Below are positions 1 to 64,000 of a stretch of 64,000 nt of DNA, piece after piece. Positions within the stretch are counted from its first letter, which is position 1; the number at the start of each line of letters is the position of its first letter. Source of the DNA: an uncultured virus (IMG/VR IMGVR_UViG_3300047678_000102) (taxonomy: Duplodnaviria > Heunggongvirae > Uroviricota > Caudoviricetes); the IMG/VR virus record IMGVR_UViG_3300047678_000102; one strand, written 5' to 3'. A program made the position numbers and the translations under genes. The notes below the pieces were generated by a model that made no database searches, was not told where the DNA came from, and saw nothing but the letters and a program-made list of their open reading frames with translations.

Positions 1-110
1 CCCCTTAGTGTTACCTAAGAGGGGCTAAACGCCCTAATTTTATCGTTAAAGCCGAGGCTAACAAAACCCTAACCCCTTACAGGCTAACGGTTTAAAATTT
101 TTTTTTTCCG

Positions 111-139
111 AGAGCCCGCGCGCCGCGCCGCCCGTCAAA
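111..139 (+). promoter_or_regulatory. Phage early promoter copy 1 (AGAGCC-N16-CGTCAAA)
   Basis: Same bipartite motif and 16-bp spacer as 28 other copies; upstream of first ORF. Confidence 0.8.
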
Positions 140-209
140 CTATTAACGGGGGGGCGGCCGGCTCAAGTGGGCCGGGCCCACCCCGCGGCCCCTGGATGGA
201 GTTTCTGCT

Positions 210-605
210 ATGGTCAAGACCGAAGTGCGTTCCGCGTCGATCAACCGCGACGAAATCCTCGTCCCGATGGAAGGATTCGTCGCCCGCGAAATCGCCAACG
301 AAATCGCCCTGCCCGCCGTCGAGGTGGCCCTGCCGACCGAGGTGGCCCTGCCGAAGGCGAAGCGCGCCACGGTGCTCGGGTGCCACGCCGATAAGGACCC
401 CGGTAAGATCAACCAGGTGATGGTCGACGCGTCGGCGGCCGACGAGGTCCTCCACGAGGACGAAATCGCCGAACGGGCTCGCGAGGTGTACGGTGCCACC
501 GCGAAGTGCGACGGAGCTCGGGTGGTCGCGCACTTCAAGTTCTGGAAGGCCCGTGGTCGCGGCATCGAAGTGACCAACACCAAGGAGGGTTGGAAGATCA
601 AGTAA
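210..605 (+). CDS. wHTH-like DNA-binding protein, HFxxWxxxxRGI family (paralog 1)
   Basis: GGAG RBS; very GC-rich codons; motif GC..PxxIN..EIA..RVVAHFKFWKARGRGI shared with 32272, 61606, 62412. Confidence 0.75.
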   Translation: MVKTEVRSASINRDEILVPMEGFVAREIANEIALPAVEVALPTEVALPKAKRATVLGCHADKDPGKINQVMVDASAADEVLHEDEIAERAREVYGATAKCDGARVVAHFKFWKARGRGIEVTNTKEGWKIK

Positions 606-635
606 CGAAACGGCCCCGGAACGGGGGTGAGGTTG

Positions 636-669
636 GGGGAGTGGGGTGAAACCCACTCCCCTTTTTTTT
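636..669 (+). terminator. Intrinsic terminator
   Basis: GGGGAGTGGG/CCCACTCCCC stem followed by T8. Confidence 0.85.
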
Positions 670-696
670 GACTTCTCCGTACATACCCTTTATGGA

Positions 697-867
697 ATGA
701 GGGTGCGTACGAAGGTTGGTGATCTGGTCCGGGTGAAATCCGGGCAACACCAGAATCGAACTGGCCGCATCGTGATGGTGGCCGATGACGGATGTTGGTA
801 CGTGCGGTTGTGTGACGACTGGTCGGTGTGTGTGGCATTGCCCGCCAAGTCGTTCGTGTTGGCGTGA
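697..867 (+). CDS. Small KOW/SH3-like protein
   Basis: KVGDLVRVKSGQHQNRTGRIV resembles a KOW motif. Confidence 0.5.
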   Translation: MRVRTKVGDLVRVKSGQHQNRTGRIVMVADDGCWYVRLCDDWSVCVALPAKSFVLA

Positions 868-1052
868 AACTGACATTGGAGGTATGACATCATGGAAGAG
901 ATCGTGCGGAAGTGTGACACTGCGACACTGGCCAAGGTGTTGCAAGAGAACAGAAAGGAATCGGATCAGGTGAGCCAGGTGTTGGTTGTTGCCATCACCG
1001 CGGAACTGGATCGTCGTGCGTCGCGTTGTGGATGAGTTCCTGACATTAGGAG

Positions 1053-1259
1053 ATGGAAAAGATGTGGTACTACCCAACGATTACCCGGAATGGTGAAAAG
1101 TTCTTCGTGGTGTCCCCGGCATGGGGGAAGTATGAGTTGTCTCCCACGAAGCATGGCTATCTCTGGGAGACTGAGGAGTCGTGCCGGTCTGACAATCGGT
1201 GGCATCACCTCATCCAACCGGGTGATGAGGTGAAGTATGTCCGGACCTATCAGGCCTAA
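1053..1259 (+). CDS. Hypothetical early protein
   Basis: AGGAG next to ATG; strand context. Confidence 0.6.
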   Translation: MEKMWYYPTITRNGEKFFVVSPAWGKYELSPTKHGYLWETEESCRSDNRWHHLIQPGDEVKYVRTYQA

Positions 1260-1262
1260 CAC

Positions 1263-1314
1263 CGGTAATCATGACTCTGCCGTATAAGATGTACGGCAGA
1301 GTATGTGGAGACCG
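1263..1314 (+). other. Long intergenic hairpin (possible RNase III-type processing site)
   Basis: ACTCTGCCGTA/TACGGCAGAGT 11-bp stem extended by CAT/ATG and CGGT/ACCG; no U-tract. Confidence 0.45.
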
Positions 1315-1511
1315 TTGTTAGGAGGAGATGGGAAATGATGACTGCCCACGAGTTGGCGAGAGCTTTGTTTGGCTCTCCCGGATCACTGTGTGGAGATTGA
1401 GGTACAGGGATGGAGTTGTGACTACGGTCTTCCGACTGTGGTTGACAATCTGTCTGGTCCCGTCGTCGTGATCAAAGTGTATGAAGATACCTCGTACTAA
1501 GGAGATGAAAG

Positions 1512-1769
1512 ATGTACTCTGTGAGTGTACGTCAGAAGACCCGCTCTAGTGATGAGTGGCTTTACTTCGAGATGCCAGACAAGGATGGGGCAATGAATCT
1601 CGCCCACACGTTGCAGATCTGCCCCACCATCTGTGAGGTGGCCGTATGGGGCAACGGCAAACAACACTACTACAAAGATCTGGCCAAGTACGGCGACTTC
1701 ACTCCGATGTACGCCAAACCCATGCAGTTGGTGTGTGAATCTGAGATGATGGAAGAAGTCAACAAGTGA
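1512..1769 (+). CDS. Hypothetical early protein
   Basis: AAGGAG RBS. Confidence 0.7.
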   Translation: MYSVSVRQKTRSSDEWLYFEMPDKDGAMNLAHTLQICPTICEVAVWGNGKQHYYKDLAKYGDFTPMYAKPMQLVCESEMMEEVNK

Positions 1770-1772
1770 TAA

Positions 1773-1829
1773 GGTCGAAATGGGGATGACACATCCCCAT
1801 AATGGTGTGATGCACCATCTGATGAGACC
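1773..1829 (+). ncRNA. Hammerhead ribozyme, type II (HHR1); predicted cleavage after A1801 (AUA)
   Basis: GGTC-GAAA-[TGGGGATG/CATCCCCA]-TA-[ATGGTG/CACCAT]-CTGATGA-GACC: full catalytic core with stems I, II and III. Confidence 0.92.
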
Positions 1830-1850
1830 AGTATGACATTAGGAGGACGT

Positions 1851-2159
1851 ATGGAAAAGGTGAGTGTGTATGTGGAGATCGGTTGGGGCCGCAAGTTCAA
1901 TGGCTCCTACAACGCAGAGACCAAGGTCCAGGTCATGCAGTACCGTGGCCCTGAGAACAACTACGGTCGGAGTGAGTTCTCCTTCCGGGGATGTCCTCTG
2001 GGTCGTGGCGACACGGTGGAAGAAGCGATCAACGACTTTGTGTTTCGTGGTCGGGAGGAGTACGAGGGACGGGAACGGTTGATTCGTAGCATGATCGTGG
2101 TGGCGAGAACGAGTGATTACCGGGTGCCGGAAGCAAGCACCCGGTATGTGGGCGACTAA
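1851..2159 (+). CDS. Hypothetical protein (ribozyme-flanked cassette gene 1)
   Basis: AGGAGG RBS just 3' of HHR1. Confidence 0.75.
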   Translation: MEKVSVYVEIGWGRKFNGSYNAETKVQVMQYRGPENNYGRSEFSFRGCPLGRGDTVEEAINDFVFRGREEYEGRERLIRSMIVVARTSDYRVPEASTRYVGD

Positions 2160-2172
2160 AGGGAGGTGAAGT

Positions 2173-2454
2173 ATGAAACACTACTTCCTGACGGTCAACA
2201 GTCTGAGTAATGCCAGGGTCATGGATCCCAACGCTGAGATCGTGAGGGTGTTGCCCAAGGCCAAGGTGGTGCACTGCTACTGTTGCAAGCCATCTGAGGT
2301 GGTTGGGTATCTGCCTGAGAGGTACGTGGTGTTCATCTCCACGAATCTCTCGCGACGTGAGATCCGGCAGTATCCTGGTGTGATTCGTGTTCGCAGAAAG
2401 ATGCTTGATCGGTACAACGATGAGAGTGGGATGATTGTCCACGAAGTATGTTAA
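2173..2454 (+). CDS. Hypothetical protein (cassette gene 2)
   Basis: GGAGG RBS. Confidence 0.75.
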   Translation: MKHYFLTVNSLSNARVMDPNAEIVRVLPKAKVVHCYCCKPSEVVGYLPERYVVFISTNLSRREIRQYPGVIRVRRKMLDRYNDESGMIVHEVC

Positions 2455-2624
2455 GGAGGTGTGCTATCGACTACGTGTATGACATTGAGTACGTGACGTG
2501 TGACAACAACAAGTGTTACATCGTCCTTCACTACCGCGGAGAACCAATCTACCTGGAACGCGGTTGTGATCTGGGTATGTGGCTCGATCAACTCAATCAG
2601 TGTGGTTATGTTCGACGATCGTAA
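2448..2624 (+). CDS. Small hypothetical protein (cassette gene 3), paralog of 3170..3328
   Basis: Read by eye, below ORF-track cutoff: MLRRCAIDYVYDIEYVTCDNNKCYIVLHYRGEPIYLERGCDLGMWLDQLNQCGYVRRS; stop abuts HHR2; start uncertain. Confidence 0.6.
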   Translation: MLRRCAIDYVYDIEYVTCDNNKCYIVLHYRGEPIYLERGCDLGMWLDQLNQCGYVRRS

Positions 2625-2681
2625 GGTCGAAACTGGGTGTATGACACCCAGTAACACCGTGATGCGGTGTCTGACGAGACC
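2625..2681 (+). ncRNA. Hammerhead ribozyme, type II (HHR2); predicted cleavage after A2653 (GUA)
   Basis: GGTC-GAAA-[CTGGGTGT/ACACCCAG]-TA-[ACACCG/CGGTGT]-CTGACGA-GACC; stems covary with HHR1; same TGATG loop I. Confidence 0.92.
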
Positions 2682-2702
2682 AGAGTAGGTAGTGAGAAGT
2701 CA

Positions 2703-2731
2703 AGAGCCCTCTCACTACTGAGACCGTCAAA
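2703..2731 (+). promoter_or_regulatory. Phage early promoter copy 2
   Basis: AGAGCC-N16-CGTCAAA. Confidence 0.85.
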
Positions 2732-2774
2732 CTTGTAACGAGGGGAAACTTACTCAAACGGAGGTATTGAGACA

Positions 2775-3155
2775 ATGGATGCACAAGAAGGCAAGGAATG
2801 GGCCGTGAGACTGATCACACGTCTCAATGGCCGGCACAATGCCGAGACGATTGAGATTCGGGAGATGTACAACATCTCGGTGCCTCTCTGCGAGTTCGTC
2901 CGGGATGGGTACGTGGAACTGACCGAGTCCGGCATCGACTACGTGTTGGAGCTGCGTAGTGTGATGAGCGACAAGGGTCTTCTGACGAATGAAGACCTGA
3001 AACTCATCGAAGACGAGAATGAACGGAAGCAAGCGGATTACTTCGAAGAGAACGGTTGGTGTCGGGCATGTGGTCACGACCAACTCAATCTCGGTGGCAA
3101 GTACTGCGTGAAGTGTCTCCATGACATGGCGTCGTCTAAAGCTGCGTGCGGGTAA
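2775..3155 (+). CDS. Hypothetical protein with C-terminal CxxC..CxxC zinc finger
   Basis: GGAGG RBS; CRAC...CVKC. Confidence 0.7.
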   Translation: MDAQEGKEWAVRLITRLNGRHNAETIEIREMYNISVPLCEFVRDGYVELTESGIDYVLELRSVMSDKGLLTNEDLKLIEDENERKQADYFEENGWCRACGHDQLNLGGKYCVKCLHDMASSKAACG

Positions 3156-3169
3156 TTGGAGAACGAATC

Positions 3170-3328
3170 ATGAATCCGTTCGAGTACACCGTGGAGTATG
3201 AGACCACGGAGGGTAAGTGCCAACCCGTGGTTGTGATCTCTGGGGATCGCATTCGTCTGGCACATGCAGGTGACTTCGGACTCTTTCTGCATCTCCTGTC
3301 TCGCCAGGGTTGGGTGCGATGCAACTGA
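3170..3328 (+). CDS. Small hypothetical protein, paralog of 2448..2624
   Basis: GGAG RBS; YxxEYxT..KC..G..I.L...DxG..L..L...GxVR pattern. Confidence 0.6.
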   Translation: MNPFEYTVEYETTEGKCQPVVVISGDRIRLAHAGDFGLFLHLLSRQGWVRCN

Positions 3329-3335
3329 TCTAACA

Positions 3336-3364
3336 AGAGCCCTCTCACTACTGAGACCGTCAAA
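3336..3364 (+). promoter_or_regulatory. Phage early promoter copy 3
   Basis: AGAGCC-N16-CGTCAAA; spacer identical to copy 2. Confidence 0.85.
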
Positions 3365-3391
3365 CTTCTAACGGGGTTTGACGGTTTTTTT
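3356..3391 (+). terminator. Terminator hairpin overlapping the promoter -10 box
   Basis: ACCGTCAAAC/GTTTGACGGT stem followed by a T-run. Confidence 0.65.
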
Positions 3392-3405
3392 GTTGCTAGG
3401 AGGGA

Positions 3406-3795
3406 ATGATGCGGAAGTTCCTACCTGATGAGTTAGAGTGTTGGAGGGATCTAGGACCAACTGTTAGGGACGTGATTGCACATGAGATCCCAGGAAATGG
3501 GAACATCTATGTCTTTGAGGGTATTGATGGCGAAGGGATCTGGTATTGTGAGAATCTTCTAACTAAGTTGTATGATGGTCCTCACGATGGACGGATTGAT
3601 TACTTCCCCAATGAGGAAACCAATTACTTCGAGAGTGCCTTTGGCATCTATGAAGGAATGCCATGGTCTCTAGGCGGATATGGATGTTCTGCTCAAGCTG
3701 CTCTTCCGTGCTTCTTCTGTCTCGAAATGGATCGTGCGAAGTGGATCGAGTTGTTTCCTGAGTTGATTGCAACTGAATATCCTGAGGAGGTGTAG
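3406..3795 (+). CDS. Hypothetical protein
   Basis: AGGAGG RBS. Confidence 0.7.
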   Translation: MMRKFLPDELECWRDLGPTVRDVIAHEIPGNGNIYVFEGIDGEGIWYCENLLTKLYDGPHDGRIDYFPNEETNYFESAFGIYEGMPWSLGGYGCSAQAALPCFFCLEMDRAKWIELFPELIATEYPEEV

Positions 3796-3796
3796 T

Positions 3797-4054
3797 ATGA
3801 AGCTTGAAGATGTTCTGATGAAGTATGAACCTCATCGTTTGACTGGCGATCGTCGTCAGTGTTGGGTTGATAATCCCGATGAAGAAGTGTATGAGTTCTT
3901 ATCTCAATCGGAACGTGATGAGTTCTGGAATGAGGCGCACGATGTGTTCTTCGAGATGTACAATGGTGATGATCGTATTCGTGACGATGGTCCTGGGATG
4001 AGCGACGATTGGAGTAGCGACGGAAAGTTCTACCTCTCCATCTATGTACGATAA
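3797..4054 (+). CDS. Acidic hypothetical protein
   Basis: GGAGG RBS; D/E-rich. Confidence 0.7.
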   Translation: MKLEDVLMKYEPHRLTGDRRQCWVDNPDEEVYEFLSQSERDEFWNEAHDVFFEMYNGDDRIRDDGPGMSDDWSSDGKFYLSIYVR

Positions 4055-4092
4055 AGGAGTGAAGTGGTGGGTTCGTGATATGTGATTAAACG

Positions 4093-4135
4093 AATACCCA
4101 GTGTGAGATGGTATATTCTCACACTGGGTATTTTT
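4093..4135. terminator. Hairpin terminator at the convergence of the two gene arms
   Basis: Perfect 16-bp stem AATACCCAGTGTGAGA/TCTCACACTGGGTATT; T-run on + side. Confidence 0.8.
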
Positions 4136-4419
4136 ACATCTACACTGATATATTGTCACCTCTCAGGATTACAAATACACATATCCATGTGTTTACACTT
4201 CTCACATGTATTAGGACTCTTGTTACTACAATCTTGTGACAATCGTTTCATGAATTCTAAGAAACATCGCATAGCTACTTTCATTGAATCTAGTTCTCCC
4301 CTCAACTTCTCTATGTCTTTCTGAGTTATCTAGATTCTCTTCTGCTACTTCAATAAGATCTCCTCTTGATAGATTCTGGTAGTATTTTTCATTCTTATTC
4401 GTAATCATACTTTGTACTC

Positions 4420-4674
4420 CTACTGTTGTTCCATATACAACTGTTCTAGTAACTTCTCATTGAAGTATGTTACTATCATTGGTATATCATTGAATGTTCC
4501 CATAGTAGGATATTTACTATACTGAGATGGTAGAAGATACTTTCTGACATCATCCCATTTAGTTACTGCATCTACTTTCTCATCCCACGTACATGCATTC
4601 TCATATCTCTTCTCAAGATATGACAACTTAGCAATTACTTCTTCCGTATGTAGATTAGGTAGAGTATCTTTCAT
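4420..4674 (-). CDS. Hypothetical protein
   Basis: AAGGAG RBS; operon context. Confidence 0.6.
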   Translation of the reverse strand: MKDTLPNLHTEEVIAKLSYLEKRYENACTWDEKVDAVTKWDDVRKYLLPSQYSKYPTMGTFNDIPMIVTYFNEKLLEQLYMEQQ

Positions 4675-4691
4675 GACATTATTGCTCCTTC

Positions 4692-5633
4692 CTACACCGT
4701 TTTCAACAACCTCTGATACTTACTTTCTACTTCTTGTATGCTTTGACGTAACTTCTCATCATCTTTAGTATCATTGTATGACATCAAAGCATTTTGTACT
4801 ATTTTTGTAATTACATATGCATTGTTATGCCCAATTTGCCTCTCAAGAGAACTGTAATCTACTCTATATGGAAATTCATTAGGCATATCTTTGGGTGGTG
4901 GTTGCAATAACAATGGTATTTTCATTCTAGGAAGAAGATCTTTCATCGCAGGGTAATCTTTTTCTATTATCTTACGTGCTTTGGTTTCTTTCTTATTGTG
5001 TATTTCTCTTCTTAATGTTCTAATGTCTTCTCTCACTGGCTTATGTATAGCATTCCGAATTGATTCTGCTTCTTTCTGATATCCATTCTCTTCTAACCAA
5101 TCTGTAAACACTGGAATGGAATCATCATCTCCATTGACAATGTTTTGGAACAGTAGTTTACCAGTTTCAGATGGTATGTTACCAAATGTCTCATAATTGT
5201 ATACAATCACTCCTTTAGGAGTGAGAGTGTATTGGTATCCTTCTCTCTTCGTTTCAGGATTTACATCTCGTTTCCTTTCAACCAATCCTCTATCCATTAA
5301 ATCATACATACTAAATGATGCATTTATAGGAGCCGTGTTTGTTCTTGGTACTCTTCGTTCAGTGGGTTTTAATGATGGTTTCTCTTGTTCTCTTACCGAT
5401 CTAGTTATAGCACCTTTTGAGGTATTACCCTCACTCATTGCTTGGAAGATCTTTCTTCTTCTCGCACCTTTTATTGGTTTTAGAGGTGTAGGTGGTTTCT
5501 TCTTCACCCATGGAAAAGGTGATGCTGGTGTAGTATTCAGAGTAGGTTCATCTGGTATTACTTCAGGAAGATCATTACCAGAAGCAATCTGAACTGGTCT
5601 TGCTTTCTTTGGTTCTTGTTGTTCATCTGACAT
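4692..5633 (-). CDS. Winged-helix (PadR/MarR-like) protein with TIGR02996-like motif
   Basis: LMDRGLVER..YTLTPKG wing; DDDSIPVFTDWLEENG..EAESIR. Confidence 0.65.
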   Translation of the reverse strand: MSDEQQEPKKARPVQIASGNDLPEVIPDEPTLNTTPASPFPWVKKKPPTPLKPIKGARRRKIFQAMSEGNTSKGAITRSVREQEKPSLKPTERRVPRTNTAPINASFSMYDLMDRGLVERKRDVNPETKREGYQYTLTPKGVIVYNYETFGNIPSETGKLLFQNIVNGDDDSIPVFTDWLEENGYQKEAESIRNAIHKPVREDIRTLRREIHNKKETKARKIIEKDYPAMKDLLPRMKIPLLLQPPPKDMPNEFPYRVDYSSLERQIGHNNAYVITKIVQNALMSYNDTKDDEKLRQSIQEVESKYQRLLKTV

Positions 5634-5701
5634 TTCTAAATACCTCTTATTATATACTATGATATCTCTCAAACATCATATCATACTATATCACACTCTT
5701 A

Positions 5702-6040
5702 TTACCTTCTCAAAAAGATCTCATTCTTCCAGTATTGAGTAAGAGTATCCCATTTAGGATCTCCAAATTCTAATGCAAACAATGTAAACCCATTCAGAAA
5801 CTTTCTATCATCCGTGAAAGATGCAAAGAGATGCCTGATACCATCTTCATAATCTCCATATACCATATGTAACACACAATTTGTTCTCATATTCAGAGTA
5901 TTCACATCAATCTTATCATACCATTTAGGATTCTGAATATCTAACAAAGATGCGCCATTAGATGCATACTTCTTCAACATCTCATCTGACATATCACTCA
6001 AATCATACGTCTGTTGATTATCTAATCCTGATTCTGTCAT
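5702..6040 (-). CDS. Conserved phage hypothetical protein
   Basis: GASLLD..P.WYDKID...L.M..NCVL..VYGDY motif, recalled from other phage proteins. Confidence 0.6.
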   Translation of the reverse strand: MTESGLDNQQTYDLSDMSDEMLKKYASNGASLLDIQNPKWYDKIDVNTLNMRTNCVLHMVYGDYEDGIRHLFASFTDDRKFLNGFTLFALEFGDPKWDTLTQYWKNEIFLRR

Positions 6041-6267
6041 CTTTCAGTTTCCTTTTGGATAGAGTATTACTTTTTAGAGGTCCCTTGTTTATCTAATCAC
6101 TGACTGAGTATATACTTAGGAATCATTCCCTTAGGGATGTTTTCTGATTTCATTTCGTTTCAATAACCTGAGATTCTGTTGTCTTCTTTTTCTTTCGTGT
6201 TTTTAGATGTTTGCCGATTTTTCATCTCCTTCTTTATTGCTTTCCGTTTTGAGATGAATTATGCGTT

Positions 6268-6546
6268 CTACACATCTAATTCATTCACAACTTCCATCAC
6301 TTCTTCATACGTATGAGTATCATTAAACTTTGGTACACTCATCTCATATTTATTAGCAATATACACATTGATCTTATCCCAGATCTCAGATTGATATTCA
6401 CCATTGGTTATTTTCAAAGTGGCACCAGATAAACACCATTTGCAAGCAGCTTCAGATGTAGGCATAACAGATATGTCACTTTGATTCTTAGCATACGTTC
6501 CTTGACACCACCTCGATTTATCAGATAGTAGTTCTTTGATTTTCAT
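6268..6546 (-). CDS. DUF6197-like protein (paralog)
   Basis: WCQG.YA..CKWCLSGA..FNDTHTYEEV. Confidence 0.65.
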   Translation of the reverse strand: MKIKELLSDKSRWCQGTYAKNQSDISVMPTSEAACKWCLSGATLKITNGEYQSEIWDKINVYIANKYEMSVPKFNDTHTYEEVMEVVNELDV

Positions 6547-8140
6547 TGGTATCTCATTCCTTTTCTGGTTTATTTCTCAGTAGTGTTTTGTGGTTGGATT
6601 GTTTTCATTACATGATGGATAGCTGCATTCCATCCTGCGTTGAATGTTTGAAGACGTTCTGTTGCCTTAACTTTTGTTTTCGTATCATAAGCAACCCAAG
6701 CATCGTAGATTACTTGTGTTGTGTAACCATAATCAATCTCTTTAGATTCCTTTTCTTTCTTCAATGCTTCATGTTTTTCCATATCATCAATCAATCAATC
6801 CATCCAACATTCTCCACTTCTCTCGTAAGATTTCCTTGTACCCACCAGTTCCAAATACATGCGATGCTGTAACATCAGTAACTACCCCTAGTGCACCTTT
6901 TAGTTGTTGTCTTGTCTCGTTCAGTTGTTCCAGAGTCATGTTTTCATACATTAGTTTGATCCTTAATTGTCTTCTTCTTTACTGGGATACCGTACCAACC
7001 ATGATCATAGCTTGCTCGTACCATTGCTTCTATACCATTGAGTAGAAATCTTGATACGAGTTCTAGACTAGTGTCAGGTGTGTATTGTGAGATTGATTTC
7101 ACAGGGATTCCAGTATCCATTATCTCAATTTGATATCCAACAAAGTCTTCATACTCTTTGATACTGCCTGGGAAGATGGTAATCTCACCCCATTTACGTC
7201 TGATTTCTGATTGTTTGTCTTCCCGCATTGCTGTTTCAAGATTCGAGAACAGGTTTTTGAACATTGGGTTCCACTCCTTTTTGTTTCTCAATTATATCTT
7301 CAATGAATTCATCATAACACTCCCAGAAGACGTCAAATCCTTTTTCATCTCCGTAGGATTCAGCAATCACTTCTGGATAGTTATACACCAAGTATTTCTT
7401 TCCGAAACGAACCTGAATCCAATCATTGAAATCTGTCATGCGTTGGTTGATGGACTTATTCTTGTGGGCGAAGCACCAACCATCGATGAAAGCCGCCAAC
7501 TGACATAACGACCGTTTATGCAACAATACTTCTGGCATATCCCGTAGTAGATCAAGTAACACAAAGAAGTCTTCTTCAATCATTTTTATTCCTTTTCTGC
7601 TCCGTATTTGCCCAGAATACTACCAGTAGTAGAAGTTCGCTTATTACTATGAACCCTACTGTCCACCATAGAAATTCGTTCATGAGGGTTACTTACCTTT
7701 CGTTTGCAGATACTCCACGATCTCCTGGACGTCTCTGTCATGGTCTTCCTTAGCAATACCGAGAAATGCCCATCCAGACGTCAGGCGCTCGGCAGTAATC
7801 TTTGCCTTGGCTCTCTCACCATTAGTGAAGTTGATTCCTTTCAACTTCTCACTCCACGGTAGATTTACATGGATGTTGTCATAAGGATTGTCTGACATGT
7901 TACCCTCTCCCCATTGCTTCTCGCCTTCTTAGGTGTAGTTCTTTCAGAAGTGGTTCCAACCACTTCCATTCATCAGGGCCAAAACCCAAGCAAAGAGATA
8001 CATCTCTGGTTAATGTCCAATATACTGACACACCAGGATCATACCCATGAAGAGTGAGACCAAATTCTTTGAGAAGATCTCTTACTTCATTCATTCGGCT
8101 TACAAGCTTTTTCTCTTCTTTAGTCATTGGTTATTCTCTC

Positions 8141-9325
8141 TTACTCCTTACATGGGGAGGGTTCTTTGCCCAGAAGGTGATCAATGATGTTGTTTGGAAG
8201 AATGTGTGCATCTCCAAACACATTCGTTCGATACATAAACCCCCGTAGTGATTCTGGCAGTCGTTTGATACCACTACCACAATATCCCCCATCCCAATTA
8301 GATGAAGTAGCATACAATGTGTGATAATTTTGAGCACGTAAAGTCTTTGGATCAATGACAAGTTCTTTGGTGTTTGGATAGAGATTGAGGGAAATCCATT
8401 TACACGATCCTTGCATTGGTCCAAACACCATAAGCAGAATCAAGTTTCGATCAACTTTGGTTGTGAGAGCAAAATCAGCATTTGTCCACTTGATGCGATT
8501 TTCGTTTTGACCATCCCCATCACATTCTGCACAATATCCCAGATCAGAACACATAGTGCATTTTGGTTCTGCGTTCATATGCTCGTCATATTCTTGTTCC
8601 GTCATCTGAGAAATATCTTCTTCGTATTCCTCTTGACTATACCCACAATTATCGCATTCATTGTGGTTACCAACCCATGCTTTGTTTTCACATGGGATGA
8701 TGACAGACCTGGGATACTTATCGTCAATGCGTTCCCAATCGTAGTTGTCTAGAAGGAATTGAAGTTCTGTATCTACAGAACGAGGGAGAAGATTCTTGAT
8801 TGCTTGATTACGGACCTTTTCCTTACCCGATGCAGTATCAGTGGTAAGGGCAATATCATCAACATTTCGTTGTTCGTTGGTATACTCCAACTTTCCTCGG
8901 GCCATGTTTGCCATCACTTGACGGCATTCACTCAGCATCTTGCCCGAGAGAACTGGTCGACCATCATCTTCATTGATGGGAAGATCTTCTCGGCACATCC
9001 AGAATCCGTAGCCGCACCGAGCCACGAGTGGGCCGAGGTATTCATTGTCATCTTCGATGTCGCAGATACCAACCATGTCATCCCAGTCATCACATGGGAC
9101 GCAGAAGAAGAGATCTTCGGAAAGGGGATTGAGTAGATCCCCCTTGTTGTCTGGGTGAGCACGAAGGATAGCGAAGGAGAGGGGGCAATCATCCGGTATT
9201 CCAACCATCAGAAAAACGTCTCCAGGCTGTGCTGGGCCGTTATTGGCCCTTTGGGCCGCTTTCGCCTTCTCGTAGCTCTGGACGGCCTGCTGCATCGCCT
9301 GGCGGACCTGTTCAAGCTTGTTCAT
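8141..9325 (-). CDS. Large mosaic hypothetical protein with Cys clusters
   Basis: 394-aa ORF; CxxC motifs; GC content drops partway through. Confidence 0.6.
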   Translation of the reverse strand: MNKLEQVRQAMQQAVQSYEKAKAAQRANNGPAQPGDVFLMVGIPDDCPLSFAILRAHPDNKGDLLNPLSEDLFFCVPCDDWDDMVGICDIEDDNEYLGPLVARCGYGFWMCREDLPINEDDGRPVLSGKMLSECRQVMANMARGKLEYTNEQRNVDDIALTTDTASGKEKVRNQAIKNLLPRSVDTELQFLLDNYDWERIDDKYPRSVIIPCENKAWVGNHNECDNCGYSQEEYEEDISQMTEQEYDEHMNAEPKCTMCSDLGYCAECDGDGQNENRIKWTNADFALTTKVDRNLILLMVFGPMQGSCKWISLNLYPNTKELVIDPKTLRAQNYHTLYATSSNWDGGYCGSGIKRLPESLRGFMYRTNVFGDAHILPNNIIDHLLGKEPSPCKE

Positions 9326-9355
9326 AAGTTTTGTGCTCAGTGGGGTTAGGAAATA

Positions 9356-9628
9356 TTACCAACCGCGTTTGTGATAATCGCGGTCCCAGTGGCGTTTCCG
9401 GGAGTACTCTTCCCAGTACTGGGCTTCTTCCTCTTCTTGATGATCAAACTCACCCATCTCTTGGCGAATCTCGTTCCACAACAATGCCTCTTCTTGCCAC
9501 CAGTAGGGATCATCATAGAGATCGTCGTAACATGACCCCTCAAGATCGATGTCCCCACTGTAGTCATCTTCGCAGTAGGTATCCCGATAGTCGTCACCGC
9601 AGGAGAAGTCGTCAAACTGTTCGTCCAT
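9356..9628 (-). CDS. Very acidic small protein
   Basis: AAGGAG RBS; D/E/Y-rich. Confidence 0.6.
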   Translation of the reverse strand: MDEQFDDFSCGDDYRDTYCEDDYSGDIDLEGSCYDDLYDDPYWWQEEALLWNEIRQEMGEFDHQEEEEAQYWEEYSRKRHWDRDYHKRGW

Positions 9629-9866
9629 CTTTTGACTCCTTTGGGTAGGTAAATAAAGAATTACTTTTTACACAACTCTTCGTATTTCGCGATGAGTTGT
9701 TCGTCCGATATATTTCCTTCTCTCCATTCTCGGACCAGTTTAGAGACTTCATCTCTCCATCGATAACATCGAAAGGACCATCCTTGCCCCAACAATTCGG
9801 TTACCGATTTCTTTGTGGGGATCATTTCTCCTCTCCTGTTAATCTAACCCGTCCGCCCGTTAATAA

Positions 9867-9895
9867 TTTGACGGTCTCAGTAGTGAGAGGGCTCT
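9867..9895 (-). promoter_or_regulatory. Phage early promoter copy 4
   Basis: Motif; spacer identical to copies 2 and 3, opposite strand. Confidence 0.85.
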
Positions 9896-9904
9896 TGAAA
9901 AAGA

Positions 9905-10288
9905 CTAACAGGGACTATCAGCAATCTTAGCCATCTCACACATCCAGTTTTGGATGTCTTGAATCAAACGACTATCGCGTCCATCAGTAAGTTTACCAGA
10001 GAACTGGTCTTGAAGATCTGCGACGCACTCTATTGGTCGTTTCTCATACCAAGTAGCATAAAAGCGAATTGCATCATGCTTCTCAAACAAGGATTTGATT
10101 GGGTCAAGACGATCCACATACTTGCGGTTCCAAGTTTGGACCCTCTTACTCTCATGATCACGAATAACCACACCATTACTGTCTTCCCAAACCCACTCTA
10201 CGTTACCTTCACAGATCTCACCAGTTTCGTCATGAGAAGCGACTACCGGACAACCGATAGAGAGGGAAAGACCATTACGATCATTCAT
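9905..10288 (-). CDS. Hypothetical protein
   Basis: AAGGAG RBS. Confidence 0.65.
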   Translation of the reverse strand: MNDRNGLSLSIGCPVVASHDETGEICEGNVEWVWEDSNGVVIRDHESKRVQTWNRKYVDRLDPIKSLFEKHDAIRFYATWYEKRPIECVADLQDQFSGKLTDGRDSRLIQDIQNWMCEMAKIADSPC

Positions 10289-10735
10289 TGCAAAACTCCT
10301 TATGTAATTTGGTTTGGGAAGATGTTTTTTGATTACTCTTCCAATAGGATCTCGGCCGCATCCAGTTCGATGAAGAGGGCTTCCAACTCATCCGAGTTGA
10401 TGATCCCGCGGCAGTATGCCTTGGTGATCAGCTCGCGTTCCTGCTTGAATCGCTCTTTCATGTTCATTCTCCTTAGTAGTTGTAAGATTCCACAGAAGCG
10501 CCGTTCTTCAACGCCTTCAATCCCTGATGCCAGTAGGTAATGTACTCTTCGATCAGCACCACGTCACGGCCTCTGGCGAGTTCTTTGCCAGCAGTCCCTG
10601 CCGAAACAAAGACCCTTCCTTCTTCTTTCATCTTGGTGGCTTCCCCAAGTTCCCACTGATACTCTTCAATCAACCGTTCGCGTGTCAGAGCCATTTTTCA
10701 ACCTTCTGGTTAGGGAAACTTCCGCCCGTTAATAG

Positions 10736-10764
10736 TTTGACGGTCTGATCAATGTTAAGGCTCT
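10736..10764 (-). promoter_or_regulatory. Phage early promoter copy 5
   Basis: AGAGCC-N16-CGTCAAA. Confidence 0.85.
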
Positions 10765-11845
10765 TGACAAGGTAGTCCTCACCCGTCTTTCCCAACCTCA
10801 TAAAGCTTTGTGAGTACAGGAGTTAGGCAAACTCTACCATACTGGTATTTCAATGCCACAGGTACAGCAAGAATCAGTTGAATTTGTGTAATCCTTATCG
10901 CCACATACTTATGACTTACCCATCGTGGTTTTAACCATTTCCTTGTGATATCTTCCAATCCTGGTCTGATGTTTAACACAATATTCTCTTTATGAAATGT
11001 TTCAGATTAGAAATCTGTGCTTGGCATCATCTTCTTCGCAGATTGATAAACCCGTTGTAACATCTCATTCATATCCCTTACGTCTTTTGGTCCACAGAAG
11101 TGAAGCATAACTTTGTCTTGGGCATCGAAGTGAAGGTTGGCACAACCATCCCACTTAACTGTGTCATGTAGGAAAATTGGTGCTTGATTAATGTCATCGG
11201 TAATGGTCATTTCGTCCAGATCTCTGCCATTGTACAGAACAACACCTTCTGAATCGATCCCATAGATGCTGTACACCTTCACATCAACATAACACTCGTT
11301 GCTACCGAGTGTTAGAACTGCAGCGTAATAAATGTCGGTCCAGACTTCACTTTTGTCATTGTTAGGATTCCTCTGTGTCAGCTTCAAATTGAACAATCCA
11401 CTCATTACCTTCTTTGTAGACACAGATATCCTCATCGAGATCATCACCATATTGGAGTTGCAGTTCTTTTCGCACCGCATCCCGCAACTCTAATGCCTCT
11501 TCTTTAGAAGCAAAGGAATATGCACGATACATCACTGAGGATTCCCCATCTGTATCGTCGAAGTCATCAGCGATGAGGTGATCTTCATACTTCTTCACAA
11601 GAGACGCAAATGTTTGGTTCATTTCATATTCTCCAAAGAAACAACCTCTGTCAGAGTGATGTTGCGGAAGATACCAGGAAGTTCCTTCTCAGTTTTGATC
11701 TGGGTATTGTACACTTGGAGAGCTTCTTCCTTTGTGTCACAAGGATACACTTCCCAGTGATAGTAGTGACCACCCCAGTAAGGGTCTTTCTTCAATTCTT
11801 CCCAGATCACTACAAAAGGTTGTTTCATCTTCCCTTCCCCAATAC

Positions 11846-11883
11846 AGAAGGGGTGTGGTAGTTACTGTTACCACACCCCTTCT
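11846..11883. terminator. Hairpin (terminator or processing stem)
   Basis: 15-bp stem AGAAGGGGTGTGGTA/TACCACACCCCTTCT; weak U-tract. Confidence 0.55.
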
Positions 11884-11884
11884 T

Positions 11885-12105
11885 GCCTCTTGATTTGGAG
11901 ACTCCCCGGCATGCAGTTGGTGTCATCGGCGATCCGGTATAACCGAAACCCTAAACCAACGCGGTGCCCACCAGGCTCTTATCTCCAGTGCGGTGTTAAT
12001 TCACCCTGGTTCGCCATAAGTAGAAAGATCAAAAACCAACTCGGTGGTTACTAACTCCTCACTTGCACATAAAGGAGTGTTCACCGCCGAGCGGTTCCCC
12101 CTCAC
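11885..12105 (-). ncRNA. Candidate structured non-coding RNA / 3' UTR
   Basis: No ORF; nested pairings GCTCGG/CCGAGT, ACTCCT/AGGAGT, TGGAGA/TCTCCA, GTTGGT/ACCAAC. Confidence 0.4.
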
Positions 12106-12108
12106 CGT

Positions 12109-12681
12109 CTACGACACCATCTTCAGGACGGCCTCGGCGGTGAAGCCGTTGAAGAAGTCGTACTTCTCGGAGTTCTCGAAGAAGTCGTTCATGGCGTCAT
12201 CCGGACGCAGGTAGCCAGGGACGTTGCCCTCCGCCACCAGGGTGCTACCGAGCCACAGACCGACGTGGGTCGTGGTCTCGAAGTCGCCCCGCTCATCCAT
12301 CAGAGTCCAGTTCTTTGCGGCCTGGGCCGGCAACTTGCCGTCGATGTGCTTGAAGTACTCCTTCTCGGCCTGCTGCGGATTCCACTCACCCACCAACTTG
12401 GCCTTCGCGACGACCACCTGATCGTGCTTGCGAACCATGTCCACGTGGGAGATCACCAACTTCTTTCCGGTCTTCTCGTCCTTCTTGTCCTCATAGGACA
12501 GAAAGGCATCCACGAACGTGGTGTGGCACGTTGCCTCCAACTTGGCCGCGACAGGCTTCTGACCGGCCACTTCCGGCTTTGCCTGGACACCCTTGATCTC
12601 GGTCGGGGTCGCCGAGACCTTACGCACGACCTTGTAACCACCGACGCTCGTCGTTGCAGTCGCCATTTTCACCGTCTCCAT
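12109..12681 (-). CDS. Hypothetical protein, GC-rich codons, internally duplicated small domain
   Basis: First gene after promoter 6; VVAKAKLVGEWNPQQAEKEYF vs LVAEGNVPGYLRPDDAMNDFF. Confidence 0.75.
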   Translation of the reverse strand: METVKMATATTSVGGYKVVRKVSATPTEIKGVQAKPEVAGQKPVAAKLEATCHTTFVDAFLSYEDKKDEKTGKKLVISHVDMVRKHDQVVVAKAKLVGEWNPQQAEKEYFKHIDGKLPAQAAKNWTLMDERGDFETTTHVGLWLGSTLVAEGNVPGYLRPDDAMNDFFENSEKYDFFNGFTAEAVLKMVS

Positions 12682-12740
12682 TTAGGGATAGTAGGAAAAT
12701 CCTTGGGGGTTTAACAACTTTATAACCCCACCGTTACAAG

Positions 12741-12769
12741 TTTGACGCTTCAGACAGTCTTAGGGCTTT
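12741..12769 (-). promoter_or_regulatory. Phage early promoter copy 6
   Basis: AAAGCC-N16-CGTCAAA. Confidence 0.85.
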
Positions 12770-13405
12770 TCTTACATCAACGTGGGTTAAATTAATCCAA
12801 CCGGGTATCAATGTAAACGGAGTCAATCTCAAACGGAGTCAGAACTGGCTGATTGTCTTCCATATCATTGTTGTTATAGAGTCGTTGAGGGAGTTCTCCA
12901 ACCAGAATATGATCGTAGATAGGGATTCCTTCTCCATCCCGATCAACCATGGTCACACTCATATCAAGCTGATCATCGCTCAACTCTTGGAGAGCGTTTA
13001 GTAGTTGACGATAAGAGAGGGGTCGCTGATTCATTACTTGACTCCTTTGGGATCAATTACCAGTTGTTGTGGACGTAATCTCCAGCTTTCTCCAGATTGA
13101 ACAACCAGCACAATCCGGCAATGGGATGGGCAATCATGTTGTGCCGAAGCATCAACAGCTTATGCCTGGGACGAATTTGCGTTTCCACCACCTTCATGAT
13201 CTTCTCGAACATTTAAGACTCCTTCTTTGTTTTCAGTTCATATCCATTTCGTTTCATATCTTCCCGTGCCGCTCGAAGCGACTCATGAGGTATTGCAGTA
13301 TTTGGTTGCTCACCATTTACTACTGTGCCCCAGGTTGGTTTCCCCATGAAGAGGAACCTAATAATGAAGTGCGCTTTGGCACTCCAAGGAGAATAGTACG
13401 GCCCT

Positions 13406-13687
13406 TCAGGAATCATAGACGGTATCCTCACAGTCACTCAATCTTTTGCTCACTTCTTGTCTCATCAACTTGTCAATGCCACACAGAGTTCGGTGACGAA
13501 TCCAAGTTGGGCCAATGCACATCACTTTTCTATATTTCCCAACTTCAATATGCCACCATTTAAGTTGTTCTTGTACCAGTATGATTGATCGAAGCCAAGC
13601 ACTAATCTCTCCACTTCCTTGATCTTCATACCAATCGGCAAGAACTCTTAATGGGACAGATCCTGTAAGGAAAGCATTGAGGATCAT
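13406..13687 (-). CDS. Small protein with N-terminal TIGR02996-like motif
   Basis: LRVLADWYEDQG..ISAWLR. Confidence 0.55.
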   Translation of the reverse strand: MILNAFLTGSVPLRVLADWYEDQGSGEISAWLRSIILVQEQLKWWHIEVGKYRKVMCIGPTWIRHRTLCGIDKLMRQEVSKRLSDCEDTVYDS

Positions 13688-14438
13688 ACTCTTGTGTCTA
13701 AATTCCTTTATGGCAAGAACATTTATCGTAGGTCAAACAGGAGTGCCCCAGAAGATTCAAAGCAACTTGGACCTTGGCCCCTTCATACTTACGAAGGAAT
13801 CCTTTTTTATCTCGATGGATACCATCTTTGCTTTGAAGGGAGTCAATATCACGATAGTGCTTCTGACGAAATTCCCATTCCTGTTTCATTTTGAATTCTC
13901 GTGAAGGGAAAAGGAGTGCTACTATTCTACCACACCAGTAGCATAGAGCACACTCTTGTTGTGGTATTTGATTAGGTTTCATTTTGAATTACTTATTTCC
14001 TTGATCCAATTCATCATCAAAAAGTTCTTGGAACGTCTCATCACCAAAATCATCGTAGTCGTCAAAATCGTCATCATCCGCATACTTATCCAAGAGTGTG
14101 TCAAGTTTGGCAATCAACCGTTCAATAACATCATATCGGTCTTTATGAGGCACACCGTTGAGATGTGTGTTTACTTGACCCATAATCTGATCAACAAAGT
14201 AGTTTGCCATTACTTCCTCTTTGTATTAACAAGAATGGAACCAACAATCAAGATAACTGTCAGTAATAGGAAAACTCCCAGAAAAACAAATACGAAGTCC
14301 TTATCCCAAATAAGAGTATCTAGCATTTCTTCACCCTTACTGCGATAGACAATAACCTTCTCAGTGGCGAAGAGCATAGTTTTACCCTTTCTTTGAGTTC
14401 GAAGAGATCTGAGACGATACTGATGTCTGTAGCACGAG

Positions 14439-14635
14439 TCAAATATCTAGTTTCTTGAAGAAGTTATACACTTTTTCATAAGTGGTTTCAATAGCATCAC
14501 AGCACCGCTTGCACACCAACAAACCGCGTTAGGATCGGTCCATCCTACCATATTACCGCGTTTATCTTTTGCGTATGCAAACCTTGTCCAGTTCTCTTCT
14601 TTCTCAATCAACTGCCAAACTTTCTTTTGAGACAT
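14439..14635 (-). pseudogene. DUF6197-like paralog with internal deletion and frameshift
   Basis: N-terminus ..AVCWCASGA in one frame; family C-terminus TYEKVYNFFKKLDI* in another; FND segment absent. Confidence 0.6.
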
Positions 14636-14863
14636 ATTAGATTCCAGTAGTTAAGAGGTCGATTTTACTTCTCTTTGTCTTGTCCACAATGGCAGCAGTA
14701 ACTACATTTAGTGCTCTTGCCTTCTTGTTTGGAATTACATTCACATTTCCTACAAGTGCAATACTGGTGACAATGACAACCAATGTAGGTGTCGGCATCA
14801 TATGTTTTTGAAGATGAACAACCAAGGCATAGCAGAACAACAATAGTAAACGTCTTTATGCTT

Positions 14864-15445
14864 TTACTCATCTGGATGATCTCCTCTACCACTGTCAAAA
14901 AGCTCCACTGTATCACCAGGAATAAATTCACCTTCATTTTCGATGATGTTTTTCATGATGGCTTCAACACGATCAAATTTATCTCTATACTGAAGACCAA
15001 ACTTTTCTGCTCTGCGGATACTGTTGTGGAAAGAAGATGGCCATCTGTACACTCCAAAATACTGATGAGACATGTTTTCACATTCAAAAGCAGATTCGAT
15101 CAAAACCATCTGGTCAACAGAAAAGATCCGCTTGAGAACGTCTTGAATGTTATGTTCGGTTGAGCGAATAACAGGTTCCCCATCCCAATCTAACTTATAT
15201 CCAATCTCGCTCATTGTCACATCATCATAAATACGAACATAACTCAACACACATGCTCCAAGAGCACACACTCCACAATTGTTTTCAATTAGATCTAAGT
15301 GATTTTGGGCGTTGTCTAATTGGCTGACAACTCTTTGTGAGCCAAGCGATCCTTTTAGATAGTGTCCTTGACGAAGAGTTAGAAACTCTAATCGGTCGAG
15401 GACGTCTTGCGCCACTGCGACCCGCATTTTATCTTGTTCGTCCAT
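14864..15445 (-). CDS. CxxCAxG family hypothetical protein (paralog 1 of 4)
   Basis: RVAVAQDVL..CGVCALGACVLSYVR..IESAFE..AIMKNIIENEGEFIP. Confidence 0.75.
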   Translation of the reverse strand: MDEQDKMRVAVAQDVLDRLEFLTLRQGHYLKGSLGSQRVVSQLDNAQNHLDLIENNCGVCALGACVLSYVRIYDDVTMSEIGYKLDWDGEPVIRSTEHNIQDVLKRIFSVDQMVLIESAFECENMSHQYFGVYRWPSSFHNSIRRAEKFGLQYRDKFDRVEAIMKNIIENEGEFIPGDTVELFDSGRGDHPDE

Positions 15446-15474
15446 TGTTTAAACTCCTTGAAAGAAATAGAAAG

Positions 15475-15634
15475 TATCCCTGGAGGGATTCGAACCCCCA
15501 ACCTACGCATTCTTCTTAAAAGTACTCCCGGTGGGATTCGAACCCACATAAGTCCAGTTACGGTACTTTGGGTAGAAACCAAAGCCGATACGGGAGTAGA
15601 AGTGCGTTGCTCTATCCAGTTGAGCTACAGGGAC
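15475..15634 (-). tRNA. tRNA-Arg(UCU) interrupted by an 86-nt insert in the anticodon loop
   Basis: Removing 15512-15597 gives a 74-nt cloverleaf: GTCCCTG/CAGGGAT, D-arm with A20, ACGCA-CTTCTAA-TGCGT, GGGGG-TTCGAAT-CCCTC. Confidence 0.85.
15523..15597 (-). ncRNA. Nested tRNA-like RNA (rewired D-arm, UCU anticodon)
   Basis: ACTCCCG/CGGGAGT acceptor; CTTTGG-TTTCTAC-CCAAAG arm; AACTGGA D-loop-like motif 3' of that arm; GTGGG-TTCGAAT-CCCAC T-arm. Confidence 0.8.
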
Positions 15635-15674
15635 ATAACGGACCTTTTATAGTGGTGTCCATCACTATTCCATC

Positions 15675-16064
15675 CTACTTCTCGCCGTTGGCGATTCGAG
15701 TGAGTTGCTTGAGGTGGAACAGGCAGATCTTGCGTGCTTTCACCAGAGCCTGACCATACAGTTTGTGCCCCCACTTCTTGGTGGGATTCTCAATCACCCA
15801 ACCAGCATAGATCGTACCTCGCCGGCAGGTGGATTGGGAGAACCCACGACCATTGTCATGCTTGGTGTCAGCCGATTGGCGTTCATCAGCGGTCTGGCGT
15901 TGGTAGAGCTTGACAATGGCCTTCTCGACGGCCTCCGGCTTGGCGAAGAGAAGGGTCTTGATCTCATCTTCAGTCCACACCTTCTCGGCCTTGACCGACA
16001 CAGGCACATGGCTCACAACCGTGGGCAGGTTGGTCGTAACGGAAAGAACTTTGACTTCCACCAT
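15675..16064 (-). CDS. Conserved phage hypothetical protein
   Basis: AIVKLYQRQTADE..T.HDNGRGFS; GC-rich; first gene after promoter 7. Confidence 0.75.
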   Translation of the reverse strand: MVEVKVLSVTTNLPTVVSHVPVSVKAEKVWTEDEIKTLLFAKPEAVEKAIVKLYQRQTADERQSADTKHDNGRGFSQSTCRRGTIYAGWVIENPTKKWGHKLYGQALVKARKICLFHLKQLTRIANGEK

Positions 16065-16115
16065 TTTACCGTCTCCTTGAATGAGTTTCCGTTTTAACGC
16101 TTCCGCCGTTAATAA

Positions 16116-16144
16116 TTTGACGGTTAAGACAGTGTAAGGGCTTT
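16116..16144 (-). promoter_or_regulatory. Phage early promoter copy 7
   Basis: AAAGCC-N16-CGTCAAA. Confidence 0.85.
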
Positions 16145-16160
16145 TGATAGGTCAATTATT

Positions 16161-16544
16161 TCACCATCGGTCTGTATAGAGGTTCTTTAGATTCTCATCT
16201 TTACATTCTTTTTCGTTGTCAAAAATCATAAGGAACTTGTTACCATCAGTTTGTGTGTCAACACATACCATAGTCAGTTCTTCTCCGCGATATACCCATT
16301 TTGGGAGAAACCGTTGGGTGTAGATAGGGCCACTATAAATATCTTTTCCCTCTTCGATTGATTTTTTGCAAAATGGGTAATGACTGTGCACACATGTTCC
16401 ATTATCTTCTTTGCCAACAATCATCCAGTAATGGGCAAGATTGTCCTCCATAGGAATAGATACCCAATCTTCTACATACCCAAAGTATTCGTGTATTTGT
16501 TTAGCAAGTCCAAAATACAACAGAATCTTGTTTTTGATGCTCAT
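16161..16544 (-). CDS. Conserved phage hypothetical protein
   Basis: IHEYFGYVEDW..VDTQTDGNKFLMIFDNEKE; overlapping start/stop chain. Confidence 0.7.
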   Translation of the reverse strand: MSIKNKILLYFGLAKQIHEYFGYVEDWVSIPMEDNLAHYWMIVGKEDNGTCVHSHYPFCKKSIEEGKDIYSGPIYTQRFLPKWVYRGEELTMVCVDTQTDGNKFLMIFDNEKECKDENLKNLYTDRW

Positions 16545-16827
16545 TATGAATTATCCTCCTCGTCTTCGTCTTCGGATTCAACTGCTTGAACAAGGAAGGT
16601 GTAGGAATGAGTATGTCCACCCATTCCTCCAGTTCGTTCATAACCATCAAAACTAACACTAATATGGCATGAAGATCTTTCCCATTCCTTAATTTTTCTA
16701 GAATGGCCGTCTTCGTCAATCTCAATCAACATGATTGCACGATCGTATGCTTCTTCGCATGCACGATCAAAATTTGATTCCTTCCGTATGATATCAAACT
16801 GCTCTTCAAACAGTATCTTCTCTGCCA

Positions 16828-17184
16828 TTACTTACTCCACTTCTCAACGAGTTGTTCTGAGAGATGATCCGCCCTACTACCCCGGCCCATCTTCCAACTC
16901 GAAACGTCAAAACACCCAGCAATGAATTCAAGTAACTGAAGACCATAGACACCACCAAGAGAATCAACAACCTTACCTTGAGAAGTGATTTGTTCTTTGG
17001 GATGTGATCCAGACTCATGAACTCGGGTGAATGCTGATACAAGATTCTTACTCAATCCGGCTTCCGTAAACTTCTTTGGATCGTAGATAGTATGCCCGTC
17101 CACAGAAGTAACAACTTTCTTCAAGACTTCCTTGTCCATTGTCTTAACTTCATTCCGCAACTTTTCATAATCCACTTTAGCCAT
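16828..17184 (-). CDS. Hypothetical protein
   Basis: TAATG coupling to next gene. Confidence 0.65.
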   Translation of the reverse strand: MAKVDYEKLRNEVKTMDKEVLKKVVTSVDGHTIYDPKKFTEAGLSKNLVSAFTRVHESGSHPKEQITSQGKVVDSLGGVYGLQLLEFIAGCFDVSSWKMGRGSRADHLSEQLVEKWSK

Positions 17185-17190
17185 TACAAC

Positions 17191-17637
17191 TTACTCCTTG
17201 AGAAGAAAGGACTCTTGTTCATACATGTTATCCAACAGACAATCATGAAGAGCATGCCGGCAATTTCCGCCGTTGCAGAACATAGTTATGAGGTTGGACA
17301 AAGTATGACTGACTTCTTGGTTTAGCACTGTGTGTTTTAGAACAAGTTTTCTTACCCAATCTAGGTAGTGTTTGGCATTGGCACATCGCAGATGTTGACT
17401 CCCTGCTTTCTTCTTACTCTTCCAGATGAGTCCATATGATTGTATCTTACTGTTTCCTTGGTTATATCCAACAGTGTTTCTCCACCCAGTTTGTCTCCAT
17501 GATTCTAACAACACACCAGCAAAGATACATGCATCTTTGGGGTTATCCCCATTACGAATAGCCACTTTGTACATATCAAGCGCTCTTTTGATTGTATCAT
17601 TTCCTGGTTTTACAACCGTCCAGATATGTGCTGACAT
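17191..17637 (-). CDS. Hypothetical protein, paralog of 24683..25210
   Basis: MSxHIW..Y.VA..NG..PK.ACIF.G...ES.RQ.G; C-terminal LHDCLLDN. Confidence 0.7.
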   Translation of the reverse strand: MSAHIWTVVKPGNDTIKRALDMYKVAIRNGDNPKDACIFAGVLLESWRQTGWRNTVGYNQGNSKIQSYGLIWKSKKKAGSQHLRCANAKHYLDWVRKLVLKHTVLNQEVSHTLSNLITMFCNGGNCRHALHDCLLDNMYEQESFLLKE

Positions 17638-17664
17638 TTTATTCCTTATGGGGTAGGGAAACCA

Positions 17665-18135
17665 TCATGTGGCGAAATCTAGATTATTATCGTCTTCATC
17701 ATCCTCATCCTCATTATTTTCATCTTTTTCGATCATAACACGATTTCCACAAACACACAAAACATTGTTATTATCATCAAAATCCAAGCTGTCCCCGTCG
17801 CACGATTGGTGGGAGGTTCCGCCACTATCACCGCACGAGTCTTGTGCCCAGAAATGCCCACACTTTGAACACCAAAACCCACTACCACCACAAGGGCACT
17901 CAATCCCCATCTTCTCGATATCGCGGTGATCACCAAACATGGTTTTCGAGTACGCGAGAAGAAGAACTTCTGAGGCATTACGAAGGAAGTCCGAGAATTT
18001 CTGAGCGCATTCTTGGTGAGAATCTCCACAGAACCCACAAGTTTCATTGATGTCTAGAGTGCCTGGCCCACAATGCGGAGCAACCCAGAATTGTTTAACG
18101 TCAGTTGGTGGTTGAAACGCTTTCTTTTTCGCCAT
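17665..18135 (-). CDS. Cys-rich zinc-binding hypothetical protein
   Basis: Several CxxC/CxC motifs; acidic tail. Confidence 0.65.
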   Translation of the reverse strand: MAKKKAFQPPTDVKQFWVAPHCGPGTLDINETCGFCGDSHQECAQKFSDFLRNASEVLLLAYSKTMFGDHRDIEKMGIECPCGGSGFWCSKCGHFWAQDSCGDSGGTSHQSCDGDSLDFDDNNNVLCVCGNRVMIEKDENNEDEDDEDDNNLDFAT

Positions 18136-18176
18136 GGTATTGATCCTTTTGAAACCATTTAATTCCCCGTTACAAG

Positions 18177-18205
18177 TTTGACGGTTTTATCATTGAAGGG
18201 GCTCT
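18177..18205 (-). promoter_or_regulatory. Phage early promoter copy 8
   Basis: AGAGCC-N16-CGTCAAA. Confidence 0.85.
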
Positions 18206-18210
18206 TCCTA

Positions 18211-18510
18211 TCAGTAATCGTCATACATCTCTTGAGGACGAGGAATTAAGAAACCCGTTATACACTCCATATCTTCGATGATCCTAATCTTTTTACCTAT
18301 TGCTTTCCCAAGGCAATCTATGTTTATTCCTCTTTTACCAATCAAAGCCCCAGGTCTTCCGGTAACAATAGTTATAATGTCTTCACACACATCAATTCTT
18401 GAGATGTATAATCTCAAGATCTCATCTTCAGCAGCACAATAGTTACCATTGTTCTTTTGGAGATAGTATTCTCCAATTTCTCGTGCCACTTGTCTTTCTT
18501 CCGATGTCAT
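18211..18510 (-). CDS. KH-domain (type II, ribosomal S3-like) RNA-binding protein
   Basis: ITIVTGRPGALIGKRGINID, GxxG loop. Confidence 0.7.
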   Translation of the reverse strand: MTSEERQVAREIGEYYLQKNNGNYCAAEDEILRLYISRIDVCEDIITIVTGRPGALIGKRGINIDCLGKAIGKKIRIIEDMECITGFLIPRPQEMYDDY

Positions 18511-18511
18511 T

Positions 18512-19072
18512 TTACAATTCCCGGATTGGTACAAACTTACCATTGTTCTTGATGACGTTATTCATGATAGCTTTGAGTCGGTGTTCGTACATTTCTTGTG
18601 TAGCCAAATCAAATCCGGCTTCTTCACGTGTCAATCCCCACCCACCTTCAAATGCACTTTCCATTTTGTCAAGATCAGAAAAATTGAAAATATCCTTCAT
18701 ATGATTGGTCATATCCCAAGAATAGCTTCTCAGAACTTGACCTACCTTCATCTTATCAAACAGTCGCACAGAAGATAGAAAAACACTGCCGATTGCGCAA
18801 ACCTGACACTTTTCCGCAATTTTGTCAATTTGCTTTTGGGCATCCCAGTTTAGCATATTCTTTGGGAAGGCATCGACAATATGTGTATATTTATACTCCT
18901 CATCATTTTTTAGTTCTAGATATGCTCCACCCATAGCGGTCAGAGTCTTTAGCTTGAGTTGTAGTAGCACATCTTTTGCTACCAAGACTGCCCTTTCTTC
19001 CATCGTCATTGCATCAAGTTCCTTCTTGGTATACTTCTTCGGGGCAGTCTTGTCGGAAGTGTTCTTGCTCAT
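18512..19072 (-). CDS. CxxCAxG family hypothetical protein (paralog 2)
   Basis: RAVLVAKDVL..CQVCAIG..MESAFE..AIMNNVIKNNGKFVP. Confidence 0.75.
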   Translation of the reverse strand: MSKNTSDKTAPKKYTKKELDAMTMEERAVLVAKDVLLQLKLKTLTAMGGAYLELKNDEEYKYTHIVDAFPKNMLNWDAQKQIDKIAEKCQVCAIGSVFLSSVRLFDKMKVGQVLRSYSWDMTNHMKDIFNFSDLDKMESAFEGGWGLTREEAGFDLATQEMYEHRLKAIMNNVIKNNGKFVPIREL

Positions 19073-19345
19073 GGTTTATTCTCCGTTGAGTTTCTTTTCT
19101 AGTTGCGACACACGATTTTCCAAAGACTTACTTCTTGATCAAGGAAGCATTGAACACGATTTCCGATCGGAAATAACGCCAATCCTTCACACTTGCCCGC
19201 TTCTGGTCCACGAAGTACTCGGCACATTCCCGAGTAACGAAAGGCTTCCGGGTGACCTGTGAGGTGCGGTAATTGCTGATAATGGCTTCCCACATAATTG
19301 AACTCCTTGGATTGAGGGGAACGTGACTAAAACCGCCGTTACAAG

Positions 19346-19374
19346 TTTGACGGTTTAGGTATTGGGAGGGCTCT
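19346..19374 (-). promoter_or_regulatory. Phage early promoter copy 9
   Basis: AGAGCC-N16-CGTCAAA. Confidence 0.85.
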
Positions 19375-20423
19375 TGGTAGGATTATCTCTTTCAATTGTG
19401 TTATCAATAGTGATCTCTGTTGGATCAACACAAATACATTCATCACAATCTAACTGAACCTCAATACACAATCCATGCGAATCATGATAAGCAGAACAGT
19501 ATCCAAAACCTTCTACTGGTTTACCATGATTGACTTTATCATATTCATTGCCGTTAGTGCCTTTGAAGTGAACGTAACGGCCAACGGCATTCATACATTG
19601 GTCATGTAGATCCATTGTTACCTCTGGGATTATCCGTCCCTCACCAAGACACTTTTCACAGTCTCTGTTATCTTTACCGCCGCTTGTGTATCTTGATCGT
19701 AGATCTGGATCAATACCAGAACCTTTACAATGGTGACACCAAATAGCCATTATTACCTCTGGGGTATGACAACACAAGTGTTCATTAAAAAATCAAATTC
19801 TACTGTAATATATTCACCATACCCTACCCATTTGGAGCATAGTTCTTTTAATTCTTTTATCTTATCTTCTTTCCAATATTTAGTCTCTTCTTTGTCTTTA
19901 TCTATGCAATATATCAATGCTTCACAATCAACCAGATCTTTGATACCAAACTCTAAAGCATCTGGACATTTGAATGTGGCCCGCATTTTCAACATTTCTT
20001 CTCCCAAGTAGCATCGCCAAGGTCCTGAAGGTCAAGATGGATCAAAGTAGCATCAATACCATCCGCTTTACCAATCCAATAATCTTCTGATCTACCATCC
20101 CTTTTGACATCACTATCAAATAGACGGTGGTAATCCCTCGCACGTTGAACGTAATAGATACTTCCCTTCAACCACCAGCGAATAAACCGAGTCATCATCC
20201 TTGTTCATTCTCCTTACGCTTTTGTTCCTTTTCATCAGCAGTACGTTGTGCTTCCAGTTTTGCTCGTTCAAAGCATTCTGGGCAAAGCATACTAAGTTCT
20301 TCACTCACACCAAATAGGTGATATCCACACACCGCATCTTCACACTCTTGGCATCTCCCTTCAGTGGCAAACTCACAAACAATACAGGCAGCAAGAGGTT
20401 TACGAGCCATTACACAAACTCCT

Positions 20424-20969
20424 TTATGGAACAAACTCACCGTTATTCTGAATAATATTTATCATGATTGCTTCAAGCTTATCACGTAGGGTTCGATACT
20501 CATTACCAAATAACACGGCTTTTTCCACCGAATCTCCATAACTCTCTTCTACGTCTTCATACATAAAAGTCACATCATGATTCTCAGATTCAAATGCAGA
20601 TTCAATCAAAAGAATCTGAACATCTGAAAATATGTTTTTCAGAATATTTCTAATCGTTTTGTTTTTAGGATTCAATCTTTCAAAGTAATCATCATATCCC
20701 ATTTCTTTGATTGTCACTTTGTTATACAATCTGACATAACTCAACACACATGCTCCAAGAGCACAAACTTGACAATCAGATTGAATCTTATCAACATATT
20801 TCTGAGCATTGTCATTTATTGTTTCGAGAGGCAAGTAAGATAACTGGGGAGAAAAGATGTATTCTCCTGATTTAACTTGAATGGTGTTGATTCGAGATAG
20901 AACGTCTTTGGCTACGTTCACTCGCATTTGAGCTCGTTCATCTAGAACCTGCTGATTCATTACTTGCAC
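20424..20969 (-). CDS. CxxCAxG family hypothetical protein (paralog 3)
   Basis: RVNVAKDVL..CQVCALGACVLSYVR..IESAFE..NIIQNNGEFVP. Confidence 0.75.
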   Translation of the reverse strand: MQVMNQQVLDERAQMRVNVAKDVLSRINTIQVKSGEYIFSPQLSYLPLETINDNAQKYVDKIQSDCQVCALGACVLSYVRLYNKVTIKEMGYDDYFERLNPKNKTIRNILKNIFSDVQILLIESAFESENHDVTFMYEDVEESYGDSVEKAVLFGNEYRTLRDKLEAIMINIIQNNGEFVP

Positions 20970-21265
20970 TCCTTTTGTCGAAGTTCTTCCAATTCAAAAA
21001 CGTCAATGTCATCACATGTATCTTCTTCGTACCAATCTACCCAAGAACCATTTTCAGAATCTGTATTGTCGGAGGAATCAAATACTTGCAATCCTCCGAT
21101 ATTACAATAATCAGGTTTGATACGATGTTCAAGTTGGAACAGGTCGTAATAAGCCAAAGTGTTGAGAATGAGCTTAGCTTCTATCAGGGTCTTGACAGAA
21201 ACATAAAATGGCTTACCAGGAACTTGTGGAATCCACCATACTCGAAGATCTCCATTTGAATCCAT
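20960..21265 (-). CDS. P22 gp17-like (superinfection exclusion-related) protein
   Basis: LRVWWIPQVPGKPFYV.V...EA...L..LA.YDLFQ....IKPDYCN.GGLQ. Confidence 0.75.
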   Translation of the reverse strand: MDSNGDLRVWWIPQVPGKPFYVSVKTLIEAKLILNTLAYYDLFQLEHRIKPDYCNIGGLQVFDSSDNTDSENGSWVDWYEEDTCDDIDVFELEELRQKECK

Positions 21266-21931
21266 TAAATGTATTCCTTTTTAGTTACGTTTGTGACGAG
21301 TGGTCAATCCTTCGAGATAATCAATAAGAGCTTGGGTTCTACGGGATCTTTCTTTGAGGAATTCGTCGAAGTTAAGGGATTCATCATAGTTATCATTCCA
21401 CCCTATAGCAGCATCCCATAGGTGGTCGTGTTCCTTATCTTTCTGAATGGCTCTTTCAGTACGGCGAACAAAAGTCCCCATACCCACGTACGTCGCATCA
21501 GGAGAATTAAACCGTCTTGCTTCAGAATTGTCTACCTCACTAACATTAGTCACAATACGTTCCACACCATCGATGAGATAAACGACACCTCCTCGTTCTC
21601 GATCATCAATATTTGAATACCAACAGTGAACTTTACGAGTTTGAAAAAGGTCGCGTAGATCTGTATCTGTCATTTGTATTCTCCAGTCAAAAAGGAATGC
21701 TGACGCCGGTTCCTTGCATCTTTTGACGCAACAATTTTTGCTCTCGTGTAAGAACCTTAACTGGTTCTACAATCTGACCTTCGAGCTGGGTGGTGTGTTT
21801 GCCGATACGGCGATTGAATTCGTAGAGACGGTTGTCCATTTGGGTTGCTAGAACGTCTACTAATCCCGGACCCTTCCATTTCCTTGATGTTGGCATCATC
21901 TACTTCCTTTAGGTTAAACTCCCGTTACAAG

Positions 21932-21960
21932 TTTGACGGTTAAGACAGTGAGAGGGCTTT
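21932..21960 (-). promoter_or_regulatory. Phage early promoter copy 10
   Basis: AAAGCC-N16-CGTCAAA. Confidence 0.85.
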
Positions 21961-22284
21961 TGAAAGATCATCTTTAAGTTCTCAGTTTATCCAATGAGGT
22001 TTCTATACTTTTCAAAGAACTGTTTGATAAACAGGTTAGTTGATTCTATTGTGGCAAAAGGACTAATTGGTAGGGTGGTTTTGAACACGTTCTTGAACTT
22101 CCTTTTGTCGTTGAAGGAACAACTGTTCCCGCCAATCACCAGGCAATTGAATCAAATTAGGGTATTCTGGATTTGCCTTGTTGATCTTTCGAGTACAATC
22201 AAGGCAATATAGTTCCCCAGTCATGGAATGAACATACACACCTTCTTCGTTACAACAAGATCTACGGCATTTCATAATTTTCCC

Positions 22285-22575
22285 CTACACATCCAGCGTT
22301 TCAGAAATTGCTTTCACTTCTTCATATGTATGACTGTCATTAAATACAATCATAGATGTGCCGTTATAGTGCTTCCGTATATAATCGTGAATCTTATCAA
22401 GGGTGTCATTCCATACAAGTTGGTCGTGTTTTCCATAACATTTCAATGCTGCGCCAAAAAAGCACCACTTACTAGCCTTTGGATCGCTAGGTTCAACTGA
22501 TTTTCCTTCGGGAGTCAAAGCTGCATTACCTTGACACCACTTAGATTTATCAGATAGAACTTCTCTAATCTTCAC
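22285..22575 (-). CDS. DUF6197-like protein (paralog)
   Basis: LSDKSKWCQG..KWCFFGA..FNDSHTYEEV. Confidence 0.65.
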   Translation of the reverse strand: MKIREVLSDKSKWCQGNAALTPEGKSVEPSDPKASKWCFFGAALKCYGKHDQLVWNDTLDKIHDYIRKHYNGTSMIVFNDSHTYEEVKAISETLDV

Positions 22576-22588
22576 TATTTAACTCCTG

Positions 22589-22891
22589 TTAGATATCAAG
22601 ATGATCAAGAACTTCTTTTACTTCTTCAAAACGATGACTATCATTGAACTGAGGAATGTTCATTTTGAACTTCTTCCAAAGATAATCCGAAAGCTTATTA
22701 CAACGATCCGAAGTGTCAGTATTGATATAATCCTCTATGGGACATGCAATATCTCCACCAGATAGGCACCAACAACAAGCGTTGGGATCATTGGGAGATA
22801 CTTGATCACCATTAGAATTTCTGGCATATACATGTTGGGTCCATTTAGATGCATCAGAAAAGAACTCGCGTAGTTTCATAGATATTCTCAT
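22589..22891 (-). CDS. DUF6197-like protein (tandem paralog)
   Basis: KWTQHVYAR..CCWCLSG..FNDSHRFEEV. Confidence 0.65.
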   Translation of the reverse strand: MRISMKLREFFSDASKWTQHVYARNSNGDQVSPNDPNACCWCLSGGDIACPIEDYINTDTSDRCNKLSDYLWKKFKMNIPQFNDSHRFEEVKEVLDHLDI

Positions 22892-22923
22892 AAGAGTGTA
22901 AATGAGACGCTTCCGCCTAATAA

Positions 22924-22952
22924 TTTGACGGTTTAAGTAGTGTTAAGGCTCT
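22924..22952 (-). promoter_or_regulatory. Phage early promoter copy 11
   Basis: AGAGCC-N16-CGTCAAA. Confidence 0.85.
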
Positions 22953-24682
22953 TGATTAGATCAGTTACCGGTAGGGTCTATAATCAGAAGGATCTTCTTG
23001 AGCAGATATGAAATTCACAGCGTCTTGACATGTTTCGAACAACTCTCGGTCAACTTCCCACCACATAAATGGGATTTTCTTTTCGATGTTTTGTTTTACT
23101 ATTGGATCATCAAGAACGTATAGACGACCACATAGTATCAATGCATGTTCAATATCTTCCATAGTTCTAACTGGATACTGATGCACTCCATCCTCTGCAC
23201 CATATTGGTACCAACCCTTGTCATCCAAACAAATCCAATATCCTTGAGTGGTTACTGCTATATAGTCTTTGTCTTTACCAGGATCACTGGTTTCAGGATT
23301 GCGTAGAAATTCAGTGGCAGATTTGAGATTATCGAACTCCCCAATTCTTGTAATAAACTTTTCAGTACTAGTGTCAAGAATATGTAGAGTAAGCATAATT
23401 ACACTCCAACGTATCTCTTGATGAAATTCAAAAGAAAATTAATGTCATGTTGAATCAAATATTGGTTTCTAAACATTTCTTGGGTAGGGTTATTCCATTG
23501 TTCTTTAATGAGTTTGTAACCTCCCATCATTTCACAATCTTTTTCTGCATCAGGATCTCTAAGAGCAAATTGCTTCATGCATAATTTGGTGAGATCCGCT
23601 ACATCAAGTTCCCTGATATCTTCTACAGTGGCAAATTCCCTACCACATTTCTCACAGGATTGTGCCATAAATCCTCCTGTAGTTTTCATAGTTGAGAGGC
23701 TTCTCTTGGATCATACTCGCAACAGCGGAACAAATAATTGCTTGTTGCGAAAGAGATAACTGACAATTCATGTCAAAGAACATATACTCATCTCTGTTAT
23801 TGTTCTCTTCAATAGTTCCAACATATTTATCACCAAAATACACTTGGTACTCACCAAATGGGCGATTGTTAGGTGCATCGTAAATAATGGTTACTTCCAC
23901 CTTCATGTCAGACTCCTTTTACTCCATAGATTCGTAGTTGTTATCTGCGAGCAGATTCTTCAAAGAAAGCCACTTCTTACCCAATGGCTTCCAGAAATCT
24001 AACTGCTTTTCTAACTCTTCAATTCTCTTTTCATTCCTCTCAATCATGCTATTACTGATATGGTAAGCTTGCTCGCTACACCCTTGCATAAGTACCATAC
24101 CAACTGCCAACTGAGTGGCTTTGGGATTATCTGGGAACGCTTTCATAGCATCTTCAAGAGTCAGTTTCTTTTCTTGCATTTTCAAAACCCCAATTGAGCA
24201 TTTGGCGTTCCTTCTCCTTATCCCTCCAAATATCAGCAATATTCATGATAAGGTTGTTAATCGTTACAACAAACTCTTCTGGAAAAATCTCATCCCTCAT
24301 TAGTAGACCACGGACATTTTGCAAATCTCTTTGAACTTCTTGAATCACACATAGATCTTGTGCCAAGTTAATGATTTTTGTATATCATTAGGTTTTTTCC
24401 ATCACACAATCTCCTTAGTAGACAATGTATCCTCTTCCCATATTATCTAGTCGAAAAGCTAGATCCTCTAGGAAGGCTTCAACTTCATCAGAAGTGCCAT
24501 TTTGAGTAAGTTGGAAAGTGGCCATACCAATGGCTTAGTAAAGATCAACTTGATGATCAAAGACAACACCAGTGGTCGTCTCACCATACATCCCACGACC
24601 ACTGTAATCTTCATGTATGGTCAATCCATCGTTATCTGCAGCGCACAGAGCTTGAGCAGTTTCAAGACGCATACGTATCTCC

Positions 24683-25210
24683 TTAGTTAGTGAGAAGGTA
24701 TTTCCGGTCCACTTCGTCCATCTGTAAAAGCCAACAACACCTTACGAAATTAGCATGAATTTCAAATCCATTATCAAGAAGCGAATCGTGAAGAGGATAT
24801 GCACACTCACTATCTGTTTCGAACGCAATAACAAGATCGTTTAATGAATTGGGAAACTCAATACCTTCAATCATACGTTCCCAAACAATCTTACGAACTG
24901 TTTCAAGATAAAATTTGGAATACTTGCTCCTAAGATATCGGTTGCCGTATTTAGATTTTGCTTCCCATTCCCGCGCACATTTTATCCGTGCCCAATTGTC
25001 CTGATTGATCCCGTCAGAACCAGTCCAATAATGACCTTCTGTTCTAGCAATTGATCCGCCTTTTTGGCGGTAGGATTCTATGATATGTCCAGAGAAGATA
25101 CAAGCATGCTTAGGATCCGCCCCATTTTCTACTGCCACATTGTAAGCAGTGATTAGAACTTCTTTTGTGGCATCTGTAAACTTCTTGATGTCCCAAATGT
25201 GGGTGGACAT
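24683..25210 (-). CDS. Hypothetical protein, paralog of 17191..17637
   Basis: Start re-placed at MSTHIW; C-terminal PLHDSLLDNGFEIHANFVR. Confidence 0.7.
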   Translation of the reverse strand: MSTHIWDIKKFTDATKEVLITAYNVAVENGADPKHACIFSGHIIESYRQKGGSIARTEGHYWTGSDGINQDNWARIKCAREWEAKSKYGNRYLRSKYSKFYLETVRKIVWERMIEGIEFPNSLNDLVIAFETDSECAYPLHDSLLDNGFEIHANFVRCCWLLQMDEVDRKYLLTN

Positions 25211-25258
25211 TAGAGTTCCTTTGGTAAAATTCGAACCCATACAACAGCAAAATAAAAG

Positions 25259-25345
25259 TAGCCACACTCGGATTCGAACCGAGACCCCCAATTACGGGGA
25301 CAGGATTTTAAATCCTGCGCGTATCACCAGTTTCGCCATGTGGCC
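25259..25345 (-). tRNA. tRNA-Leu(UAA)
   Basis: GGCCACA/TGTGGCT; CAGGA-TTTAAAA-TCCTG; long variable arm; TTCGAAT; no CCA. Confidence 0.9.
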
Positions 25346-25353
25346 ATAAACAG

Positions 25354-25438
25354 TGCTCCCGGTGGGGATCGAACCCACTTGTGGATTACTCCACGGTAGA
25401 TTAAAAGTCTACTGCCCATCCATTTAGGCGTCGAGAGC
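25354..25438 (-). tRNA. tRNA-Lys(UUU) with atypical long variable arm
   Basis: GCTCTCG/CGGGAGC; GTAGA-CTTTTAA-TCTAC; extra GTGGA-GTAA-TCCAC arm; GTGGG-TTCGATC-CCCAC. Confidence 0.8.
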
Positions 25439-25611
25439 AAATGTTATTAAAGTTTGTTTATTGTGACACCAAGTTTTTCAAGCCTTTTTCTTATTGATTC
25501 ATAATTAGCTCCTTTTGGAGAGAGGTTTATGGCGAACCAACGCGAGCTTTCGTTCTAAGCATCTCACACTCTCCTCGGTAGGAAGTTTGTAACCGCGCCG
25601 CCCGTTAATAA

Positions 25612-25640
25612 TTTGACGGTTAGGAGAGTGCCAGGGCTCG
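25612..25640 (-). promoter_or_regulatory. Phage early promoter copy 12 (drives tRNA pair)
   Basis: CGAGCC-N16-CGTCAAA variant. Confidence 0.8.
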
Positions 25641-26224
25641 TGATTTATTAAATCTAATCCAATTGAAAATTATAGGGGGGGTCTTTCAGTTACATTCATC
25701 CATTGAGAACTTTCTTCCAACCATTGTAAAAGACATTTTCTGTTACAGAAGTGGTTTACATATCTTGGAACACTTGCTCCGTCTTCCCATTGTGGTTCTG
25801 AAAACAACACTATCCTATCCCAATTACTACCTTTTTGGAGCTTGTTTAGGCATTGATCACAAGTGATAGTCACTTCTACTTTTCTTCCCATCAGTTAGAT
25901 CCCCTTTTAGTTAGACCATAATACTTCACTCTCTTGCCATATAGTAGTTTTCACTACTCTGAATAGATATTTTTCTTTCTTAATTGATTCTTTGTTTAGT
26001 AGATTATACAATTTCAATGCAATCTCTACATTAAACGTACCGTTTACTCCTGTCTCTTGCCAACACTTACCAGAAGCACTAAACTCATACCAAACATCTT
26101 TTTTAGAAACATAATATTCTGGTGATACCCAGGCAGAATCAAAGTTTATTTCATTCCATTCTTTTCTTTCTTTGTCTGCAAACTCAATAGTGAAGATCTC
26201 AAATCTACCATCATTAGGCAGCAT

Positions 26225-26977
26225 TTACTCACCCTTCATGATAAGATGAATGGATTCAAAATCTTTAGTAACAGAAGATAATAGTTCTGCAATAGATGGG
26301 GCTTTCTTGTAATAAATCTTCTTTGGCATGAAACTATCACCCTTATCTTTCTGTTTACTGATACACTGTGATGCAACACAAGCCTTTATATTTCCTATAG
26401 AAGTCTTGTATGCTCTGTAGGTATATCTTGTGGTTGGACTCTCCCAGATCTCTTCTTTACCCGTTTCAAGAATTCTCTTCTGACGTTCTTCACTAGCAAA
26501 TAATTGATAGTAGTATTCTGATTTGAATGCAAACTGCTTATCGTGACAGAGGTAGATATCCCATGATTGACCAGTCAGTGTCCATTCATCAATCTTACTA
26601 GATGGGGTAGAACTTCCAGTGAAGTAGTTAGGCACTAACTTTCCATAAACATCACTATACTTTCTTCGTCCAGCAAGATAGTCTTCTTCGCATAGATTCA
26701 TTGCCTCTTCAATATGAGGATGTTCACCATATCCATGTTGCTTACGTTTTTCATCATTGTCTTCAATTGAAACTACCCGTAAACCACCACCCGATCGAAA
26801 GCAATGAATGTGACGTGCACATTCTCCTCGTTCCATCAAACACTTAGTCAACCCTGGATACGTTCCAAACACCATTGGTTTTTCTACTGGTTGAACAGTG
26901 AATCCATCTTCCCTATCTCCAACAATCTCACTACCACTAATGATTTCACCAATATGTACCTTGGGTGTATCAGACAT
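26225..26977 (-). CDS. Hypothetical protein
   Basis: 250-aa ORF with AAGGA RBS. Confidence 0.7.
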   Translation of the reverse strand: MSDTPKVHIGEIISGSEIVGDREDGFTVQPVEKPMVFGTYPGLTKCLMERGECARHIHCFRSGGGLRVVSIEDNDEKRKQHGYGEHPHIEEAMNLCEEDYLAGRRKYSDVYGKLVPNYFTGSSTPSSKIDEWTLTGQSWDIYLCHDKQFAFKSEYYYQLFASEERQKRILETGKEEIWESPTTRYTYRAYKTSIGNIKACVASQCISKQKDKGDSFMPKKIYYKKAPSIAELLSSVTKDFESIHLIMKGE

Positions 26978-27013
26978 TTGATTAGTCCTTTTTGGTTAGG
27001 TTTGTATAGAGAT

Positions 27014-27098
27014 TGGGCAGTGGAGGATTTGAACCTCTCGGGTACCACCTGTCATATTATCCCACCAGATTTACAGTCTGGCGACAGGAACACCACCC
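27014..27098 (-). tRNA. Non-canonical tRNA-Tyr(GUA)-like RNA, rewired D-arm, 8/4 fold
   Basis: GGGTGGTG/CACTGCCC; CCTGTCG/TGACAGG helix around CCAGA-CTGTAAA-TCTGG; TGGTA after it; GAGG-TTCAAAT-CCTC. Confidence 0.75.
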
Positions 27099-27103
27099 AC
27101 AAG

Positions 27104-27790
27104 TTACTGCTTCTTCAGTAACTTGACACCAGGAGATTTCAGTTCTTTCAACACATCAAGAGCCAAATCTGCTGCCATTTCAAGATATTTATCACAACCA
27201 GTCGTTCCATATCCAGAGATCCTATGATGGTTTACTTGCAACCCTTCAATAAAATCTCTGGCCATACCAGAGAAGGAACCATGATCTATTTTAGAACGAT
27301 ATCCAACTAAATGACAAGCGATGTTATTGACCGTATCATTTTGATATTGTGAATTGTTATAGAGGCGTTTGATTGATTTGGCGTCTCCATTCTTCTCGCA
27401 CAAATCAACATCATCTTTGAATTTGTTTGGATAATAACACCGCATAAATTCTGGTAGCATTACTTGAACTAATTTCTTGAACATCCTTTTCATAAATTCA
27501 CGGCTATCTACAACACCCTTACTACCAAGTTGCGCCAACCCAAGATCATGCAGACCTTCTGATCTTGTGTATTCGGTTTTCCAATCCAAATCGTTCAGTG
27601 CGATTTTGAAAGCTCTTACAGAAGAAGTCACGCATTTAGGATCATCTCCATGTGGGAGACCAAGTGTCTCACAAATTGCTGCTTCGATACATACTTGTTC
27701 TCCTTGGTCTCCAACACCACTACAAAGACCACGACCAAGGATTTCTTCATACTTACGAAGATCAAACTTCTTCAAAACAAAAGCACTCAT
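27104..27790 (-). CDS. Hypothetical protein, paralog of 36915..37616
   Basis: RGLC.G.G..VCIEAAIC..LGLPH.DDP.CV..LGLAQLGSKGVVD. Confidence 0.75.
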   Translation of the reverse strand: MSAFVLKKFDLRKYEEILGRGLCSGVGDQGEQVCIEAAICETLGLPHGDDPKCVTSSVRAFKIALNDLDWKTEYTRSEGLHDLGLAQLGSKGVVDSREFMKRMFKKLVQVMLPEFMRCYYPNKFKDDVDLCEKNGDAKSIKRLYNNSQYQNDTVNNIACHLVGYRSKIDHGSFSGMARDFIEGLQVNHHRISGYGTTGCDKYLEMAADLALDVLKELKSPGVKLLKKQ

Positions 27791-27821
27791 TATTTCTCCT
27801 TTAGAATTTACCGCTTACAAG

Positions 27822-27850
27822 TTTGACGGTTTAAGTAGCTCTAAGGCTCT
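27822..27850 (-). promoter_or_regulatory. Phage early promoter copy 13
   Basis: AGAGCC-N16-CGTCAAA. Confidence 0.85.
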
Positions 27851-30006
27851 TGGTAGATTTAGGCTTAGGGATCTCTCTTAACACTCTTCGATATTCTTCT
27901 CTTGGTAAATACACTTTACTAAACACTAATTCTGCTTCATCCCAGTCTGTACCAATAAAATCTGCCACCAGACACTTCACCTCTAATATGGCTACGTGCA
28001 TCCAATTAGATTCTTTTTCTTGACTGTATACATGAATACCATTATAAACAATATGTAAATCGTCGCATTTATGCCCAAATCTTATATTAGACGATCTATC
28101 TGATACGTTCCACCCTTCTTTCCATAAGAATCCGCTATACGTGGGGGATCGTATATGCTTCTTTAATGTCATAGTATATCCTGTGTGGGCCAACTTATAG
28201 GCCCACACAAACTTGTTGTTTTGATTCTTTTCTAAGAACTTATTACTCTTCTCTACACTAGCAAATAAACACATTAGGGTTTTGCTCCGTTATTAGGTTT
28301 GGGACTCGTCTGAGAAGGTGCCAGACGATGTACCACGAATAGTTTAGGCTTGTTTAGGTTCCCTAATCTTCTTAGTAACCGGATCAAATTCATTAGCTTC
28401 AAGTTGCATCACATTACGCAATCCATATCCATAAGATAGTGTTGCTACTGTACCATCAGTAAAGTGGAAATACCATCTATTAGTAGCACTGGCGTTTACT
28501 CTTTCTACAATCTTTCCACCAAATAGAATATCACATCGTTCTTGTTGTGTCATTCTTCTTCATCCCTATCAGTAGCATAGATCAATCCTTCAAGACCACC
28601 ACGAGAAGCAAGTTGTTTCATGAGGGTATCAGCAGTTTCCTTACCAACTTTTTCTACCCACATTCGGTACATTTCTTGATGTACTTGATTGTCTTCATCT
28701 TCAAAATAGTTCTCATCAAGAAATGCTGCCAGTTGTTCTCCATCTGCATCAGTAGCGAGAGGAGCTTCACCTTCTACTTCAGTATCCCAACAAAGAATCT
28801 TGATTGGGTTCTTACCATCCCAGGGAACAAGATCTTCGTTTTCATCTTCTTGCGCCCAAACAATATGTTGTAGATGATCTACATCTTTGTAAAAATCAGT
28901 TCCTCTATCATCATGTCCTATAATAGGTTGACAAGAGAATTCAATGCACAATCTGATGGTAAACATCAGAATAAATACTGTAAGAATGGCACACATCAAA
29001 CTAAACAAAAAGACGATCATTACTTCTCCTTTGCCAAAGGGATTCTTTTAGGTGGTGGACCACTAACATAATTCAATCCACCTACCGTTTTATTCATGAA
29101 CTCATGAAAATCAAATGGTACATACCCATCAACGAATGGTTTGTCATTCTCATCACGGTGGGGAAGATGAGGGTCACCACCGTTTGCTTGATGATACATT
29201 GTGAGGGTTTCACCAGTATCATTCTGATAGATATATGGGTGTGCATACTTTTCTGGTTTGTATCTGTTTTTGGGGTCTCGGAGATATGCTAAATGTTTCT
29301 CGGTATCTTTCGACACTTCTACTGCACCCACTTCAAAGTAACTCCAATCACAGATATACCAGAAGTAGTAACCAGGAGTTTGTGGTAGCTTTGACATTGT
29401 ATCCCTTGAAATGGATGAAGTTAGTCTATCCTCTTGAACTTCTCAGGAATGTTACCAGAAACGATTTGTTCCCACTCTTCGTCTGAGCATAATTTTGGAG
29501 TATTGAGAATAAGAACCCCACCACTACCAGAATAAGTTAGGATGTTCTCGTCAGTTCGATAATAAAACATACTGTCCCATAGATTAAGATTAGCTCCTCC
29601 CCATTCTTTTATGAATTGTTCATAAAGATTAGATTTGATTTTTCGAGCAATGAGAACACCCTTGAGTGGGTCCTTTTGCCAATAGGATGCCTTTTGTTCG
29701 CCAACAGTAACTTTCCATTCATATTGAGATTTGATCTTGCCCCATTCTTCTGCTTTCTTCTTTGCGAGATCTTCTTTTTGTTTCTTCTCTTCTGCCTCAA
29801 TCTTTTCAATCTCAGCAAGCAGCTCATCTTTACGAGACATTATTCAACTCCACAAGACATGGCTTTAAATCTTGCACACAGATAAATAATTAGGCCATAC
29901 ACAAAGAACACCAATTCACCTTCTGTAACAAACAGAAAGATTCCAGTATGTAGAACAATCATTGCAAACAATACATTTATCCATCCATATGCCCTTAAAT
30001 ACATAA

Positions 30007-30423
30007 TTACTCCTTGATCTTTTCAATCTTAACAATACGATACTGAGTGCTACCAAACCAAGGTGGGGAAAAGAAATACTGTTCGTAGTGAACCCGAACA
30101 AAATCCTTTGCCGTAACACCTTCCAAATCCGCCCTGGTTCTATCATCAAGCACTGAGAATTCAAACACATTACTGAGTTGAGAGCTATCACCAGTCCCAA
30201 CCATCTTCAACCCAGGCAGAGCCATCTCCCCTTCCCAAGTCTTCCATATGATTCCCTTGTGAGAGAACTTCTGGATGTGTCCATCTCGATATCCTGATGA
30301 ATAGGAGATGCCACCCTTCATCAATCCAACGCCACATCCACCACATGCAAGGAGACATCCACCAACAACTACCAATCCAATAAGAGTATGGGCGTTGAAA
30401 GACGATCCATTATTACGAGACAT
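30007..30423 (-). CDS. Membrane-anchored conserved protein
   Basis: N-terminal hydrophobic helix; YSSGYRDG.IQKFSHKGIIWKTWEGE. Confidence 0.7.
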   Translation of the reverse strand: MSRNNGSSFNAHTLIGLVVVGGCLLACGGCGVGLMKGGISYSSGYRDGHIQKFSHKGIIWKTWEGEMALPGLKMVGTGDSSQLSNVFEFSVLDDRTRADLEGVTAKDFVRVHYEQYFFSPPWFGSTQYRIVKIEKIKE

Positions 30424-30651
30424 ACTTACTATTCTCCCCTAATTTCTCGAATACGGGTCTTTAAGGTGTCCACAACACCGTAGTTAATATGCACTGTTGT
30501 TACATCAACACCTTTGGTGACACGAAGAACATACTGAGTACTCCCGTAAGGACACTCCATCAGTTCGTATGTGTTACCAAATTCGTGGATGGTTGCTTTT
30601 GCACATGGGTGTCCATCGTATACAGAATCAGTAAATTGCCAAGCCATTTAT

Positions 30652-31239
30652 TTACCTTTCTGGATTACAGATACACATATCAAGATGTTTGCACTTCTCA
30701 CAAACTTCTTCCAACATAGGGAGTTCTTCCTTTAGAACATATCGGAAGGCATAAGCGTCTTCGTATGTGTCTTGGAAGACCCGTCGCTTCACAGCAGTAG
30801 CTTGAAATCCCATTTTCTTTAGGAATAGTTGGCCATCAAGATTACTTTCGCGGACTTCAATGGTAACCCGAGATCGCCGATGGATAGACAACTTGGAGAT
30901 CATCTTGTTGATCATCCTCCTACCATATCCCTTACAACGATCATCGGGATGAACGGCTAGATTAACCAATTTCAAGTTGTTCTTGTATAGTTCGTAGATC
31001 ATATATCCCTTGATCTCTTCACCAACCTCGCAAATCATGCCAATACAGTTGCGGGAGCGAAGAGCCCGAATGAAGTCTTCTTCCACCCAGGGTTGGGTAA
31101 AACTACGCTGCTCAATGGCAAGGATTTCTGCCATATCTCGGCGGATCATCCATCGGATGTGGGGATTGTTAGAACTGAAAGGATTAGTAGCTTCGGGCTC
31201 TTGGCTCACACCGGCTTCGGGAATTGAATCACTAATCAT
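30652..31239 (-). CDS. rimI: RimI-like GNAT N-acetyltransferase
   Basis: IRWMIRRDMAEILAIEQRSF..W.EEDF..LR.RNCIGM..NLAVHP..GYGR..EVRESNL..QLF..KMGF. Confidence 0.85.
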   Translation of the reverse strand: MISDSIPEAGVSQEPEATNPFSSNNPHIRWMIRRDMAEILAIEQRSFTQPWVEEDFIRALRSRNCIGMICEVGEEIKGYMIYELYKNNLKLVNLAVHPDDRCKGYGRRMINKMISKLSIHRRSRVTIEVRESNLDGQLFLKKMGFQATAVKRRVFQDTYEDAYAFRYVLKEELPMLEEVCEKCKHLDMCICNPER

Positions 31240-31294
31240 TGAATAGAACTCCTGGAATTACACCCTTGGTTAAACCCGTTTCCGCCGCTAATAA

Positions 31295-31323
31295 TTTGAC
31301 GTTTTAATCACTACTGGGGCTCT
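31295..31323 (-). promoter_or_regulatory. Phage early promoter copy 14
   Basis: AGAGCC-N16-CGTCAAA. Confidence 0.85.
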
Positions 31324-31511
31324 TGTTAGATCAGCTCTTCGGAGTCCACTTATTGGTGACACCATAACCATTCTGATAGGGAATAACCTGATGCGGGATC
31401 ACGGTCTTCACAGACAACTTGTAAGCCTGTGCGTTTGCCTTGGTCTTGTCACGATAGATGGTCATTTTCCGTCTCCTTCAAACTGTGAGGAAGTTAAACC
31501 GCCGCTAATAA

Positions 31512-31540
31512 TTTGACGGGTTAGGTAGTGTGAGGGCTTT
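31512..31540 (-). promoter_or_regulatory. Phage early promoter copy 15
   Basis: AAAGCC-N16-CGTCAAA. Confidence 0.85.
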
Positions 31541-31560
31541 TACTTAGCCAATAGGAGTAG

Positions 31561-31632
31561 TAGGCCTGGGTGGAGTCGAACCACCGTTAGGACTTTATAA
31601 GAATCCCGTTCTAACCGTTGAACTACAGGCCA
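31561..31632 (-). tRNA. tRNA-Ile(UAU)
   Basis: GGATT-CTTATAA-AGTCC anticodon arm; GGTGG-TTCGACT-CCACC; U1:U72 mismatch. Confidence 0.85.
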
Positions 31633-31633
31633 A

Positions 31634-31705
31634 TGGGCCAGACAGGATTCGAACCTGTAACCAAGGAATTATGAGTTCCCTGCACCACCATTGTGCTACT
31701 GGCCC
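31634..31705 (-). tRNA. tRNA(CAU), probably Ile2 (alternatively Met)
   Basis: GGGCCAG/CTGGCCC-A; GGGAA-CTCATAA-TTCCT; ACAGG-TTCGAAT-CCTGT. Confidence 0.85.
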
Positions 31706-32221
31706 AATCGTTTTTATCCCTATTTTTCCATCCCTTGTCCAAGATCAGTCATTTCTTGCAATGCTTGTTTGGTTTCTTCTTCTGTGGGACGTTTCTTACG
31801 CATAGGAATAGCTCTAATTTCAAAATCTATTAACTCTAGTTCTCTTCCGTCTTCCATCAGAACTAGATAGCAAAGGGAATGATGATCGGGAAGTATATCT
31901 CCAGGCACCAAAAGGATTTCATCACCATGGACGAAATCATCAAGCTCATCGCCTTTTGGATCATACCAACTGTGTTCAACCATTGCAATTATAGTGCCAT
32001 ACAATCCCTCATCACTCTTTTTAGGGTGACGATCTCTGCCACAATACCCATCCATGTCAACACGTTTAATTCTTACTCTACGACCACGACCACGACCTAG
32101 TACTGTATGCGCCATGTTAACCCTCTCCTCCAAGATCAATCCACAGATCTTCAAAATGATCAATGTGATCGTCGTTCATGGAAAGTCCTCCGTGAGAGTA
32201 GAGTGAGTGTGAATCAATAAC

Positions 32222-32259
32222 GAAACAGGGGGGAGTAAACTGCTACTCCCCCCTGTTTC
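32222..32259 (-). terminator. Terminator hairpin after wHTH paralog 2
   Basis: GAAACAGGGGGGAGTA/TACTCCCCCCTGTTTC stem. Confidence 0.75.
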
Positions 32260-32271
32260 TAACGGTTGATA

Positions 32272-32586
32272 TTACACACCAGCGGTCGCCGGTGCAACAC
32301 TATACAGACCCTTCTCTTCATCGACGATCAGATGACGGCTGATGCCCTTACCCTTGTTCATCCAGTGCTTGAAGTGGGCAACGACCCGCTTTCCGCTCTC
32401 AGCACCCGCCTCCTTGGCAATCTGATCTGCCGTCTTGGGAGTGGAATCAACCACAAGGTTGATTCGGGCAGGCTCACGACCCAAGAGGCAACCGTGCGGC
32501 TCCTTGGAATAGATCTCGAAGCCCTTCGTCATGGCCTCACAATTGTGCTTACGGGTGTAAGTAACCTTGGACTTCTGCTCGTTCAT
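32272..32586 (-). CDS. wHTH-like protein, HFxxWxxxxRGI family (paralog 2)
   Basis: HGCLLGREPARIN..PKTADQIAKEAG..RVVAHFKHWMNKGKGI. Confidence 0.75.
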   Translation of the reverse strand: MNEQKSKVTYTRKHNCEAMTKGFEIYSKEPHGCLLGREPARINLVVDSTPKTADQIAKEAGAESGKRVVAHFKHWMNKGKGISRHLIVDEEKGLYSVAPATAGV

Positions 32587-32647
32587 AACTCGTAACTCCT
32601 AAACGTGGTTGAGAAAACTACAACCGGGTCTAACCGCCCGTTAAAAG

Positions 32648-32676
32648 TTTGACGTTTTAACGGTTCTCAAGGCTCT
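32648..32676 (-). promoter_or_regulatory. Phage early promoter copy 16
   Basis: AGAGCC-N16-CGTCAAA. Confidence 0.85.
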
Positions 32677-32679
32677 TGG

Positions 32680-33225
32680 TTATTCATAAACTTTAACTTG
32701 AAGCCATTTATTAGATTGCCAGAAGTCCTCAACCGTACCAGGATTGCCCCAAGTAGGAATAAGGGAAGGTTGAGTAATCTTAGTAGGATCGTAGAATGGC
32801 ACGTTACCAGGTCCAAATCTAAAACCATTAGAATCTTTTGTTCTAATGGTTAGAACACTTCCAAGTGGGCCATTAAACTTCAATCCTAGTCGGTGGAGGA
32901 CATTTCTAACGGCAATGTCTTGGATATGTGTAGAGAATGCTTCTTGTTTGGAATAATCTAATCCAGATTGAATGTTGGTTGGAGCATTGTCAATACATTC
33001 TCCGAAACAACAAATGAAATCTAGATCTTTTGGTCGATCCTTCAGATACTGGAAGTAGGATTCTTCATATGCTTCTTTACATGCTTGGACAAAATCCATT
33101 TCCTTATCATCTAAAATCCAAACCAACCTCCAATAACCTTCTCCATACGTTGTATTGTAACCATTGATTTTTCTATCTCGTTGACGGCCAAAGTATCCTG
33201 GCCTTTCTATACTGGTCCATGTCAT
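32680..33225 (-). CDS. Conserved hypothetical protein
   Basis: RPGYFG..YEESY..THIQDIAVRN..VEDFWQSNK. Confidence 0.7.
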   Translation of the reverse strand: MTWTSIERPGYFGRQRDRKINGYNTTYGEGYWRLVWILDDKEMDFVQACKEAYEESYFQYLKDRPKDLDFICCFGECIDNAPTNIQSGLDYSKQEAFSTHIQDIAVRNVLHRLGLKFNGPLGSVLTIRTKDSNGFRFGPGNVPFYDPTKITQPSLIPTWGNPGTVEDFWQSNKWLQVKVYE

Positions 33226-33736
33226 TTATTTCTGCTCCTTATACAAATCCCTAATTAACTCAACTGATTCTTGTGGTACCCCAATTTTACCATCACTCAC
33301 TGTTGCTCTAATTACTAATTGTTTTCCATCCCGTAGCAACAATCTCCAAAATGGGATAAACTTCTTATCTGGATGAATTTCTTTTGCATGATCTTTAAGT
33401 TCTTGTAAGACTTCATCAAAGTCAAGAAAATCAATGAGTTCAATATCCATGTTATGTTAATCCCTTTTCCAAGGAGTACCAATCCACCAATCTGGTGGCT
33501 CAATGTCAATATCTGGAGTTACCTCACTGTAAGGACCACTAAAACTAGATTCTGATGCTACTGCCGTCCTATCGGTGAAATACACTACTTCGGCATTGTC
33601 AGAAGGTTTTACATCGTAATTATAATAATTGCTATCATGATCGTAATCAATAGTCTTGCCTTGAGCAAACTCAAGAGCTTCCGCCATTGTACAAGTCTTC
33701 CACCTCATTTCACCCTTTTTATACATCTTAATATAC

Positions 33737-34150
33737 CTACCAAGTTTGGAAGATACCAGCCATTTCCGTCACTTCTTTAGCAAAACTTTCTGGAATAACA
33801 ACATTCTTAGGTGCTACCATAAACATAGGTGCGATTTGCTTTGGTTTAAATCCTGCCGCACCACATCCAATTTCAGTAAGAAGGAACTTTTCTTCTGGAT
33901 GTTGAGAAGCATGTTCTATAAATTTATCTACAGACTTCTCAATCTCCATGAGCGTTACTTCCCCACGGTTAGGATCTTGGTTAACTGTGGGAATAGCGTA
34001 AGATTGCCCTTGCCTTCCTTCTGCTTTACCCATTTCAGCTCCCCATTCATTCAATGCACAACGTGCTCCACCACCATCGTGGTTGCCCTTTGTGTTAGAG
34101 CCAAAGACTAATACACAATCTGGTGTCGCATGTTTCCTTGTATAGAACAT
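33737..34150 (-). CDS. A1S_2505-like phage protein (macro-like fold)
   Basis: VFGSN..G.H.GG.A..A...GA..G..EG.QGQSYAIPT..FLLTEIGCG.AG. Confidence 0.75.
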   Translation of the reverse strand: MFYTRKHATPDCVLVFGSNTKGNHDGGGARCALNEWGAEMGKAEGRQGQSYAIPTVNQDPNRGEVTLMEIEKSVDKFIEHASQHPEEKFLLTEIGCGAAGFKPKQIAPMFMVAPKNVVIPESFAKEVTEMAGIFQTW

Positions 34151-34348
34151 AACTTATTCCTTTTGATTGGTGGATTTGTAAATGACGCGAAGTTCATTGA
34201 TTACACTATCGGAGATAAAATTTTGATTAGGTTCAAATTTTGGAGATGGTTCCAGTTTGGGTTCTTTTCCATAAATAGAGCATAAGATAAAAGCAATTGG
34301 GTACACCATCAGAATGCACAAATATATGATTAAGGTGAAGTTCATTGG

Positions 34349-35290
34349 TTAATTTTGGGTTTGGATGGTAGGCACATACACCATAAATTCATTTTTAACA
34401 TATCCAATTGGACGACATCCAAGTTTGAACATATCAACCAAAGGTTGCCACGGATTAGGTTGTACCATTCCTGCAAGTTTCCATCGTTCACATCTCCAAA
34501 GAACATAACGTGGACGAACGTACCACCTACCCCACCAATAATTAGCAGCATAAGCAGCAGCATAAGCAGCAGCAGCAGCAGCATCAGCAGCAGCAGCATA
34601 AGCAGCAGCAGCATAAGCAGCAGCAGCATCAGCAGCAGCAGCAGCAGCATCAGCATCAGCATAAGCATCAGCATAAGCAGCAGCATAAGCAGCATCAGCA
34701 GCAGCATAAGCAGCATCAGCAGCAGCATCAGCAGCAGCATCAGCAGCATCAGCAGCAGCATCTATTGCTGTAACAATTATTTTCAATTTGTCTGAAGGGA
34801 CAACAGACCCTTTTACCCAAGGTAGAATTGCATCCCTCCATTGGATAAATAGAAATTGAATCTGTTCATTTGCTACTGGCTGTGGTGGTTTCAACCAAGA
34901 AATATCCTTCCACGTTGCTGCTTCTTGTTTCACACTTTCAATCCTCTTAACAAAATCAGGACCAAAAATATCTTCGAGAAAAAGTTCTTTCACAACAGTA
35001 AGAGCTTTAACACGAGATTTAGCAGTTTCTGTCTGAATGATATCCTCATTTTCGACTGAAACTTCCCACCAGCGCCAGGGTCTAATACTGTTTTCAGCAA
35101 ATTGAATTGTCTTTTTAGGTGTGTCGCTTACATGGAAACCTCTACCACACCCATTATTAGTAGGACCTTCTGGATCTGGATGTGTTAAAGGTATACTAGA
35201 AGCCAATGCTTCAGCATAATTTATAGTCCCTGTGCGAAAATCCGTACCATCTGGACGGGTACACTTGTAATACGTTTTAGCCTCAGACAT
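34349..35290 (-). CDS. Protein with internal Ala-rich (A/D/Y) repeat tract
   Basis: MSEAKTYYK..CGRGFHVS..KSRV N-domain; (AAADAAYA)n tract. Confidence 0.75.
   Translation of the reverse strand: MSEAKTYYKCTRPDGTDFRTGTINYAEALASSIPLTHPDPEGPTNNGCGRGFHVSDTPKKTIQFAENSIRPWRWWEVSVENEDIIQTETAKSRVKALTVVKELFLEDIFGPDFVKRIESVKQEAATWKDISWLKPPQPVANEQIQFLFIQWRDAILPWVKGSVVPSDKLKIIVTAIDAAADAADAAADAAADAAYAAADAAYAAAYADAYADADAAAAAADAAAAYAAAAYAAAADAAAAAAYAAAYAANYWWGRWYVRPRYVLWRCERWKLAGMVQPNPWQPLVDMFKLGCRPIGYVKNEFMVYVPTIQTQN
34544..34762. repeat. Low-complexity codon repeat (GCT/GAT/TAT on - strand)
   Basis: About 220 bp of AGC/ATC/ATA triplets on +. Confidence 0.95.
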
Positions 35291-35658
35291 TTTACCACCT
35301 TTGTTAAACTTGTGATTTAATGGCAGGAACATTTCGGAATTCCCTATCAATCCTACGTTGCCATTCTGCCAACACTTCCATTTGCTCCCTAGTTTTTACA
35401 TCTTCAGGGTAAAACGGAATCCTTTCATCATTCTCAATTTCTTTTGTTAGTTCTGGGGTAAACGCATGGTAGAGGAAACGTCCGTGATCTGGAAGTTTAT
35501 TGGTTCTAATTTGCGTTAGACATCCTGTATCGAAACCTTGTTGATTTCCAGCACATTGGAAGATCCCATGCCAACAATTCCACTGTTCATGAGTAATACT
35601 AGGATCATCAAGGAGGCGTTGGATTTGTTCATCATACTTATCCATTTACCTACTCCCT

Positions 35659-35697
35659 AAAAAGAAGATGGGGAGGGAATGTATTTCCCTCCCCATC
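35659..35697 (-). terminator. Intrinsic terminator
   Basis: GATGGGGAGGGAA/TTCCCTCCCCATC stem; U-rich tail on - strand. Confidence 0.8.
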
Positions 35698-35710
35698 GAA
35701 AGCGTCTAAG

Positions 35711-35968
35711 TTAGACCGCAATTTGCTCCCGACTACCAGTCGTTCGCATCTCCTTGGAACCAATCACCGTCAGGGTGACGCCAATTTGGACCTGGACACG
35801 CTTGCCAGCCACTTCGATGAAGTCCTTACCGGCAAGGTACCAACCAAACGACTTCGTCGAGAAATCCTTGACATCTGCTTGGAGAGGGGCATCCCCAATA
35901 CGCACAACCAAAGGCTTCGCGTTATTGAAGAACTCTTCTGTAGTGAGCGGGCACACGGTCTTCTTCAT
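35711..35968 (-). CDS. Small conserved protein of Planctomycete type
   Basis: MKKTVCPLT.EEF..AKP..KDFST.SFGWYL.GK..V.VQIG..LTVIGSKE; resembles a Gemmataceae/Isosphaeraceae hypothetical (from memory). Confidence 0.7.
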   Translation of the reverse strand: MKKTVCPLTTEEFFNNAKPLVVRIGDAPLQADVKDFSTKSFGWYLAGKDFIEVAGKRVQVQIGVTLTVIGSKEMRTTGSREQIAV

Positions 35969-36322
35969 TACAAACACTCCTTGAGGGATGGGAAACGGAC
36001 TACTCAAACTCTGCTTCAAACTCTTCAATCAACGATTCATCGTTCAACTTACGAAGACGTGTCTTCTCGTGATTCCCTACATGCTCCCAAAATCCATGAG
36101 CATCTCGCTCCAACCATTTCGGAAGCACTTCAACTAGCTTCTCAATCATTTCTTCACGAGGCGGAGGGGTGAAAATCTCAATGGTTGGCGCACCGCGTTC
36201 TTTAACCATCCTATTGAACGTAACGTCGTTGAAATAGGTAGACTCGGTGGTGCCATCAGGAAACTTAAATGTCAACTTCATTTGAACCCCAGTTTAAGTT
36301 AAACCGTTTCCGCCGTTACAAG

Positions 36323-36351
36323 TTTGACGGTTAAGACAGTGTAAGGGCTTT
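36323..36351 (-). promoter_or_regulatory. Phage early promoter copy 17
   Basis: AAAGCC-N16-CGTCAAA. Confidence 0.85.
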
Positions 36352-36363
36352 TGAAAGGTCAAC

Positions 36364-36681
36364 TTAGACCGCATACCTTTGAGTAAACGCTTCTTTACCA
36401 CACTTAGGGCAATAGTATTTTCCATCTTTCTTATCTGGATGTCCGCCTTCTATGAATTGGTTCCAGTTACAATGCTTACCAGATTCTTTTACAGTATCAA
36501 TGTGTTTACATTTTTTGTAATACTTAAATCCTTCACATGGGCATTCCCAATCATACTCGTATGGGCCACTGGAAGGCCCATACGTTACATCGTAAATCTT
36601 CCCACGACTTCCTTCTATCTGAGTTTGGAAATGTTCACATGTACCACAATGCCAATAAGTTTCAAAGGTAAAATCAGGCAT
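36364..36681 (-). CDS. SWIM zinc-finger protein
   Basis: WECPCEGFKYYKKCKHI (CxC..CxH). Confidence 0.75.
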   Translation of the reverse strand: MPDFTFETYWHCGTCEHFQTQIEGSRGKIYDVTYGPSSGPYEYDWECPCEGFKYYKKCKHIDTVKESGKHCNWNQFIEGGHPDKKDGKYYCPKCGKEAFTQRYAV

Positions 36682-36914
36682 TTGGTTCTTCCTCTAATGG
36701 AAGAAGAGGAGTAGGTAATGCTAACCATTTACCTACCATATCATCTGATTTGTAAACAAACCCACCATTGCAGGTATATGTAATAAATCGTCTTTCTGGT
36801 GGACCACAGTATTTCACTTTAATAATGTCCAGGGTGTTTTCCGTGGCTTTAGACCATTGTTTACCAAAGAACCAATACCACCCTTCTTCTGTTGGCCAAT
36901 CCGTTACCCACATG

Positions 36915-37616
36915 TTAAGAATTCTCCTTGTTTTCAAGCAACTTACATCCTGGAGACTTCATCTTCTTCAATACTTCTAGCATGACATTAGCACACATAA
37001 TTAGATATTTATCTGTTCCTTTTACGGCGGAAGCTACTGCAGGAATACCTAGAATACTATAAGTTCTCGGAGAAGATGTACTATATAAGCAGTCCATATC
37101 TTGATACATCTTTGTAGCAATACCACTATAACTATAAGGATAGTTATTAAACGATTCACGAACGTTTCTTGCGGCAATATCACCACCACGTCTTTTTAGA
37201 AGTTTAGCAGCAGCAACAAGTTTCTTATCTTCGGGGAACACATCCAAAATAATCTCCGGGATAACTTCCTTTTTAATCTTATTTTGCACCATCTTTAAAA
37301 ACTTTGTACCATCTACAACACCCTTACTACCAAGTTGCGCCAACCCAAGATCATGAAGACCTTCGGCCCTCGCTTTCATAGACGTCCATTGACAATCGTT
37401 CAAATCAATTTTAAGTTCTCTGACATTATCTTCTACACATAGAGGATCATCATCATGAGGTAATCCTAATACTTGACAGATGGCAGCTTCAATACAAACA
37501 TTCTTACCTCTTGTACCCATACCGCGACAAAGACCACGATTTAAAATCTTGTCGTATTTCTTAATATCAAAATCAAAAATATTGAACTTTTCTTCTTGTG
37601 TAAGAAACTCACTCAT
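36915..37616 (-). CDS. Hypothetical protein, paralog of 27104..27790
   Basis: Shared motifs and a 45-bp identical DNA block. Confidence 0.75.
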   Translation of the reverse strand: MSEFLTQEEKFNIFDFDIKKYDKILNRGLCRGMGTRGKNVCIEAAICQVLGLPHDDDPLCVEDNVRELKIDLNDCQWTSMKARAEGLHDLGLAQLGSKGVVDGTKFLKMVQNKIKKEVIPEIILDVFPEDKKLVAAAKLLKRRGGDIAARNVRESFNNYPYSYSGIATKMYQDMDCLYSTSSPRTYSILGIPAVASAVKGTDKYLIMCANVMLEVLKKMKSPGCKLLENKENS

Positions 37617-37647
37617 TATGTACTCCTTAAAACGAGCTACAATCTTT

Positions 37648-38790
37648 CTACTTCTTAGAAAACAACACCTTTTCTATACCGTCAGCATATCCACGCCAGA
37701 TCTTCTTCAATCCGTCCACCGTCTGATTCTTACCCTGACCACGACGGAAGTTGAACAGAATTCCAGTGAATGGAGTCTTCTTCACGATTGAAAGAGCAAA
37801 TTCTTTCTGATCTTCAATCTGCCAAGTCTTACTCCAGATATCTTCTAATTGAAGATATGCATTCTGAACTCGTTCATTCATCTCATTATAGACTGCCTTT
37901 ACTTCTTTGAAGTAAGAGAGGAACTCATCCCCTTCACCAGACAATATGTATGGGAGTAGGGTGGAAGGCTTATACAAGGCTTCCCCATTGTTTCCCTTAG
38001 CTCGGTGCAGGGAAACATAACGAGGGTTCTTCAGCTTCCACCGCGTTACGTAATCATAGATCACCACACCCTCGTAGGTTGCTTCGGGATGTACCAAGAC
38101 AAACTCCTGAGCGTCTTGAAGACCACGGAAGGAGTACTTCTGGACCTTCTTGAAATACTTCCCTTCATCCTCTTCCAGTTCACCCAGAAGAGCAGTGATT
38201 TCCTGTTCCCCTTGGAATCTGGTGAGTAGATGCATTGCCGGTTCTTTGTATTCCCGAACCACCTTGTTCCAAAGGGAAGTGAATTCACAAACATACGTCA
38301 AAGAAGGATCAAGTCTGAGATCCTGAAGGTCTTGAATTCCCATCGCCTTCAGAAATCCTTCCTGCCAGGTGAAAGAAGGATCTAATCCGTAATATTTGGC
38401 TTGCCACTCATAGTTGAACATGGGGAACAAGCCAAACGACCCTCTGGTGTTTGCGTGCCACTTCCCTTGATAGTTGTAGATAAGACACAACGAACCATCT
38501 TCTTTACCAGAAGCGAAGGCTTTCCCCCAATGGAAGGACTTCATCTCTTCTTCCATCTCACCGACATTGAAGAAGCGATTGAAAGCTTTCGCTACGAGAG
38601 AGTGATCGTTGGTATCCAACACCAACCCACGAGCCTCCCGTACAACCGGATGGCTTTTTGGGGAATCAATCATACTGTAGTTGTAGATCGCCAGTGGAAG
38701 CGTAGGGTGCTTCACACAAGAGATCCCAAGTTCCTTCTCAAGGTCTTCAGCGGTCTTGCCAGACTGAAGATACGTCTGTATGTTAAGCAT
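37648..38790 (-). CDS. T4 Rnl1-like RNA ligase
   Basis: REARGLVL..KAFNRFFN; motif I KEDGSL; EGVVI; KLKNPRY. Confidence 0.85.
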   Translation of the reverse strand: MLNIQTYLQSGKTAEDLEKELGISCVKHPTLPLAIYNYSMIDSPKSHPVVREARGLVLDTNDHSLVAKAFNRFFNVGEMEEEMKSFHWGKAFASGKEDGSLCLIYNYQGKWHANTRGSFGLFPMFNYEWQAKYYGLDPSFTWQEGFLKAMGIQDLQDLRLDPSLTYVCEFTSLWNKVVREYKEPAMHLLTRFQGEQEITALLGELEEDEGKYFKKVQKYSFRGLQDAQEFVLVHPEATYEGVVIYDYVTRWKLKNPRYVSLHRAKGNNGEALYKPSTLLPYILSGEGDEFLSYFKEVKAVYNEMNERVQNAYLQLEDIWSKTWQIEDQKEFALSIVKKTPFTGILFNFRRGQGKNQTVDGLKKIWRGYADGIEKVLFSKK

Positions 38791-38838
38791 TGTTAAATCA
38801 CTTTCTCAACGGGCGAGGGTTAAATAACCGCTTATAAG

Positions 38839-38867
38839 TTTGACGGTTTAGGTAATGTCAGGGCTCT
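38839..38867 (-). promoter_or_regulatory. Phage early promoter copy 18
   Basis: AGAGCC-N16-CGTCAAA. Confidence 0.85.
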
Positions 38868-39646
38868 TGTTTAACCAAACATATACCATTCGTTTTAAGA
38901 TGTAAATAATCACGAAACAGAGGGATCTTCTTCCAATTTAGTGGATTAAGTAATATAGATGCGATAGAAATGTGATCTGCTCCAGCATTTAAATAGTCGT
39001 CAATATCTTGTGTTCCTGTCACTCCTCCACCACCAATAACTACTACTCCACCAAACAAATGTTTGACTTCTTCTACTGCCCACAGCGAGTAAGGTTTCAA
39101 TACCTTACCACTCCACCCACCTCCTGGGGTTGGTATGGTATTGCACAGATGGAAATGATTGATCCCGTTATTGAGTAATGGGTACACAAAATCCATCCAT
39201 TTAATTGGAGGTAGTTTTGCAATGATTTTTAGTTTACCCTTCCCATATCTAAAATCTCTAGAGGCACAATATTTACCAATCTCAATAGCTTCGTTAACTA
39301 CCGTTTTAGTTACGTTGGGGCATGAAAGATTAAGTTCAATCGCCAAAGGGTCCCACGTCTCTACCGTATCAATCAATACCTTCCACTCATATAGATTAAA
39401 TCCATGAATGGAAACGATTTTCCCACAATGCCCTAATACTGCTGCCGCAGTAAACCCAGGATTAGGAAGACCTAGTTTATTAATCCAACTCTGTGTTCTA
39501 CGATTATATCTAACTGTGGATAACACTCTCCACCAACGCTTGAAGAATCCTGCTCGTTTATCATGTGTGAATGTCCCCTCAGTTGATGTCACACCATCAA
39601 CATTGAAGTAGTTACCAAATGGAGCACTAATTATTAGTTTGTTCAT
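38858..39646 (-). CDS. pyrD: Dihydroorotate dehydrogenase-like flavoenzyme
   Basis: INKLGLPNPG; ELNLSCPN; GGWSGKVLKP; IGGGGV. Confidence 0.75.
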   Translation of the reverse strand: MNKLIISAPFGNYFNVDGVTSTEGTFTHDKRAGFFKRWWRVLSTVRYNRRTQSWINKLGLPNPGFTAAAVLGHCGKIVSIHGFNLYEWKVLIDTVETWDPLAIELNLSCPNVTKTVVNEAIEIGKYCASRDFRYGKGKLKIIAKLPPIKWMDFVYPLLNNGINHFHLCNTIPTPGGGWSGKVLKPYSLWAVEEVKHLFGGVVVIGGGGVTGTQDIDDYLNAGADHISIASILLNPLNWKKIPLFRDYLHLKTNGICLVKQEP

Positions 39647-40133
39647 GTGCAGCTTAGAACTCCACCATGTTCTTTGTCATCTCACATTTGATTCCACGAT
39701 CATAACAGTATTGTACAAAACAGTACTGACTACAAAGTATCCTATTCCAAGCCCTTTCATACTTAACACATTCGCTTATCTCACGCCCACAATAATCACA
39801 TGTGCCAATTGTTCCAATTAAATCCCAGTAATCAAATCGGGTGGATTCATATTGCATTGATGTCAAATCCCCGACAACTCAGCTAATTTGACATAGGCAC
39901 GATCTAACTCTTGTTTTAATTTGTTAACTTCCATTCTCAGAAGGTGATTTTCAAGTTCATGTCTTTCAACTTCAATTTCCATCACCCAACGCGCACCTGG
40001 CCCAAGCTCAGGATTGACTTTGAGTAGTTCTTTCTCAAATTTATTTCTGAGTAGTTGGCGCAATCCAATGGTTTGTGCATGTCCACCAGACATTATTTGC
40101 GACTCCACATAATCTGACATCGCTACGTCCCCT

Positions 40134-40724
40134 TTACTTCATACTCTTGATCTTATCTTCCATGTCTTCTAATGCTTCTTTAAGTTCTTTTGCCAGACCT
40201 TCGTGAACATGACCTAGAATCTTTAATCGTCTCCATCCTTCACTAGCCAACTTCATAAGATATCCCTTGTTTACATTCATACTATCGCCGTAATTATCAA
40301 TGCTGTCAATCATCTTGCCCATCATAGCAAGAGGGGACATCTTCCGCATCTGGGCTTCACGAATCAGATTCTTCTCTGCTCGTGGTCTACGCAACCATTC
40401 CTTTCCCTCTACAGGGAACGTGAGTTCAAGAACAAGACCAAGAACTTCTGGGCCGCATTCCCTCTCAATGCGGTCGGACCACTGCTTTTGAATCCGCTTC
40501 CGTTCTTCAATGTCGTCCAGTTCGGCTCCAGCGTCTTCCACAACGTCGTGGAGCCACATAGCGGCGATTACTTCGTCAGGCAGTTTGTGAAGAGCAGCAC
40601 GTAATGCACACCTCTCAGGATGAACGATGTATGGAGCATCACTCCACTTACGCTTCACACCTTTGTGTGCTTCGTGAGCAATCTCTTTAGCTTTTTGAAC
40701 CATTTCACTCACTGCTCCTGACAT
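40134..40724 (-). CDS. HD-domain small alarmone hydrolase (SpoT-HD/Mesh1-like)
   Basis: AH.GVKRK....PYIVHP..AAMWLHDVVED..LV.ELT..K..D..DN. Confidence 0.8.
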   Translation of the reverse strand: MSGAVSEMVQKAKEIAHEAHKGVKRKWSDAPYIVHPERCALRAALHKLPDEVIAAMWLHDVVEDAGAELDDIEERKRIQKQWSDRIERECGPEVLGLVLELTFPVEGKEWLRRPRAEKNLIREAQMRKMSPLAMMGKMIDSIDNYGDSMNVNKGYLMKLASEGWRRLKILGHVHEGLAKELKEALEDMEDKIKSMK

Positions 40725-40937
40725 ACTACACCTCTTATTAATGATGAACAAAGTATCTGTAAGCAAGACCACCAAGAACAAACCAAATACCTCTGATGAT
40801 AAACCACATCGCTACCTTCCTGGCAAATGATTTATCGGTAGTATGAGCAATAACTGTCGGCCCGGCAAACATCCCTAGAAAGCAAAATAGTAGCATCAGG
40901 CTAAGAACATCTGTATGGTCTGAGTTGTTACGAGACA

Positions 40938-41369
40938 TTACTTACCCTCGTTAGCGATACTTGCCAAAACGTCTTCAACTGTGAAGTCTTGCATACGTTT
41001 CCTCATTTCCAAAACCTTTTCTTCTGGGACACCATGCAAATTCTTATACTCTCCATTACAAACTACAAACATAATTTCAATACCAAGGTCGTGGGCAGCT
41101 TTGACATAAGGTTTGACGTCCCTCATAGTCAAATTGGTATTGTCAACAATAACGCTCTTACCTTCTTGGAGAGCTTTGATTGTCCTCTTCTGATTCAAAT
41201 TGTGAAACAACCCAAGTTTGGTGGGTTGAAACTCATACTTACCATCAATATAATGGTATTCATCAGTGGAGTAGATAACCGCGTTGTATTGAATGGCTAA
41301 TTCAGCAGACTTGGTGGACTTCCCTCCACCTGAAGGCCCGCGCATAATGATGAGAATTTGTTTATTCAT
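40938..41369 (-). CDS. P-loop kinase (AAA_33, polynucleotide-kinase-like)
   Basis: IMRGPSGGGKST; STDEY; VIVDNTN; HGVP. Confidence 0.8.
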   Translation of the reverse strand: MNKQILIIMRGPSGGGKSTKSAELAIQYNAVIYSTDEYHYIDGKYEFQPTKLGLFHNLNQKRTIKALQEGKSVIVDNTNLTMRDVKPYVKAAHDLGIEIMFVVCNGEYKNLHGVPEEKVLEMRKRMQDFTVEDVLASIANEGK

Positions 41370-41905
41370 ATTGGTCCTTTCGGATTCAAAAGGTGATTTC
41401 TAAGAACTTGTGCTGCTTGATAGAAACCATGATCTTCAAGGAAATCACATGCTACTTGTGATTCTTCAATGGGAGTGACATCTAGTTGATCCAACCACTT
41501 GGTTGGCATTCTACGAACTCGAAGAATTTCAATACCAGTCTTCTCATCTTCAAATACATAATACTTTCGGTTTGGAGCCTTCTTGCCAAGTGATCGAATT
41601 CCTCTAGATCTATAGACAGTATCGGCAAAATTATAGTGATCGCCGAGAAAGTTCCTTGGTCTGAACACTTGACTAATTCTAATACCATTAGTGGCAAAAG
41701 TGTAAGTCGACCATTTAGGAGGTCTACCGCAACATCTCTGGTGCCCAATACCAAAAGATCTATCACAAGTTTTGAGATACTCTTGTACTTCTTTTGACCC
41801 ACCAATAACAATAAAATTACCCTTCTTAGTAACTTGAAAAATCTTTGTAGACGGACTATACCGAGAAGGTTTAGCTAATACAATTGTTGGATTAGTCGTA
41901 AACAT
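41366..41905 (-). CDS. Hypothetical protein with C-terminal TIGR02996-like motif
   Basis: SQVACDFLEDHGFYQAAQVLR. Confidence 0.6.
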   Translation of the reverse strand: MFTTNPTIVLAKPSRYSPSTKIFQVTKKGNFIVIGGSKEVQEYLKTCDRSFGIGHQRCCGRPPKWSTYTFATNGIRISQVFRPRNFLGDHYNFADTVYRSRGIRSLGKKAPNRKYYVFEDEKTGIEILRVRRMPTKWLDQLDVTPIEESQVACDFLEDHGFYQAAQVLRNHLLNPKGPI

Positions 41906-41912
41906 AAGAAGG

Positions 41913-41977
41913 TGCAGGAATCATACGCCGGGGCTTTGAACTTAAACAATTGCCACACTAACGTATGATTCCTGCAT
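41913..41977 (-). promoter_or_regulatory. Leader with 11-aa mini-ORF inside a 15-bp hairpin
   Basis: GGAG-ACAT-ATG..TAA (41977-41942, MQESYVSVAIV); stem TGCAGGAATCATACG/CGTATGATTCCTGCA. Confidence 0.5.
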
Positions 41978-42015
41978 ATGTCTCCGTGGCATTTTGATTA
42001 AACCGCCGTTACAAG

Positions 42016-42044
42016 TTTGACGGTTTAGGCATTGAGAGGGCTTT
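42016..42044 (-). promoter_or_regulatory. Phage early promoter copy 19
   Basis: AAAGCC-N16-CGTCAAA. Confidence 0.85.
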
Positions 42045-42371
42045 TGGTTTATTCAGTTCTCTAATTAAGAAAACCCGTAGATCGTCTTCCTCATCCATAG
42101 TTAATGGTCTACCATTCTTTTTAGAATGGTGATCATTTGCCTTCTTTAATACAATATCTAACCACTCCTCTCGCAAAGGCATAATTATCTCCTATCTAAT
42201 CTTTAAAAGGATCGTAGATTAGATCTTCATATGCTTTCCAGCGTTTACAAAGTTCACATTCTGGTTCAAACTCATCACACTTATCTCCCCACCATTTGAT
42301 GAGGTACCATTCAATTTCACCTTTGAGTTTGTATAGATCATTGTCAAACTCATAATTAGTTTCATCTTTAT

Positions 42372-42644
42372 TCATTCTTGTTCTCTTATATATTCTTTGT
42401 TGTCTATCTTCACACGTTGTAAGTTCTCTAATGGTATGGTACGATACCCTTTGTTCTCAACATCATAGACACAAACCAAATTCTTTTCTCGAAATGAATA
42501 AGGAGGAACGCCTCCCTTGAGGAATTCCGTAACTCCCTTTTTACATTTCATCACTCTAGTTAAACCAGTTGTTCTCTTAATGAATTCGACTTCAAACTCA
42601 TCTGTTCCTTGATACTCAGACACCAGTTTAGCAAGATCAGTCAT
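42372..42644 (-). CDS. WYL_2/SH3-barrel-like protein
   Basis: VEFIKRTTG.TRVMKC..GV..VYDVENKGYRTI.LENL. Confidence 0.7.
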   Translation of the reverse strand: MTDLAKLVSEYQGTDEFEVEFIKRTTGLTRVMKCKKGVTEFLKGGVPPYSFREKNLVCVYDVENKGYRTIPLENLQRVKIDNKEYIREQE

Positions 42645-42681
42645 AAAAAGAAAACCTGTAAGGGTTTAGGCCGCTTACAGG

Positions 42682-42710
42682 TTTGACGTTTATGACAATA
42701 CTAAGGCTCT
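42682..42710 (-). promoter_or_regulatory. Phage early promoter copy 20 (overlapped by hairpin 42652-42684)
   Basis: AGAGCC-N16-CGTCAAA; AAACCTGTAAG/CTTACAGGTTT stem plus U-run. Confidence 0.85.
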
Positions 42711-42982
42711 TGTTAGACCATTAATCCAATCTCCCTGCCACCAATAGAAAGTACATAAATACCTCTTCAGGTATGTAGTAAGTTCTATCATCTTTTGGCG
42801 CTAAGACGTATTTAGTTGATATCATATGAGAAGGAGGAGTTATTCCTAATCTACTTGCCAATTGTTTAGAGTTGTCTATTTCCTTTTGTAAGACAACACC
42901 TTTTGGTAAATTCCACTCTTGAATTAACCAAAGACCGCGTTGAAGTTCTTCTTCTCGATCAGGTTTTGGCAATGGTAAGTCA

Positions 42983-43744
42983 TTAATCTTCGTCATCACA
43001 CAACTCCTTTTTAACATCTTCCCAAGGAAAAGTTTCTACTGTTCCTTCTTTGATTCCTTCTACTGTTTTTTGCATTTTCCCAAGGAAAGCAGCGGCTTCA
43101 GATGGACCACCATAAAAAGAAATATCCCAAAAGATAGCATCTAAAAAATCAAGTAAGGAGAATTCTCTTTTACCCTTAAACAGAGTCATACTATGAGGAT
43201 ATGTCTTACTTGTCTCATCAATATGATGAATCTCAATGTCAGTGTTGACTTTTATGGGTAGATCAGCAAGTACATACATTGGAGTACATGACACTGAGTA
43301 TGCAATCTTATCAGTGTCCCCATACATTTTCTTTTGTTCTTCAGTAGTTACTTGGCCCCACCCATGAAAACCAGTGTAAAAATCAACACTTGGGTCTAAT
43401 TGTTCTTTCTTATGCTTCTTGTACGTCCATACTTCGGCATCCCAGTACACTTCTAGATAATCAATTTTATCACCAGTGTCTGGTTCTGAAACTGGTTGTT
43501 TGATCTGAGCTAGAAATTGATCCATATCTCGGCACCAGGAATACATTGAGATGAAAGATTTTAGTAACTCATCTTTCTCAACTGCGGTAAAAATGTCTTT
43601 GAGAGTAACACCTTCTTCTATCTCAACTTCTTTACGAAGACAAGAAACGTAGGTATCTCTTATCTTGTCTTCGTATTCTTGCGTATCCCCATTCCACTTT
43701 ATATCTATGAATCCGTTCTTGGTGATCTTTACAGTATCTCCCAT
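42983..43744 (-). CDS. Conserved phage hypothetical protein
   Basis: 253 aa; FHGWG..YSVS.TP...LADLPI..FSLLDFLDAIFWDISFYGGP. Confidence 0.7.
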   Translation of the reverse strand: MGDTVKITKNGFIDIKWNGDTQEYEDKIRDTYVSCLRKEVEIEEGVTLKDIFTAVEKDELLKSFISMYSWCRDMDQFLAQIKQPVSEPDTGDKIDYLEVYWDAEVWTYKKHKKEQLDPSVDFYTGFHGWGQVTTEEQKKMYGDTDKIAYSVSCTPMYVLADLPIKVNTDIEIHHIDETSKTYPHSMTLFKGKREFSLLDFLDAIFWDISFYGGPSEAAAFLGKMQKTVEGIKEGTVETFPWEDVKKELCDDED

Positions 43745-44131
43745 TATTAATCTCCGTCCTTTAGTTTGCGTTGCTTTCTGATTTTTTTCATTACTTTAGC
43801 TACTTCTACTTCATCCTTACCATATGGTTTTTCGGTACCATCTATGTAATAAACCATTAACACTTTAATCTGATCTGCATAATCTCTCAATAATAGAATT
43901 AATGCCAACCCATCTACAAGCCATCTATCTCCATCTTGACCTAGTCCTGCTTTGGATTCTAAAACATTAGTCACACCATTGTCTAAAATAACTTCTATAG
44001 TGGCTAGTTTATCATGAGTTCTTGCTTTCCCTAGATCTAAATCTGCGGTGATCCAGGCACGTTGTTGTTCTGAATACCAAAAATACGTACCTTTGGTATT
44101 AGGAGGACCAATGAAAAACATCTTGGTCATA

Positions 44132-44563
44132 TTATCTAATCACCTGAAGGTACCTTTGTGGAACGCAATTAGGAATCTTACCTGCATAGTAATTATCATC
44201 TCCCAACATAATACGTAGCACATCTAACCGTTCCCTACGTTCTTCTCGCAACCAGTTTTCCCCTTCTTCATCTCCGGCCCCATCATCTCTAGCTTCTTGA
44301 GTCAAGCATTGTAGACTATAGATGTGTTGCCAAATCTCCCGAAGCCGGTTGTTCTCTTTGATTGCTTCTCTCCATCTATCGTTGTTACCTGGGTCCATAC
44401 TTTCAAGCCAAACACCAAAAGCCCAGTTCAACTCCAAGTTGCTGTTACAAACTTCAGCGCTTGGTAATCTAAACCTATCCTCAGGAAGAGGACGGGTATC
44501 TGTTGGAATTTGGATATCTGTTAAAACAAAAAGAAGGAGTGGGACACTAAACATTACTTCCAC
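44132..44563 (-). CDS. Gemmataceae-type conserved hypothetical protein
   Basis: P..EDRFRLP...C...L..N..F..E.NRL..IW..RRE.L..LR.MLG...YYAG.IP..VP; resembles a Gemmataceae family (from memory). Confidence 0.55.
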   Translation of the reverse strand: MEVMFSVPLLLFVLTDIQIPTDTRPLPEDRFRLPSAEVCNSNLELNWAFGVWLESMDPGNNDRWREAIKENNRLREIWQHIYSLQCLTQEARDDGAGDEEGENWLREERRERLDVLRIMLGDDNYYAGKIPNCVPQRYLQVIR

Positions 44564-44780
44564 TCCTTCTTCTGATTGACTCGTGCCAATCGCTTTCTGG
44601 TAGGTTCAGTACGAGTCCTCATCCTACGTTGAATGTTAGGATGAGTCCGCATTTTAGGCGATTCAATCACAATAGTGAATCCCTTAGTTTCTTTCTCACG
44701 AACAATGGTAGCATACATATCAATCTCTCTTGTATAAGTTTGTGGAACACTGTTACTATTATAACCTTTCCCGTTATTAG

Positions 44781-44809
44781 TTTGACGTTTTATCCACTAC
44801 TGAGGCTCT
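44781..44809 (-). promoter_or_regulatory. Phage early promoter copy 21
   Basis: AGAGCC-N16-CGTCAAA. Confidence 0.85.
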
Positions 44810-45044
44810 TGATAACTCAATACCGCCAGCTCTCCATAACATCACATTTATCGCAGCTTGCCTTTTTTGCAATCCTTTTAACGATTTCATTGGTTCCTGC
44901 ACCACAATCGTCATCACAGATACTCGCAGGAGCCCAAACACGAATTTCCCTCCATTTGTTTTGTCGTTTGGTTGAAACATAACCTCCAAATAATGCTTCA
45001 ACGACACCATTTGTAACTCTAAGTTTAGTGTTTCTCATTACTAG

Positions 45045-45650
45045 TTACTCCATGGGATATTTTTCGGCAGAATTCATCCAAGATCCCGGTTCTGGAACAA
45101 ATGTTCCCTTGTTCTTGATCACATTTCTCATAATACGCGCAAGACGTTTACTCGAAAGAGAATTCCAATATTGGGTATTGAATCTGTTCTCTTTTTCATC
45201 TTGAACCCCCACACCACCATTCAATCCCGCTCCTTCTTCGAAAGCTTTTTCAATCAAGTCAAGATTATCTGAAGTGAAGATTTGCAATTCTTCTACGTAA
45301 TTAATCATTGTTGCACGGTAAGATGTTCTAACGCCTTCAACTTTCAATTTATCAAACAATCTGATTGAGCTTAGGAATACACTACCAATTGCGCACGCTT
45401 CACACTTCTCTGTGATTTTATCAATCTGTTTCTGAGCGTCCCATTTATAAGATCTGGTAGGACATACTTGCTCCCAAGAAATACCACTTCTAGGACGAAG
45501 ATACGTCCCACTACAAGGTTGAAGTGCCTTCAATTTTAGTTGAAGTAACACATCCTTTGCCACAAGAACTGCTCGCTCTTCCATTGGCAGTGCATCAAAA
45601 TCCTTTTTAGTATACCTTTTAACCACCTTTTCCGTAGCTTTTGCAGACAT
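45045..45650 (-). CDS. CxxCAxG family hypothetical protein (paralog 4)
   Basis: MEERAVLVAKDVLLQLKLK identical to 18512 paralog; CEACAIG. Confidence 0.75.
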   Translation of the reverse strand: MSAKATEKVVKRYTKKDFDALPMEERAVLVAKDVLLQLKLKALQPCSGTYLRPRSGISWEQVCPTRSYKWDAQKQIDKITEKCEACAIGSVFLSSIRLFDKLKVEGVRTSYRATMINYVEELQIFTSDNLDLIEKAFEEGAGLNGGVGVQDEKENRFNTQYWNSLSSKRLARIMRNVIKNKGTFVPEPGSWMNSAEKYPME

Positions 45651-45865
45651 TACATACTCCTTGTAAAAAGTTAAGGTTCTTCTTCACTAAACAAATCACC
45701 AGAATCAACCCAATATGTGGTATTGTCGTACCACATCACTTCAACATCAACATATCCACCCCATGGGTTTTTGATTGTGGGCTTAGTTTGAACTACAACC
45801 CCCTTTAAATACTCATCATCCTCTACCACGTCCCAGACTTTAACTAATTGAGTTTTAAGCATAAA

Positions 45866-46399
45866 CTACAGTTTCTCCTTCTCGGGAGTCCCTACGACTT
45901 CCTGGGACGTGCTGGAGAGTTGAAAAGCCTTCTTGGTTAGCTCGTAAACGTGCCTGTTAGGCGCTTCTTTATGCGGCCAATTCTCCCACCATTCAATAAT
46001 ATCTCTATCTAATCCTAATGCATCACAGATAGCAAATGACATTGACGGACTTCTACTAATACCCGCCCTACAATGAACTATAAGTAACTCTGCTTTATCT
46101 TTATGAGTGTTAATGAATTCTCTAACTAATTCAGCATGACTCTCTTGCATACACAAATCAGTTAACATTTCACCATTGTACCAATGAAAATCTTCAAATC
46201 CATTGATTAAGATATCAATATCCATAAACTGTAATCTAAGCAATCCCAGTTTGAATCTACTTGGTGGAATAAAAGCTTCTTTTGAAGGATCTGTAATAGA
46301 CACAATGATATAAGGAACAGTAGGAAGATATCTTCCTACTTCGAATTCTGGTAAGACTACAATTTTTCTATCATGGTACATCTCAATTCGATATTGCAA
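45866..46399 (-). CDS. Cys-dependent (PTP/DSP-like) phosphatase
   Basis: VHCRAGISRS (CX5R); VSITDP; PNRHV. Confidence 0.8.
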   Translation of the reverse strand: MQYRIEMYHDRKIVVLPEFEVGRYLPTVPYIIVSITDPSKEAFIPPSRFKLGLLRLQFMDIDILINGFEDFHWYNGEMLTDLCMQESHAELVREFINTHKDKAELLIVHCRAGISRSPSMSFAICDALGLDRDIIEWWENWPHKEAPNRHVYELTKKAFQLSSTSQEVVGTPEKEKL

Positions 46400-46721
46400 A
46401 AGTAAGAAGAATCAAAAATAACACAGTAACAACTAACAGAATGAATGCCGCTGGTTTATCTACAGGTTCTGGTTTATTTGCATAGTGTTCCTTCATAAGA
46501 TCGCCAATTTCTTTGAATACTTTTTCTTGTTTCTCCGCTATTTCTTCGAATGCGTCAGTGCATTTAGTACATGAATTCATATGCTCTTCATAAAACTCAG
46601 GATCTTTTAAAGTTGCATTAAAAAACTCAATGAATTCTTTTCGATATGAGTAGCAGGGTTGATGTTTAAGTTGCGACAAGTTCATTATGAGCCTTTTGCA
46701 AGAGGTTTAATCGCTTACAAG

Positions 46722-46750
46722 TTTGACGTTTTAATCACTACTAAGGCTCT
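46722..46750 (-). promoter_or_regulatory. Phage early promoter copy 22
   Basis: AGAGCC-N16-CGTCAAA. Confidence 0.85.
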
Positions 46751-48606
46751 TGTTAGATCAATCTCTACCATTTTGCTTTGAAATAATGTAACTCACCATT
46801 ATATAGAATCATAGCAAGAACTTCTGTACAACCTTTTCTTGGAATCAACCTCATAATTTTACATTTCGTCTTTAGCTTTTCTCCTGTTTTCGCAAATGTA
46901 AGTTCAAACACTTTACAATCACCTACTTTGACATTTTCCATTAAGAACTCCACAAAGAACTCCTCGCAGAAAGAGTGGAAAAGGTGAGGCTGACTGAAGG
47001 GATGACTACTTAAGATCTTGAATCTTTTCAGGAGCGAAGGGGCTGTCCCATTCTTGCTTTGGGAAGTAGATAGGATCTAATTCCTCATCAATCATACATT
47101 CCATGAGTATCGAAGCGTGAGATGTGAGTTTGCGTAGCATACCTTGACGTGATTGAACTGACCGTCTCTTATCATATGCTTTAGCTCTAATAATTCTACA
47201 AGACCAAAGAGTGAATATAATAGCTAGAGCTCTGGCACATAGAATATTCTCATCTATCACTTCAAAGTTATGGACCGGATTACTTCTAATCCTATCCCAT
47301 AGATGGACTGACAAATCGTTAAGCCACAAAGCGACGTTGGTGGACCTTAATGAATCAGTTCTATTACCAATGGATTCCCCAATGAAGTTTAGCCAGTAAA
47401 CACTATCTTTACCAGTCATATGTCTAAGTTCGATGTCTACGGCAGTGTATGACAACGACTCAGCTTTTACTGGTTGAATTGGAAGGTTCATGGGAATCTC
47501 CTGGTTAGTGGTTTCCTTCACTCTAATAGATCCCCAGACTGTATCATTATCGTTATCTAGATCATAGGCTTCTAACCCCTCGTGTTCTAACAAATCACAC
47601 ACATTAGATCTGGCATCACTGGAAGTGTCAGATAGTTCTTCATCATCATCTGTATAAAAATATTTCCAGAATCCTACAGAATTATCTTTTGAATCTTTAA
47701 AAAGTTGATCAAAGTAATCTAACGCTTTAACTTTGTTATATAACTCCTCTTGAGTCATTTCTTACCTATCCTTTCGTATCTACCAACAAACCAAAGGAAA
47801 TAAAATGGAAAGGGTAGAAGGTCTTCTACCAGTTTGAAATGCCACTTCTTCCCAGATCTATCTATGACATAGAAATGGGGAATAACACTTTTCCTCCAGA
47901 GAGCTCTGATCTTTACACTCTTTAATACACACATCAAATACACTGCTCCTAACAAGCAGTTTCCCTTACACGGAGTATTAGATATGTTTTCCATTGGTTA
48001 GTAATTCAAAGAGTGATTGTGATCAAATACTTCTGGTCCATATTTATCAGCCAGTCTAAGAAGACTTTCCAACTTTAACTCATCCGCAGTTAACTTCCTT
48101 GGAAACCGCAGACTAATGTGTGTACTACCACAAGTTACGCACCCACTAATAGAAGCACTTTCTGCTTCATTATGAGTGGGATAACCGTGGTGACACTTCA
48201 AACATTCGAATGTCATTCTACTTTCCTTTCTTATTTTTGACTTCGAGATACTTAATTTGCGAATCTCGAAGAGCTTGAATCGCTTTCTTCTTCGCTGGAA
48301 AAGACCGCTTATCCATCTCATCAAGAACTTTCAAATAATCTTCGTCGTTGCCTTTAACTTCATCATGAATCCTATCACCCATAAGATCTTGGAGGGTATC
48401 TGGATCATTATATAAATCATCAGCGAGCGCCCCCATGATATCCCCACACCCATTCTTCTTCAACTTCTTGATATGCTTGCTCCACTTATCATCTAGAAAC
48501 CCAGATGAAGAGGAACACATATCTGATGCCATATCACCAACCGCATCTTCAAGGAAGTTAGACACGTTATTAGCTGCATTCTTAATTTGCTTTTCGTCCA
48601 TCATTA

Positions 48607-49152
48607 CTAATTCTCCCTTACAACAGAGTTACCAGACAGAAACTCTTCCACTTGATTCATAAACTCTTCGTTGATCTCATAATATTGATTAGACAATCTA
48701 TCGGACACTTCTCTTACTTCTTCCCAATCATCTTCATGATTGTCTTCATTACCATCATCATCGTAAGTCCGGCCACCTTGTTCAAAAGCCCAATACCCAC
48801 GGCCAAAGAATCCCCTGTTCCTAACTTTGTAGGGATCCGTTTGGATATGGGGTTTAATCTCACTAAGCATATTCAAAATCTCTTCAACTTCTTTGGAGCC
48901 ATCTCCTCGCATCTCTTTGATTGTGGTAACAAGCTCGTCAAAGTGGACAGCATACCCATTATCCACCCACTGCATAAACCCACCGTTCTCTACCTGGTAG
49001 TTAAAATTACCAAGGACAACGGCTTTACGTTGTTCTGAAGTCAATCCATACAGAAAGCCTTCGTAGGCTTTACCTTTTAGATCACCTCCGGTCCAACGTT
49101 CGTAGGCAGTGGACATTAACCCGTCCCACACTGGATGCTTTTCCTCGCTCAC
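48607..49152 (-). CDS. DMP19/DUF4375-like protein
   Basis: VLGNFNYQVENGGFMQWVDNGY; acidic. Confidence 0.7.
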   Translation of the reverse strand: MSEEKHPVWDGLMSTAYERWTGGDLKGKAYEGFLYGLTSEQRKAVVLGNFNYQVENGGFMQWVDNGYAVHFDELVTTIKEMRGDGSKEVEEILNMLSEIKPHIQTDPYKVRNRGFFGRGYWAFEQGGRTYDDDGNEDNHEDDWEEVREVSDRLSNQYYEINEEFMNQVEEFLSGNSVVREN

Positions 49153-49191
49153 ATACTACTCCTAATTTGGGGGTTTTTCTAAGGCTAATAA

Positions 49192-49220
49192 TTTGACGGG
49201 GTTAGGACTGGCAGGGCTTT
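49192..49220 (-). promoter_or_regulatory. Phage early promoter copy 23
   Basis: AAAGCC-N16-CGTCAAA. Confidence 0.85.
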
Positions 49221-49777
49221 TGAAAGGCCAATAAATATTAGAAAGTTCCCCATGCGGTATTTATGGGGTCAGAATATCTTTCGTATTCCCACCTTACATC
49301 TTCTAATTGATCATAGTCTTCTTTGTAAAGAAGTTGGTTATCACTCATAGAATTTGGATGGGCATACTTACAAACTTTTGCATATCCTTTACTAAACAAA
49401 GTAGGTCGCACAATCTCCATATAATAATCATGTCCAGAGATGATCTCCCCATCTACATACCCTAAACTGTTGACATAAATCATTAAGTCCTCTGGCTTTC
49501 AAGGATTTTGATTCTCTTTTCAAGTTCAACCAGTTTCTTTTCCACATTCGACATATTACTCTTCTCAACCAATTCCAAACAATCAATAGGATAAGGAATG
49601 CTACTTCGCATCCCATCTGAAACTCTTGTTAAGCAACAAGGGTGTCCAACATGAGTAGAATACATCTTAGATACAATCCATTTATTAGATTGTTTTTCCA
49701 CAGTTAACACTGGGTTTTTAATCATTACAATGTCAAATTCTTCAATGGTGTAAGACATTTGAAACTCCCTTTGTTAG

Positions 49778-49851
49778 TGGCTATGGTGGGATTCGAACCC
49801 ACAACCTCTTGATTTTGAGTCAAGCGCCTCTACCAGTTGGGCTACATAGCC
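49778..49851 (-). tRNA. tRNA-Leu(CAA) with short variable loop
   Basis: GGCTATG/CATAGCC-A; CTTGA-CTCAAAA-TCAAG; V loop AGGTT; GTGGG-TTCGAAT-CCCAC. Confidence 0.85.
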
Positions 49852-49858
49852 AGTTGAT

Positions 49859-50140
49859 TTACTTTGATTTAGGGAGTACTACCAAATTGGCAATCTTATT
49901 CCAGAAACCTACTTTTGTGGTTTTGGGATGTTCAATATTTGTAGGGAAATCAACCACATCGGTAATCTTTTTGTTTACCATTCTATGGTAGGTTACAACA
50001 TCTCTCTCTTGAATTTTTGGGAAATCACATAACCCTATATGGCTTACTCTTTCTAACAAAGATTTATTAGTCCAACCATCGGCCGTTCTATATCCAATAG
50101 ATTGATAAATTCTAATCATTTGTTCTCTGGATACTTGCAT
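49859..50140 (-). CDS. Stand-alone copy of the middle domain of 61606..62331
   Basis: VSREQMIRIYQSIGYRTADGWTNKSLLERVS vs VSADQMKRIYLSAGFKSAEGWDNKKMTERVS. Confidence 0.7.
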   Translation of the reverse strand: MQVSREQMIRIYQSIGYRTADGWTNKSLLERVSHIGLCDFPKIQERDVVTYHRMVNKKITDVVDFPTNIEHPKTTKVGFWNKIANLVVLPKSK

Positions 50141-50178
50141 TACTTACTCCTACAATTAACCTTAAACCCGGTTACAAG

Positions 50179-50207
50179 TTTGACGGTTTAAGTAATGTCA
50201 GGGCTCT
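50179..50207 (-). promoter_or_regulatory. Phage early promoter copy 24
   Basis: AGAGCC-N16-CGTCAAA. Confidence 0.85.
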
Positions 50208-50697
50208 TGGTTTTAACTGATGCATATTTTTCACAACGATCTTCTGTTCTCATATATGCAATATACAATCTCTTTTTAATGACTACTGCAACCATATCAT
50301 CATATGCGTGTTCTTTTAGTTCCGTCTTGTTGATAAGATTAACAATTCTTTTTACCGTCCTATCGTTAATCTCTTCATCCTTTACTTCATATCCTCTGTT
50401 CTTACCAGCATTTACTCTATGTACAGAAGCATAAGTGTGTTTACCACTACATCCACAACAACACCTTCCGTTTATCCCACTATATACGCTAGACATTTTA
50501 CTTACATCAACCACAACTGGTTGCCTTTGCAGTTTGATAAGACGGTCGTTTACTGCCATGGCAAGTTTGAAACTGGCAGTAGATTTCACTATTTCATCAA
50601 ATAACTGTTCGTTGTTCTTACGATCCAACCATCCATTTTGTTTGATTGTTTCATCAATCTCATCATCCGTCCAAAGATCAAAGTATTTAGTAGACAT
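50188..50697 (-). CDS. Phage protein with YSG..CxCGCxG motif
   Basis: SVYSGINGRCCCGCSGKH. Confidence 0.65.
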   Translation of the reverse strand: MSTKYFDLWTDDEIDETIKQNGWLDRKNNEQLFDEIVKSTASFKLAMAVNDRLIKLQRQPVVVDVSKMSSVYSGINGRCCCGCSGKHTYASVHRVNAGKNRGYEVKDEEINDRTVKRIVNLINKTELKEHAYDDMVAVVIKKRLYIAYMRTEDRCEKYASVKTKSPDIT

Positions 50698-51015
50698 GTT
50701 ATTCCTTTGTTAAAGGACGTCCTAAACCAATCTCCCTCATCTTTTCAATCATTTGATTGTATTCGTCCTTATCTTTGTACGATTTTATCATTATGAATTT
50801 GTATCCAACATCTGGACCTGTTATTTCTCGTGTTTGGTTTATAACATGAGAGTTAGGATCAGGATTTCTACCAATTAATACCAACACTTTGTCATTCAAC
50901 CGCATTTCTTTCTCATACCGTCGAAAATTACTGGTATCTAAGTAGAATGGACTCGTATAAACAAAGAAGGCTGATGCTATTATACCAGTCAGCATCCCAA
51001 GAAAGAATCTCATAA

Positions 51016-51804
51016 TTAATTCCCCCAACCGTAACTGTTTACATCCTCCAACATATAGTTGTACTCTTCTTGTTTAGCAAATTCATAACTATAATCTGCT
51101 GCTTCTTTTGCCCATTGATAAAGAATTTCCGCTTTGGTTGGATCATCTGACATCTTGTAACAAAGATGACATATTTCACAGAAATCCTCAAAAGCTTCAT
51201 CACCACACCCATAAAACTTGAGTGCTTCTACTTTATTCTTTAGAATGTCATATCTACTGGGAGAGTATACTAGTTTAGTTTTACTTGGTTTGGATGAAGG
51301 TGACGATGGTTTGAGAACAATACGACTCATAATATCTTCTTTAATTTTATTTGGGTCCCAGTCAACATTCTCTTCTGGCATCCCATTATCTCTAGGGTCG
51401 TAGTATACATCTGGATAACGCTTCTTGAAGTTTTTGATATCTGCTTCTTCATCATTTCCATAAGCTTCTTTGGTGTCTGTATTGTGTGGATTACCTTCGG
51501 TTGGAACATACCCACGAAGCTTCTTACCATCCCAGTAAATGATATAAAACACCGAGTGTTCCCAGTCCCCCCCTTCAGCGCATCCAAAGTATGACATGCC
51601 ATTTGGTAGGGTTTTGTAGCCAGTCATATTATTAGGACCAAACTCACCTTCTCCATAGTCATAATTTTCACTATCAAAACTTACTTTGATATCTTGCATT
51701 ATCTGTTTTGTAAGCTCTCTATAGTTATGCCCTGCTTCTTGGGTGTGCAATTGAATTTTGTCTTTTAGTGTTTGTAAAGTGATGGGTTCCCAATACCTCG
51801 GCAT
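51016..51804 (-). CDS. Conserved phage hypothetical protein
   Basis: GGDWE..VFYIIYWDGKKLRGYVPTEGN..NT.TK.AYG. Confidence 0.7.
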   Translation of the reverse strand: MPRYWEPITLQTLKDKIQLHTQEAGHNYRELTKQIMQDIKVSFDSENYDYGEGEFGPNNMTGYKTLPNGMSYFGCAEGGDWEHSVFYIIYWDGKKLRGYVPTEGNPHNTDTKEAYGNDEEADIKNFKKRYPDVYYDPRDNGMPEENVDWDPNKIKEDIMSRIVLKPSSPSSKPSKTKLVYSPSRYDILKNKVEALKFYGCGDEAFEDFCEICHLCYKMSDDPTKAEILYQWAKEAADYSYEFAKQEEYNYMLEDVNSYGWGN

Positions 51805-52601
51805 TAATTCTCCTTACTTTCAAGAAGTTTATTAATCTTCTTTTCTACAATATTCCCTACATCATTTGCTAACTTTGAACTGTCTATGGGTTTAGGACGA
51901 TATCCAGGAGGATAGTTCCATACATTACGATACGATGATGCCACATTCAAAACACATTCTTCTATCTGACCAAGGCAATCGTCGTAAAAATCTTGTAAAT
52001 CGTAATGTTCATATTTCTTCTTACCAAAACATTTTAGGTGATCTTCGCATATCTCATAAGACTCAAAAAGATCTCCTGCAATACCATCCCCTTCGCAATC
52101 TGTATACCCTACCTCTTCATACAATTCTTTTGGTGCACCTGCTTCTTTCAAAGCAGAAGCAATAACCTTTCTAAATCCTGCAAAAGAAGACCATAATCTC
52201 TTCATTAATCTACATACTCCCTTTCGTTACCCTTCCTCCACCATTTATATGCTTGGGTATCTCGCATATATGGATTGTTACGATATAACGAGGTGTAGCC
52301 TTCTCTGTACCATTTATCTTTCATCTGTTGAGTGACTTGGCTCTCATCATATATCTCTTCTGGTCGAAGTGGTTTCTTCATGTTTGTTTACCTCTTTTGA
52401 ATATGTTTTACCAAGGTGTTTCAATAATTCCAGTGTAATCTTCTTCAGAATATTCAATCTCATCAAAGACGTCTTCACATACGGGAACGTCATTACAACA
52501 TTCAGTAGCTCCAAACGAATACTCGGATTCTGTAACCGATCGTCCACATCGACGACAAACAACACCTTCCATTTTCAGTTTCCTTTGTTAAGAGTTAGCA
52601 G

Positions 52602-53345
52602 TTAAACTTTCACCCAATCCCAGAACCGTTGCCAATAACTTTTGTTTTCCTGTGCTAATTTTATTTCTAACCATTTTATACGTGCATCAGTAGATTTTAT
52701 ATCAACTGACATTTGTCTAATTTTGGCGTTATGATTCTCTTTCATCAAGGTTAATTGATCTTGTACTCCTTCCAGTTTAGGATTGGATATTAAACAATCG
52801 GCAACTTGAGATTTGATTAAGTTTTTGAATTCCTCTAGATTAATAGAAATAATGTATTGTTTAATTGTCTCTTTGAATTCTTCTGAGTTGATACGAGTAT
52901 TAAGACATTCTGTAATTCTACCGTCTATCTCATCTGACACCCAATTATCTTCTAAATATTGAACCACATTATCTTTAATAATATCTGCTACGTTTATGTT
53001 TTGTTTAGCACTATCTAATGCTTCTTCTGCCATTTCTTCAAAATCAATATCATCTACAGTATCTTGAACCTTCTGTGCAATATCTGCTTCGGATATTGCT
53101 TCTTCAACTTCTCCTTGTACCTCATCCGAGAAATCATATTCTTTACACGCATCAGAAACAGCATCGCTAAAATCAAAGTTCCCAACTGCTTCTTGGACAG
53201 CATCTTCAAAATTTAGGTTTTGTGCTGCTTCCTCAACGGCATCTGAGACTAAATCTGTAAGATCAAACTCATCAAGCTTAACTTGAATTGCTTCGGTAAT
53301 CATTTCATTAATAGCAGTCTCTAATGCGTCGCTCATAACGCTCAT
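52602..53345 (-). CDS. Highly acidic helical-repeat protein with C-terminal coiled coil
   Basis: Repeats of (F/L)D(F/L)xDxVxxA; D/E-rich N-terminal half. Confidence 0.7.
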   Translation of the reverse strand: MSVMSDALETAINEMITEAIQVKLDEFDLTDLVSDAVEEAAQNLNFEDAVQEAVGNFDFSDAVSDACKEYDFSDEVQGEVEEAISEADIAQKVQDTVDDIDFEEMAEEALDSAKQNINVADIIKDNVVQYLEDNWVSDEIDGRITECLNTRINSEEFKETIKQYIISINLEEFKNLIKSQVADCLISNPKLEGVQDQLTLMKENHNAKIRQMSVDIKSTDARIKWLEIKLAQENKSYWQRFWDWVKV

Positions 53346-53389
53346 ATTCTATCTCCTTGTAAAATGAAAAAGCGCCGACTCGTTACAAA

Positions 53390-53418
53390 TTTGACGGTTA
53401 AAGAAATCTAACGGCTCT
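53390..53418 (-). promoter_or_regulatory. Phage early promoter copy 25
   Basis: AGAGCC-N16-CGTCAAA. Confidence 0.85.
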
Positions 53419-53795
53419 TCTTACGATATAAATTCATTTGTTATGTAACAAAATATTACACCACACCCAAATCCAAACACAATGGTATGCAATACATCAG
53501 GCTGATCACCAATCATATATGGAATTTGACAAACAGTTGCAAGAATCATCACCAAAAGACATTGTATAAATTTCTTTCTCATGTCACTCCTTCACCGTTC
53601 TTCCACATACTTTGGACCACTCCTGACACCTTTCATCTTTCGTTTATATCGTGCACGGCATACCAACAGACAATCCATCCCGTAGCTTTTACTGGATGGG
53701 TGCTTCTGTTCCTTGCCACACCTAGAGCATAATCCTTGTGACACTCTCCATTGACGAAGACCTTTGTAATATCTTGGAGGACTCATAACTTAATA

Positions 53796-54509
53796 TCACT
53801 CCTTCACGTACCTAACAAGTGTTTTCCTAATATCTTCTCTGTTATATGGTCCAGATGGCAATAATGGGTTCTGACAACATGTGTCATCTCTAATTTCAAT
53901 AGGTACAAAGGATACTCTTACGAATGATCTTTTCCCAGAACACTTTGGTCTCCTATGGATGATGTAAGGATCAATTACAAATATCTTGTTAGGAGGTAAT
54001 TTATTGTAAAACAAACCATCACAATGTTCTTGAATGTATTGATGCAAGTTATGTTTCAAAGGATCAAAATCGTTTGGTATATCAATACCATTTATCAATA
54101 CTTCCATGCCAGGAGATGATGTGACAATGTAATCTTGCTCTGGATGGTGTGCGGCCAACATGGAGAATCCGTCTACATGCCATTTGTCATCTGTTACACT
54201 TGTTACTTCACCATGACGAACGGTAACATAGATGTATGGATGGTAAATCCCATTCTCTTCTTGAATACCTCTACAATGATCAATTAATTCTCGCATCCAT
54301 TCTAACTCGGTGGGAAGACGTACATCCCCACCATCATTGCAAACCATCATCCTTAGGATGTATTGGCGTTCATGTGGGCATTCAATTTGATATTCACCAC
54401 AAGGTAATGGTGGATACCAAACTGAGAAGTCCTTTAGATTAAGATTCTTGTGTGCTCGGTTGAAAAGGTTCATACTACTCGCTTCGGTACTCCAGAATTT
54501 GAACACCAT
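53796..54509 (-). CDS. 2OG-Fe(II) oxygenase-like protein
   Basis: WHVDGF (HxD)..DPYIIHRRP..RSFVRVSF. Confidence 0.65.
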   Translation of the reverse strand: MVFKFWSTEASSMNLFNRAHKNLNLKDFSVWYPPLPCGEYQIECPHERQYILRMMVCNDGGDVRLPTELEWMRELIDHCRGIQEENGIYHPYIYVTVRHGEVTSVTDDKWHVDGFSMLAAHHPEQDYIVTSSPGMEVLINGIDIPNDFDPLKHNLHQYIQEHCDGLFYNKLPPNKIFVIDPYIIHRRPKCSGKRSFVRVSFVPIEIRDDTCCQNPLLPSGPYNREDIRKTLVRYVKE

Positions 54510-54776
54510 GATTCAAAAGATATTCCCGACCAACTTGACACATCTTAGTTTTGGCACTGTCACTACTGTCTCGAATTCCAGACCAATCATATCCTTGAGG
54601 TGGTACAAATCCTTCTGGACCATAAGCATCGTTCTTAGCATAAACCGCTTTATACACTTCGTTATGTTGGTCTTTGGTTAGATTAGGATAATTTCTGTAG
54701 TAACATAATGCAAGAATCAAATCCCAAGAACGGCAATTAACGACATCAAGACGACGGATTGTCATGATACATCCTT

Positions 54777-55582
54777 TTAACAAGAACACGAGAAGAAACT
54801 GTATTGTTTTTTGTCTTCTGGAAGTGTCACCCCATATACGATTTCGTAACACTTCCAAAACTGTTCTCTTAGACTTGATGAGAATGTATCTCGCCAATGC
54901 TCAGATCCTATTTGGGTTGCATACTCCTCATATTCCAACCAGTTTCTAGCATATTTGTTAGCACAATCATCTAACCATTCAATAGCTTTGGCTCCTTCAT
55001 CACTTTCTACTAGAGACACCAACCTTGGTAGGAGTGATCTTTCATTATATCCATAAGTGTTTGAAATTCTCATCTGAACTAACACTTCCCCGTCTGGGTA
55101 TCCACTATCTTCAAGAGCATCTGCAAGTACTGGAAGCAACGAATAATCTTGATCCTCTCGAATCTTTGCACAGATACCAACAACGGAAGGAGTTCTCCAG
55201 TAATCACTATTTGGTGGAACAATGGGAGTTGGAGGATACTTCTCTTTAAGGGATCTTTTGACTTTATGTTTTACAACTGTTACTTCTTCCACAAAGGATG
55301 GATGCGTCCAATCATGGCGGAGACTTGTAATGGTTCCTGGATACAACCACAACCAAAACACATCTCCTTTGTTGATACTTTCTTCGAGAAAAGGATCTAC
55401 AATACCAATATGGTTATCATCAATGGAATCCCATTCCCATTTATCTTTGACAGTTCTCTTTTTGATTCTAATATGTTCCCCTCGTTGCAATTTTTGAGAT
55501 GCCACTACTGGGACCACGGCAATATGGCATCTTTCTCTTGCTTGGTAGTGATCTTCTTACCAAGACCAAGGGATTCACTCAT
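54777..55582 (-). pseudogene. Frameshifted gene; C-terminal Gemmata-type LADALED motif
   Basis: ATG 55582 overlaps upstream stop (ATGA); frame breaks at GATGCCAT^ATTGCC near 55524; main ORF has GIVDPFL..WLYPGTITSLRHDWTHP and YSLLPVLADALEDSG. Confidence 0.55.
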
Positions 55583-56976
55583 AGAGCACCTTCCTTAAAT
55601 ACCAGTTTGATAACAAGTCGGAAGAGGAAATCTTGTAGATCACGACTCATATCACCAGCATCAGTAACATGATGAACAACTTCTTCCAACATGACTTTCA
55701 ATAGAAGAGGACTTAGAGTAGAAAGATCTTCGTGAATGTACACTACACCTTCTTTGTACATACCATAAGTTTGCGCCTCACCGGACATAAGGGGATTGAA
55801 CCCTTTAACCGGAGGAAGTTTGCGGCCATTCAACATATTCTGTTCTTGAAGAAGTTCCCAAATCATATTTAAAGCACGAAGCATATCAGGAGATGCTTCA
55901 GAAGTTTCAAGACCTTCCTTTTCAAGACCACTGAGAACCTTACTTTCGGTAGGGATCCCAAGTTTTTCAAGAGTCTGAAACCAGTTATCTTCAACTACAA
56001 CTGGTTTGAATCCTTTACGTTCAACAAACTCTTTAACACATTTGGTTCCAGAACATGCCACGGCATTCTTACCATGAGTGGTTTCAAACGCTAATTTGAA
56101 CCTCTCACCTGTCTCTTTTTGCTCCGCTGCCGTGTGATATTCTTTGGAAACGAGATGAGATTCCAGTTTAGATTCAAAACACTTCTTACCAGTGTTTAAA
56201 ACACTAAAAATTCTAACCAGATCAGCAGCAGGAGCATTCGAAACGGCTTCTGCACATGCTGCTCTCACTGCCCAAGTCTGGGCATTACGAGATTCATCAA
56301 GGCGAAGAGAATCGTCCAAATTATAGTTGAAGATACTTGGTTCAGAAACCGAACATACTAACACTCCTTTTTTATAAACTAAAGTCTCATTAGAATCTGA
56401 ATGTTTTGAGATCAATCTTTTGTTTAACATTTGAGGGTTTGAAAAATGCAAGAACCAAGTGCCAATATTGGACCAGCATTCTTGTATATGATCATTAAAA
56501 GGAAGAAACACCGAAGTAAACCCGCTTTTTGCTCTTGGCTTCTCCACTGTTTCTATTTCTACATTTCTGTAGTCCCCTCCAGATATGGTAGCTCCATCAA
56601 TTGCATTTGCAACAAATTCTCTAAACCCATACATACACTTCGTCCAATCTGAAACACCCCATTGTAACGTGTATCCAAGATCGTCAGTAGAAGAATGATT
56701 ATTTCCATTTTGATCCACACCAGAATATTTTACACAGACTTGGTCATATTGATTACCTCCTACAAATTTTGGTTTGGAAAAAAATTCCATTTTTAATCTA
56801 TCTGTAATGATTATTGGTTGTGTGTTATGTCTGAGAAAAACCCCTACTGAATGTTTAGCTCCGGAACCAAACTGACCTATCAGAGACCCGTTGTTAGAAT
56901 ATCGCGTAGTCGAAACACCTAATAGTGTGAAAGCAGAAGGATCAGCAATTCCTTTGTTTCGTATCATAAGATACAT
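55579..56976 (-). CDS. GHKL-like ATPase-fold protein with C-terminal metallopeptidase-like motif
   Basis: IGQFGSGAKH; REFVANAID; LEEVVHH. Confidence 0.6.
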   Translation of the reverse strand: MYLMIRNKGIADPSAFTLLGVSTTRYSNNGSLIGQFGSGAKHSVGVFLRHNTQPIIITDRLKMEFFSKPKFVGGNQYDQVCVKYSGVDQNGNNHSSTDDLGYTLQWGVSDWTKCMYGFREFVANAIDGATISGGDYRNVEIETVEKPRAKSGFTSVFLPFNDHIQECWSNIGTWFLHFSNPQMLNKRLISKHSDSNETLVYKKGVLVCSVSEPSIFNYNLDDSLRLDESRNAQTWAVRAACAEAVSNAPAADLVRIFSVLNTGKKCFESKLESHLVSKEYHTAAEQKETGERFKLAFETTHGKNAVACSGTKCVKEFVERKGFKPVVVEDNWFQTLEKLGIPTESKVLSGLEKEGLETSEASPDMLRALNMIWELLQEQNMLNGRKLPPVKGFNPLMSGEAQTYGMYKEGVVYIHEDLSTLSPLLLKVMLEEVVHHVTDAGDMSRDLQDFLFRLVIKLVFKEGAL

Positions 56977-56990
56977 ACAGATCTCCTAAT

Positions 56991-57971
56991 TCAACAACAT
57001 TTTGTTTGGTTTTGTGACAGCCATGTTTGGTATTTTAATTCCCAATAAGGGGACAAACTTATTTGCCCTGATAACCTCATTGGGTATATTATTTTTTGTT
57101 TGTCTAAACAGGGCATTTCTATTAATTCATATTTCCACGCTCTCTCCTTACAAAAGCCCTCTGCGGCTTTTATTTTAGAATTAACATTTGTATTTAAGTA
57201 TTGACTTCTTTTGTATCCTACATGTTTTATTTCATATAATGTGAAAGTTTTTACATCAAAATAATCCGGATGATAGGTCTTACTTTCCCCGTTTTCGGTA
57301 ATGTAAGGAATTCTATATTCTATCTTGCCAATACTATCCGCTCTAATTAAATCTTCTAGATTGAGTAAATTTGTTAAGAACGCAAGTTCAGGGGTGCTTG
57401 AAAATCTTAAACTCTTGTAATAACCAGTCACCCCACATGTTCTCTCTACAGATTTTCTGCCTTCTCTATAAGCTTTCTTAATACTAATAGATGCCTTCAA
57501 CAATTCTTCTTTTGATCTTTTTCTACCCTTCATTCTTTCAGATCGTTTTTTACGTTCTTGGTCGGATATAGGAGGTCTTAGTTTAGCTTTTTCAGATAGC
57601 TTTTTTCTTGTTTCTAAACTTCTTTTTCTACCAGTATGGAAAGCCACTGTTTTGGCTATTGCTTCTGGAGATCGCTTTCTGCCCAATCCTGCATATGATA
57701 TTGCTTTTTTATGTGATTCAGTTAGAGGTTTTCTTTTCTTTCCTGAAAGGGAAGCTGAAATCTTTTTCTTAGTTTCATCTGAGTGTCGCAACCCCAAGTG
57801 TGCTTGAGATCTTGATATCCTTTGGGTTTTTGGTTTAGGATTGTTTCTAGACTCAACTCGTTTATTTATACTCTCTATAGATTGTTTTTTACCTTTACCA
57901 TTATGACCATGCAAGAACCTATTATTCTTTTTAGTCTGCCCACCACACCCGCATTGACAATTCATTTTCAA
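56991..57971 (-). mobile_element. Free-standing homing endonuclease (NUMOD3 repeats plus PD-(D/E)xK/TnsA-like nuclease)
   Basis: CQCGCG..FLHGHN; HSDETKKKIS repeats; IPY..YHPDYF..YEIK; AT-rich relative to neighbours. Confidence 0.75.
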
Positions 57972-58009
57972 ACACCCAATATAAGTAATATTTAACCAAT
58001 AAACATAAT

Positions 58010-58447
58010 TTATTTGCTCATGTGAATTTCGCTACTGACCAGAAATGTTACCCAGTATAGACCATCATTTTTACAAGGACCAACAATTCCAGACTGGTTT
58101 ATAGATGGGTCGTGAACGATCTCATCTTCAAAACAAATTACGGAATGATCTACTCCTGTTTTAGATAATCCTCCCAGAATGTAATACAATCCGGGATTCA
58201 TTGATTTCATTACTTTGAGAACACCAGATAGTTCTGCATTGTAAACAATGTTAACATCAATAAGATCTTTGGTAAGTAGGAATTCTCTCACCCTTCGGTA
58301 AAATTCCCTACCATCTGGCGCTTCGTCTCCAAAATGAGGAACCTCTTCGATTTCCAGTTCTAACAAAGATGCTATCACTGCACGGTGACAATCTCCATAA
58401 ATTCCCTCATCAGGTTTGTGAAGATTTCTTTGTTTAACTGGTTTCAT
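58010..58447 (-). CDS. Conserved phage protein, peptidase C39-like
   Basis: Q..GDCHRAVIASLLEL..VPHF..HSVI..IVHDP. Confidence 0.6.
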   Translation of the reverse strand: MKPVKQRNLHKPDEGIYGDCHRAVIASLLELEIEEVPHFGDEAPDGREFYRRVREFLLTKDLIDVNIVYNAELSGVLKVMKSMNPGLYYILGGLSKTGVDHSVICFEDEIVHDPSINQSGIVGPCKNDGLYWVTFLVSSEIHMSK

Positions 58448-58478
58448 TTATGTAAGTTCCTAAAACCGCCGTTACAAG

Positions 58479-58507
58479 TTTGACGGTTAAGACAGTGTAA
58501 GGGCTTT
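58479..58507 (-). promoter_or_regulatory. Phage early promoter copy 26
   Basis: AAAGCC-N16-CGTCAAA. Confidence 0.85.
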
Positions 58508-59010
58508 TGAAAGGTCATTCTAATTCCAGTTCAATATCAAAAGGTTCTGGCACAACCCCATCAACAATACTTTTGGCTATATCAAAATACTTTCTTGGAA
58601 GAACAATACTCCATTTTTGACCTGTCTCATACTCAATATCAACTTGAAGTTTGGGCGAAATAATACAATAAAATGCAATATCCACTTTGGAATTTGGAAA
58701 TTGTTTCTTAATTGCTAATCCCATGGGGCAATTGTCAGTATCAAACTGTGGCATTCCCTTTTCAATCTCTTCCTTTCCTACACGACCAAGTAAGATCTTC
58801 ATTGGTTTTCCTTTTCTCTTAGGGATTTAAGGTAATCTATCCACTGTTCTATTGCACGATCTTGGTTTGCAATAGCGTTAGGTTCTTCTTTACATTCCGG
58901 ACACATCGCTTGTTCTGGATCATCACACCAGAATAGATGATCACAATACTTACATTTGTTGGTGTTCATATCCTTTTGTCACATTAATGAATCAAGTATA
59001 ATATAAGATA

Positions 59011-59538
59011 GTGAACGTCGATCCTCCACACACTTTGTTCTTCGATGGCGCCTGCAATATAGATGGTATTGCCGCTTATGGATGGTTGTTGTACGGACCA
59101 GACGGCAGTTTGAAATCTTCGAGTAGTGGCCTCCTCTTCTCTGGAAAACCAAGCACTAACAATATGGCAGAGTTTGGTGCATTAGAAGCAGGATTAAAAC
59201 ACCTTCTAAACCAACCCACTAAGATTCCCTACCTAATCTGTAAAGGGGACAGTATGGTGGTGGTAAATCAAATTACTGGCACATGGGAATGCCGCAATAA
59301 AGATCAGATCACCGAATCAGATAGATTGAAAGAATTATTGAACAAAGTGGCTTACGAATGGATTATAGAGTGGATTCCACGTAAGCAAAATAATGATGCA
59401 GATAGATTGAGTAAAGTTCCTTATCGACATCTTCCTTACACTGCTCCTACCCGTCCTAAAAAGAAGGTGCGGGCAAAACAACTCAATAAGAAAAAGAAGC
59501 GTAAATGGAAAGACAAAAAGAAGAAGGAAGATCAGTAA
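59011..59538 (+). CDS. rnhA: Ribonuclease HI with basic C-terminal tail
   Basis: FFDGA; TNNMAEFGAL; GDSMVVVNQ; WIPRKQNNDADRLS. Confidence 0.85.
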   Translation: MNVDPPHTLFFDGACNIDGIAAYGWLLYGPDGSLKSSSSGLLFSGKPSTNNMAEFGALEAGLKHLLNQPTKIPYLICKGDSMVVVNQITGTWECRNKDQITESDRLKELLNKVAYEWIIEWIPRKQNNDADRLSKVPYRHLPYTAPTRPKKKVRAKQLNKKKKRKWKDKKKKEDQ

Positions 59539-60174
59539 TCATTTCTTCTCTGTAATCTCCACGGTAAGTTCTGGAGATTCATGCATCAACTTTTGGAGCT
59601 CATCTCTTTTTAATGATGTGCCAATTTCTGCACTACTCTATTTACGAGTTTAAACACAGTGTAAAATTTGGGATTAACTTTCCCTTGATACAAATAAATC
59701 TTACCCTTCATGTTTATCTCCTGTTAAAAGTCACGCCTGCCTTGAGATTGTAGCTTTGGATCATGTATCGCTTTATAAACCTCATCTAAAGATGTGAAGA
59801 ACATATAACTCTCATCCCATTTGTAATTACCACCTCCGGTGGGAAGGTATCTACAGACACGAAATCCCTTCTTACCATGACGTGTATCTGAACCCACTTC
59901 CCACCGTTCATTGAGAGATATCATCTCAAAGTCAATAATGATATCTGGATCATTATGCATAACTTCGACACGATGTTTCATTATTTTCCCTCCAAAGATT
60001 TAAGTGCAGAATCTATTAGAGATCGTACTCTAGATGCCCCACAATTACAAGGAGCATATCCCTCGGGATCTAGCTCAACAACACATCTACTAGAATGTTG
60101 TCCTGAGATAAGTTTAAGTTCTTCCAACTTGACTTTGGCTCTAATGATACGTTCAAATAACTTTTCTGCATCCA

Positions 60175-60900
60175 TTAGCTACCCTCTCTCAACACCTTGT
60201 TTTTCTTAATAGACGTTTTACTCCAATGACCTCCTTGAATGAAGTCATGTCGCACCATCTTCCAACGATGTGTCATCCACTCACCATCTCCAACTTTAAC
60301 GTATACTCCCTCTCTTTTTTGGTTAGGAGCATATAAGCTATCTTGTTGACACAAGTATTCTAACTGTTCATAACTTTCGATCTTTCCAGTATGAAGAAGA
60401 GGAACTACTTGGAACCCGCTATCTGTTAACCAACTTCTTGCTACGATAGGATCAACAAACATTTGCCTCTCATAATTATACAGATCGAATGCTACAAACA
60501 AACTTGGTAGATGGGTGTATGGCAATCCATGTGTTGCATATAACCATTCACCATAAACACTTACTGGTTCAATAGCTAAACGATCAAACTTCTCTTTGTT
60601 TTCATACCACCAGTTCCATACACTAGCAAACTGCATTTTAGCAGGAGTTCTAGCTTGGCTGAACCCCTTATGCAGTATGTGGTTACGATTTCTAATTATT
60701 GGTTGATTATCAACCATTGCCATACCGCAATTAGCACCGTCGATTTTTTCTTCAACGACAGCTCCAGCACTATCAAAAATAATTCCACATTCTTTTACAG
60801 AAGATATGAGATCCCCACGTTGTACATTAGGCTTGTGAGGGAGATGTAGTGTCCTCGGATAATCTGGAAGAATATCACTTTCTCGAAGTTTCTTTGTCAT
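60175..60900 (-). CDS. RNA ligase family protein (Rnl2-like nucleotidyltransferase)
   Basis: YPRTLHL; EEKIDGAN; YGEW; FDLY; EGVYVK; KMVR..F. Confidence 0.8.
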   Translation of the reverse strand: MTKKLRESDILPDYPRTLHLPHKPNVQRGDLISSVKECGIIFDSAGAVVEEKIDGANCGMAMVDNQPIIRNRNHILHKGFSQARTPAKMQFASVWNWWYENKEKFDRLAIEPVSVYGEWLYATHGLPYTHLPSLFVAFDLYNYERQMFVDPIVARSWLTDSGFQVVPLLHTGKIESYEQLEYLCQQDSLYAPNQKREGVYVKVGDGEWMTHRWKMVRHDFIQGGHWSKTSIKKNKVLREGS

Positions 60901-60917
60901 AAATTACTGCCTACAAG

Positions 60918-60946
60918 TTTGACGGTTTAGGTAATGTCAGGGCTTT
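60918..60946 (-). promoter_or_regulatory. Phage early promoter copy 27
   Basis: AAAGCC-N16-CGTCAAA. Confidence 0.85.
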
Positions 60947-60948
60947 TG

Positions 60949-61527
60949 TTAATTCAACCCTTTCTTTATCCAATTTTCGGCTGCAGTAATGATCATTGGA
61001 TGTGCATACTTCAATACTTCCCTCCAACTTACATCATGAGTTGGTTGGACACCAAAATGTTGGAATGCAGAATATCTTTTTGGTCTGCCCACTTTCAATA
61101 AATTAGGATTGAGAATATATAGTCTTGATGCTTCTGCAAATGATTCACTAGCATTTGGCTCGTAGGATGATACCTTTTCTTCTCCTCTGCAGAGGTTTTT
61201 CCACTTGGTCGAAATATACTTTAACTCTTTATCTAAGTGGTGGCCACACTCGTGGCAGACGACTCCAGCCGGAGTAAGATCCGCTTTGAACCCGGTAAAG
61301 GTCCATGAGTAACCAGGGGCAGAAACGCACTTCTTGGTCGTTTTTAGATTGACGTGAGCAGTGTCTTTGAAGTAAATCCCATACCTAGCCCATTTTGTCC
61401 ATCTTCCAGCGTATGCTAATTCAAACTTTGGAACTTTTATGTTGTTGAGCGTAAAGAATTCTATACATTCTCTTTTCCCAAGTTCGGCAAGATCATCTTT
61501 TGTATCATTATGATCTGCTGAAAACAT
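60949..61527 (-). CDS. Zincin-like metallopeptidase
   Basis: HECGHHLD (HExxH)..SSY..ESFAE. Confidence 0.7.
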   Translation of the reverse strand: MFSADHNDTKDDLAELGKRECIEFFTLNNIKVPKFELAYAGRWTKWARYGIYFKDTAHVNLKTTKKCVSAPGYSWTFTGFKADLTPAGVVCHECGHHLDKELKYISTKWKNLCRGEEKVSSYEPNASESFAEASRLYILNPNLLKVGRPKRYSAFQHFGVQPTHDVSWREVLKYAHPMIITAAENWIKKGLN

Positions 61528-61546
61528 GATGTAAACTCCTTATACC

Positions 61547-61582
61547 AAAAGAAAAGAGGATGGGTTTGACCCCATCCTCTTT
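61547..61582 (-). terminator. Intrinsic terminator after the wHTH pair
   Basis: AAAGAGGATGGG/CCCATCCTCTTT stem plus U-run on - strand. Confidence 0.8.
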
Positions 61583-61605
61583 ATGGTTACATCAATATGG
61601 ACGAA

Positions 61606-62331
61606 TTACTTATCCATATTCAAACGCCATCCTTCACCCTCAACTTCTTCAACGAACTTCCCAATACCACGATTCTTCTTCTGCCAGTACTTGAAGTGAT
61701 TGACAATTCTCTTCTCGTCAATACCCAGCTTCTCAGCAATACTAGCAGCCGTTCGCGGCTTGTCTGACAACTCAGCGTTAATCATCGCTGGCTCGTGCCC
61801 CAAACGGCAACCAAAGATGTCAGTGGTTGCTTCCTTTTCGACCTTCGGAGCCTTTTCCTTTGGTGCTTTCTTTTCCTTCGGAGTTTTCTTTTCCAACACT
61901 GTAGTGGACATGTCTGAACCCTCCTCAGAATGAGAACTCTTACCAGAAGACTTCTTACCACCCAACACATTCAATTTCAACTCCCCACCCTTAACTTGGA
62001 TGAGGTAATCAAAGACCTCTCGGTCTTCGTCGGATTTCATTCCCACCTTGTCGTCTTCACCAAGACGGGATACCCGTTCAGTCATCTTTTTGTTATCCCA
62101 TCCCTCAGCGGACTTGAATCCTGCCGAAAGATAGATTCTCTTCATTTGATCTGCAGAAACACTCAGGACGCCGTCTGTGACGGTGCCTTGAGTCACTTCT
62201 GGAGTGCCATTCTTCTCCACCTTCTCGTTGGTGTCAACGGAAGTAGTAGCTTCGACGGGTGCTTCAACGGTTGCGGTTGCGTTCGATTCGGTAGCCATTT
62301 CTGGTGTCTCCACTGTGTTAACTTCTGACAT
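61606..62331 (-). CDS. Multidomain wHTH-family protein (paralog 3) with Lys-rich linker
   Basis: FGCRLGHEPAMIN..PRTAASIAEKLG..RIVNHFKYWQKKNRGI; KKTPKEKKAPKEKAPK. Confidence 0.8.
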   Translation of the reverse strand: MSEVNTVETPEMATESNATATVEAPVEATTSVDTNEKVEKNGTPEVTQGTVTDGVLSVSADQMKRIYLSAGFKSAEGWDNKKMTERVSRLGEDDKVGMKSDEDREVFDYLIQVKGGELKLNVLGGKKSSGKSSHSEEGSDMSTTVLEKKTPKEKKAPKEKAPKVEKEATTDIFGCRLGHEPAMINAELSDKPRTAASIAEKLGIDEKRIVNHFKYWQKKNRGIGKFVEEVEGEGWRLNMDK

Positions 62332-62411
62332 TTCCTTGCTCCTCCACTAAACTTATTTTAGAAACGAAACACGAAAAAGTAAATTACCTATTAAAAATTT
62401 CATAAAAAGTT

Positions 62412-62906
62412 TTACACTAATACAAAGTATTTTCCATCTTTAACTTGGATGTGTGGCCCAATCCCCCTTCCTTTCTTTTTCCAATAATTGAAATGATCTA
62501 ACACTCTGTCCGGGTCTTCGTCACATTCCTTACCAATTTGAGCCAATGTTTTAGGTGTTGAAGTAACCACTGCGTTAATGTTCGCAGGAGATCTTCCTAT
62601 CAAACACCCAAATCTATCCCTTGTACTTACTTTATCCAATCCTGCTTTTTCATTACCTGATTTGGTAGCTTTCTCTCGTTTAACTTCATCAATAATGACG
62701 TGGGTATACTTAGTGTACTCCTCAGTAGAAATTGATTCCACCATAGTCATGTTAGACCACCAAATATACTCTACTTTCGATCCTTTCTGTAGTTTAACCT
62801 TGGCCCCTGAATCATTACAATCAATCAACATCCCATAGATTGGTGTAATGGCAGGTAGTTTGAAAGGACTATTTAACGGAAGAAATTTCAACGCTACTAA
62901 CTTCAT
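62412..62906 (-). CDS. wHTH-family protein (paralog 4)
   Basis: FGCLIGRSPANIN..PKTLAQIG..RVLDHFNYWKKKGRGI. Confidence 0.75.
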   Translation of the reverse strand: MKLVALKFLPLNSPFKLPAITPIYGMLIDCNDSGAKVKLQKGSKVEYIWWSNMTMVESISTEEYTKYTHVIIDEVKREKATKSGNEKAGLDKVSTRDRFGCLIGRSPANINAVVTSTPKTLAQIGKECDEDPDRVLDHFNYWKKKGRGIGPHIQVKDGKYFVLV

Positions 62907-62947
62907 TGGTTCTCCTACTGTATTGTTTTGGCCTCTTCCGTTAAATG

Positions 62948-62976
62948 TTTGACGTTCCTAATAATCTTAGGGCTCT
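62948..62976 (-). promoter_or_regulatory. Phage early promoter copy 28
   Basis: AGAGCC-N16-CGTCAAA. Confidence 0.85.
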
Positions 62977-62979
62977 TGA

Positions 62980-63459
62980 TTAACCATTTAATTCATCACC
63001 GAAAATAACTTTAGAAGGTGCGCAGTTAAACATCCATTCATCTGCCCATTCTTTAAGACCATTACGGAACTCCGTTCTTCCACCTTCGTAACAATTAAAC
63101 AAAGTGGAATAATCTAAGTAGTTACCGAAGTCAATCTTGATTGAACTATCAGAGATGCCGACGTTCTTATCACCAGGAAGGTATACCGTAGCGGTTAGAT
63201 TAGTATTCTTGGGTGCTGATACCACTCCAGTATCCTCTTCAAGGATCTTCTCAGCTGCTTCCTTACACACCTTCAAAGTTCCTGTAATATTGAATGGACG
63301 AGGATTGAAATCCTTCTTCTCTTTGTCTAGCTTTCTTAGATGAAATCTACCAGACATACCTATGGGGAAGATCTTGAAATCTCCCAGGTCGCTTTCATAA
63401 ATGCTACCACGAGGTGCCTTGTGAACTGCCTTCCACTTGATCATGTTGCATTTCTCCAA
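62980..63459 (-). CDS. Hypothetical protein
   Basis: ORF in operon orientation. Confidence 0.6.
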   Translation of the reverse strand: MEKCNMIKWKAVHKAPRGSIYESDLGDFKIFPIGMSGRFHLRKLDKEKKDFNPRPFNITGTLKVCKEAAEKILEEDTGVVSAPKNTNLTATVYLPGDKNVGISDSSIKIDFGNYLDYSTLFNCYEGGRTEFRNGLKEWADEWMFNCAPSKVIFGDELNG

Positions 63460-63466
63460 AAAAGTG

Positions 63467-63691
63467 TTAAGATTTGGAACGTCTTCTCCAACCTACTTGT
63501 TGATTTGTTAAGTTAACATCTAAGTCTAGCAAAGCATCGAAGATGGTTTTTCCATACCTTTTAATATCAATTCCTGCATAACCATCTTCTGCTTCTAATT
63601 CAGCTTGGTATCCATCAACCACATACATAATTTGGACTCGTTCGTGAAGCCCTAAGCATTGTTCAATTTCGTCTAATTTAGTGTCTTCCAT
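63467..63691 (-). CDS. Hypothetical protein, probably leaderless
   Basis: ATG lies 5 nt after CGTCAAA of promoter 29; no RBS. Confidence 0.6.
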   Translation of the reverse strand: MEDTKLDEIEQCLGLHERVQIMYVVDGYQAELEAEDGYAGIDIKRYGKTIFDALLDLDVNLTNQQVGWRRRSKS

Positions 63692-63696
63692 ATTAG

Positions 63697-63725
63697 TTTG
63701 ACGCTCCTAATAATCTTAGGGCTCT
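63697..63725 (-). promoter_or_regulatory. Phage early promoter copy 29
   Basis: AGAGCC-N16-CGTCAAA. Confidence 0.85.
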
Positions 63726-64000
63726 TGTATTATCAAGAGTTTAACCATTTAATCCACGTCCAAAACATTGGTCTTACAGAGACCAATAGGATAGCAATCC
63801 CGCAAAACAAAGAGGCAAAGGTAATAGTATACCCCCAAGAATCGTACTGACAGTCCCCATATATTGGTAATGTTTCATATACCATATACCCATATTTTGT
63901 TACTTTAACAGTTTCATATTTAACGATCGGAGCTTTCATATCTACAAACTTACCTATTGATCCACCTAGGAATACCCCACCGACAACAAATAATACAGAG

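Follow-up and report, generated by a model that had tools for sequence, protein, structure and literature searches.

The window, by which we mean the whole 64-kb stretch of viral DNA analysed here, carries two hammerhead-like motifs on its + strand, HHR1 at 1773-1829 and HHR2 at 2625-2681, with a spacing of 852 nt. PHROG and Pfam matches and six tRNA genes place the stretch in a phage, which is large and low in G+C and is represented by a contig of at least 131 kb. Two terminator-like + strand hairpins followed by T runs bracket HHR1 and HHR2 in one unit. The first (635-662; 11 pairs, 8 of them G-C) lies after an ORF at 210-605 and is probably the end of the preceding transcription unit, and the second (3353-3388; 16 pairs) probably ends the unit that contains both hammerheads. 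No promoter was found for this unit.

The genes of the unit are short + strand ORFs. Upstream of HHR1, the ORF at 1512-1769 (85 aa) ends in TGA (1767-1769), immediately followed by TAA (1770-1772), and has no Pfam or PHROG match. Three ORFs lie between the hammerheads. The first of them (1851-2159, 102 aa), preceded by AGGAGG at 1841-1846, encodes a domain of roughly 90 aa with 28 relatives at E<=0.001, 13 of them at E<=1e-10, among 1.84 billion representatives; a Pfam scan of 10 of these 28 gave no match. The second (2173-2454, 93 aa) is an orphan that found only itself in 5.8 billion clusters, on two contigs, the longest of 131,259 nt. A search of IMG/VR returned no close relatives of either. 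The third (2448-2624, at most 58 aa, start uncertain) is a paralogue of the ORF at 3170-3328 (52 aa), which has no hammerhead after it; the two are 35% identical over 48 aa, with an E value of 5.7e-07 from a comparison confined to the window's own 12 ORFs. Between HHR2 and this second paralogue lies an ORF of 126 aa (2775-3155) without a family match in Pfam or PHROG.

Directly downstream of HHR2 we found a 9-bp hairpin (2688-2719, +) and, 32 nt upstream of the ORF at 2775, a copy of a 43-nt repeat (2701-2743, +). This repeat family, D1, has copies at 109-151, 2701-2743 and 3334-3376 (70%, 100% and 95%). The consensus fold of the three copies was weak (-7 kcal/mol, two covarying pairs in three sequences), and an exact 34-nt repeat had no match in viral_contigs. 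Logan contigs end at this repeat. Among contigs from four DNA runs that were compared with positions 1-9000, one spans 3338-5760, which rules out an assembly chimera as the cause of the shift in G+C near 4100. Independent contigs bridge the dsDNA phage contig in which the hammerhead unit lies. Among six runs, no RNA run with the region was found. Word depth dropped at 5760 from about 10-11 to 3-5, a pattern that a terminal repeat or, equally well, strain bubbles would explain.

Fold and catalytic core of the two motifs

Both motifs were recognised by a type II descriptor, by the covariance model R1 and by their minimum free energy (MFE) folds. In HHR1, stem II (1773-1776/1826-1829, GGTC/GACC) is followed by GAAA (1777-1780), stem III (1780-1800), stem I with a UGAUG loop (1802-1818) and the core strand CUGAUGA (1819-1825). 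HHR2 repeats this arrangement with stem II at 2625-2628/2678-2681 (GGTC/GACC), GAAA at 2629-2632, stem III at 2632-2652, stem I with the same UGAUG loop at 2654-2670 and the core CUGACGA at 2671-2677. The cleavage triplets are AUA in HHR1 (U1800 A1801) and GUA in HHR2 (U2652 A2653), and the predicted cuts fall at 1801/1802 and 2653/2654. Loops cap helices I and III and helix II is open, which is the type II topology.

The core is unaltered at every position in both motifs. The strand C3 U4 G5 A6 N7 G8 A9 is complete, and G12 A13 A14 are present together with the A15.1-U16.1 pair (A1780-U1800 in HHR1, A2632-U2652 in HHR2). H17 is A1801 or A2653, in each case a non-G residue directly followed by stem I, and stem II is based on G10.1-C11.1 (G1826-C1776 and G2678-C2628), a pair invariant in 87 of 87 relatives. 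Each isolated 57-mer folded into the three-way junction as its MFE structure, at -24.1 kcal/mol for HHR1 (z -3.65) and -25.8 kcal/mol for HHR2 (z -3.90). The descriptor, which combines the core with three helices of at least 3/4/4 bp, matched only these two sites on both strands of the 64 kb, where the pair has helices of 4/9/7 bp. In 200 dinucleotide shuffles it gave three weaker matches in total at the minimum stems of 3/4/4, corresponding to a chance expectation of about 0.015 matches per window, weaker stems included.

The original prediction of two complete type II hammerheads, each directly after a stop codon, was borne out: HHR1 comes after TGA TAA, which runs to 1772, and HHR2 after TAA, which runs to 2624. 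So were its further claims that stems I and III differ yet still pair while stem II and loop I are common to both, and that three ORFs (1851, 2173 and 2448) lie between the motifs; the cuts that it placed after 1801 and 2653 follow from the predicted fold. On core, fold and family membership as read from the DNA, HHR1 and HHR2 are genuine type II hammerheads.

Folding in the longer transcript was less uniform. In the equilibrium ensemble of 1500-2900, the probability of stem II was 0.50 for HHR1 and 0.00 for HHR2. The latter value is due to a predicted competing hairpin, CGAUC-GUAA-GGUCG (2616-2629, +), whose loop contains the stop codon and which would occupy the 5' strand of HHR2 stem II.

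A phage subclass with conserved layout

Relatives were collected by an exact pattern that left stems I and III free. The subclass defined in this way, in which stem II is GGUC/GACC and loop I is UGAUG, belongs to phages and was present at 71 IMG/VR loci, and 76 of the 77 pattern matches (55 of 56 unique) had the hammerhead fold. The covariance model R1 was built from 87 relatives, the window's own copies being excluded, and matched HHR1 with 56.9 bits (E 8.7e-17) and HHR2 with 61.9 bits (E 1.6e-18), both over the full model length. With default filters on the whole window R1 found nothing else at E<=10, and unfiltered on 1-9000 its next best match scored 7.6 bits. An exact search with the HHR1 57-mer in metagenome_contigs and a blastn search of 1400-3200 against 50,697 phage records gave no match.

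The suggested check with Rfam hammerhead models came back negative. No hammerhead or other ribozyme family was reported at the gathering score in the whole window, nor at E<=10 in 1600-2900 or E<=5 in 1-4400. On five related loci the Hammerhead_II model RF02276 gave seven matches, which reached 28.4-31.7 bits against a gathering threshold of 37. The Rfam threshold misses this subclass, with the consequence that phage annotation pipelines under-count such ribozymes.

HHR1 is atypical for the subclass. Among 93 unique relatives the triplet is GUC in 80, GUA in 12 and GUU in one, with G at 16.2 in all 93, whereas HHR1 has AUA; its 15.2-16.2 pair is U-A, compared with C-G in 85 of 87 relatives. 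This atypical triplet, the silence of Rfam and the disfavoured stem II of HHR2 in context are what one would cite for regarding the motifs as inactive, either decayed or resembling hammerheads by chance. Such an explanation is barely credible given the intact core, the low chance expectation per window and the R1 E values.

The relatives point to a maintained RNA structure. In the alignment of 87 relatives, 98.1% of cells were paired, compared with 66.6% in shuffles and 30-45% in slid controls, a percentage that is partly so by construction because the rows were chosen by a pairing descriptor; changes on both sides occurred in 13 of the 16 pairs. Judged from these alignments, strong covariation in stems I and III together with the invariant catalytic core shows selection on the RNA fold and not on DNA identity. 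As a candidate for the contact behind fast cleavage we considered a pseudoknot between loop I and the 3' tail, which is part of the published type II consensus. By eye, CAUUA at 1837-1841 is a possible partner for UGAUG in the HHR1 loop, and HHR2 has no such site; among 93 relatives the complementarity of loop and tail was no better than with shuffled tails, and the pseudoknot was not enriched in the subclass. The conserved UGAUG loop and an A immediately 5' of stem II, present in 92 of 93 relatives, hint at a different tertiary contact.

The hammerheads of related phages come in arrays of 2 to 8 same-strand copies spaced 218-2139 nt apart. Whole records held 8, 4, 6 and 3 copies, each set within 2.6-7 kb, and none of 70 loci had hammerheads on both strands. 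The search for paired ribozymes in related phages, proposed with the original prediction, therefore succeeded beyond pairs, and the notion of a special twin device did not survive it: next to these arrays, 852 nt with three genes is a single instance of the usual spacing. The position relative to genes is equally regular. In 85 of 93 unique relatives, compared with 163 of 1860 random positions, a frame that is open for 40 codons or more has its end in the interval from 9 nt before the ribozyme to 3 nt inside it, and a Shine-Dalgarno-like site with a start codon follows within 60 nt downstream in 63 of 93 relatives. HHR1 and HHR2 obey the same frame-end rule.

Gene content bears on whether the hammerheads could be boundary marks of mobile gene cassettes, acting between unrelated small genes as conserved recombination sites of 50-60 nt through which phages shuffle modules, with RNA cleavage as a secondary property. 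A tblastn search with the window's 12 + strand ORFs (210-4054) found a relative for none of them in the 71 hammerhead loci, in agreement with the inconstant gene identities around hammerhead clusters described by Perreault et al. (PMC3088659). The module has a G+C content of 52%, compared with 40% for the phage and a median of 57% for the relatives' loci, and of the paralogous genes one is followed by a hammerhead and the other is not. All this would suit cassettes that move between phages. However, the covariation and the invariant core speak for selection on RNA, and HHR1 and HHR2 have only short stretches in common (16 nt at 88%), a poor substrate for homologous recombination. We consider a primary role as boundary marks very unlikely.

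Probable processing of the polycistronic message

The explanation that we regard as probable is that HHR1 and HHR2 cut one long phage message into shorter mRNAs and thereby uncouple neighbouring genes. Both ribozymes would be transcribed within a single + strand unit, at roughly 670-3390. During folding of the polycistronic RNA, each would cleave itself on the 3' side of H17, which is A1801 in one and A2653 in the other, and three pieces would result: one with the upstream genes, an 852-nt piece with three genes, and one with the downstream genes. The upstream piece would end in the stem III hairpin, a few bases past the stop codon, and bear a 2',3'-cyclic phosphate. In the downstream piece the stem I hairpin would come first, bearing the 5'-OH, at least 12 nt before the next ribosome-binding site. 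Neighbouring genes would probably benefit by having separate, hairpin-protected mRNAs in which their stability and translation are decoupled. Cleavage in vivo and its benefit are what we infer here, and the frame-end rule (85 of 93) and the one-strand arrays fit such gene-by-gene cutting.

On the other side of the ledger for cutting stand the silence of Rfam, the atypical AUA triplet of HHR1, the stem II probabilities of 0.00 for HHR2 and 0.50 for HHR1 in context, the U-A pair of HHR1 at 15.2-16.2, the loop I-tail pseudoknot that showed no enrichment and the promoter that was not found.

The cuts might chiefly turn on or adjust the translation of the gene that follows, or replace a terminator, rather than set mRNA stability. 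The cut could, for example, free the ribosome-binding site, or ribozyme folding could be governed by ribosomes that terminate at the adjoining stop codon. Stop codon, hammerhead and ribosome-binding site are indeed tightly packed, the stop-codon hairpin is predicted to compete with HHR2 stem II, the 43-nt repeat downstream of HHR2 is possibly a start signal, and some eukaryotic RNA viruses are described as requiring self-cleavage for translation initiation (PMC13725137). However, AGGAGG at 1841-1846 is separated from HHR1 by 12 nt and takes no part in its pairing, the gene after HHR2 begins 94 nt away, and the competing hairpin is a thermodynamic prediction from a single sequence. This makes a chiefly translational role rather unlikely compared with the cutting of the message into gene-length mRNAs.

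The fate of the 852-nt piece offers a further alternative. According to the original prediction, the RNA 1802-2653 could close on itself through a chimeric hammerhead with the common stem II and form a circular three-gene mRNA. The ends might be rejoined by the ribozyme or a ligase; in the mirror reaction, joining 1801 to 2654 would splice the cassette out. As a matter of logic the premise holds: after both cuts the ends of this RNA carry complementary halves, GGUC-GAAA-stem III of HHR2 and stem I-CUGAUGA-GACC of HHR1, complementary by construction, and stem II is identical in 29 of the 42 unique adjacent pairs of the relatives. In silico, the chimeric stem II appeared in the MFE structure of the excised linear RNA with a probability of 0.28. 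However, 9 of 20 controls with shuffled interiors reached 0.28 or more, with the helix in the MFE structure of 7 of 20, and it was missing from the MFE structure of the circular form. Since shuffled controls do as well, the helix is generic to the end halves and the energy model, and the cassette is not special in this respect. Moreover, a helix of 4 bp would have to hold together ends about 800 nt apart, and Perreault et al. state that spliced or circular products of such clusters were sought and neither was detected (data not shown; PMC3088659). Closure through the chimeric hammerhead is accordingly highly improbable.

The window does encode enzymes that might join such ends, namely two RNA ligases, one of them of the Rnl1 family, an HD phosphohydrolase (40134-40781) and an AAA_33 kinase (40938-41369) that matches a polynucleotide-kinase PHROG as well; a ligase gene lies at 37648-38790. 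In T4 biochemistry, enzymes of this kind can heal ends with a cyclic phosphate or a 5'-OH and seal them. The phage kinase/phosphohydrolase with the Rnl1-type ligase, or host RtcB, might re-seal the hammerhead-bounded three-gene RNA at ends kept together by the chimeric hammerhead, giving a circular, translatable mRNA or a message with the cassette spliced out. However, the six tRNA genes are an ordinary reason for carrying a tRNA-repair kit. Five hammerhead records of the relatives encoded no Rnl1, in a search in which the control genomes likewise gave no match, no RtcB and one RNA ligase; the arrays are accordingly independent of a phage ligase. The nearest record of the window's RNA ligase belongs to an uncultured 595-kb phage, in which R1 found no match. 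We give re-sealing hardly any credence. If true, it would mean that a bacterial virus makes circular mRNA naturally by combining a ribozyme with a ligase, and the circle would be exonuclease-proof.

Comparison with known ribozyme systems

The closest precedent for cutting of the message is the work of Perreault et al. (2011, PLoS Comput Biol), who described clustered prophage hammerheads flanking genes and proposed a role in mRNA processing, in which long phage transcripts are cut into gene-length mRNAs; spliced or circular products were raised as an alternative, a triple hammerhead cluster self-cleaved in E. coli, and an Agrobacterium cluster was expressed there from a plasmid (PMC3088659). 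The present locus resembles those clusters in its type II topology, full core and same-strand copies around genes or short blocks in phage DNA. It differs in its host, a large low-GC phage that carries the ribozymes in a GC-richer module. Its subclass is also set apart by a 4-bp stem II (GGUC/GACC), a 6-bp stem I, the UGAUG cap and a loop I-tail pseudoknot that is not enriched, and it scores below the threshold of RF02276. The idea of polycistronic processing was still open in a 2019 review, which asks for more work (PMC6765202).

In Desulfovibrio vulgaris, three type II hammerheads near phage-like genes were reported by cyPhyRNA-seq to cleave, with cyclic-phosphate and 5'-OH ends in vivo (PMC8782182). 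Those are three separate loci; the window has a pair in one operon.

Retrozyme and viroid-like RNAs are circularised by host ligases. As in these RNAs, two hammerheads of the same polarity bound a unit of a few hundred nt with joinable ends (PMC7761336). However, retrozymes and viroid-like RNAs are retroelements or replicons of circular RNA, and their hammerheads are of type III or type I (PMC13725137), whereas the window has type II hammerheads around a unit that is filled by three SD-led protein genes and belongs to the operon of a dsDNA phage. RNA-virus ribozymes share with HHR1 and HHR2 a position just upstream of a coding region, and there the cut itself is reported to matter for expression; that case concerns eukaryotic cap-independent translation and type I hammerheads in UTRs, in contrast to a bacterial phage operon (PMC13725137).

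As to the purpose of phage hammerheads, a single locus contributes little by itself. Useful by-products of the analysis are a clean subclass model of 87 sequences (UGAUG, GGUC/GACC and the A before stem II) and a quantified layout rule, with 85 of 93 frame ends and strictly one-strand arrays. The two-ribozyme unit, which is small and easy to clone, has a ribozyme-less paralogous gene beside it and lies in a phage with RNA-repair enzymes, is also a handy test bed for processing versus circle formation. With two same-strand copies 852 nt apart around three ORFs, the locus matches the pattern by which clustered phage hammerheads are recognised and is, by its sequence features, an added case of an arrangement known in prophages since 2011.

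Two type II hammerheads and their subclass

The original prediction of two complete type II hammerheads on the + strand holds, since the core, the helices, a descriptor search and covariance-model scores agree on HHR1 (1773-1829, +) and HHR2 (2625-2681, +). Both follow one plan, in which GGTC, GAAA and a hairpin are followed by TA, a hairpin with a TGATG cap, a core strand (CTGATGA in HHR1 and CTGACGA in HHR2) and GACC. This is the type II permutation, with stem II open and loops closing stems III and I. The fixed core is complete in both motifs (C3-A9, G12-A14, the A15.1-U16.1 pair, a non-G residue at 17 and the G10.1-C11.1 pair). Because hammerheads cut 3' of H17, the predicted cuts fall after A1801 and A2653, and the cut-to-cut distance of 852 nt stands as originally proposed. 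The cleavage triplet of HHR1 is AUA, and G occupies position 16.2 in all 93 unique relatives. When both strands of the 64 kb were searched with a descriptor comprising the core and three helices, only HHR1 and HHR2 matched, with stems of 4, 9 and 7 bp; 200 dinucleotide shuffles gave 3 matches in total at the minimum stem lengths. The minimum free energy (MFE) structure of each 57-mer is a three-way junction (-24.1 and -25.8 kcal/mol; z of -3.65 and -3.90). In the equilibrium ensemble of 1500-2900, the stem II probability was 0.50 for HHR1 and 0.00 for HHR2, the latter owing to competing pairing between GGUCG and CGAUC (2616-2620), with GUAA as the loop. This predicted hairpin, CGAUC-GUAA-GGUCG (2616-2629, +), holds the stop codon UAA inside its GNRA-like loop, and as a rival of HHR2 stem II it might tie cleavage to the termination of translation.

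IMG/VR was scanned with an exact pattern (GGTCGAAA, gap, TGATG, gap, CTGANGAGACC; stems I and III not required), and 71 loci matched. The helix descriptor was passed by 76 of the 77 pattern matches (55/56 unique); applied to these loci, it gave 127 hammerheads (93 unique), with up to eight in one 6-kb stretch. Among 185,579 species genomes, just 8 sites matched the pattern, and they lay in MAGs from several phyla; this hammerhead form is mostly a phage feature. The alignment comprises 87 of the unique relatives; of the six left out, three have a stem II of 3 bp and three exceed 64 nt. The core columns are invariant, and 98.1% of cells are paired versus 66.6% in shuffles and 30-45% in slid controls, a percentage that is partly due to construction because the rows came from a pairing descriptor. 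The variety of pair types is exempt from this effect, and 13/16 pairs vary on both sides. Loop-tail pseudoknots as in the published type II consensus were not enriched among the subclass relatives.

R1, a covariance model made from the 87 aligned relatives and excluding the window, matched over its full length both HHR2 (61.9 bits, E 1.6e-18) and HHR1 (56.9 bits, E 8.7e-17). No further R1 match was found in the window at E<=10, and with filters off the next best match in 1-9000 scored 7.6 bits. The Rfam search suggested with the original prediction came back empty: no hammerhead family matched at the gathering score in the whole window, nor at E<=10 on 1600-2900 or E<=5 on 1-4400. Rfam Hammerhead_II, whose consensus combines a stem II of 2 bp with a stem I longer than that of the subclass, gave 7 matches on five related loci at 28.4-31.7 bits, below its threshold of 37. 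Since the subclass relatives also fall below the threshold, the silence of Rfam reflects a sensitivity gap rather than counter-evidence. We regard the ribozyme assignment and the predicted cleavage sites as well supported.

Gene layout and the proposed processing of a polycistronic message

Open frames of 40 codons or more tend to stop where the ribozyme begins: one ends in the interval from 9 nt ahead of the ribozyme to 3 nt inside it in 85 of the 93 unique relatives, compared with 163 of 1860 random positions, and 27 of those 85 have a stop codon overlapping the ribozyme's first base. An A lies directly 5' of stem II in 92/93, and a Shine-Dalgarno-like site with a start codon follows within 60 nt downstream in 63/93. 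Both copies in the window obey the stop-codon rule, with stops ending at 1772 and 2624, and AGGAGG (1841-1846) precedes ATG 1851 downstream of HHR1. The arrays are strictly confined to one strand (hammerheads on both strands in 0/70 loci), and whole records held 8, 4, 6 and 3 R1 matches within 3.5, 7.2, 3.1 and 2.6 kb. The cut-to-cut spacing of 42 unique adjacent pairs ranges from 218 to 2139 nt, so that 852 nt is unremarkable. The inter-ribozyme genes of four related loci are mostly small and without an assignment (any PHROG match in 9/42 ORFs), and the fetched hammerhead loci contained no relatives of the window's 12 + strand ORFs. In one IMG/VR contig, L005, eight type II hammerheads lie within 3.5 kb (33226-36727 of the record); with GGAC/GUCC replacing GGUC/GACC in five of them, stem II covaries among the members of a single array.

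HHR1 and HHR2 probably share one + strand unit, bracketed by terminator-like sites upstream (635-662, +) and downstream (3353-3388, +), for which we found no convincing promoter candidate. Between the ribozymes lie three ORFs. For the first (102 aa), a search of 1.84 billion representatives gave 28 relatives at E<=0.001, with no Pfam domain in the 10 scanned; the second (93 aa) is an orphan present on 2 contigs, the longest of 131,259 nt; the third is a paralogue of ORF 3170-3328, which itself has no hammerhead behind it. A 43-nt element occurs in three + strand copies (109-151, 2701-2743 and 3334-3376; identity 70%, 100% and 95%) that end 30-59 nt before the gene starts ATG 210, 2775 and 3406, the third copy overlapping the terminator-like hairpin 3353-3388. 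A role as promoter, operator or 5'-UTR signal is conceivable for the 43-nt element; its consensus fold is weak, and its exact 34-nt core had no match in IMG/VR. A perfect 10-bp hairpin with a 7-nt loop (1275-1301, +; CTCTGCCGTA / TACGGCAGAG) lies in the gap after ORF 1053-1259 and is followed by GAGACCG, resembling a hammerhead 3' end; both the descriptor and R1 rejected it as a hammerhead.

The best reading, and the most likely mechanism, is transcript processing by the ribozymes; the motifs, their fold and their layout are observed, and from here on we infer cleavage in vivo and its benefit. HHR1 and HHR2 would cut the polycistronic RNA into three pieces. Upstream of each cut, the RNA would terminate a few bases past the stop codon in the hairpin of stem III and carry a cyclic phosphate; downstream of the cut, it would start with a 5'-OH at the stem I hairpin, and the next ribosome-binding site would follow. 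Given how bacterial mRNA decays, ends of this kind should withstand 3' exonucleases as well as 5'-end-dependent RNases, and neighbouring genes would then gain independent lifetimes and translation.

A possible circular RNA and the phage context

Alternatively, the excised RNA 1802-2653 might close into a circle through a chimeric hammerhead, a possible outcome that is unsupported here. Its ends are indeed complementary, with HHR1 stem I, core strand and GACC at the 5' end and HHR2 GGUC, GAAA and stem III at the 3' end, and the chimeric stem II belongs to the MFE structure of the excised RNA with a probability of 0.28. However, when the two end pieces were kept and the interior was shuffled 20 times, the median was 0.15, 9/20 controls reached at least 0.28 and 7/20 had the helix in the MFE structure. 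Shuffled interiors do as well, indicating that the cassette is not specially built for end pairing, and the chimeric helix is absent from the circular MFE structure. Both members share stem II in 29/42 adjacent pairs of relatives, which fits either a structural preference or circle closure. A search of sequencing runs for the region gave 6 runs and no RNA run among them.

RNA-repair enzymes, as known from T4 biochemistry, would in principle be able to heal such ends and seal them, and the products of the window's own RNA-repair genes could act on them. These genes, all on the - strand, encode an Rnl1-family RNA ligase (37648-38790), an HD phosphohydrolase (40134-40781), an AAA_33 kinase that also matches a polynucleotide-kinase PHROG (40938-41369) and a second RNA ligase (PF09414; 60175-60900); their probable role is to repair tRNAs attacked by host anticodon nucleases. 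Among five hammerhead-bearing records of relatives, none had RtcB and one had an RNA ligase; Rnl1 was found in none, control genomes of the same search being likewise matchless. The closest record to the window's ligase, a 595-kb uncultured phage (47.5% identity), contained no R1 match.

The ribozymes lie in a + strand module (1-4060) of 45-68% G+C, whereas the remainder, nearly all on the - strand, has 34-48% (52% versus 40% overall; median of the relatives' loci, 57%). The switch between 1-4060 and 4200-64000 is sharp, with a bidirectional terminator-like hairpin near 4095-4135. An assembly chimera was ruled out, because a Logan contig of one independent run spans 3338-5760 and the junction is therefore real. 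A phage lineage richer in G+C, like most carriers of the subclass, may be the source of the module. In the contigs of one sequencing run, X2, word depth falls from about 10-11 before 5760 to 3-5 after it (5744-9000), where contigs are shorter; either strain variation or a doubly covered terminal repeat would account for this drop. One contig extends 344 nt past the window's first base. The remainder of the window resembles a large phage, and the window carries six tRNA genes, three DUF6197 paralogues (6268-6546, 22285-22575 and 22589-22891, -), a KH-domain protein (18211-18543), a GP17 superinfection-exclusion domain (20960-21265), a GNAT acetyltransferase (30652-31239) and an RNase H-like gene (59011-59538, +).

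Comparison with known phage hammerheads

The idea of circularisation by phage hammerhead pairs is not new. Perreault et al. (2011; PMC3088659), who presented the first natural type II hammerheads, considered spliced or circular RNAs conceivable via successive cleavage and ligation and reported that they could detect neither product. The literature outside subscription journals yielded no report of a circular mRNA from phage hammerhead pairs. The processing of long phage transcripts, our preferred reading, was likewise proposed in PMC3088659 and is restated, with a call for more work, in a 2019 review (PMC6765202). By cyPhyRNA-seq, three type II hammerheads near phage-like genes proved active in vivo (PMC8782182).

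What the first reader, a model, noticed from the sequence alone, without database searches (positions are those of the whole stretch)
15475..15634. tRNA inside a tRNA: tRNA-Arg(UCU) whose anticodon-loop insert is itself a tRNA-Arg(UCU)-like RNA
Seen: deleting 15512-15597 (86 nt; 36/37 and 37/38 placements are equivalent) leaves a clean 74-nt tRNA-Arg with the A20 identity base. The insert starts exactly at the 5' base of a second acceptor stem (ACTCCCG/CGGGAGT) with its own T-arm and UCU loop. Its 11-nt tail ends in AGAAG, which pairs with the outer CUUCU and leaves A37-A38 bulged. It is far too short for a group I intron, and the 2-nt bulge is not a canonical BHB motif. Inference: the inner RNA may act as a processing signal. 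RNase P would cut right after the outer anticodon, a second cut frees the 3' half, and a phage ligase joins the halves. This could give two Arg decoders from one locus, or hide the anticodon from host anticodon nucleases until maturation.
Basis: partly seen in the sequence, partly recalled or inferred. Interest (0 to 1): 0.92.

Follow-up and report, generated by a model that had tools for sequence, protein, structure and literature searches.

The report
tRNA-shaped insert splitting a phage tRNA-Arg
A giant-phage gene for the arginine tRNA that reads AGA is interrupted right after its anticodon by an 86-base insert shaped like a small tRNA, a kind of phage tRNA "intron" noticed in 2019 whose removal, if it happens, is still unexplained.

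Summary
Window 15634..15475 is a tRNA-Arg(UCU) once 15597..15512 (86 nt) is removed. The insert is a 75-nt tRNA-like RNA (Rfam tRNA, 36.1 bits; no D-arm; UCU loop) followed by an 11-nt tail. The tail's last five bases pair with the outer CUUCU.

Independently built contigs from two samples match the locus exactly, so it is not a misassembly. No RNA data exist for it, and I found no close relative.

It is not unique. Devoto et al. 2019 reported Lak megaphage tRNA introns that "may encode a tRNA", and this scan flagged such introns before on other DNA (e1-5959538). In IMG/VR I found 6 further clean nested cases. In all 6 one end of the inner tRNA-like helix lies inside the outer anticodon loop, where RNase P or RNase Z would cut.

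Best reading (0.45): a real intervening sequence. RNase P makes the 5' cut, an unknown activity cuts at the AA bulge, and a phage RNA ligase reseals the loop. The window encodes an Rnl1-family ligase, an Rnl2-like ligase, and kinase and HD genes.

Rivals: a recently killed gene (0.25), or an unspliced or decoy RNA (0.2). "Two Arg decoders" is unlikely.

Verdict: a new variant of a known but unexplained kind.

The parts
15598..15634 (-). 5' exon of the outer tRNA-Arg(UCU): acceptor 5' strand, D-arm, anticodon-stem 5' strand, loop bases C32-U36 (CUUCU)
   Evidence: ARAGORN intron mode; stem counts; sequence
15512..15597 (-). 86-nt intervening sequence in the anticodon loop (36/37, equivalently 37/38)
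   Evidence: ARAGORN intron mode; excision gives a standard tRNA-Arg(tct); single copy in the window
15523..15597 (-). Inner tRNA-like RNA (75 nt). It has a 7-bp acceptor stem ACUCCCG/CGGGAGU, no D-arm, a hairpin UUUGG-UUUCUAC-CCAAA, a 19-nt variable region, a canonical T-arm GUGGG-UUCGAAU-CCCAC, discriminator A and no CCA. Its first base abuts U36 of the outer tRNA.
   Evidence: Rfam RF00005, 36.1 bits; closest tRNA in my collection is the window's own type II tRNA at 25354..25438
15512..15522 (-). 11-nt tail CUUUUAAGAAG. Its last 5 bases pair with C32-U36 of the 5' exon and leave A37-A38 as a 2-nt bulge at the 3' junction.
   Evidence: MFE fold; 101 of 20000 random ends pair as well
15475..15511 (-). 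3' exon of the outer tRNA-Arg(UCU): A37 A38, anticodon-stem 3' strand, variable loop, T-arm, acceptor 3' strand, discriminator A
   Evidence: ARAGORN; 96% identical over 27 nt to the uninterrupted tRNA-Arg(UCU) of LR756511.1
37648..38790 (-). Rnl1-family RNA ligase (380 aa), candidate sealing enzyme. The link to this locus is inferred.
   Evidence: Pfam PF09511 RNA_lig_T4_1, E 4.1e-15
60175..60900 (-). Second RNA ligase (241 aa, Rnl2-like family). Link inferred.
   Evidence: Pfam PF09414 RNA_ligase, E 5.9e-26
40134..41369 (-). Adjacent HD-domain protein (40134-40781) and P-loop kinase-like protein (40938-41369), possible RNA end-healing enzymes. Link inferred.
   Evidence: Pfam HD_4, E 4.5e-8, and AAA_33, E 2e-13

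Best explanation
This is a live tRNA-Arg(UCU) gene of a huge phage from moss-associated communities. It carries a tRNA-shaped intervening sequence of the little-understood kind first noticed in Lak megaphages. The gene sits between two same-strand protein genes and is probably co-transcribed with them. Proposed route follows. (1) Inferred: host RNase P treats the inner acceptor/T-arm helix as a tRNA and cuts at its 5' end. That position is exactly the 5' junction, so the 5' exon ends in U36-3'OH. (2) Shown by folding only: the tail's AGAAG keeps C32-U36 paired and presents the 3' junction as a 2-nt AA bulge. (3) Inferred, enzyme unknown: a second cut at G|AA frees the 3' exon. RNase Z at the inner discriminator followed by trimming of the 11-nt tail is the alternative. 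(4) Inferred: a phage RNA ligase (the Rnl1 homologue, with the kinase and HD proteins if the ends need healing) reseals the anticodon loop. The product is a 74-nt tRNA for AGA, the commonest Arg codon of the phage. The inner RNA is a processing handle, not a second decoder.
For: The outer tRNA is flawless once the 86 nt are removed. The inner RNA passes Rfam's tRNA threshold, and its 5' end coincides with the junction. The tail pairs with the anticodon loop. An unrelated 84-nt, non-tRNA-like insert sits at the same site of another phage's tRNA-Arg(UCU) (L187). It also ends in a 5-base stretch (AGAGG) that pairs with CUUCU, followed by a 3-nt bulge; 464 of 20000 random ends do as well. AGA makes up 232 of 641 Arg codons in 70 window ORFs, and no other tRNA-Arg was found in the window. 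Six have a perfect outer scaffold: 7/7 acceptor, 4/4 D stem, 5/5 anticodon stem, 5-nt variable loop. In 6 of 6 an end of the inner helix lies within 4 nt of the outer anticodon stem. Excision by that rule gave an ARAGORN-valid tRNA in all 8 excisions tried, covering 7 loci with L134 read two ways. In L162 the RNase P plus RNase Z sites give the loop CUGUUAA (Asn). Its exons resemble Asn tRNAs (best score 24.5, n=13), not His tRNAs (0.0, n=4), which argues against ARAGORN's own His reading. L128 is a tRNA-Arg(UCU) that holds a full tRNA-Phe (72.4 bits) flush with its 5' junction. RNA ligase, kinase and HD genes are in the window. Devoto 2019 reports that such introns are highly conserved in Lak phages.
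Against: No RNA evidence of any kind exists for this locus or for any nested locus examined here. No relative of this locus was found, so conservation and covariation of the tail pairing cannot be tested. RNase P plus RNase Z cuts alone give a 7-nt loop in only 1 of the 6 clean IMG/VR loci. The others need 3, 3 or 6 extra nucleotides or a 30-nt leader removed, and this window needs 11. No known bacterial nuclease is documented to cut at such a bulge. The five bases upstream of the predicted RNase P site are base-paired, which may hinder RNase P (recalled knowledge, untested). The best-matching tRNA-Arg(UCU) in the nearest phage record is uninterrupted, so the insert is not needed for that tRNA. 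Large phages commonly carry RNA ligases for other reasons, such as repair of anticodon-nuclease damage.
Confidence: 0.45

Rival explanations
1. This is a recently inactivated gene. A degenerate copy of one of the phage's own type II tRNAs (with a short tail) was inserted into the anticodon loop by recombination or an unknown mobile process. The outer tRNA is dead but too young to have decayed, and nothing is spliced.
For: The nearest phage record has the same tRNA uninterrupted. The inner RNA is a damaged tRNA (no D-arm, 36 bits) whose 3' half resembles the window's own type II tRNA. Only 6 of 123 two-T-loop loci have a perfect outer scaffold, so most such arrangements may be wrecks. No enzyme is known for the 3' cut.
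Against: The outer tRNA has no defect at all. The insertion point restores an exact 7-nt loop. The tail's pairing with the anticodon loop is unexpected for a random insertion (101 of 20000) and recurs in L187. There is no target-site duplication or terminal inverted repeat (sequence) and no second copy of the insert in the window. The contigs of three samples show no form lacking exactly the 86 nt. AGA is the phage's top Arg codon.
Confidence: 0.25
2. The RNA works without splicing. Either the whole two-domain RNA acts as a tRNA mimic, or only the inner tRNA-like RNA is released by RNase P/Z. A mimic could serve as a decoy for a host anticodon nuclease or another tRNA-binding defence protein, since it displays a UCU stem-loop while the true anticodon is buried in a helix. 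In the release case the outer halves would serve only as a processing frame.
For: The inner hairpin loop UUUCUAC repeats the UCU anticodon. The related phage LR756511.1 has tRNAs with hairpin inserts at 32/33 and 33/34 and with large D-loop or variable-region inserts, which no splicing scheme explains. Earlier findings of this scan describe phage tRNA mimics without usable anticodons (unchecked notes). The 3' cut needed for splicing has no known enzyme.
Against: A perfect outer cloverleaf with an exact 7-nt loop after excision is not needed for a decoy. In other nested loci the inner element has no anticodon-like arm (L162, L134, L078) or carries an unrelated anticodon (Phe in L128), so anticodon mimicry is not a class feature. 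No defence or nuclease partner is identified.
Confidence: 0.2
3. It is a conventional intron: a self-splicing group I intron, a self-cleaving ribozyme, or an archaeal/eukaryal-type bulge-helix-bulge intron cut by a splicing endonuclease.
For: The position after the anticodon (37/38 is an allowed placement) is the canonical site of archaeal and eukaryal tRNA introns, and the intron pairs with the anticodon as in those pre-tRNAs (recalled knowledge).
Against: 86 nt is far below the size of group I introns (a size I recall). No Rfam intron or ribozyme family matched at E <= 10 in 15300-15800. The fold has a 5-bp helix, a 2-nt bulge, and a 5' junction at a helix-helix stack, not two 3-nt bulges around 4 bp. 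PF01974 (tRNA_int_endo) has 0 matches in the 595-kb relative while 4 of 4 archaeal controls match. No such domain appeared among the 110 window ORFs scanned against Pfam.
Confidence: 0.04
4. It is an assembly chimera that joins two tRNA genes.
For: tRNA genes share T-loop and D-loop words that can mislead assemblers.
Against: Independently built contigs from two samples of different studies match 15239-15653 and beyond with 0 differences.
Confidence: 0.02

Closest known systems
'Enigmatic' tRNA introns of Lak megaphages, including a tRNA-Thr(TGT) intron predicted to encode a tRNA (Devoto et al. 2019, Nat Microbiol, PMC6784885; passages of abstract, results and methods read); also this scan's earlier finding e1-5959538
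   Same: A huge phage has a tRNA gene split in the anticodon loop by a short insert that is itself tRNA-like. It is too short for group I, its class is unknown and no mechanism is known.
   Different: This is a different phage group: about 40% GC, from a moss metagenome, with nearest record LR756511.1, versus 26% GC gut Lak phages. By the earlier agent's summary the Lak inserts are a small hairpin followed by a mini-tRNA that ends the insert. I saw that build in L179 and L167 (3' end flush). Here the order is the mirror image: the tRNA-like part starts the insert (5' end flush) and an anticodon-pairing tail ends it. I did not read Devoto's supplementary tables.
Archaeal and eukaryal pre-tRNA introns (bulge-helix-bulge; EndA/Sen endonuclease plus RtcB or Trl1 ligase) - recalled knowledge
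   Same: It sits next to the anticodon with 37/38 as an allowed placement. The intron pairs with the anticodon, the 3' junction lies in a bulge, and excision would be by protein enzymes plus a ligase.
   Different: There is no 3-4-3 bulge-helix-bulge. No EndA homologue was found in the relative or the window. The setting is bacterial and phage.
Bacterial group I introns in tRNA anticodon loops (cyanobacterial tRNA-Leu(UAA), Azoarcus tRNA-Ile) - recalled, and listed among this scan's earlier phage findings
   Same: An intervening sequence in the anticodon loop of a bacterial-type tRNA gene, where intron bases pair with the last bases of the 5' exon.
   Different: The size is 86 nt and there is no group I core (no Rfam hit). 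The pairing partner is the 3' end of the insert, not an internal guide near its 5' end.
tRNA-like processing signals: MALAT1/mascRNA and plant-mitochondrial t-elements cut by RNase P and RNase Z (t-elements: Forner et al. 2007, PMC1920247, seen only as title and abstract in a search listing; mascRNA recalled)
   Same: A tRNA-shaped element with no decoding role that recruits RNase P/Z to define RNA ends.
   Different: Those elements define the ends of mRNAs or lncRNAs. Here the cuts would fall inside another tRNA, and the flanks must be rejoined.
Phage T4 anticodon-loop break repair (PrrC nuclease, Pnkp, Rnl1) - recalled knowledge
   Same: A phage-encoded Rnl1-type ligase (with kinase/phosphatase) reseals a tRNA broken in the anticodon loop. 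An Rnl1-family gene is in the window.
   Different: In T4 the break is a host attack on a host tRNA. Here the break would be a programmed maturation step of a phage tRNA. No assay links the window's ligase to this locus.

Membership tests
tRNA (Rfam RF00005) - outer gene | Cloverleaf with 7-bp acceptor stem, D-arm, 5-bp anticodon stem with 7-nt loop, and T-arm, contiguous in the gene | tested here: not met
   The gene is not contiguous, so ARAGORN default and Rfam miss it. All stems are perfect after removing 86 nt, so it is a split tRNA gene.
tRNA (Rfam RF00005) - inner element | Score above the gathering threshold with all four arms | tested here: inconclusive
   36.1 bits against a threshold of 29, but the D-arm is missing (13 model positions aligned to 2 nt) and the variable region is 19 nt. 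It is tRNA-like, not a standard tRNA.
Group I intron | Conserved catalytic core (P3-P9; Rfam RF00028) and a size that I recall as roughly 200 nt or more | tested here: not met
   86 nt; no Rfam match to any intron family at E <= 10 in 15300-15800
Bulge-helix-bulge (archaeal-type) tRNA intron | Two 3-nt bulges separated by a 4-bp helix, each holding a splice site | tested here: not met
   The fold gives a 5-bp helix, a 2-nt bulge at the 3' site, and a 5' site at a helix-helix junction
Bulge-helix-bulge (archaeal-type) tRNA intron | A splicing endonuclease (PF01974) available | tested here: not met
   0 matches in LR756511.1 with 4 of 4 archaeal controls positive; none in 110 window ORFs. The rest of this phage genome and the host are not available.
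Phage tRNA-shaped introns (Lak-type; not a curated family) | A short insert in the anticodon loop of a phage tRNA gene whose removal restores a standard tRNA | tested here: met
Phage tRNA-shaped introns (Lak-type; not a curated family) | The insert contains an acceptor/T-arm minihelix with a canonical T-loop | tested here: met
Phage tRNA-shaped introns (Lak-type; not a curated family) | One end of the minihelix coincides with a splice junction | tested here: met
   The 5' end is flush here. In 6 of 6 clean IMG/VR cases one end lies within the loop. In the Lak build it is the 3' end, by the earlier agent's summary, which I did not re-derive on Lak DNA.
Phage tRNA-shaped introns (Lak-type; not a curated family) | The insert is actually removed from the RNA | not testable with these tools
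   No RNA run holds the locus

The most novel reading that the evidence does not exclude
Huge phages use a third, so far undescribed route of tRNA splicing. Their tRNA introns are built as tRNA mimics, so the universal tRNA end-processing enzymes (RNase P at the 5' end, RNase Z or a CCA-end nuclease at the 3' end) act as the splicing endonucleases. An intron segment pairs with the anticodon loop to set the second cut, and a phage Rnl1-type ligase closes the loop. This window shows the '5'-flush plus anticodon-pairing tail' form, the mirror image of the Lak 'hairpin plus 3'-flush mini-tRNA' form.
Probability: 0.3. Interest if true: 0.85.

Novelty: new variant of a known kind. Interest (0 to 1): 0.6.

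Why it matters
Bacteria and their phages are taught to have only self-splicing introns in tRNA genes. Suppose these tRNA-shaped inserts are removed by RNase P/Z plus a phage ligase. That would be a protein-dependent tRNA splicing pathway outside archaea and eukaryotes. It would also give phage RNA ligases a job beyond repairing nuclease damage, and it would explain the 'enigmatic' introns reported in megaphages in 2019.

This locus, with L128 and L162, turns the idea into an exact prediction: cut sites at U36|A and G|AA, and a 74-nt product. A simple in-vitro reaction can test it. Practically, such genes are missed by default tRNA finders, so phage tRNA inventories are undercounted.

If the locus is instead a dead gene or a decoy, it still documents how tRNA genes in huge phages are remodelled.

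Tried and rejected
**Searches for relatives**
- blastn of 15300-15800 against 50,697 phage records found no match.
- The whole genome of the window is not held.
- Exact patterns from the outer 5' half (8 loci) and from the inner 3' end (7 loci) in IMG/VR hit only ordinary tRNAs.
- For the flanking 193-aa protein, tblastn found no phage match and IMG/VR held no relative.
- For the flanking 129-aa protein, only distant hits appeared, and none of the 3 loci has a tRNA nearby.
- The pattern 'anticodon-arm halves 60-92 nt apart' gave 1 IMG/VR locus (L187). The metagenome scan gave 2 loci, L188 (the same contig as L187) and L189; both are identical to L187 across the 196 nt compared. None is a relative of this window.
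- A looser tRNA-Arg(UCU) intron pattern gave 7 loci: 6 intronless tRNAs and one giant-virus MAG with a 65-nt intron.

**RNA evidence**
- No RNA holder was listed for the locus. The laid runs are all DNA contigs.

**Other checks**
- Known ribozymes and introns: none at E <= 10.
- Splicing endonuclease PF01974: none in the relative.
- Mobile-element signs: no second copy of the insert in the window or in any fetched locus beyond T-arm similarity; no target duplication or inverted ends by eye.
- I looked for a way in which RNase P plus RNase Z alone would yield a normal loop. It fails: the result is an 18-nt loop, or a 10-bp arm with a 6-nt loop.
- RNase III, RNase E and a second RNase P cut do not fit the geometry of the two junctions (reasoning only).

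**Literature**
- Five searches found no paper on the mechanism of tRNA-like introns in phages.
- The huge-phage paper PMC7162821 has 0 occurrences of 'intron' in its main text.

**Housekeeping**
- timed out and was rerun in a lighter form.
- Of 33 rows with some outer-like scaffold, I kept only those with a 7/7 acceptor, 4/4 D stem, 5/5 anticodon stem and 5-nt variable loop: 6 IMG/VR loci plus the window. L078 is mentioned separately as a type II case. The other 25 rows were set aside as weak or chance scaffolds.
Full report
**What is there**

The finding lies on the minus strand. Read 5'->3' from 15634 to 15475, the sequence has four parts:
- the first 37 nt of a tRNA-Arg(UCU): acceptor strand GUCCCUG, D-arm GCUC-AACUGGAUA-GAGC, anticodon-stem strand ACGCA, and loop bases CUUCU;
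- a 75-nt tRNA-like RNA (15597..15523);
- an 11-nt tail CUUUUAAGAAG (15522..15512);
- the last 37 nt of the tRNA-Arg: AA, UGCGU, AGGUU, T-arm, CAGGGAU, A.

ARAGORN in default mode reports 5 tRNAs in the window and misses this one. With intron search it reports tRNA-Arg(tct) c[15474,15634] with an 86-nt intron after CTTCT. After in-silico excision, plain ARAGORN calls tRNA-Arg(tct). The insert and the 3' exon both start with A, so junctions 36/37 and 37/38 are equivalent.

Rfam scores the inner element as tRNA at 36.1 bits against a gathering score of 29. The alignment shows a perfect 7-bp acceptor stem, a canonical T-arm and a hairpin with loop UUUCUAC. It shows no D-arm, and it has a 19-nt variable region.

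The tail's AGAAG pairs with C32-U36, and A37-A38 form a 2-nt bulge. Energy is -56.6 kcal/mol, z = -2.90, and 0 of 200 shuffles fold as well. On the 5' strand, 17 consecutive bases are paired: outer anticodon stem, anticodon-tail helix, then inner acceptor stem.

**Is it real DNA?**

Public runs that hold the stretch are all moss metagenomes, and none is RNA. A 907-nt Logan contig of run X1 (possibly the source sample) covers 15239-16145 with 0 differences. A 415-nt contig of run X3, from another sample and study, covers 15239-15653 with 0 differences. No contig skips exactly the 86 nt. The joints that skip 96-104 nt carry 10-18 foreign letters and belong to other organisms' tRNA-Arg genes. The locus is therefore not an assembly chimera, and these data show no intron-less allele.

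**Context**

Nearly all genes of the window are small, unknown and on the minus strand. The closest record is the 595-kb uncultured huge phage LR756511.1, with 54.8% amino-acid identity on a 465-aa protein. The tRNA sits between two minus-strand ORFs (15675-16064 upstream, 14864-15445 downstream). No convincing promoter or terminator of its own appeared in a simple scan.

The window encodes:
- an Rnl1-family RNA ligase, 37648-38790;
- a second RNA ligase (PF09414), 60175-60900;
- a P-loop kinase-like protein, 40938-41369;
- an HD-domain protein, 40134-40781.

AGA is the commonest Arg codon, 232 of 641 Arg codons in 70 ORFs. No other tRNA-Arg is in the window.

**Relatives of the locus**

None was found.

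LR756511.1 has 60 tRNA matches. Its tRNA-Arg(UCU) at 243666-243738 scores 73.4 bits and is uninterrupted. It is 85% identical to the outer 5' exon over 41 nt and 96% identical to the 3' exon over 27 nt. The two anticodon stems differ at three pairs, all compensated. However, the window's stem version is shared with many other phage tRNA-Arg genes, so this says nothing about selection after the insertion. Conservation and covariation of the nested structure could not be tested.

**It is not unique**

An earlier finding of this scan (e1-5959538) pointed me to Devoto et al. 2019. I read the relevant passages. Lak megaphage tRNAs have 'enigmatic', highly conserved introns. One tRNA-Thr(TGT) intron 'itself may encode a tRNA'. 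The authors state that phage tRNA introns had not been reported before.

To see how general the build is, I scanned IMG/VR for two canonical T-loops 25-50 nt apart. A script then required a perfect outer scaffold: 7/7 acceptor, 4/4 D stem, 5/5 anticodon stem and a 5-nt variable loop. Six loci pass (L086, L128, L134, L162, L167, L179), as does the window used as a control. L078 is a further type II case. I set aside the other 25 rows that had only a weak scaffold.

In all 6 clean loci one end of the inner acceptor helix lies within 4 nt of the outer anticodon stem, that is, inside the outer anticodon loop.
- 5'-flush, like the window:
  - L128 is a tRNA-Arg(UCU) split after U34 by a complete tRNA-Phe(GAA) scoring 72.4 bits plus CCC.
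  - L134 holds a minihelix plus CCA.
  - L086 holds a full tRNA scoring 59.5 bits plus 6 nt; its excised product has the odd anticodon AUU.
  - L162 is also 5'-flush.
- 3'-flush: L179 (Arg CCU) and L167 (GCU) each have a 30-nt leader carrying a hairpin that begins AUACAG. L162 is also 3'-flush.

L162 is flush on both sides. Cuts at the RNase P and RNase Z positions of its 46-nt minihelix leave the loop CUGUUAA (Asn). Its exons resemble the Asn tRNAs of my collection (best score 24.5, n=13) and not the His tRNAs (0.0, n=4). ARAGORN's own intron guess was His. This supports the rule modestly.

Excision by the inner-end rule gave an ARAGORN-valid tRNA in all 8 excisions tried, covering 7 loci with L134 read two ways.

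Against the simplest model, RNase P plus RNase Z cuts alone give a 7-nt loop in only 1 of the 6 loci. The others, and the window, need extra nucleotides removed: 3, 3 and 6 nt, two 30-nt leaders, and 11 nt here.

**A second clue at the 3' junction**

Another phage contig (L187, identical in L188 and L189) has a tRNA-Arg(UCU) with the same anticodon arm, split at the same place by an unrelated 84-nt insert made of hairpins with no T-loop. That insert ends in AGAGG-U. This again pairs with CUUCU and leaves a 3-nt bulge at the 3' junction. Such pairing arises in 101 of 20000 random ends for the window and in 464 of 20000 for L187, allowing a 1-nt offset (post hoc). Two unrelated inserts thus share 'insert 3' end pairs with bases 32-36, junction in a bulge'. 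This looks like a requirement of whatever makes the 3' cut.

**What it is not**
- It is not a group I intron or a known ribozyme: it is 86 nt, and no Rfam family matched at E <= 10.
- It is not a bulge-helix-bulge intron: the fold has a 5-bp helix and a 2-nt bulge, and the 5' junction lies at a helix stack.
- PF01974 is absent from the 595-kb relative although 4 of 4 archaeal controls match. It is also absent from the 110 window ORFs scanned.
- It is not a transposon-like insertion: there are no terminal repeats or target duplication, and it is single copy.

**Most likely mechanism (confidence 0.45)**

The inner acceptor/T-arm helix is a processing handle. The steps are:
1. Inferred: RNase P cuts at its 5' end, which is the 5' junction, leaving U36-3'OH.
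2. From folding only: the tail holds the 5' exon and exposes the AA bulge.
3. Inferred, enzyme unknown: a second cut at G|AA releases the 3' exon with A37 at its 5' end.
4. Inferred: a phage ligase reseals the loop. The Rnl1 homologue is the natural candidate, since I recall that T4 Rnl1 reseals breaks in the anticodon loop.

This yields the AGA decoder the phage's codon usage calls for.

The inner RNA is unlikely to be a second Arg decoder. It lacks the D-arm and therefore A20, and its body looks like a D-armless type II tRNA. Its closest match is the window's own type II tRNA at 25354..25438. In other loci the inner element has no anticodon arm at all.

**Rivals**
- A recently killed gene (0.25). 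This fits the uninterrupted tRNA in the relative, the damaged inner tRNA, and the missing enzyme for the 3' cut. It does not explain the flawless outer tRNA, the exact loop restoration, or the tail pairing.
- An unspliced mimic or decoy, or release of the inner RNA only (0.2). This fits the repeated UCU loop and the several tRNAs of LR756511.1 with hairpin inserts at 32/33 and 33/34 or with large D-loop and variable-region inserts. It is not supported as a class feature.
- Conventional intron types (0.04).
- Assembly artefact (0.02).

**Novelty and score**

The kind of object (a phage tRNA intron that looks like a tRNA) has been in print since 2019 and was flagged before in this scan on other DNA. 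Its mechanism is unknown. I found no paper on it in five full-text searches.

This locus is a new variant for three reasons. It comes from a different phage group and habitat. The tRNA-like part is at the 5' end of the insert. It also has an anticodon-pairing tail. Together with L128, L162 and L187 it gives exact, testable cut sites. With no RNA evidence and no relatives, I score interest at 0.6.

Noticed in passing
window 25354..25438 (-): A type II tRNA (14-nt variable arm, discriminator A, 44.7 bits) carries the anticodon UUU. ARAGORN calls it Lys, but a long-arm body with A73 looks Leu-like. Its 3' half closely matches the inner element of the finding. Who charges it is open.
   Followed up: partly
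window 27017..27110 (-): A degenerate tRNA-like RNA was found through an orphan T-loop GGTTCAAATCC. It reaches only 29.3 bits on the tRNA-Sec model (below threshold), has the loop CUGUAAA (GUA) and a long variable arm, and its acceptor stem is broken by a 3-nt bulge.
   Followed up: partly
L062 (LR756511.1 220338-220430) and L060 (288201-288302): The related huge phage has a tRNA-Met(CAU)-like gene with a 21-nt hairpin inserted between bases 32 and 33. It also has a weak tRNA-Arg(UCU)-like gene (29.6 bits) with a 30-nt hairpin before the anticodon. No tRNA-like module is present in either.
   Followed up: partly
L058 (LR756511.1 291311-291437) and L059 (48527-48647): Two tRNAs of the same phage carry large inserts: a 55-nt insert in the D-loop (50.6 bits) and a 50-nt variable region (47.9 bits).
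   Followed up: no
L128 (IMGVR_UViG_3300018430_000106, 18641-19193): A tRNA-Arg(UCU) is split after U34 by a complete tRNA-Phe(GAA) (72.4 bits) plus CCC, inside a tRNA array. This is the cleanest 'tRNA inside a tRNA' I saw.
   Followed up: partly
L187 = L188, and L189 (IMGVR_UViG_3300025818_000030; Ga0075460_10010964): A tRNA-Arg(UCU) has an 84-nt hairpin-rich, non-tRNA-like insert at the same site as the window's. Its 3' end also pairs with CUUCU. The three fetched copies are identical.
   Followed up: partly
L179 and L167: Two unrelated contigs share one intron build: a 30-nt leader whose hairpin starts with AUACAG 1-2 nt after the 5' junction, followed by a mini-tRNA that ends at the 3' junction. 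AUACAG may be a recognition motif.
   Followed up: no
window 1..4000: The first 4 kb have 53% GC and positive GC skew, against about 37-45% GC and negative skew in the rest of the window. This may be a different module or a genome end.
   Followed up: no
window 6268-6546, 22285-22575, 22589-22891 (-); 20960-21265 (-); 59011-59538 (+): There are three DUF6197 paralogues, a homologue of superinfection-exclusion protein gp17 (PF17420, E 2.2e-26), and a plus-strand RNase H-like (RVT_3) gene.
   Followed up: no
L196 (IMGVR_UViG_GVMAG-M-3300027892-5_000001): A giant-virus MAG has a tRNA-Arg(UCU) with a 65-nt intron near 37/38, presumably of the eukaryotic type.
   Followed up: no

Follow-up and report, generated by a model that had tools for sequence, protein, structure and literature searches.

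A widespread, mostly unannotated family of predicted phage tRNAs with the D-arm strands around the anticodon arm and the D-loop after it

Must a tRNA carry its D hairpin on the 5' side of the anticodon arm? Two candidate genes in the window, the whole 64,000-nucleotide stretch of uncultured-virus DNA analysed here, raise this question. A 2024 paper states, in the part consulted, that every known bacterial tRNA is a cloverleaf (PMC11551756). No prior description of tRNAs rewired in the manner described below was found in the literature searched, a set with subscription journals outside its coverage. The comparisons reported here point to a widespread, mostly unannotated family of predicted phage tRNAs in which the strands of the D arm lie around the anticodon arm and the D-loop follows it.

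Two rewired genes in the window

Both RNAs are encoded on the minus strand and share the layout that the first-pass annotation had described. Neither has a 5' D hairpin; just 4-9 nt lie between position 9 and the anticodon stem. A helix surrounds the anticodon arm in each, and a GG-containing string stands ahead of a normal T arm. The Tyr(GUA) element consists of the following parts, all on the minus strand.

27098-27014: rewired tRNA-Tyr(GUA), 8/4 type, 85 nt
27098-27091 and 27022-27015: acceptor 5' and 3' strands, 8 bp (7 bp plus a G-C pair)
27090-27089: UU, directly 3' of the acceptor 5' strand
27088-27083 and 27053-27048: enclosing helix, CCTGTC with GACAGG, 6 bp
27082: single G between the 5' strand of the enclosing helix and the anticodon stem
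27081-27077 and 27069-27065: anticodon stem, CCAGA/TCTGG, 5 bp
27076-27070: anticodon loop CTGTAAA, with the anticodon GTA at 27074-27072
27064-27054: variable region, 11 nt, unpaired
27047-27043: UGGUA, followed by a 5-nt connector at 27042-27038
27037-27034 and 27026-27023: T stem, 4 bp, with the T loop TTCAAAT at 27033-27027
27014: discriminator A; CCA not encoded

This element sits inside an operon, 5 nt past the stop codon of the upstream ORF (27104-27790, minus strand) and 36 nt ahead of the start codon of the downstream ORF (26225-26977, minus strand). The minimum free energy (MFE) structure returned by RNAfold (-30.1 kcal/mol) is exactly the rewired topology. Taken alone, this single-sequence fold is weak and not significant (z -1.78, with 9 of 200 shuffles equally stable); the case that it exceeds chance rests on homologs and covariation. 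The 8/4 architecture proposed for the Tyr copy was borne out by the sequence and the MFE fold, and its eighth acceptor pair is kept among homologs. The enclosing helix had been drawn with 7 bp; six of these pairs are conserved, and the seventh is a 26/44-like G.U. ARAGORN did not call the element, nor did Rfam at its gathering threshold. The top Rfam match was tRNA-Sec (RF01852), at 29.3 bits against a cut-off of 47, although the anticodon is GUA and not UCA. Our own covariance model (CM) scored it at 90.1 bits, with the Tyr sequence itself in the training set. DNA identical to the Tyr element was found in a contig from a run of another sample and study, and no variants of either element were seen among contigs from sequencing runs. 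The runs listed as carrying the sequence include no RNA run. The proteins flanking the Tyr element had no relatives among the viral contigs searched, and megablast of window positions 14000-34000 against phages gave no match.

The second RNA, an Arg(UCU) element, lies within another tRNA gene. Its parts, and the gene that contains it, are all on the minus strand.

15597-15523: rewired tRNA-Arg(UCU), 7/5 type, 75 nt
15597-15591 and 15530-15524: acceptor stem
15590-15588: U8 A9 U
15587-15585 and 15563-15561: enclosing helix, CGG with CCG, 3 bp
15583-15579 and 15571-15567: anticodon stem, with the loop at 15578-15572 and the anticodon TCT at 15576-15574
15560-15553: TAACTGGA string; D-loop-like string and connector together, 15560-15548
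15547-15531: T arm
15523: discriminator A; CCA not encoded
15634-15474: canonical tRNA-Arg(UCU) with an interrupted anticodon loop (ARAGORN -i: c[15474,15634] (tct) i(38,86))

The Arg element scored 36.1 bits against the Rfam tRNA model, with the D arm deleted in the alignment (gathering cut-off 29 bits), and 78.3 bits with our CM R2. As first proposed, it is nested: ARAGORN -i places it inside an 86-nt insertion of the canonical tRNA-Arg(TCT). Exon 1 spans 15634-15598, the insertion follows at 37/38, and exon 2 runs up to 15474. The insertion amounts to the rewired tRNA plus 11-12 nt, with a one-A ambiguity at the junction. Loop bases CTTCT (15602-15598) are complementary to AGAAG (15516-15512) at the insertion end, and in the MFE structure of the interrupted gene (-56.6 kcal/mol, z -2.82) the outer cloverleaf and the inner tRNA are both preserved, together with an extended anticodon helix. 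In other phages, matches to both exons lie 63-81 nt apart in annotated tRNA-Arg genes that have no insertion. Apparent joints at 15504-15609 were rejected as an insertion polymorphism; they are tRNAs of other organisms matching the outer exons. No second tRNA-in-tRNA arrangement was found among the other loci scanned using ARAGORN with introns allowed, a setting that often linked adjacent tRNAs of an array and so reported many introns that were spurious. The position of the insertion and the CTTCT/AGAAG anticodon-intron helix resemble intron-containing pre-tRNAs of archaea and eukaryotes, but here the insertion is itself a complete tRNA. The nested copy has no strict 3-4-3 bulge-helix-bulge: the 3' side of its junction bulges by 2 nt, the helix has 5 bp, and 7 nt are left unpaired across from the 5' site. 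A Pfam scan of 129 ORFs of the window detected no splicing endonuclease family.

Homologs and covariation of the enclosing helix

Scans of IMG/VR gave more than 300 parsed matches to the family of the Arg element (acceptor/T 7/5, 3-bp enclosing helix). With the helix fixed as CGG/CCG, 71 of 119 loci among the matches listed passed an acceptor and T-arm test. The corresponding counts among the matches listed were 119 of 120 when only base 2 of the 5' strand was constrained (non-G) and 113 of 120 when a non-A was specified after GG. Set aside as chance, again among the matches listed, were 48 of 120 matches in the CGG/CCG scan and 7 of 120 in the GG-non-A scan. A stricter pattern returned 69 loci in all. 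Two cultured phages carry a member that their records leave unannotated: Agrobacterium phage Atu_ph04 an Arg-UCU gene (MF403007.1, about 112.82 kb) and Streptomyces phage Jay2Jay an Ile-GAU gene (NC_029098.1, about 75.24-75.31 kb). The Atu_ph04 homolog, found by blastn and negative in ARAGORN, shares the layout, differs in its acceptor and anticodon stems, and encodes CCA.

In the A3 alignment (n = 150), helix pair 11-42 was CG in 107 members, GC in 19, AU in 15 and UA in 9, and pair 12-41 was CG in 66, GC in 50, UA in 21 and AU in 13; neither was ever unpaired. Pair 13-40 of the 7/5 type was formed in 111 of 149 members and unpaired in 38. Overall, 98.2% of the A3 cells were paired versus 61.1% in shuffles, none of 500 shuffles reached the covariation score, and sliding the partners by 1-3 columns left 37-46% paired. 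A scan for Ile members in which all six helix bases were free showed all three pairs formed in 108 of 113 among the matches listed. Pairing was 99.1% of cells in the acceptor stem, 99.6% in the T stem and 99.8% in the anticodon stem, where all four pairs counted covary. Members are 74-79 nt long, and CCA is encoded in 87 of 119 (among the matches listed; U33 and A37 fixed by the pattern). The rewired genes are located in tRNA arrays. One locus, L040, holds a broken 7/5 copy adjoining a canonical tRNA-Arg. The idea that Blastocatellia use the rewired Arg gene as a tRNA of their own was rejected, the gene being present in 6 of 151 genomes of the class, at the edge of arrays of 19-25 tRNA genes.

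The 8/4 family of the Tyr element (6-bp helix, UGGUA) is rarer. Its 14 distinct members comprise eight that were aligned and six more: a paralog, two Tyr, two Arg(UCU) and one Ile(UAU). All six pairs of the enclosing helix form in all 14 members; in the eight aligned, 48 of 48 cells are paired, with double changes in three pairs, and two of the invariant pairs (CC/GG) were imposed by the search pattern. The eighth acceptor pair (n = 8) is GC in six, UA in one and UG in one. Across the alignment 97.8% of cells are paired, a level matched by none of 500 shuffles (acceptor 98.4%, T stem 90.6%, anticodon stem 100%), and some Tyr members form just three of the four T-stem pairs. All four helices covary among the eight members, and RNAalifold independently returned the same fold. 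Lengths range from 82 to 91 nt, with a variable region of 8-15 nt that has no conserved pairing, and CCA is encoded in 9 of 14. Blastn of three Tyr-type members against cultured phages gave no match. Of 21 candidates from an 8/4 scan, 16 were set aside, 13 of them as one canonical tRNA-Glu family and three as earlier members found again; the pattern match at L201 was discarded as chance.

The first-pass annotation had tied its proposal to covariation in the enclosing helix, and covariation was found there in both families. It had also grouped the two RNAs as a single class of two members. The common topology stands, but there are two architectures, one of 7/5 type whose helix has 3 bp and one of 8/4 type whose helix has 6, and membership goes far beyond two. 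Its expectation that standard scanners would miss such genes was correct for ARAGORN, which made a call at the pattern site for 1 of the 69 members of the Arg family, and partly so for Rfam, which recovers some members only. In one locus set, the Rfam tRNA gathering score was reached by 3 of 6 members of the 7/5 type (30.8-38.7 bits) and missed by the other 3, and was reached by 0 of 4 of the 8/4 type. Family-specific CMs gave members 62-97 bits and canonical tRNAs at most 33 bits. Several bases (U8 A9 U, UAAYUGGA, the CC/GG of the Tyr helix, UGGUA and parts of the T loop) were set by the search patterns and are thus uninformative on conservation; U33 and R37 of the anticodon loops were partly imposed in the same way. 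A generic structural scanner proved too strict, missing Ile and Arg-ACG members, and it returned one false positive, a canonical tRNA-Ser (L147).

Isotype bases and the proposed scaffold

The base after GG, the anticodon and the discriminator vary together. Members with a GGA string have the anticodons UCU (52), ACG (52), UCG (8), CCU (5), GCG (1) and GAU (1) among the matches listed, and their discriminator, counted over 100 distinct sequences, is G in 46, A in 37 and U in 17, hence A or G in 83. Members with GG-non-A have UAU (95), GAU (11) and CAU (7) among the matches listed. Ile identity follows an A73 rule, and every one of these Ile members, 113 of 113 among the matches listed, carries A as its discriminator. 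A73 is present in 11 of 11 Tyr members. The rewired Arg and Tyr members match the identity sets given in the consulted part of a published account, namely A20, C35 and A/G73 for Arg and A73, G34 and U35 for bacterial Tyr (PMC9976931). This coupling of anticodon, position-20-like base and discriminator favours aminoacylated tRNAs over decoys. A separate canonical tRNA-Arg(tct) lies within 10 kb in just 4 of 69 loci (387 ARAGORN tRNAs), and no canonical tRNA-Tyr is among 63 ARAGORN calls in the 8/4 loci, all loci in this count having been selected for holding a rewired gene. AGA is the most frequent Arg codon of the window (170 of 427).

On these sequence comparisons, the likeliest reading of both RNAs is that they function as tRNAs and have a rearranged core. 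We put at roughly 78% the probability that both are real phage tRNA genes whose alternative scaffold carries the core modules of a tRNA in changed order. In the proposed scaffold the acceptor stem, T arm and anticodon arm would be standard. The strand corresponding to the 3' half of the normal D stem (22-25) would come right after positions 8-9 and lead into the anticodon stem. On the 3' side of the anticodon arm, past a short variable linker, the strand of the 5' half (10-13) would follow, then the D-loop-like string with the G18-G19 pair, and then the connector to the T stem. Because the strands are reordered, the D-stem-like helix surrounds the anticodon arm and closes no D loop. This helix is predicted to stack on the anticodon stem and to give the anticodon branch its usual length: about 10 layers for the 7/5 type and 12, the value for tRNA-Sec or allo-tRNA, for the 8/4 type. 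Contact between the GG string and the T loop would preserve the L shape. RNase P and RNase Z would release the RNAs from operon transcripts, CCA would be added where it is not encoded, and host ArgRS, IleRS or TyrRS would charge them to decode AGA, AUA/AUY and UAY codons for the phage. The scaffold may protect the RNAs from tRNases of host or phage or from further factors that recognise the D arm; alternatively, it may have spread as a neutral variant. A D-armless tRNA is tolerated by E. coli HisRS, EF-Tu and the ribosome, according to the part of the source consulted (PMC11551756).

A more ambitious version is tentative, and we consider it rather unlikely as a whole. It holds that a fully functional permuted-core scaffold arose in phages on two or more occasions, as the 7/5 and the 8/4 version, and serves Arg, Ile and Tyr. 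Selection would have favoured it because synthetases, EF-Tu and the ribosome still recognise its L shape, whereas D-arm readers of host or phage would fail to see it or to act on it. The nested copy of the window would in addition be a "tRNA intron", excised from the anticodon loop of tRNA-Arg by RNase P and RNase Z to leave a 3'-OH and a 5'-phosphate that phage Rnl-type ligases could seal.

Alternative readings and known systems

Rejection by standard finders, the lack of significant stability of the single Tyr sequence and the broken copy at L040 beside a canonical tRNA-Arg could all suggest decayed pseudogenes or chance tRNA-like folds. However, hundreds of diverged copies preserve every helix through compensatory changes, to a degree that 0 of 500 shuffles reached, and the family CMs separate members from canonical tRNAs. 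The covariation counts already refute this reading, to which we give next to no weight. The place of the Tyr element between operon genes, close to a stop and a start codon, would also suit processing punctuation or a regulatory tRNA-like element kept merely as an RNase P/Z cleavage signal. Such signals require an acceptor and T arm only, whereas the anticodon loop, the anticodon and isotype-specific bases are all retained and the genes occur in ordinary tRNA arrays, which makes this very unlikely. Less plausible still is that the transcripts are precursors, cut and rejoined by phage RNA ligases into ordinary cloverleaf tRNAs. Every canonical D-arm module is present in changed order, and the window encodes two RNA ligases and a kinase, but rejoining requires the RNA to be cut twice, two internal segments to trade places and two junctions to be ligated. 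The modules have no flanking bulge-helix-bulge motifs, and the window ORFs scanned include no splicing endonuclease family. The covariation is that of a nested helix as encoded, and selection therefore acts on the encoded order.

The RNAs could also be non-decoding tRNA mimics that are processed like tRNAs but, instead of serving the ribosome as adaptors, act as decoys or sponges that divert host anticodon nucleases or other defence proteins able to bind tRNA. The window encodes an RNA-repair set (an Rnl1-like ligase, an AAA_33 kinase, an HD domain protein and an Rnl2-like ligase), which fits a phage facing tRNA-targeting defence. Arg and Tyr isotypes are targets of known anticodon nucleases, and the fold is unlike what host enzymes usually meet. 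A decoy for an anticodon nuclease would likewise need a faithful anticodon arm and processing signals, a point that weakens the argument from these features to an adaptor. In contrast, a shift of the discriminator and the position-20-like base with the anticodon between Arg and Ile is unneeded by such a decoy. Most members encode CCA, few canonical isoacceptors lie nearby, and both L-branch lengths are retained. We regard decoys as quite unlikely and prefer working tRNAs.

Read as tRNA genes, the families can be set beside other departures from the canonical gene. Permuted and split tRNA genes are known in Cyanidioschyzon and Archaea, where permutation moves the ends and RNA processing restores a canonical tRNA. 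In the Cyanidioschyzon type the 3' half precedes the 5' half, and a processed circular intermediate joins them. There, too, the module order in the gene departs from the canonical one, but the rewired genes have their acceptor strands in the usual order and normal ends; only two modules within the gene have traded places, and it is the order as encoded that folds and covaries. Compared with canonical Arg, Ile and Tyr tRNAs (RF00005), shared features are a 7-bp acceptor stem, a 5-bp T stem with a GTTCRA loop (acceptor plus T of 12 bp), and a 5-bp anticodon stem with a 7-nt loop that carries U33 and a purine at 37 in both window copies. Also shared are a length of 74-79 nt, a G18G19-like GG, an isotype-specific discriminator, a mostly encoded CCA and location in tRNA arrays. 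The differences are the missing D hairpin between 9 and 26, the D-stem-like strands flanking the anticodon arm, and a central junction that is three-way rather than four-way.

D-armless mitochondrial tRNAs (for example nematode and mammalian mt tRNA-Ser), the subject of a review (PMC7609411), likewise have no 5' D hairpin and a three-way junction, and still serve translation. They are truncated and flexible and make no D-loop/T-loop contact, whereas the phage forms are full length with a D-stem-like helix and a GG string and occur in phages of bacteria; the strings "phage" and "permut" occur 0 times in the portion of the review text consulted. The Tyr type shares the 8-bp acceptor and 4-bp T stem with allo-tRNA, tRNA-Sec and other 8/4 and 9/3 tRNAs, among them bacterial and phage 8/4 tRNA-Ser and tRNA-His, and shares with tRNA-Sec and allo-tRNA a 6-bp D-stem-like helix followed by a very short loop (PMC5389517, in the part consulted). 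tRNA-Sec is also its best match in the Rfam library (29.3 and 36.1 bits). In allo-tRNA and tRNA-Sec, however, the long D stem is capped by a tetraloop and lies 5' of the anticodon arm, whereas the Tyr-type helix encloses that arm; the Tyr type has no long variable hairpin, and its anticodons are GUA, UCU and UAU. The part of PMC5389517 consulted mentions neither a tyrosine species nor such wiring. A further comparison is the engineered D-armless "mini HisT" of evolved E. coli, a non-cloverleaf accepted by a bacterial synthetase, EF-Tu and the ribosome; it is man-made, and the phage families would be natural counter-examples to the cloverleaf statement (PMC11551756, in part).

The rewired phage family suggests that tRNA-like adaptors outside organelles need not be cloverleaves. 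If charged and used, its members would be natural tRNAs of bacterial viruses that have another core topology and that occur in cultured phages as well as in hundreds of phage contigs. They would help to separate what is historical accident in the cloverleaf from what the translation machinery requires, and they would account for the Arg, Ile and Tyr species that seem to be "missing" from the tRNA sets of phages. They would also offer unusual ready scaffolds for orthogonal tRNA engineering and a testable connection to phage defence systems that target tRNA.

The Tyr element and the 8/4 family

The two rewired tRNAs of the window, and the gene that holds one of them, read as follows.

27098..27014 (−), rewired tRNA-Tyr(GUA) (Tyr element): 8-bp acceptor stem, then UU; 6-bp enclosing helix (CCTGTC/GACAGG) around the anticodon arm; 5-bp anticodon stem, loop CTGTAAA, anticodon GUA (Tyr); 11 nt unpaired, TGGTA, 5-nt connector; 4-bp T stem, loop TTCAAAT; discriminator A
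15597..15523 (−), rewired tRNA-Arg(UCU) (Arg element): 7-bp acceptor stem, UAU, CGG/CCG helix around the UCU anticodon arm, TAACTGGA, 5-bp T stem
15634..15474 (−), canonical tRNA-Arg(UCU) interrupted at 37/38 by an 86-nt insertion (ARAGORN, introns allowed)

Both layouts agree with the first-pass annotation, which had described RNAs without a 5' D hairpin, with a helix enclosing the anticodon arm and with a GG-containing string 3' of it. The topology proposed there for the Tyr element is also its RNAfold minimum-energy fold; for this element alone the fold is not significant (z −1.78, with 9 of 200 shuffles equally stable). That annotation held that standard scanners may miss such RNAs, and the Tyr element received no call from ARAGORN or from Rfam at the gathering threshold, its top Rfam match being tRNA-Sec (29.3 bits vs a cut-off of 47). 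The element starts 5 nt past a stop codon and ends 36 nt ahead of the next start, with co-oriented ORFs on both sides. The window DNA is also present in moss-metagenome runs, and 26507-27381 is covered with 0 differences by a contig from a run of another sample and study.

IMG/VR and metagenome contigs were scanned with patterns that had the anticodon loop, GGTGGTA and the T loop as anchors. Nine of 10 loci in metagenome contigs were true Tyr-type loci, and relatives were found in IMG/VR too, giving 8 distinct sequences with the window included. All 8 have an 8-bp acceptor stem, UU, an enclosing helix paired 6/6, a 5-bp anticodon stem, a variable stretch of 8-15 nt, UGGUA, a connector of 5-7 nt, a 4-bp T stem and A73. 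All 48 cells of the enclosing helix are paired, with double changes in three pairs; three pairs are invariant, two of them fixed by the pattern. Acceptor pair 8 is GC in 6 sequences, UA in 1 and UG in 1. Taken over all helices, pairing holds in 97.8% of cells, a level attained by 0 of 500 shuffles, and RNAalifold arrived at this fold as well, adding a G.U at the 26/44-like position. With R1, the Tyr-type covariance model, one contig proved to hold a second copy, which has AU in place of UU and the helix CCTAAC/GTTAGG. A relaxed pattern yielded five further members (Tyr, two; Arg(UCU), two; Ile(UAU), one), all with the helix paired 6/6, and the 8/4 family totals 14 distinct members. None was detected in cultured phages by blastn.

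One metagenomic array with two rewired tRNA-Tyr genes also holds an ARAGORN tRNA (L200:768-842, (+)) whose anticodon loop has 8 nt and whose anticodon, gatt, has four bases. Five ARAGORN-negative stretches of 85-109 nt (L130:2963-3056, L150:17938-18031, L139:18896-19004, L157:12050-12157 and L182:17745-17829) pair perfectly in a 7-bp acceptor and a 5-bp T arm around an unusual or enlarged middle and belong to neither rewired family.

The nested Arg element and the Arg-type family

The Arg element scores 36.1 bits against the Rfam tRNA model, reached only with the D arm deleted in the alignment. The 86-nt insertion that interrupts the canonical gene consists of this entire rewired tRNA plus 11-12 nt, and its end, AGAAG, pairs with CTTCT of the outer anticodon loop. 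The minimum-energy structure of the whole 161-nt region (−56.6 kcal/mol, z −2.82, 1 of 200 shuffles equally good) keeps the outer cloverleaf, with an extended anticodon helix and the inner tRNA on top. The outer exons are contiguous in homologues from other phages (blastn). A search of ~1.2 Mb of related loci gave no second nested case, no strict bulge-helix-bulge motif was seen in the nested copy, and a scan of 129 window ORFs revealed no splicing endonuclease. The simplest reading is that the rewired gene inserted into the canonical one and replaced it, such that release of the inner tRNA by RNase P/Z would destroy the outer. Alternatively, the inner tRNA might act as an intron, the phage ligases sealing the outer exons after its release, but after plain P/Z cleavage the outer loop would still be 12 nt too long.

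When the nested region was compared with cultured phages by blastn, most matches were ordinary tRNA-Arg genes reached via the outer exons. One match, in Agrobacterium phage Atu_ph04, spans the inner element; this unannotated, ARAGORN-negative stretch has the layout of the Arg element, differs in the acceptor and anticodon stems and encodes CCA. IMG/VR was scanned with patterns built from the strings that this stretch shares with the Arg element. Several conserved strings in the two families are fixed by the search patterns. A match passed with at least 6/7 acceptor and 4/5 T-stem pairs in register. With the helix fixed as CGG/CCG, 71 of the 119 loci listed passed (a stricter version gave 69 loci in all); with the 3' strand free and a non-G second 5' base, 119 of 120 matches listed passed; and with all helix bases free and GG followed by non-A, 113 of 120 matches listed passed. 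These scan counts are "at least" values, not a census.

The first-pass annotation had looked to covariation in the enclosing helix among homologues, and it is present. In the Arg-type alignment A3 (150 distinct sequences, the helix pattern-fixed in 50 and its 3' strand unconstrained in the other 100), pair 11-42 is CG in 107, GC in 19, AU in 15 and UA in 9, pair 12-41 is CG in 66, GC in 50, UA in 21 and AU in 13, with 0 unpaired at either, and pair 13-40 is paired in 111 of 149. Pairing reaches 99.1% of cells in the acceptor stem, 99.8% in the anticodon stem, 99.6% in the T stem and 98.2% overall vs 61.1% in shuffles; sliding the partners gave 37-46%, and 0 of 500 shuffles attained the covariation score. 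Of the 113 Ile matches listed, 108 have the helix paired 3/3 and 5 have it paired 2/3. Covariance models, likewise proposed at the first pass, were built for both types: beyond the Tyr-type copy recovered with R1, the A3-derived model R2 scored members at 62-83 bits, including Ile members outside its training set, in L136 and phage Jay2Jay, and canonical tRNAs at ≤33 bits. R1 and R2 each confirm one window member.

Among the cultured carriers of the Arg type are 44 Streptomyces phage records and 3 from Microbacterium phages. The Jay2Jay element, an Ile(GAU) member, is unannotated (Rfam tRNA, 30.8 bits), and no feature lies under any cultured-phage match listed except in two records of one phage. 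That phage, Streptomyces phage EGole (MK494112.1 / NC_055791.1), has a 'tRNA-Leu' annotated at 75271-75330 over the rewired-family match; the other sister phages listed have no annotation there. Among prokaryotes (one genome per species, 185,579 species), the general Arg-type pattern occurred at only 39 loci, of which 35 pass. These are mostly on MAG contigs, and the two examined lie at the margin of tRNA arrays with 19-25 genes; in Blastocatellia, one class with such loci, 6 of 151 genomes carry the element. This scarcity and array-edge location argue that the Arg-type family is essentially a phage or mobile-array family.

The 45-kb phage contig L136 (IMGVR_UViG_3300037067_024448) carries four rewired tRNAs with three different enclosing helices in an array:

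4877-4953 (−), Ile-GAU
9685-9760 (−), Arg-ACG
9889-9964 (−), Arg-CCU
9971-10046 (−), Arg-UCU

In L040 (IMGVR_UViG_3300034106_000381), a broken rewired tRNA-Arg without T stem and acceptor 3' strand directly precedes a canonical tRNA-Arg(tct) (~394-470 and 491-567).

Comparison with known tRNAs and a proposed fold

Of the closest known kinds, canonical tRNAs share every part with the rewired ones and differ in wiring. D-armless mitochondrial tRNAs likewise lack the D hairpin but are truncated; 8/4 allo-tRNAs and tRNA-Sec match the Tyr type in branch lengths, though their D hairpin is normal; and permuted tRNA genes are repaired to canonical RNA. According to a 2024 abstract (PMC11551756), all known bacterial tRNAs are cloverleaves. 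The literature check suggested at the first pass gave no earlier description of the rewired wiring in the full texts searched outside subscription journals, leaving an estimated chance of about one in five that a description was missed. Term look-ups in a 2020 review of non-canonical tRNAs and in an 8/4 tRNA paper (PMC5389517) also gave none.

In canonical numbering, the gene order would be 1-7, 8-9, [22-25], [26], [27-43], a variable linker, [10-13], [14-20 with G18 G19], a connector (~46-48) and 49-76, equivalent to swapping segment 10-21 with segment 22-44. The enclosing helix of two D-stem-like strands would stack on the anticodon stem, giving ~10 layers in the 7/5 type (3 bp, U.U, a 26-like base and 5 bp; 4 + 1 + 5 in a normal tRNA) and 12 in the 8/4 type (6 + 1 + 5), like tRNA-Sec or allo-tRNA, whose long D stem carries a tetraloop as D loop (PMC5389517). 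The acceptor/T branch would remain 12 bp (7/5 or 8/4). This wiring could preserve both the L shape and the contact of G18G19 with the T loop, because the new junctions, 9 to 22, 43/44 to 10 and 20/21 to 46-48, would join residues already in contact in classical tRNA-Phe. Those contacts comprise triples 9-12-23, 45-10-25 and 46-13-22 and interactions 8-14-21, 26-44 and 15-48.

Evidence for tRNA function and the phage setting

Support for the rewired tRNA families is comparative throughout, and that they are working tRNAs is shown only indirectly. Isotype-specific bases track the anticodon in the Arg, Ile and Tyr sets. Among the matches listed, GGA members have anticodons UCU (52), ACG (52), UCG (8), CCU (5), GCG (1) and GAU (1), with discriminator G in 46, A in 37 and U in 17 of 100 distinct sequences; GG-non-A members have UAU (95), GAU (11) and CAU (7). 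A73 is an Ile determinant, and the discriminator is A in 113 of 113 GG-non-A members listed; A73 is also found in 11 of 11 Tyr members. The Arg and Tyr members match the published identity sets (PMC9976931) (Arg: A20, C35, U/G36, A/G73; bacterial Tyr: A73, G34, U35). CCA is encoded in 87 of 119 Arg and 9 of 113 Ile matches listed and in 9 of 14 members of the 8/4 family. The abstract of PMC11551756 states that E. coli HisRS, EF-Tu and the ribosome accept a D-armless tRNA.

Rewired genes sit in tRNA arrays and seem to occupy the isoacceptor slot. ARAGORN called a separate canonical tRNA-Arg(tct) within 10 kb at just 4 of 69 loci (387 tRNAs in total) and no canonical tRNA-Tyr among 63 calls in 8/4 loci; since the loci had been selected by their rewired gene, this is suggestive only. 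Across 38 window ORFs, AGA outnumbers every other Arg codon (170 of 427), and the canonical Arg(UCU) gene of the window is the interrupted one.

The window is phage-like, with small ORFs almost all on one strand, the majority without a family match, and six canonical tRNAs. One of these, tRNA-Lys(UUU) (25354-25438 (−), 85 nt; Rfam tRNA, 44.7 bits), adjoins tRNA-Leu(UAA) and has a 17-nt variable region with a 5-bp hairpin, class-II-like and unusual for tRNA-Lys. Three DUF6197 paralogs lie at 6268-6546, 22285-22575 and 22589-22891 (−). A scan for acceptor and T-arm pairs gave no further rewired elements, with one doubtful candidate at 741-843 (−) (103 nt), which pairs like an acceptor over 7 bp and forms a 5-bp hairpin resembling a T arm, but has no recognisable anticodon arm. 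Positions 1-4000 have a G+C of 53% vs 37-45% elsewhere, and 0 ORFs there have a Pfam match. Other genes include:

20960-21265, superinfection-exclusion gp17-like gene
37648-38790 (−), Rnl1-like RNA ligase
40134-40781 (−), HD-domain (HD_4) protein
40938-41369 (−), AAA_33 kinase, adjoined by a 179-aa ORF
48607-49152, DMP19-like gene
60175-60900 (−), Rnl2-type RNA ligase

The ligases, HD_4 protein, kinase and adjoining ORF form an RNA-repair-like set, occupying 37648-41905 and 60175-60900 (−), which suggests that this phage encounters defences that cleave tRNAs.
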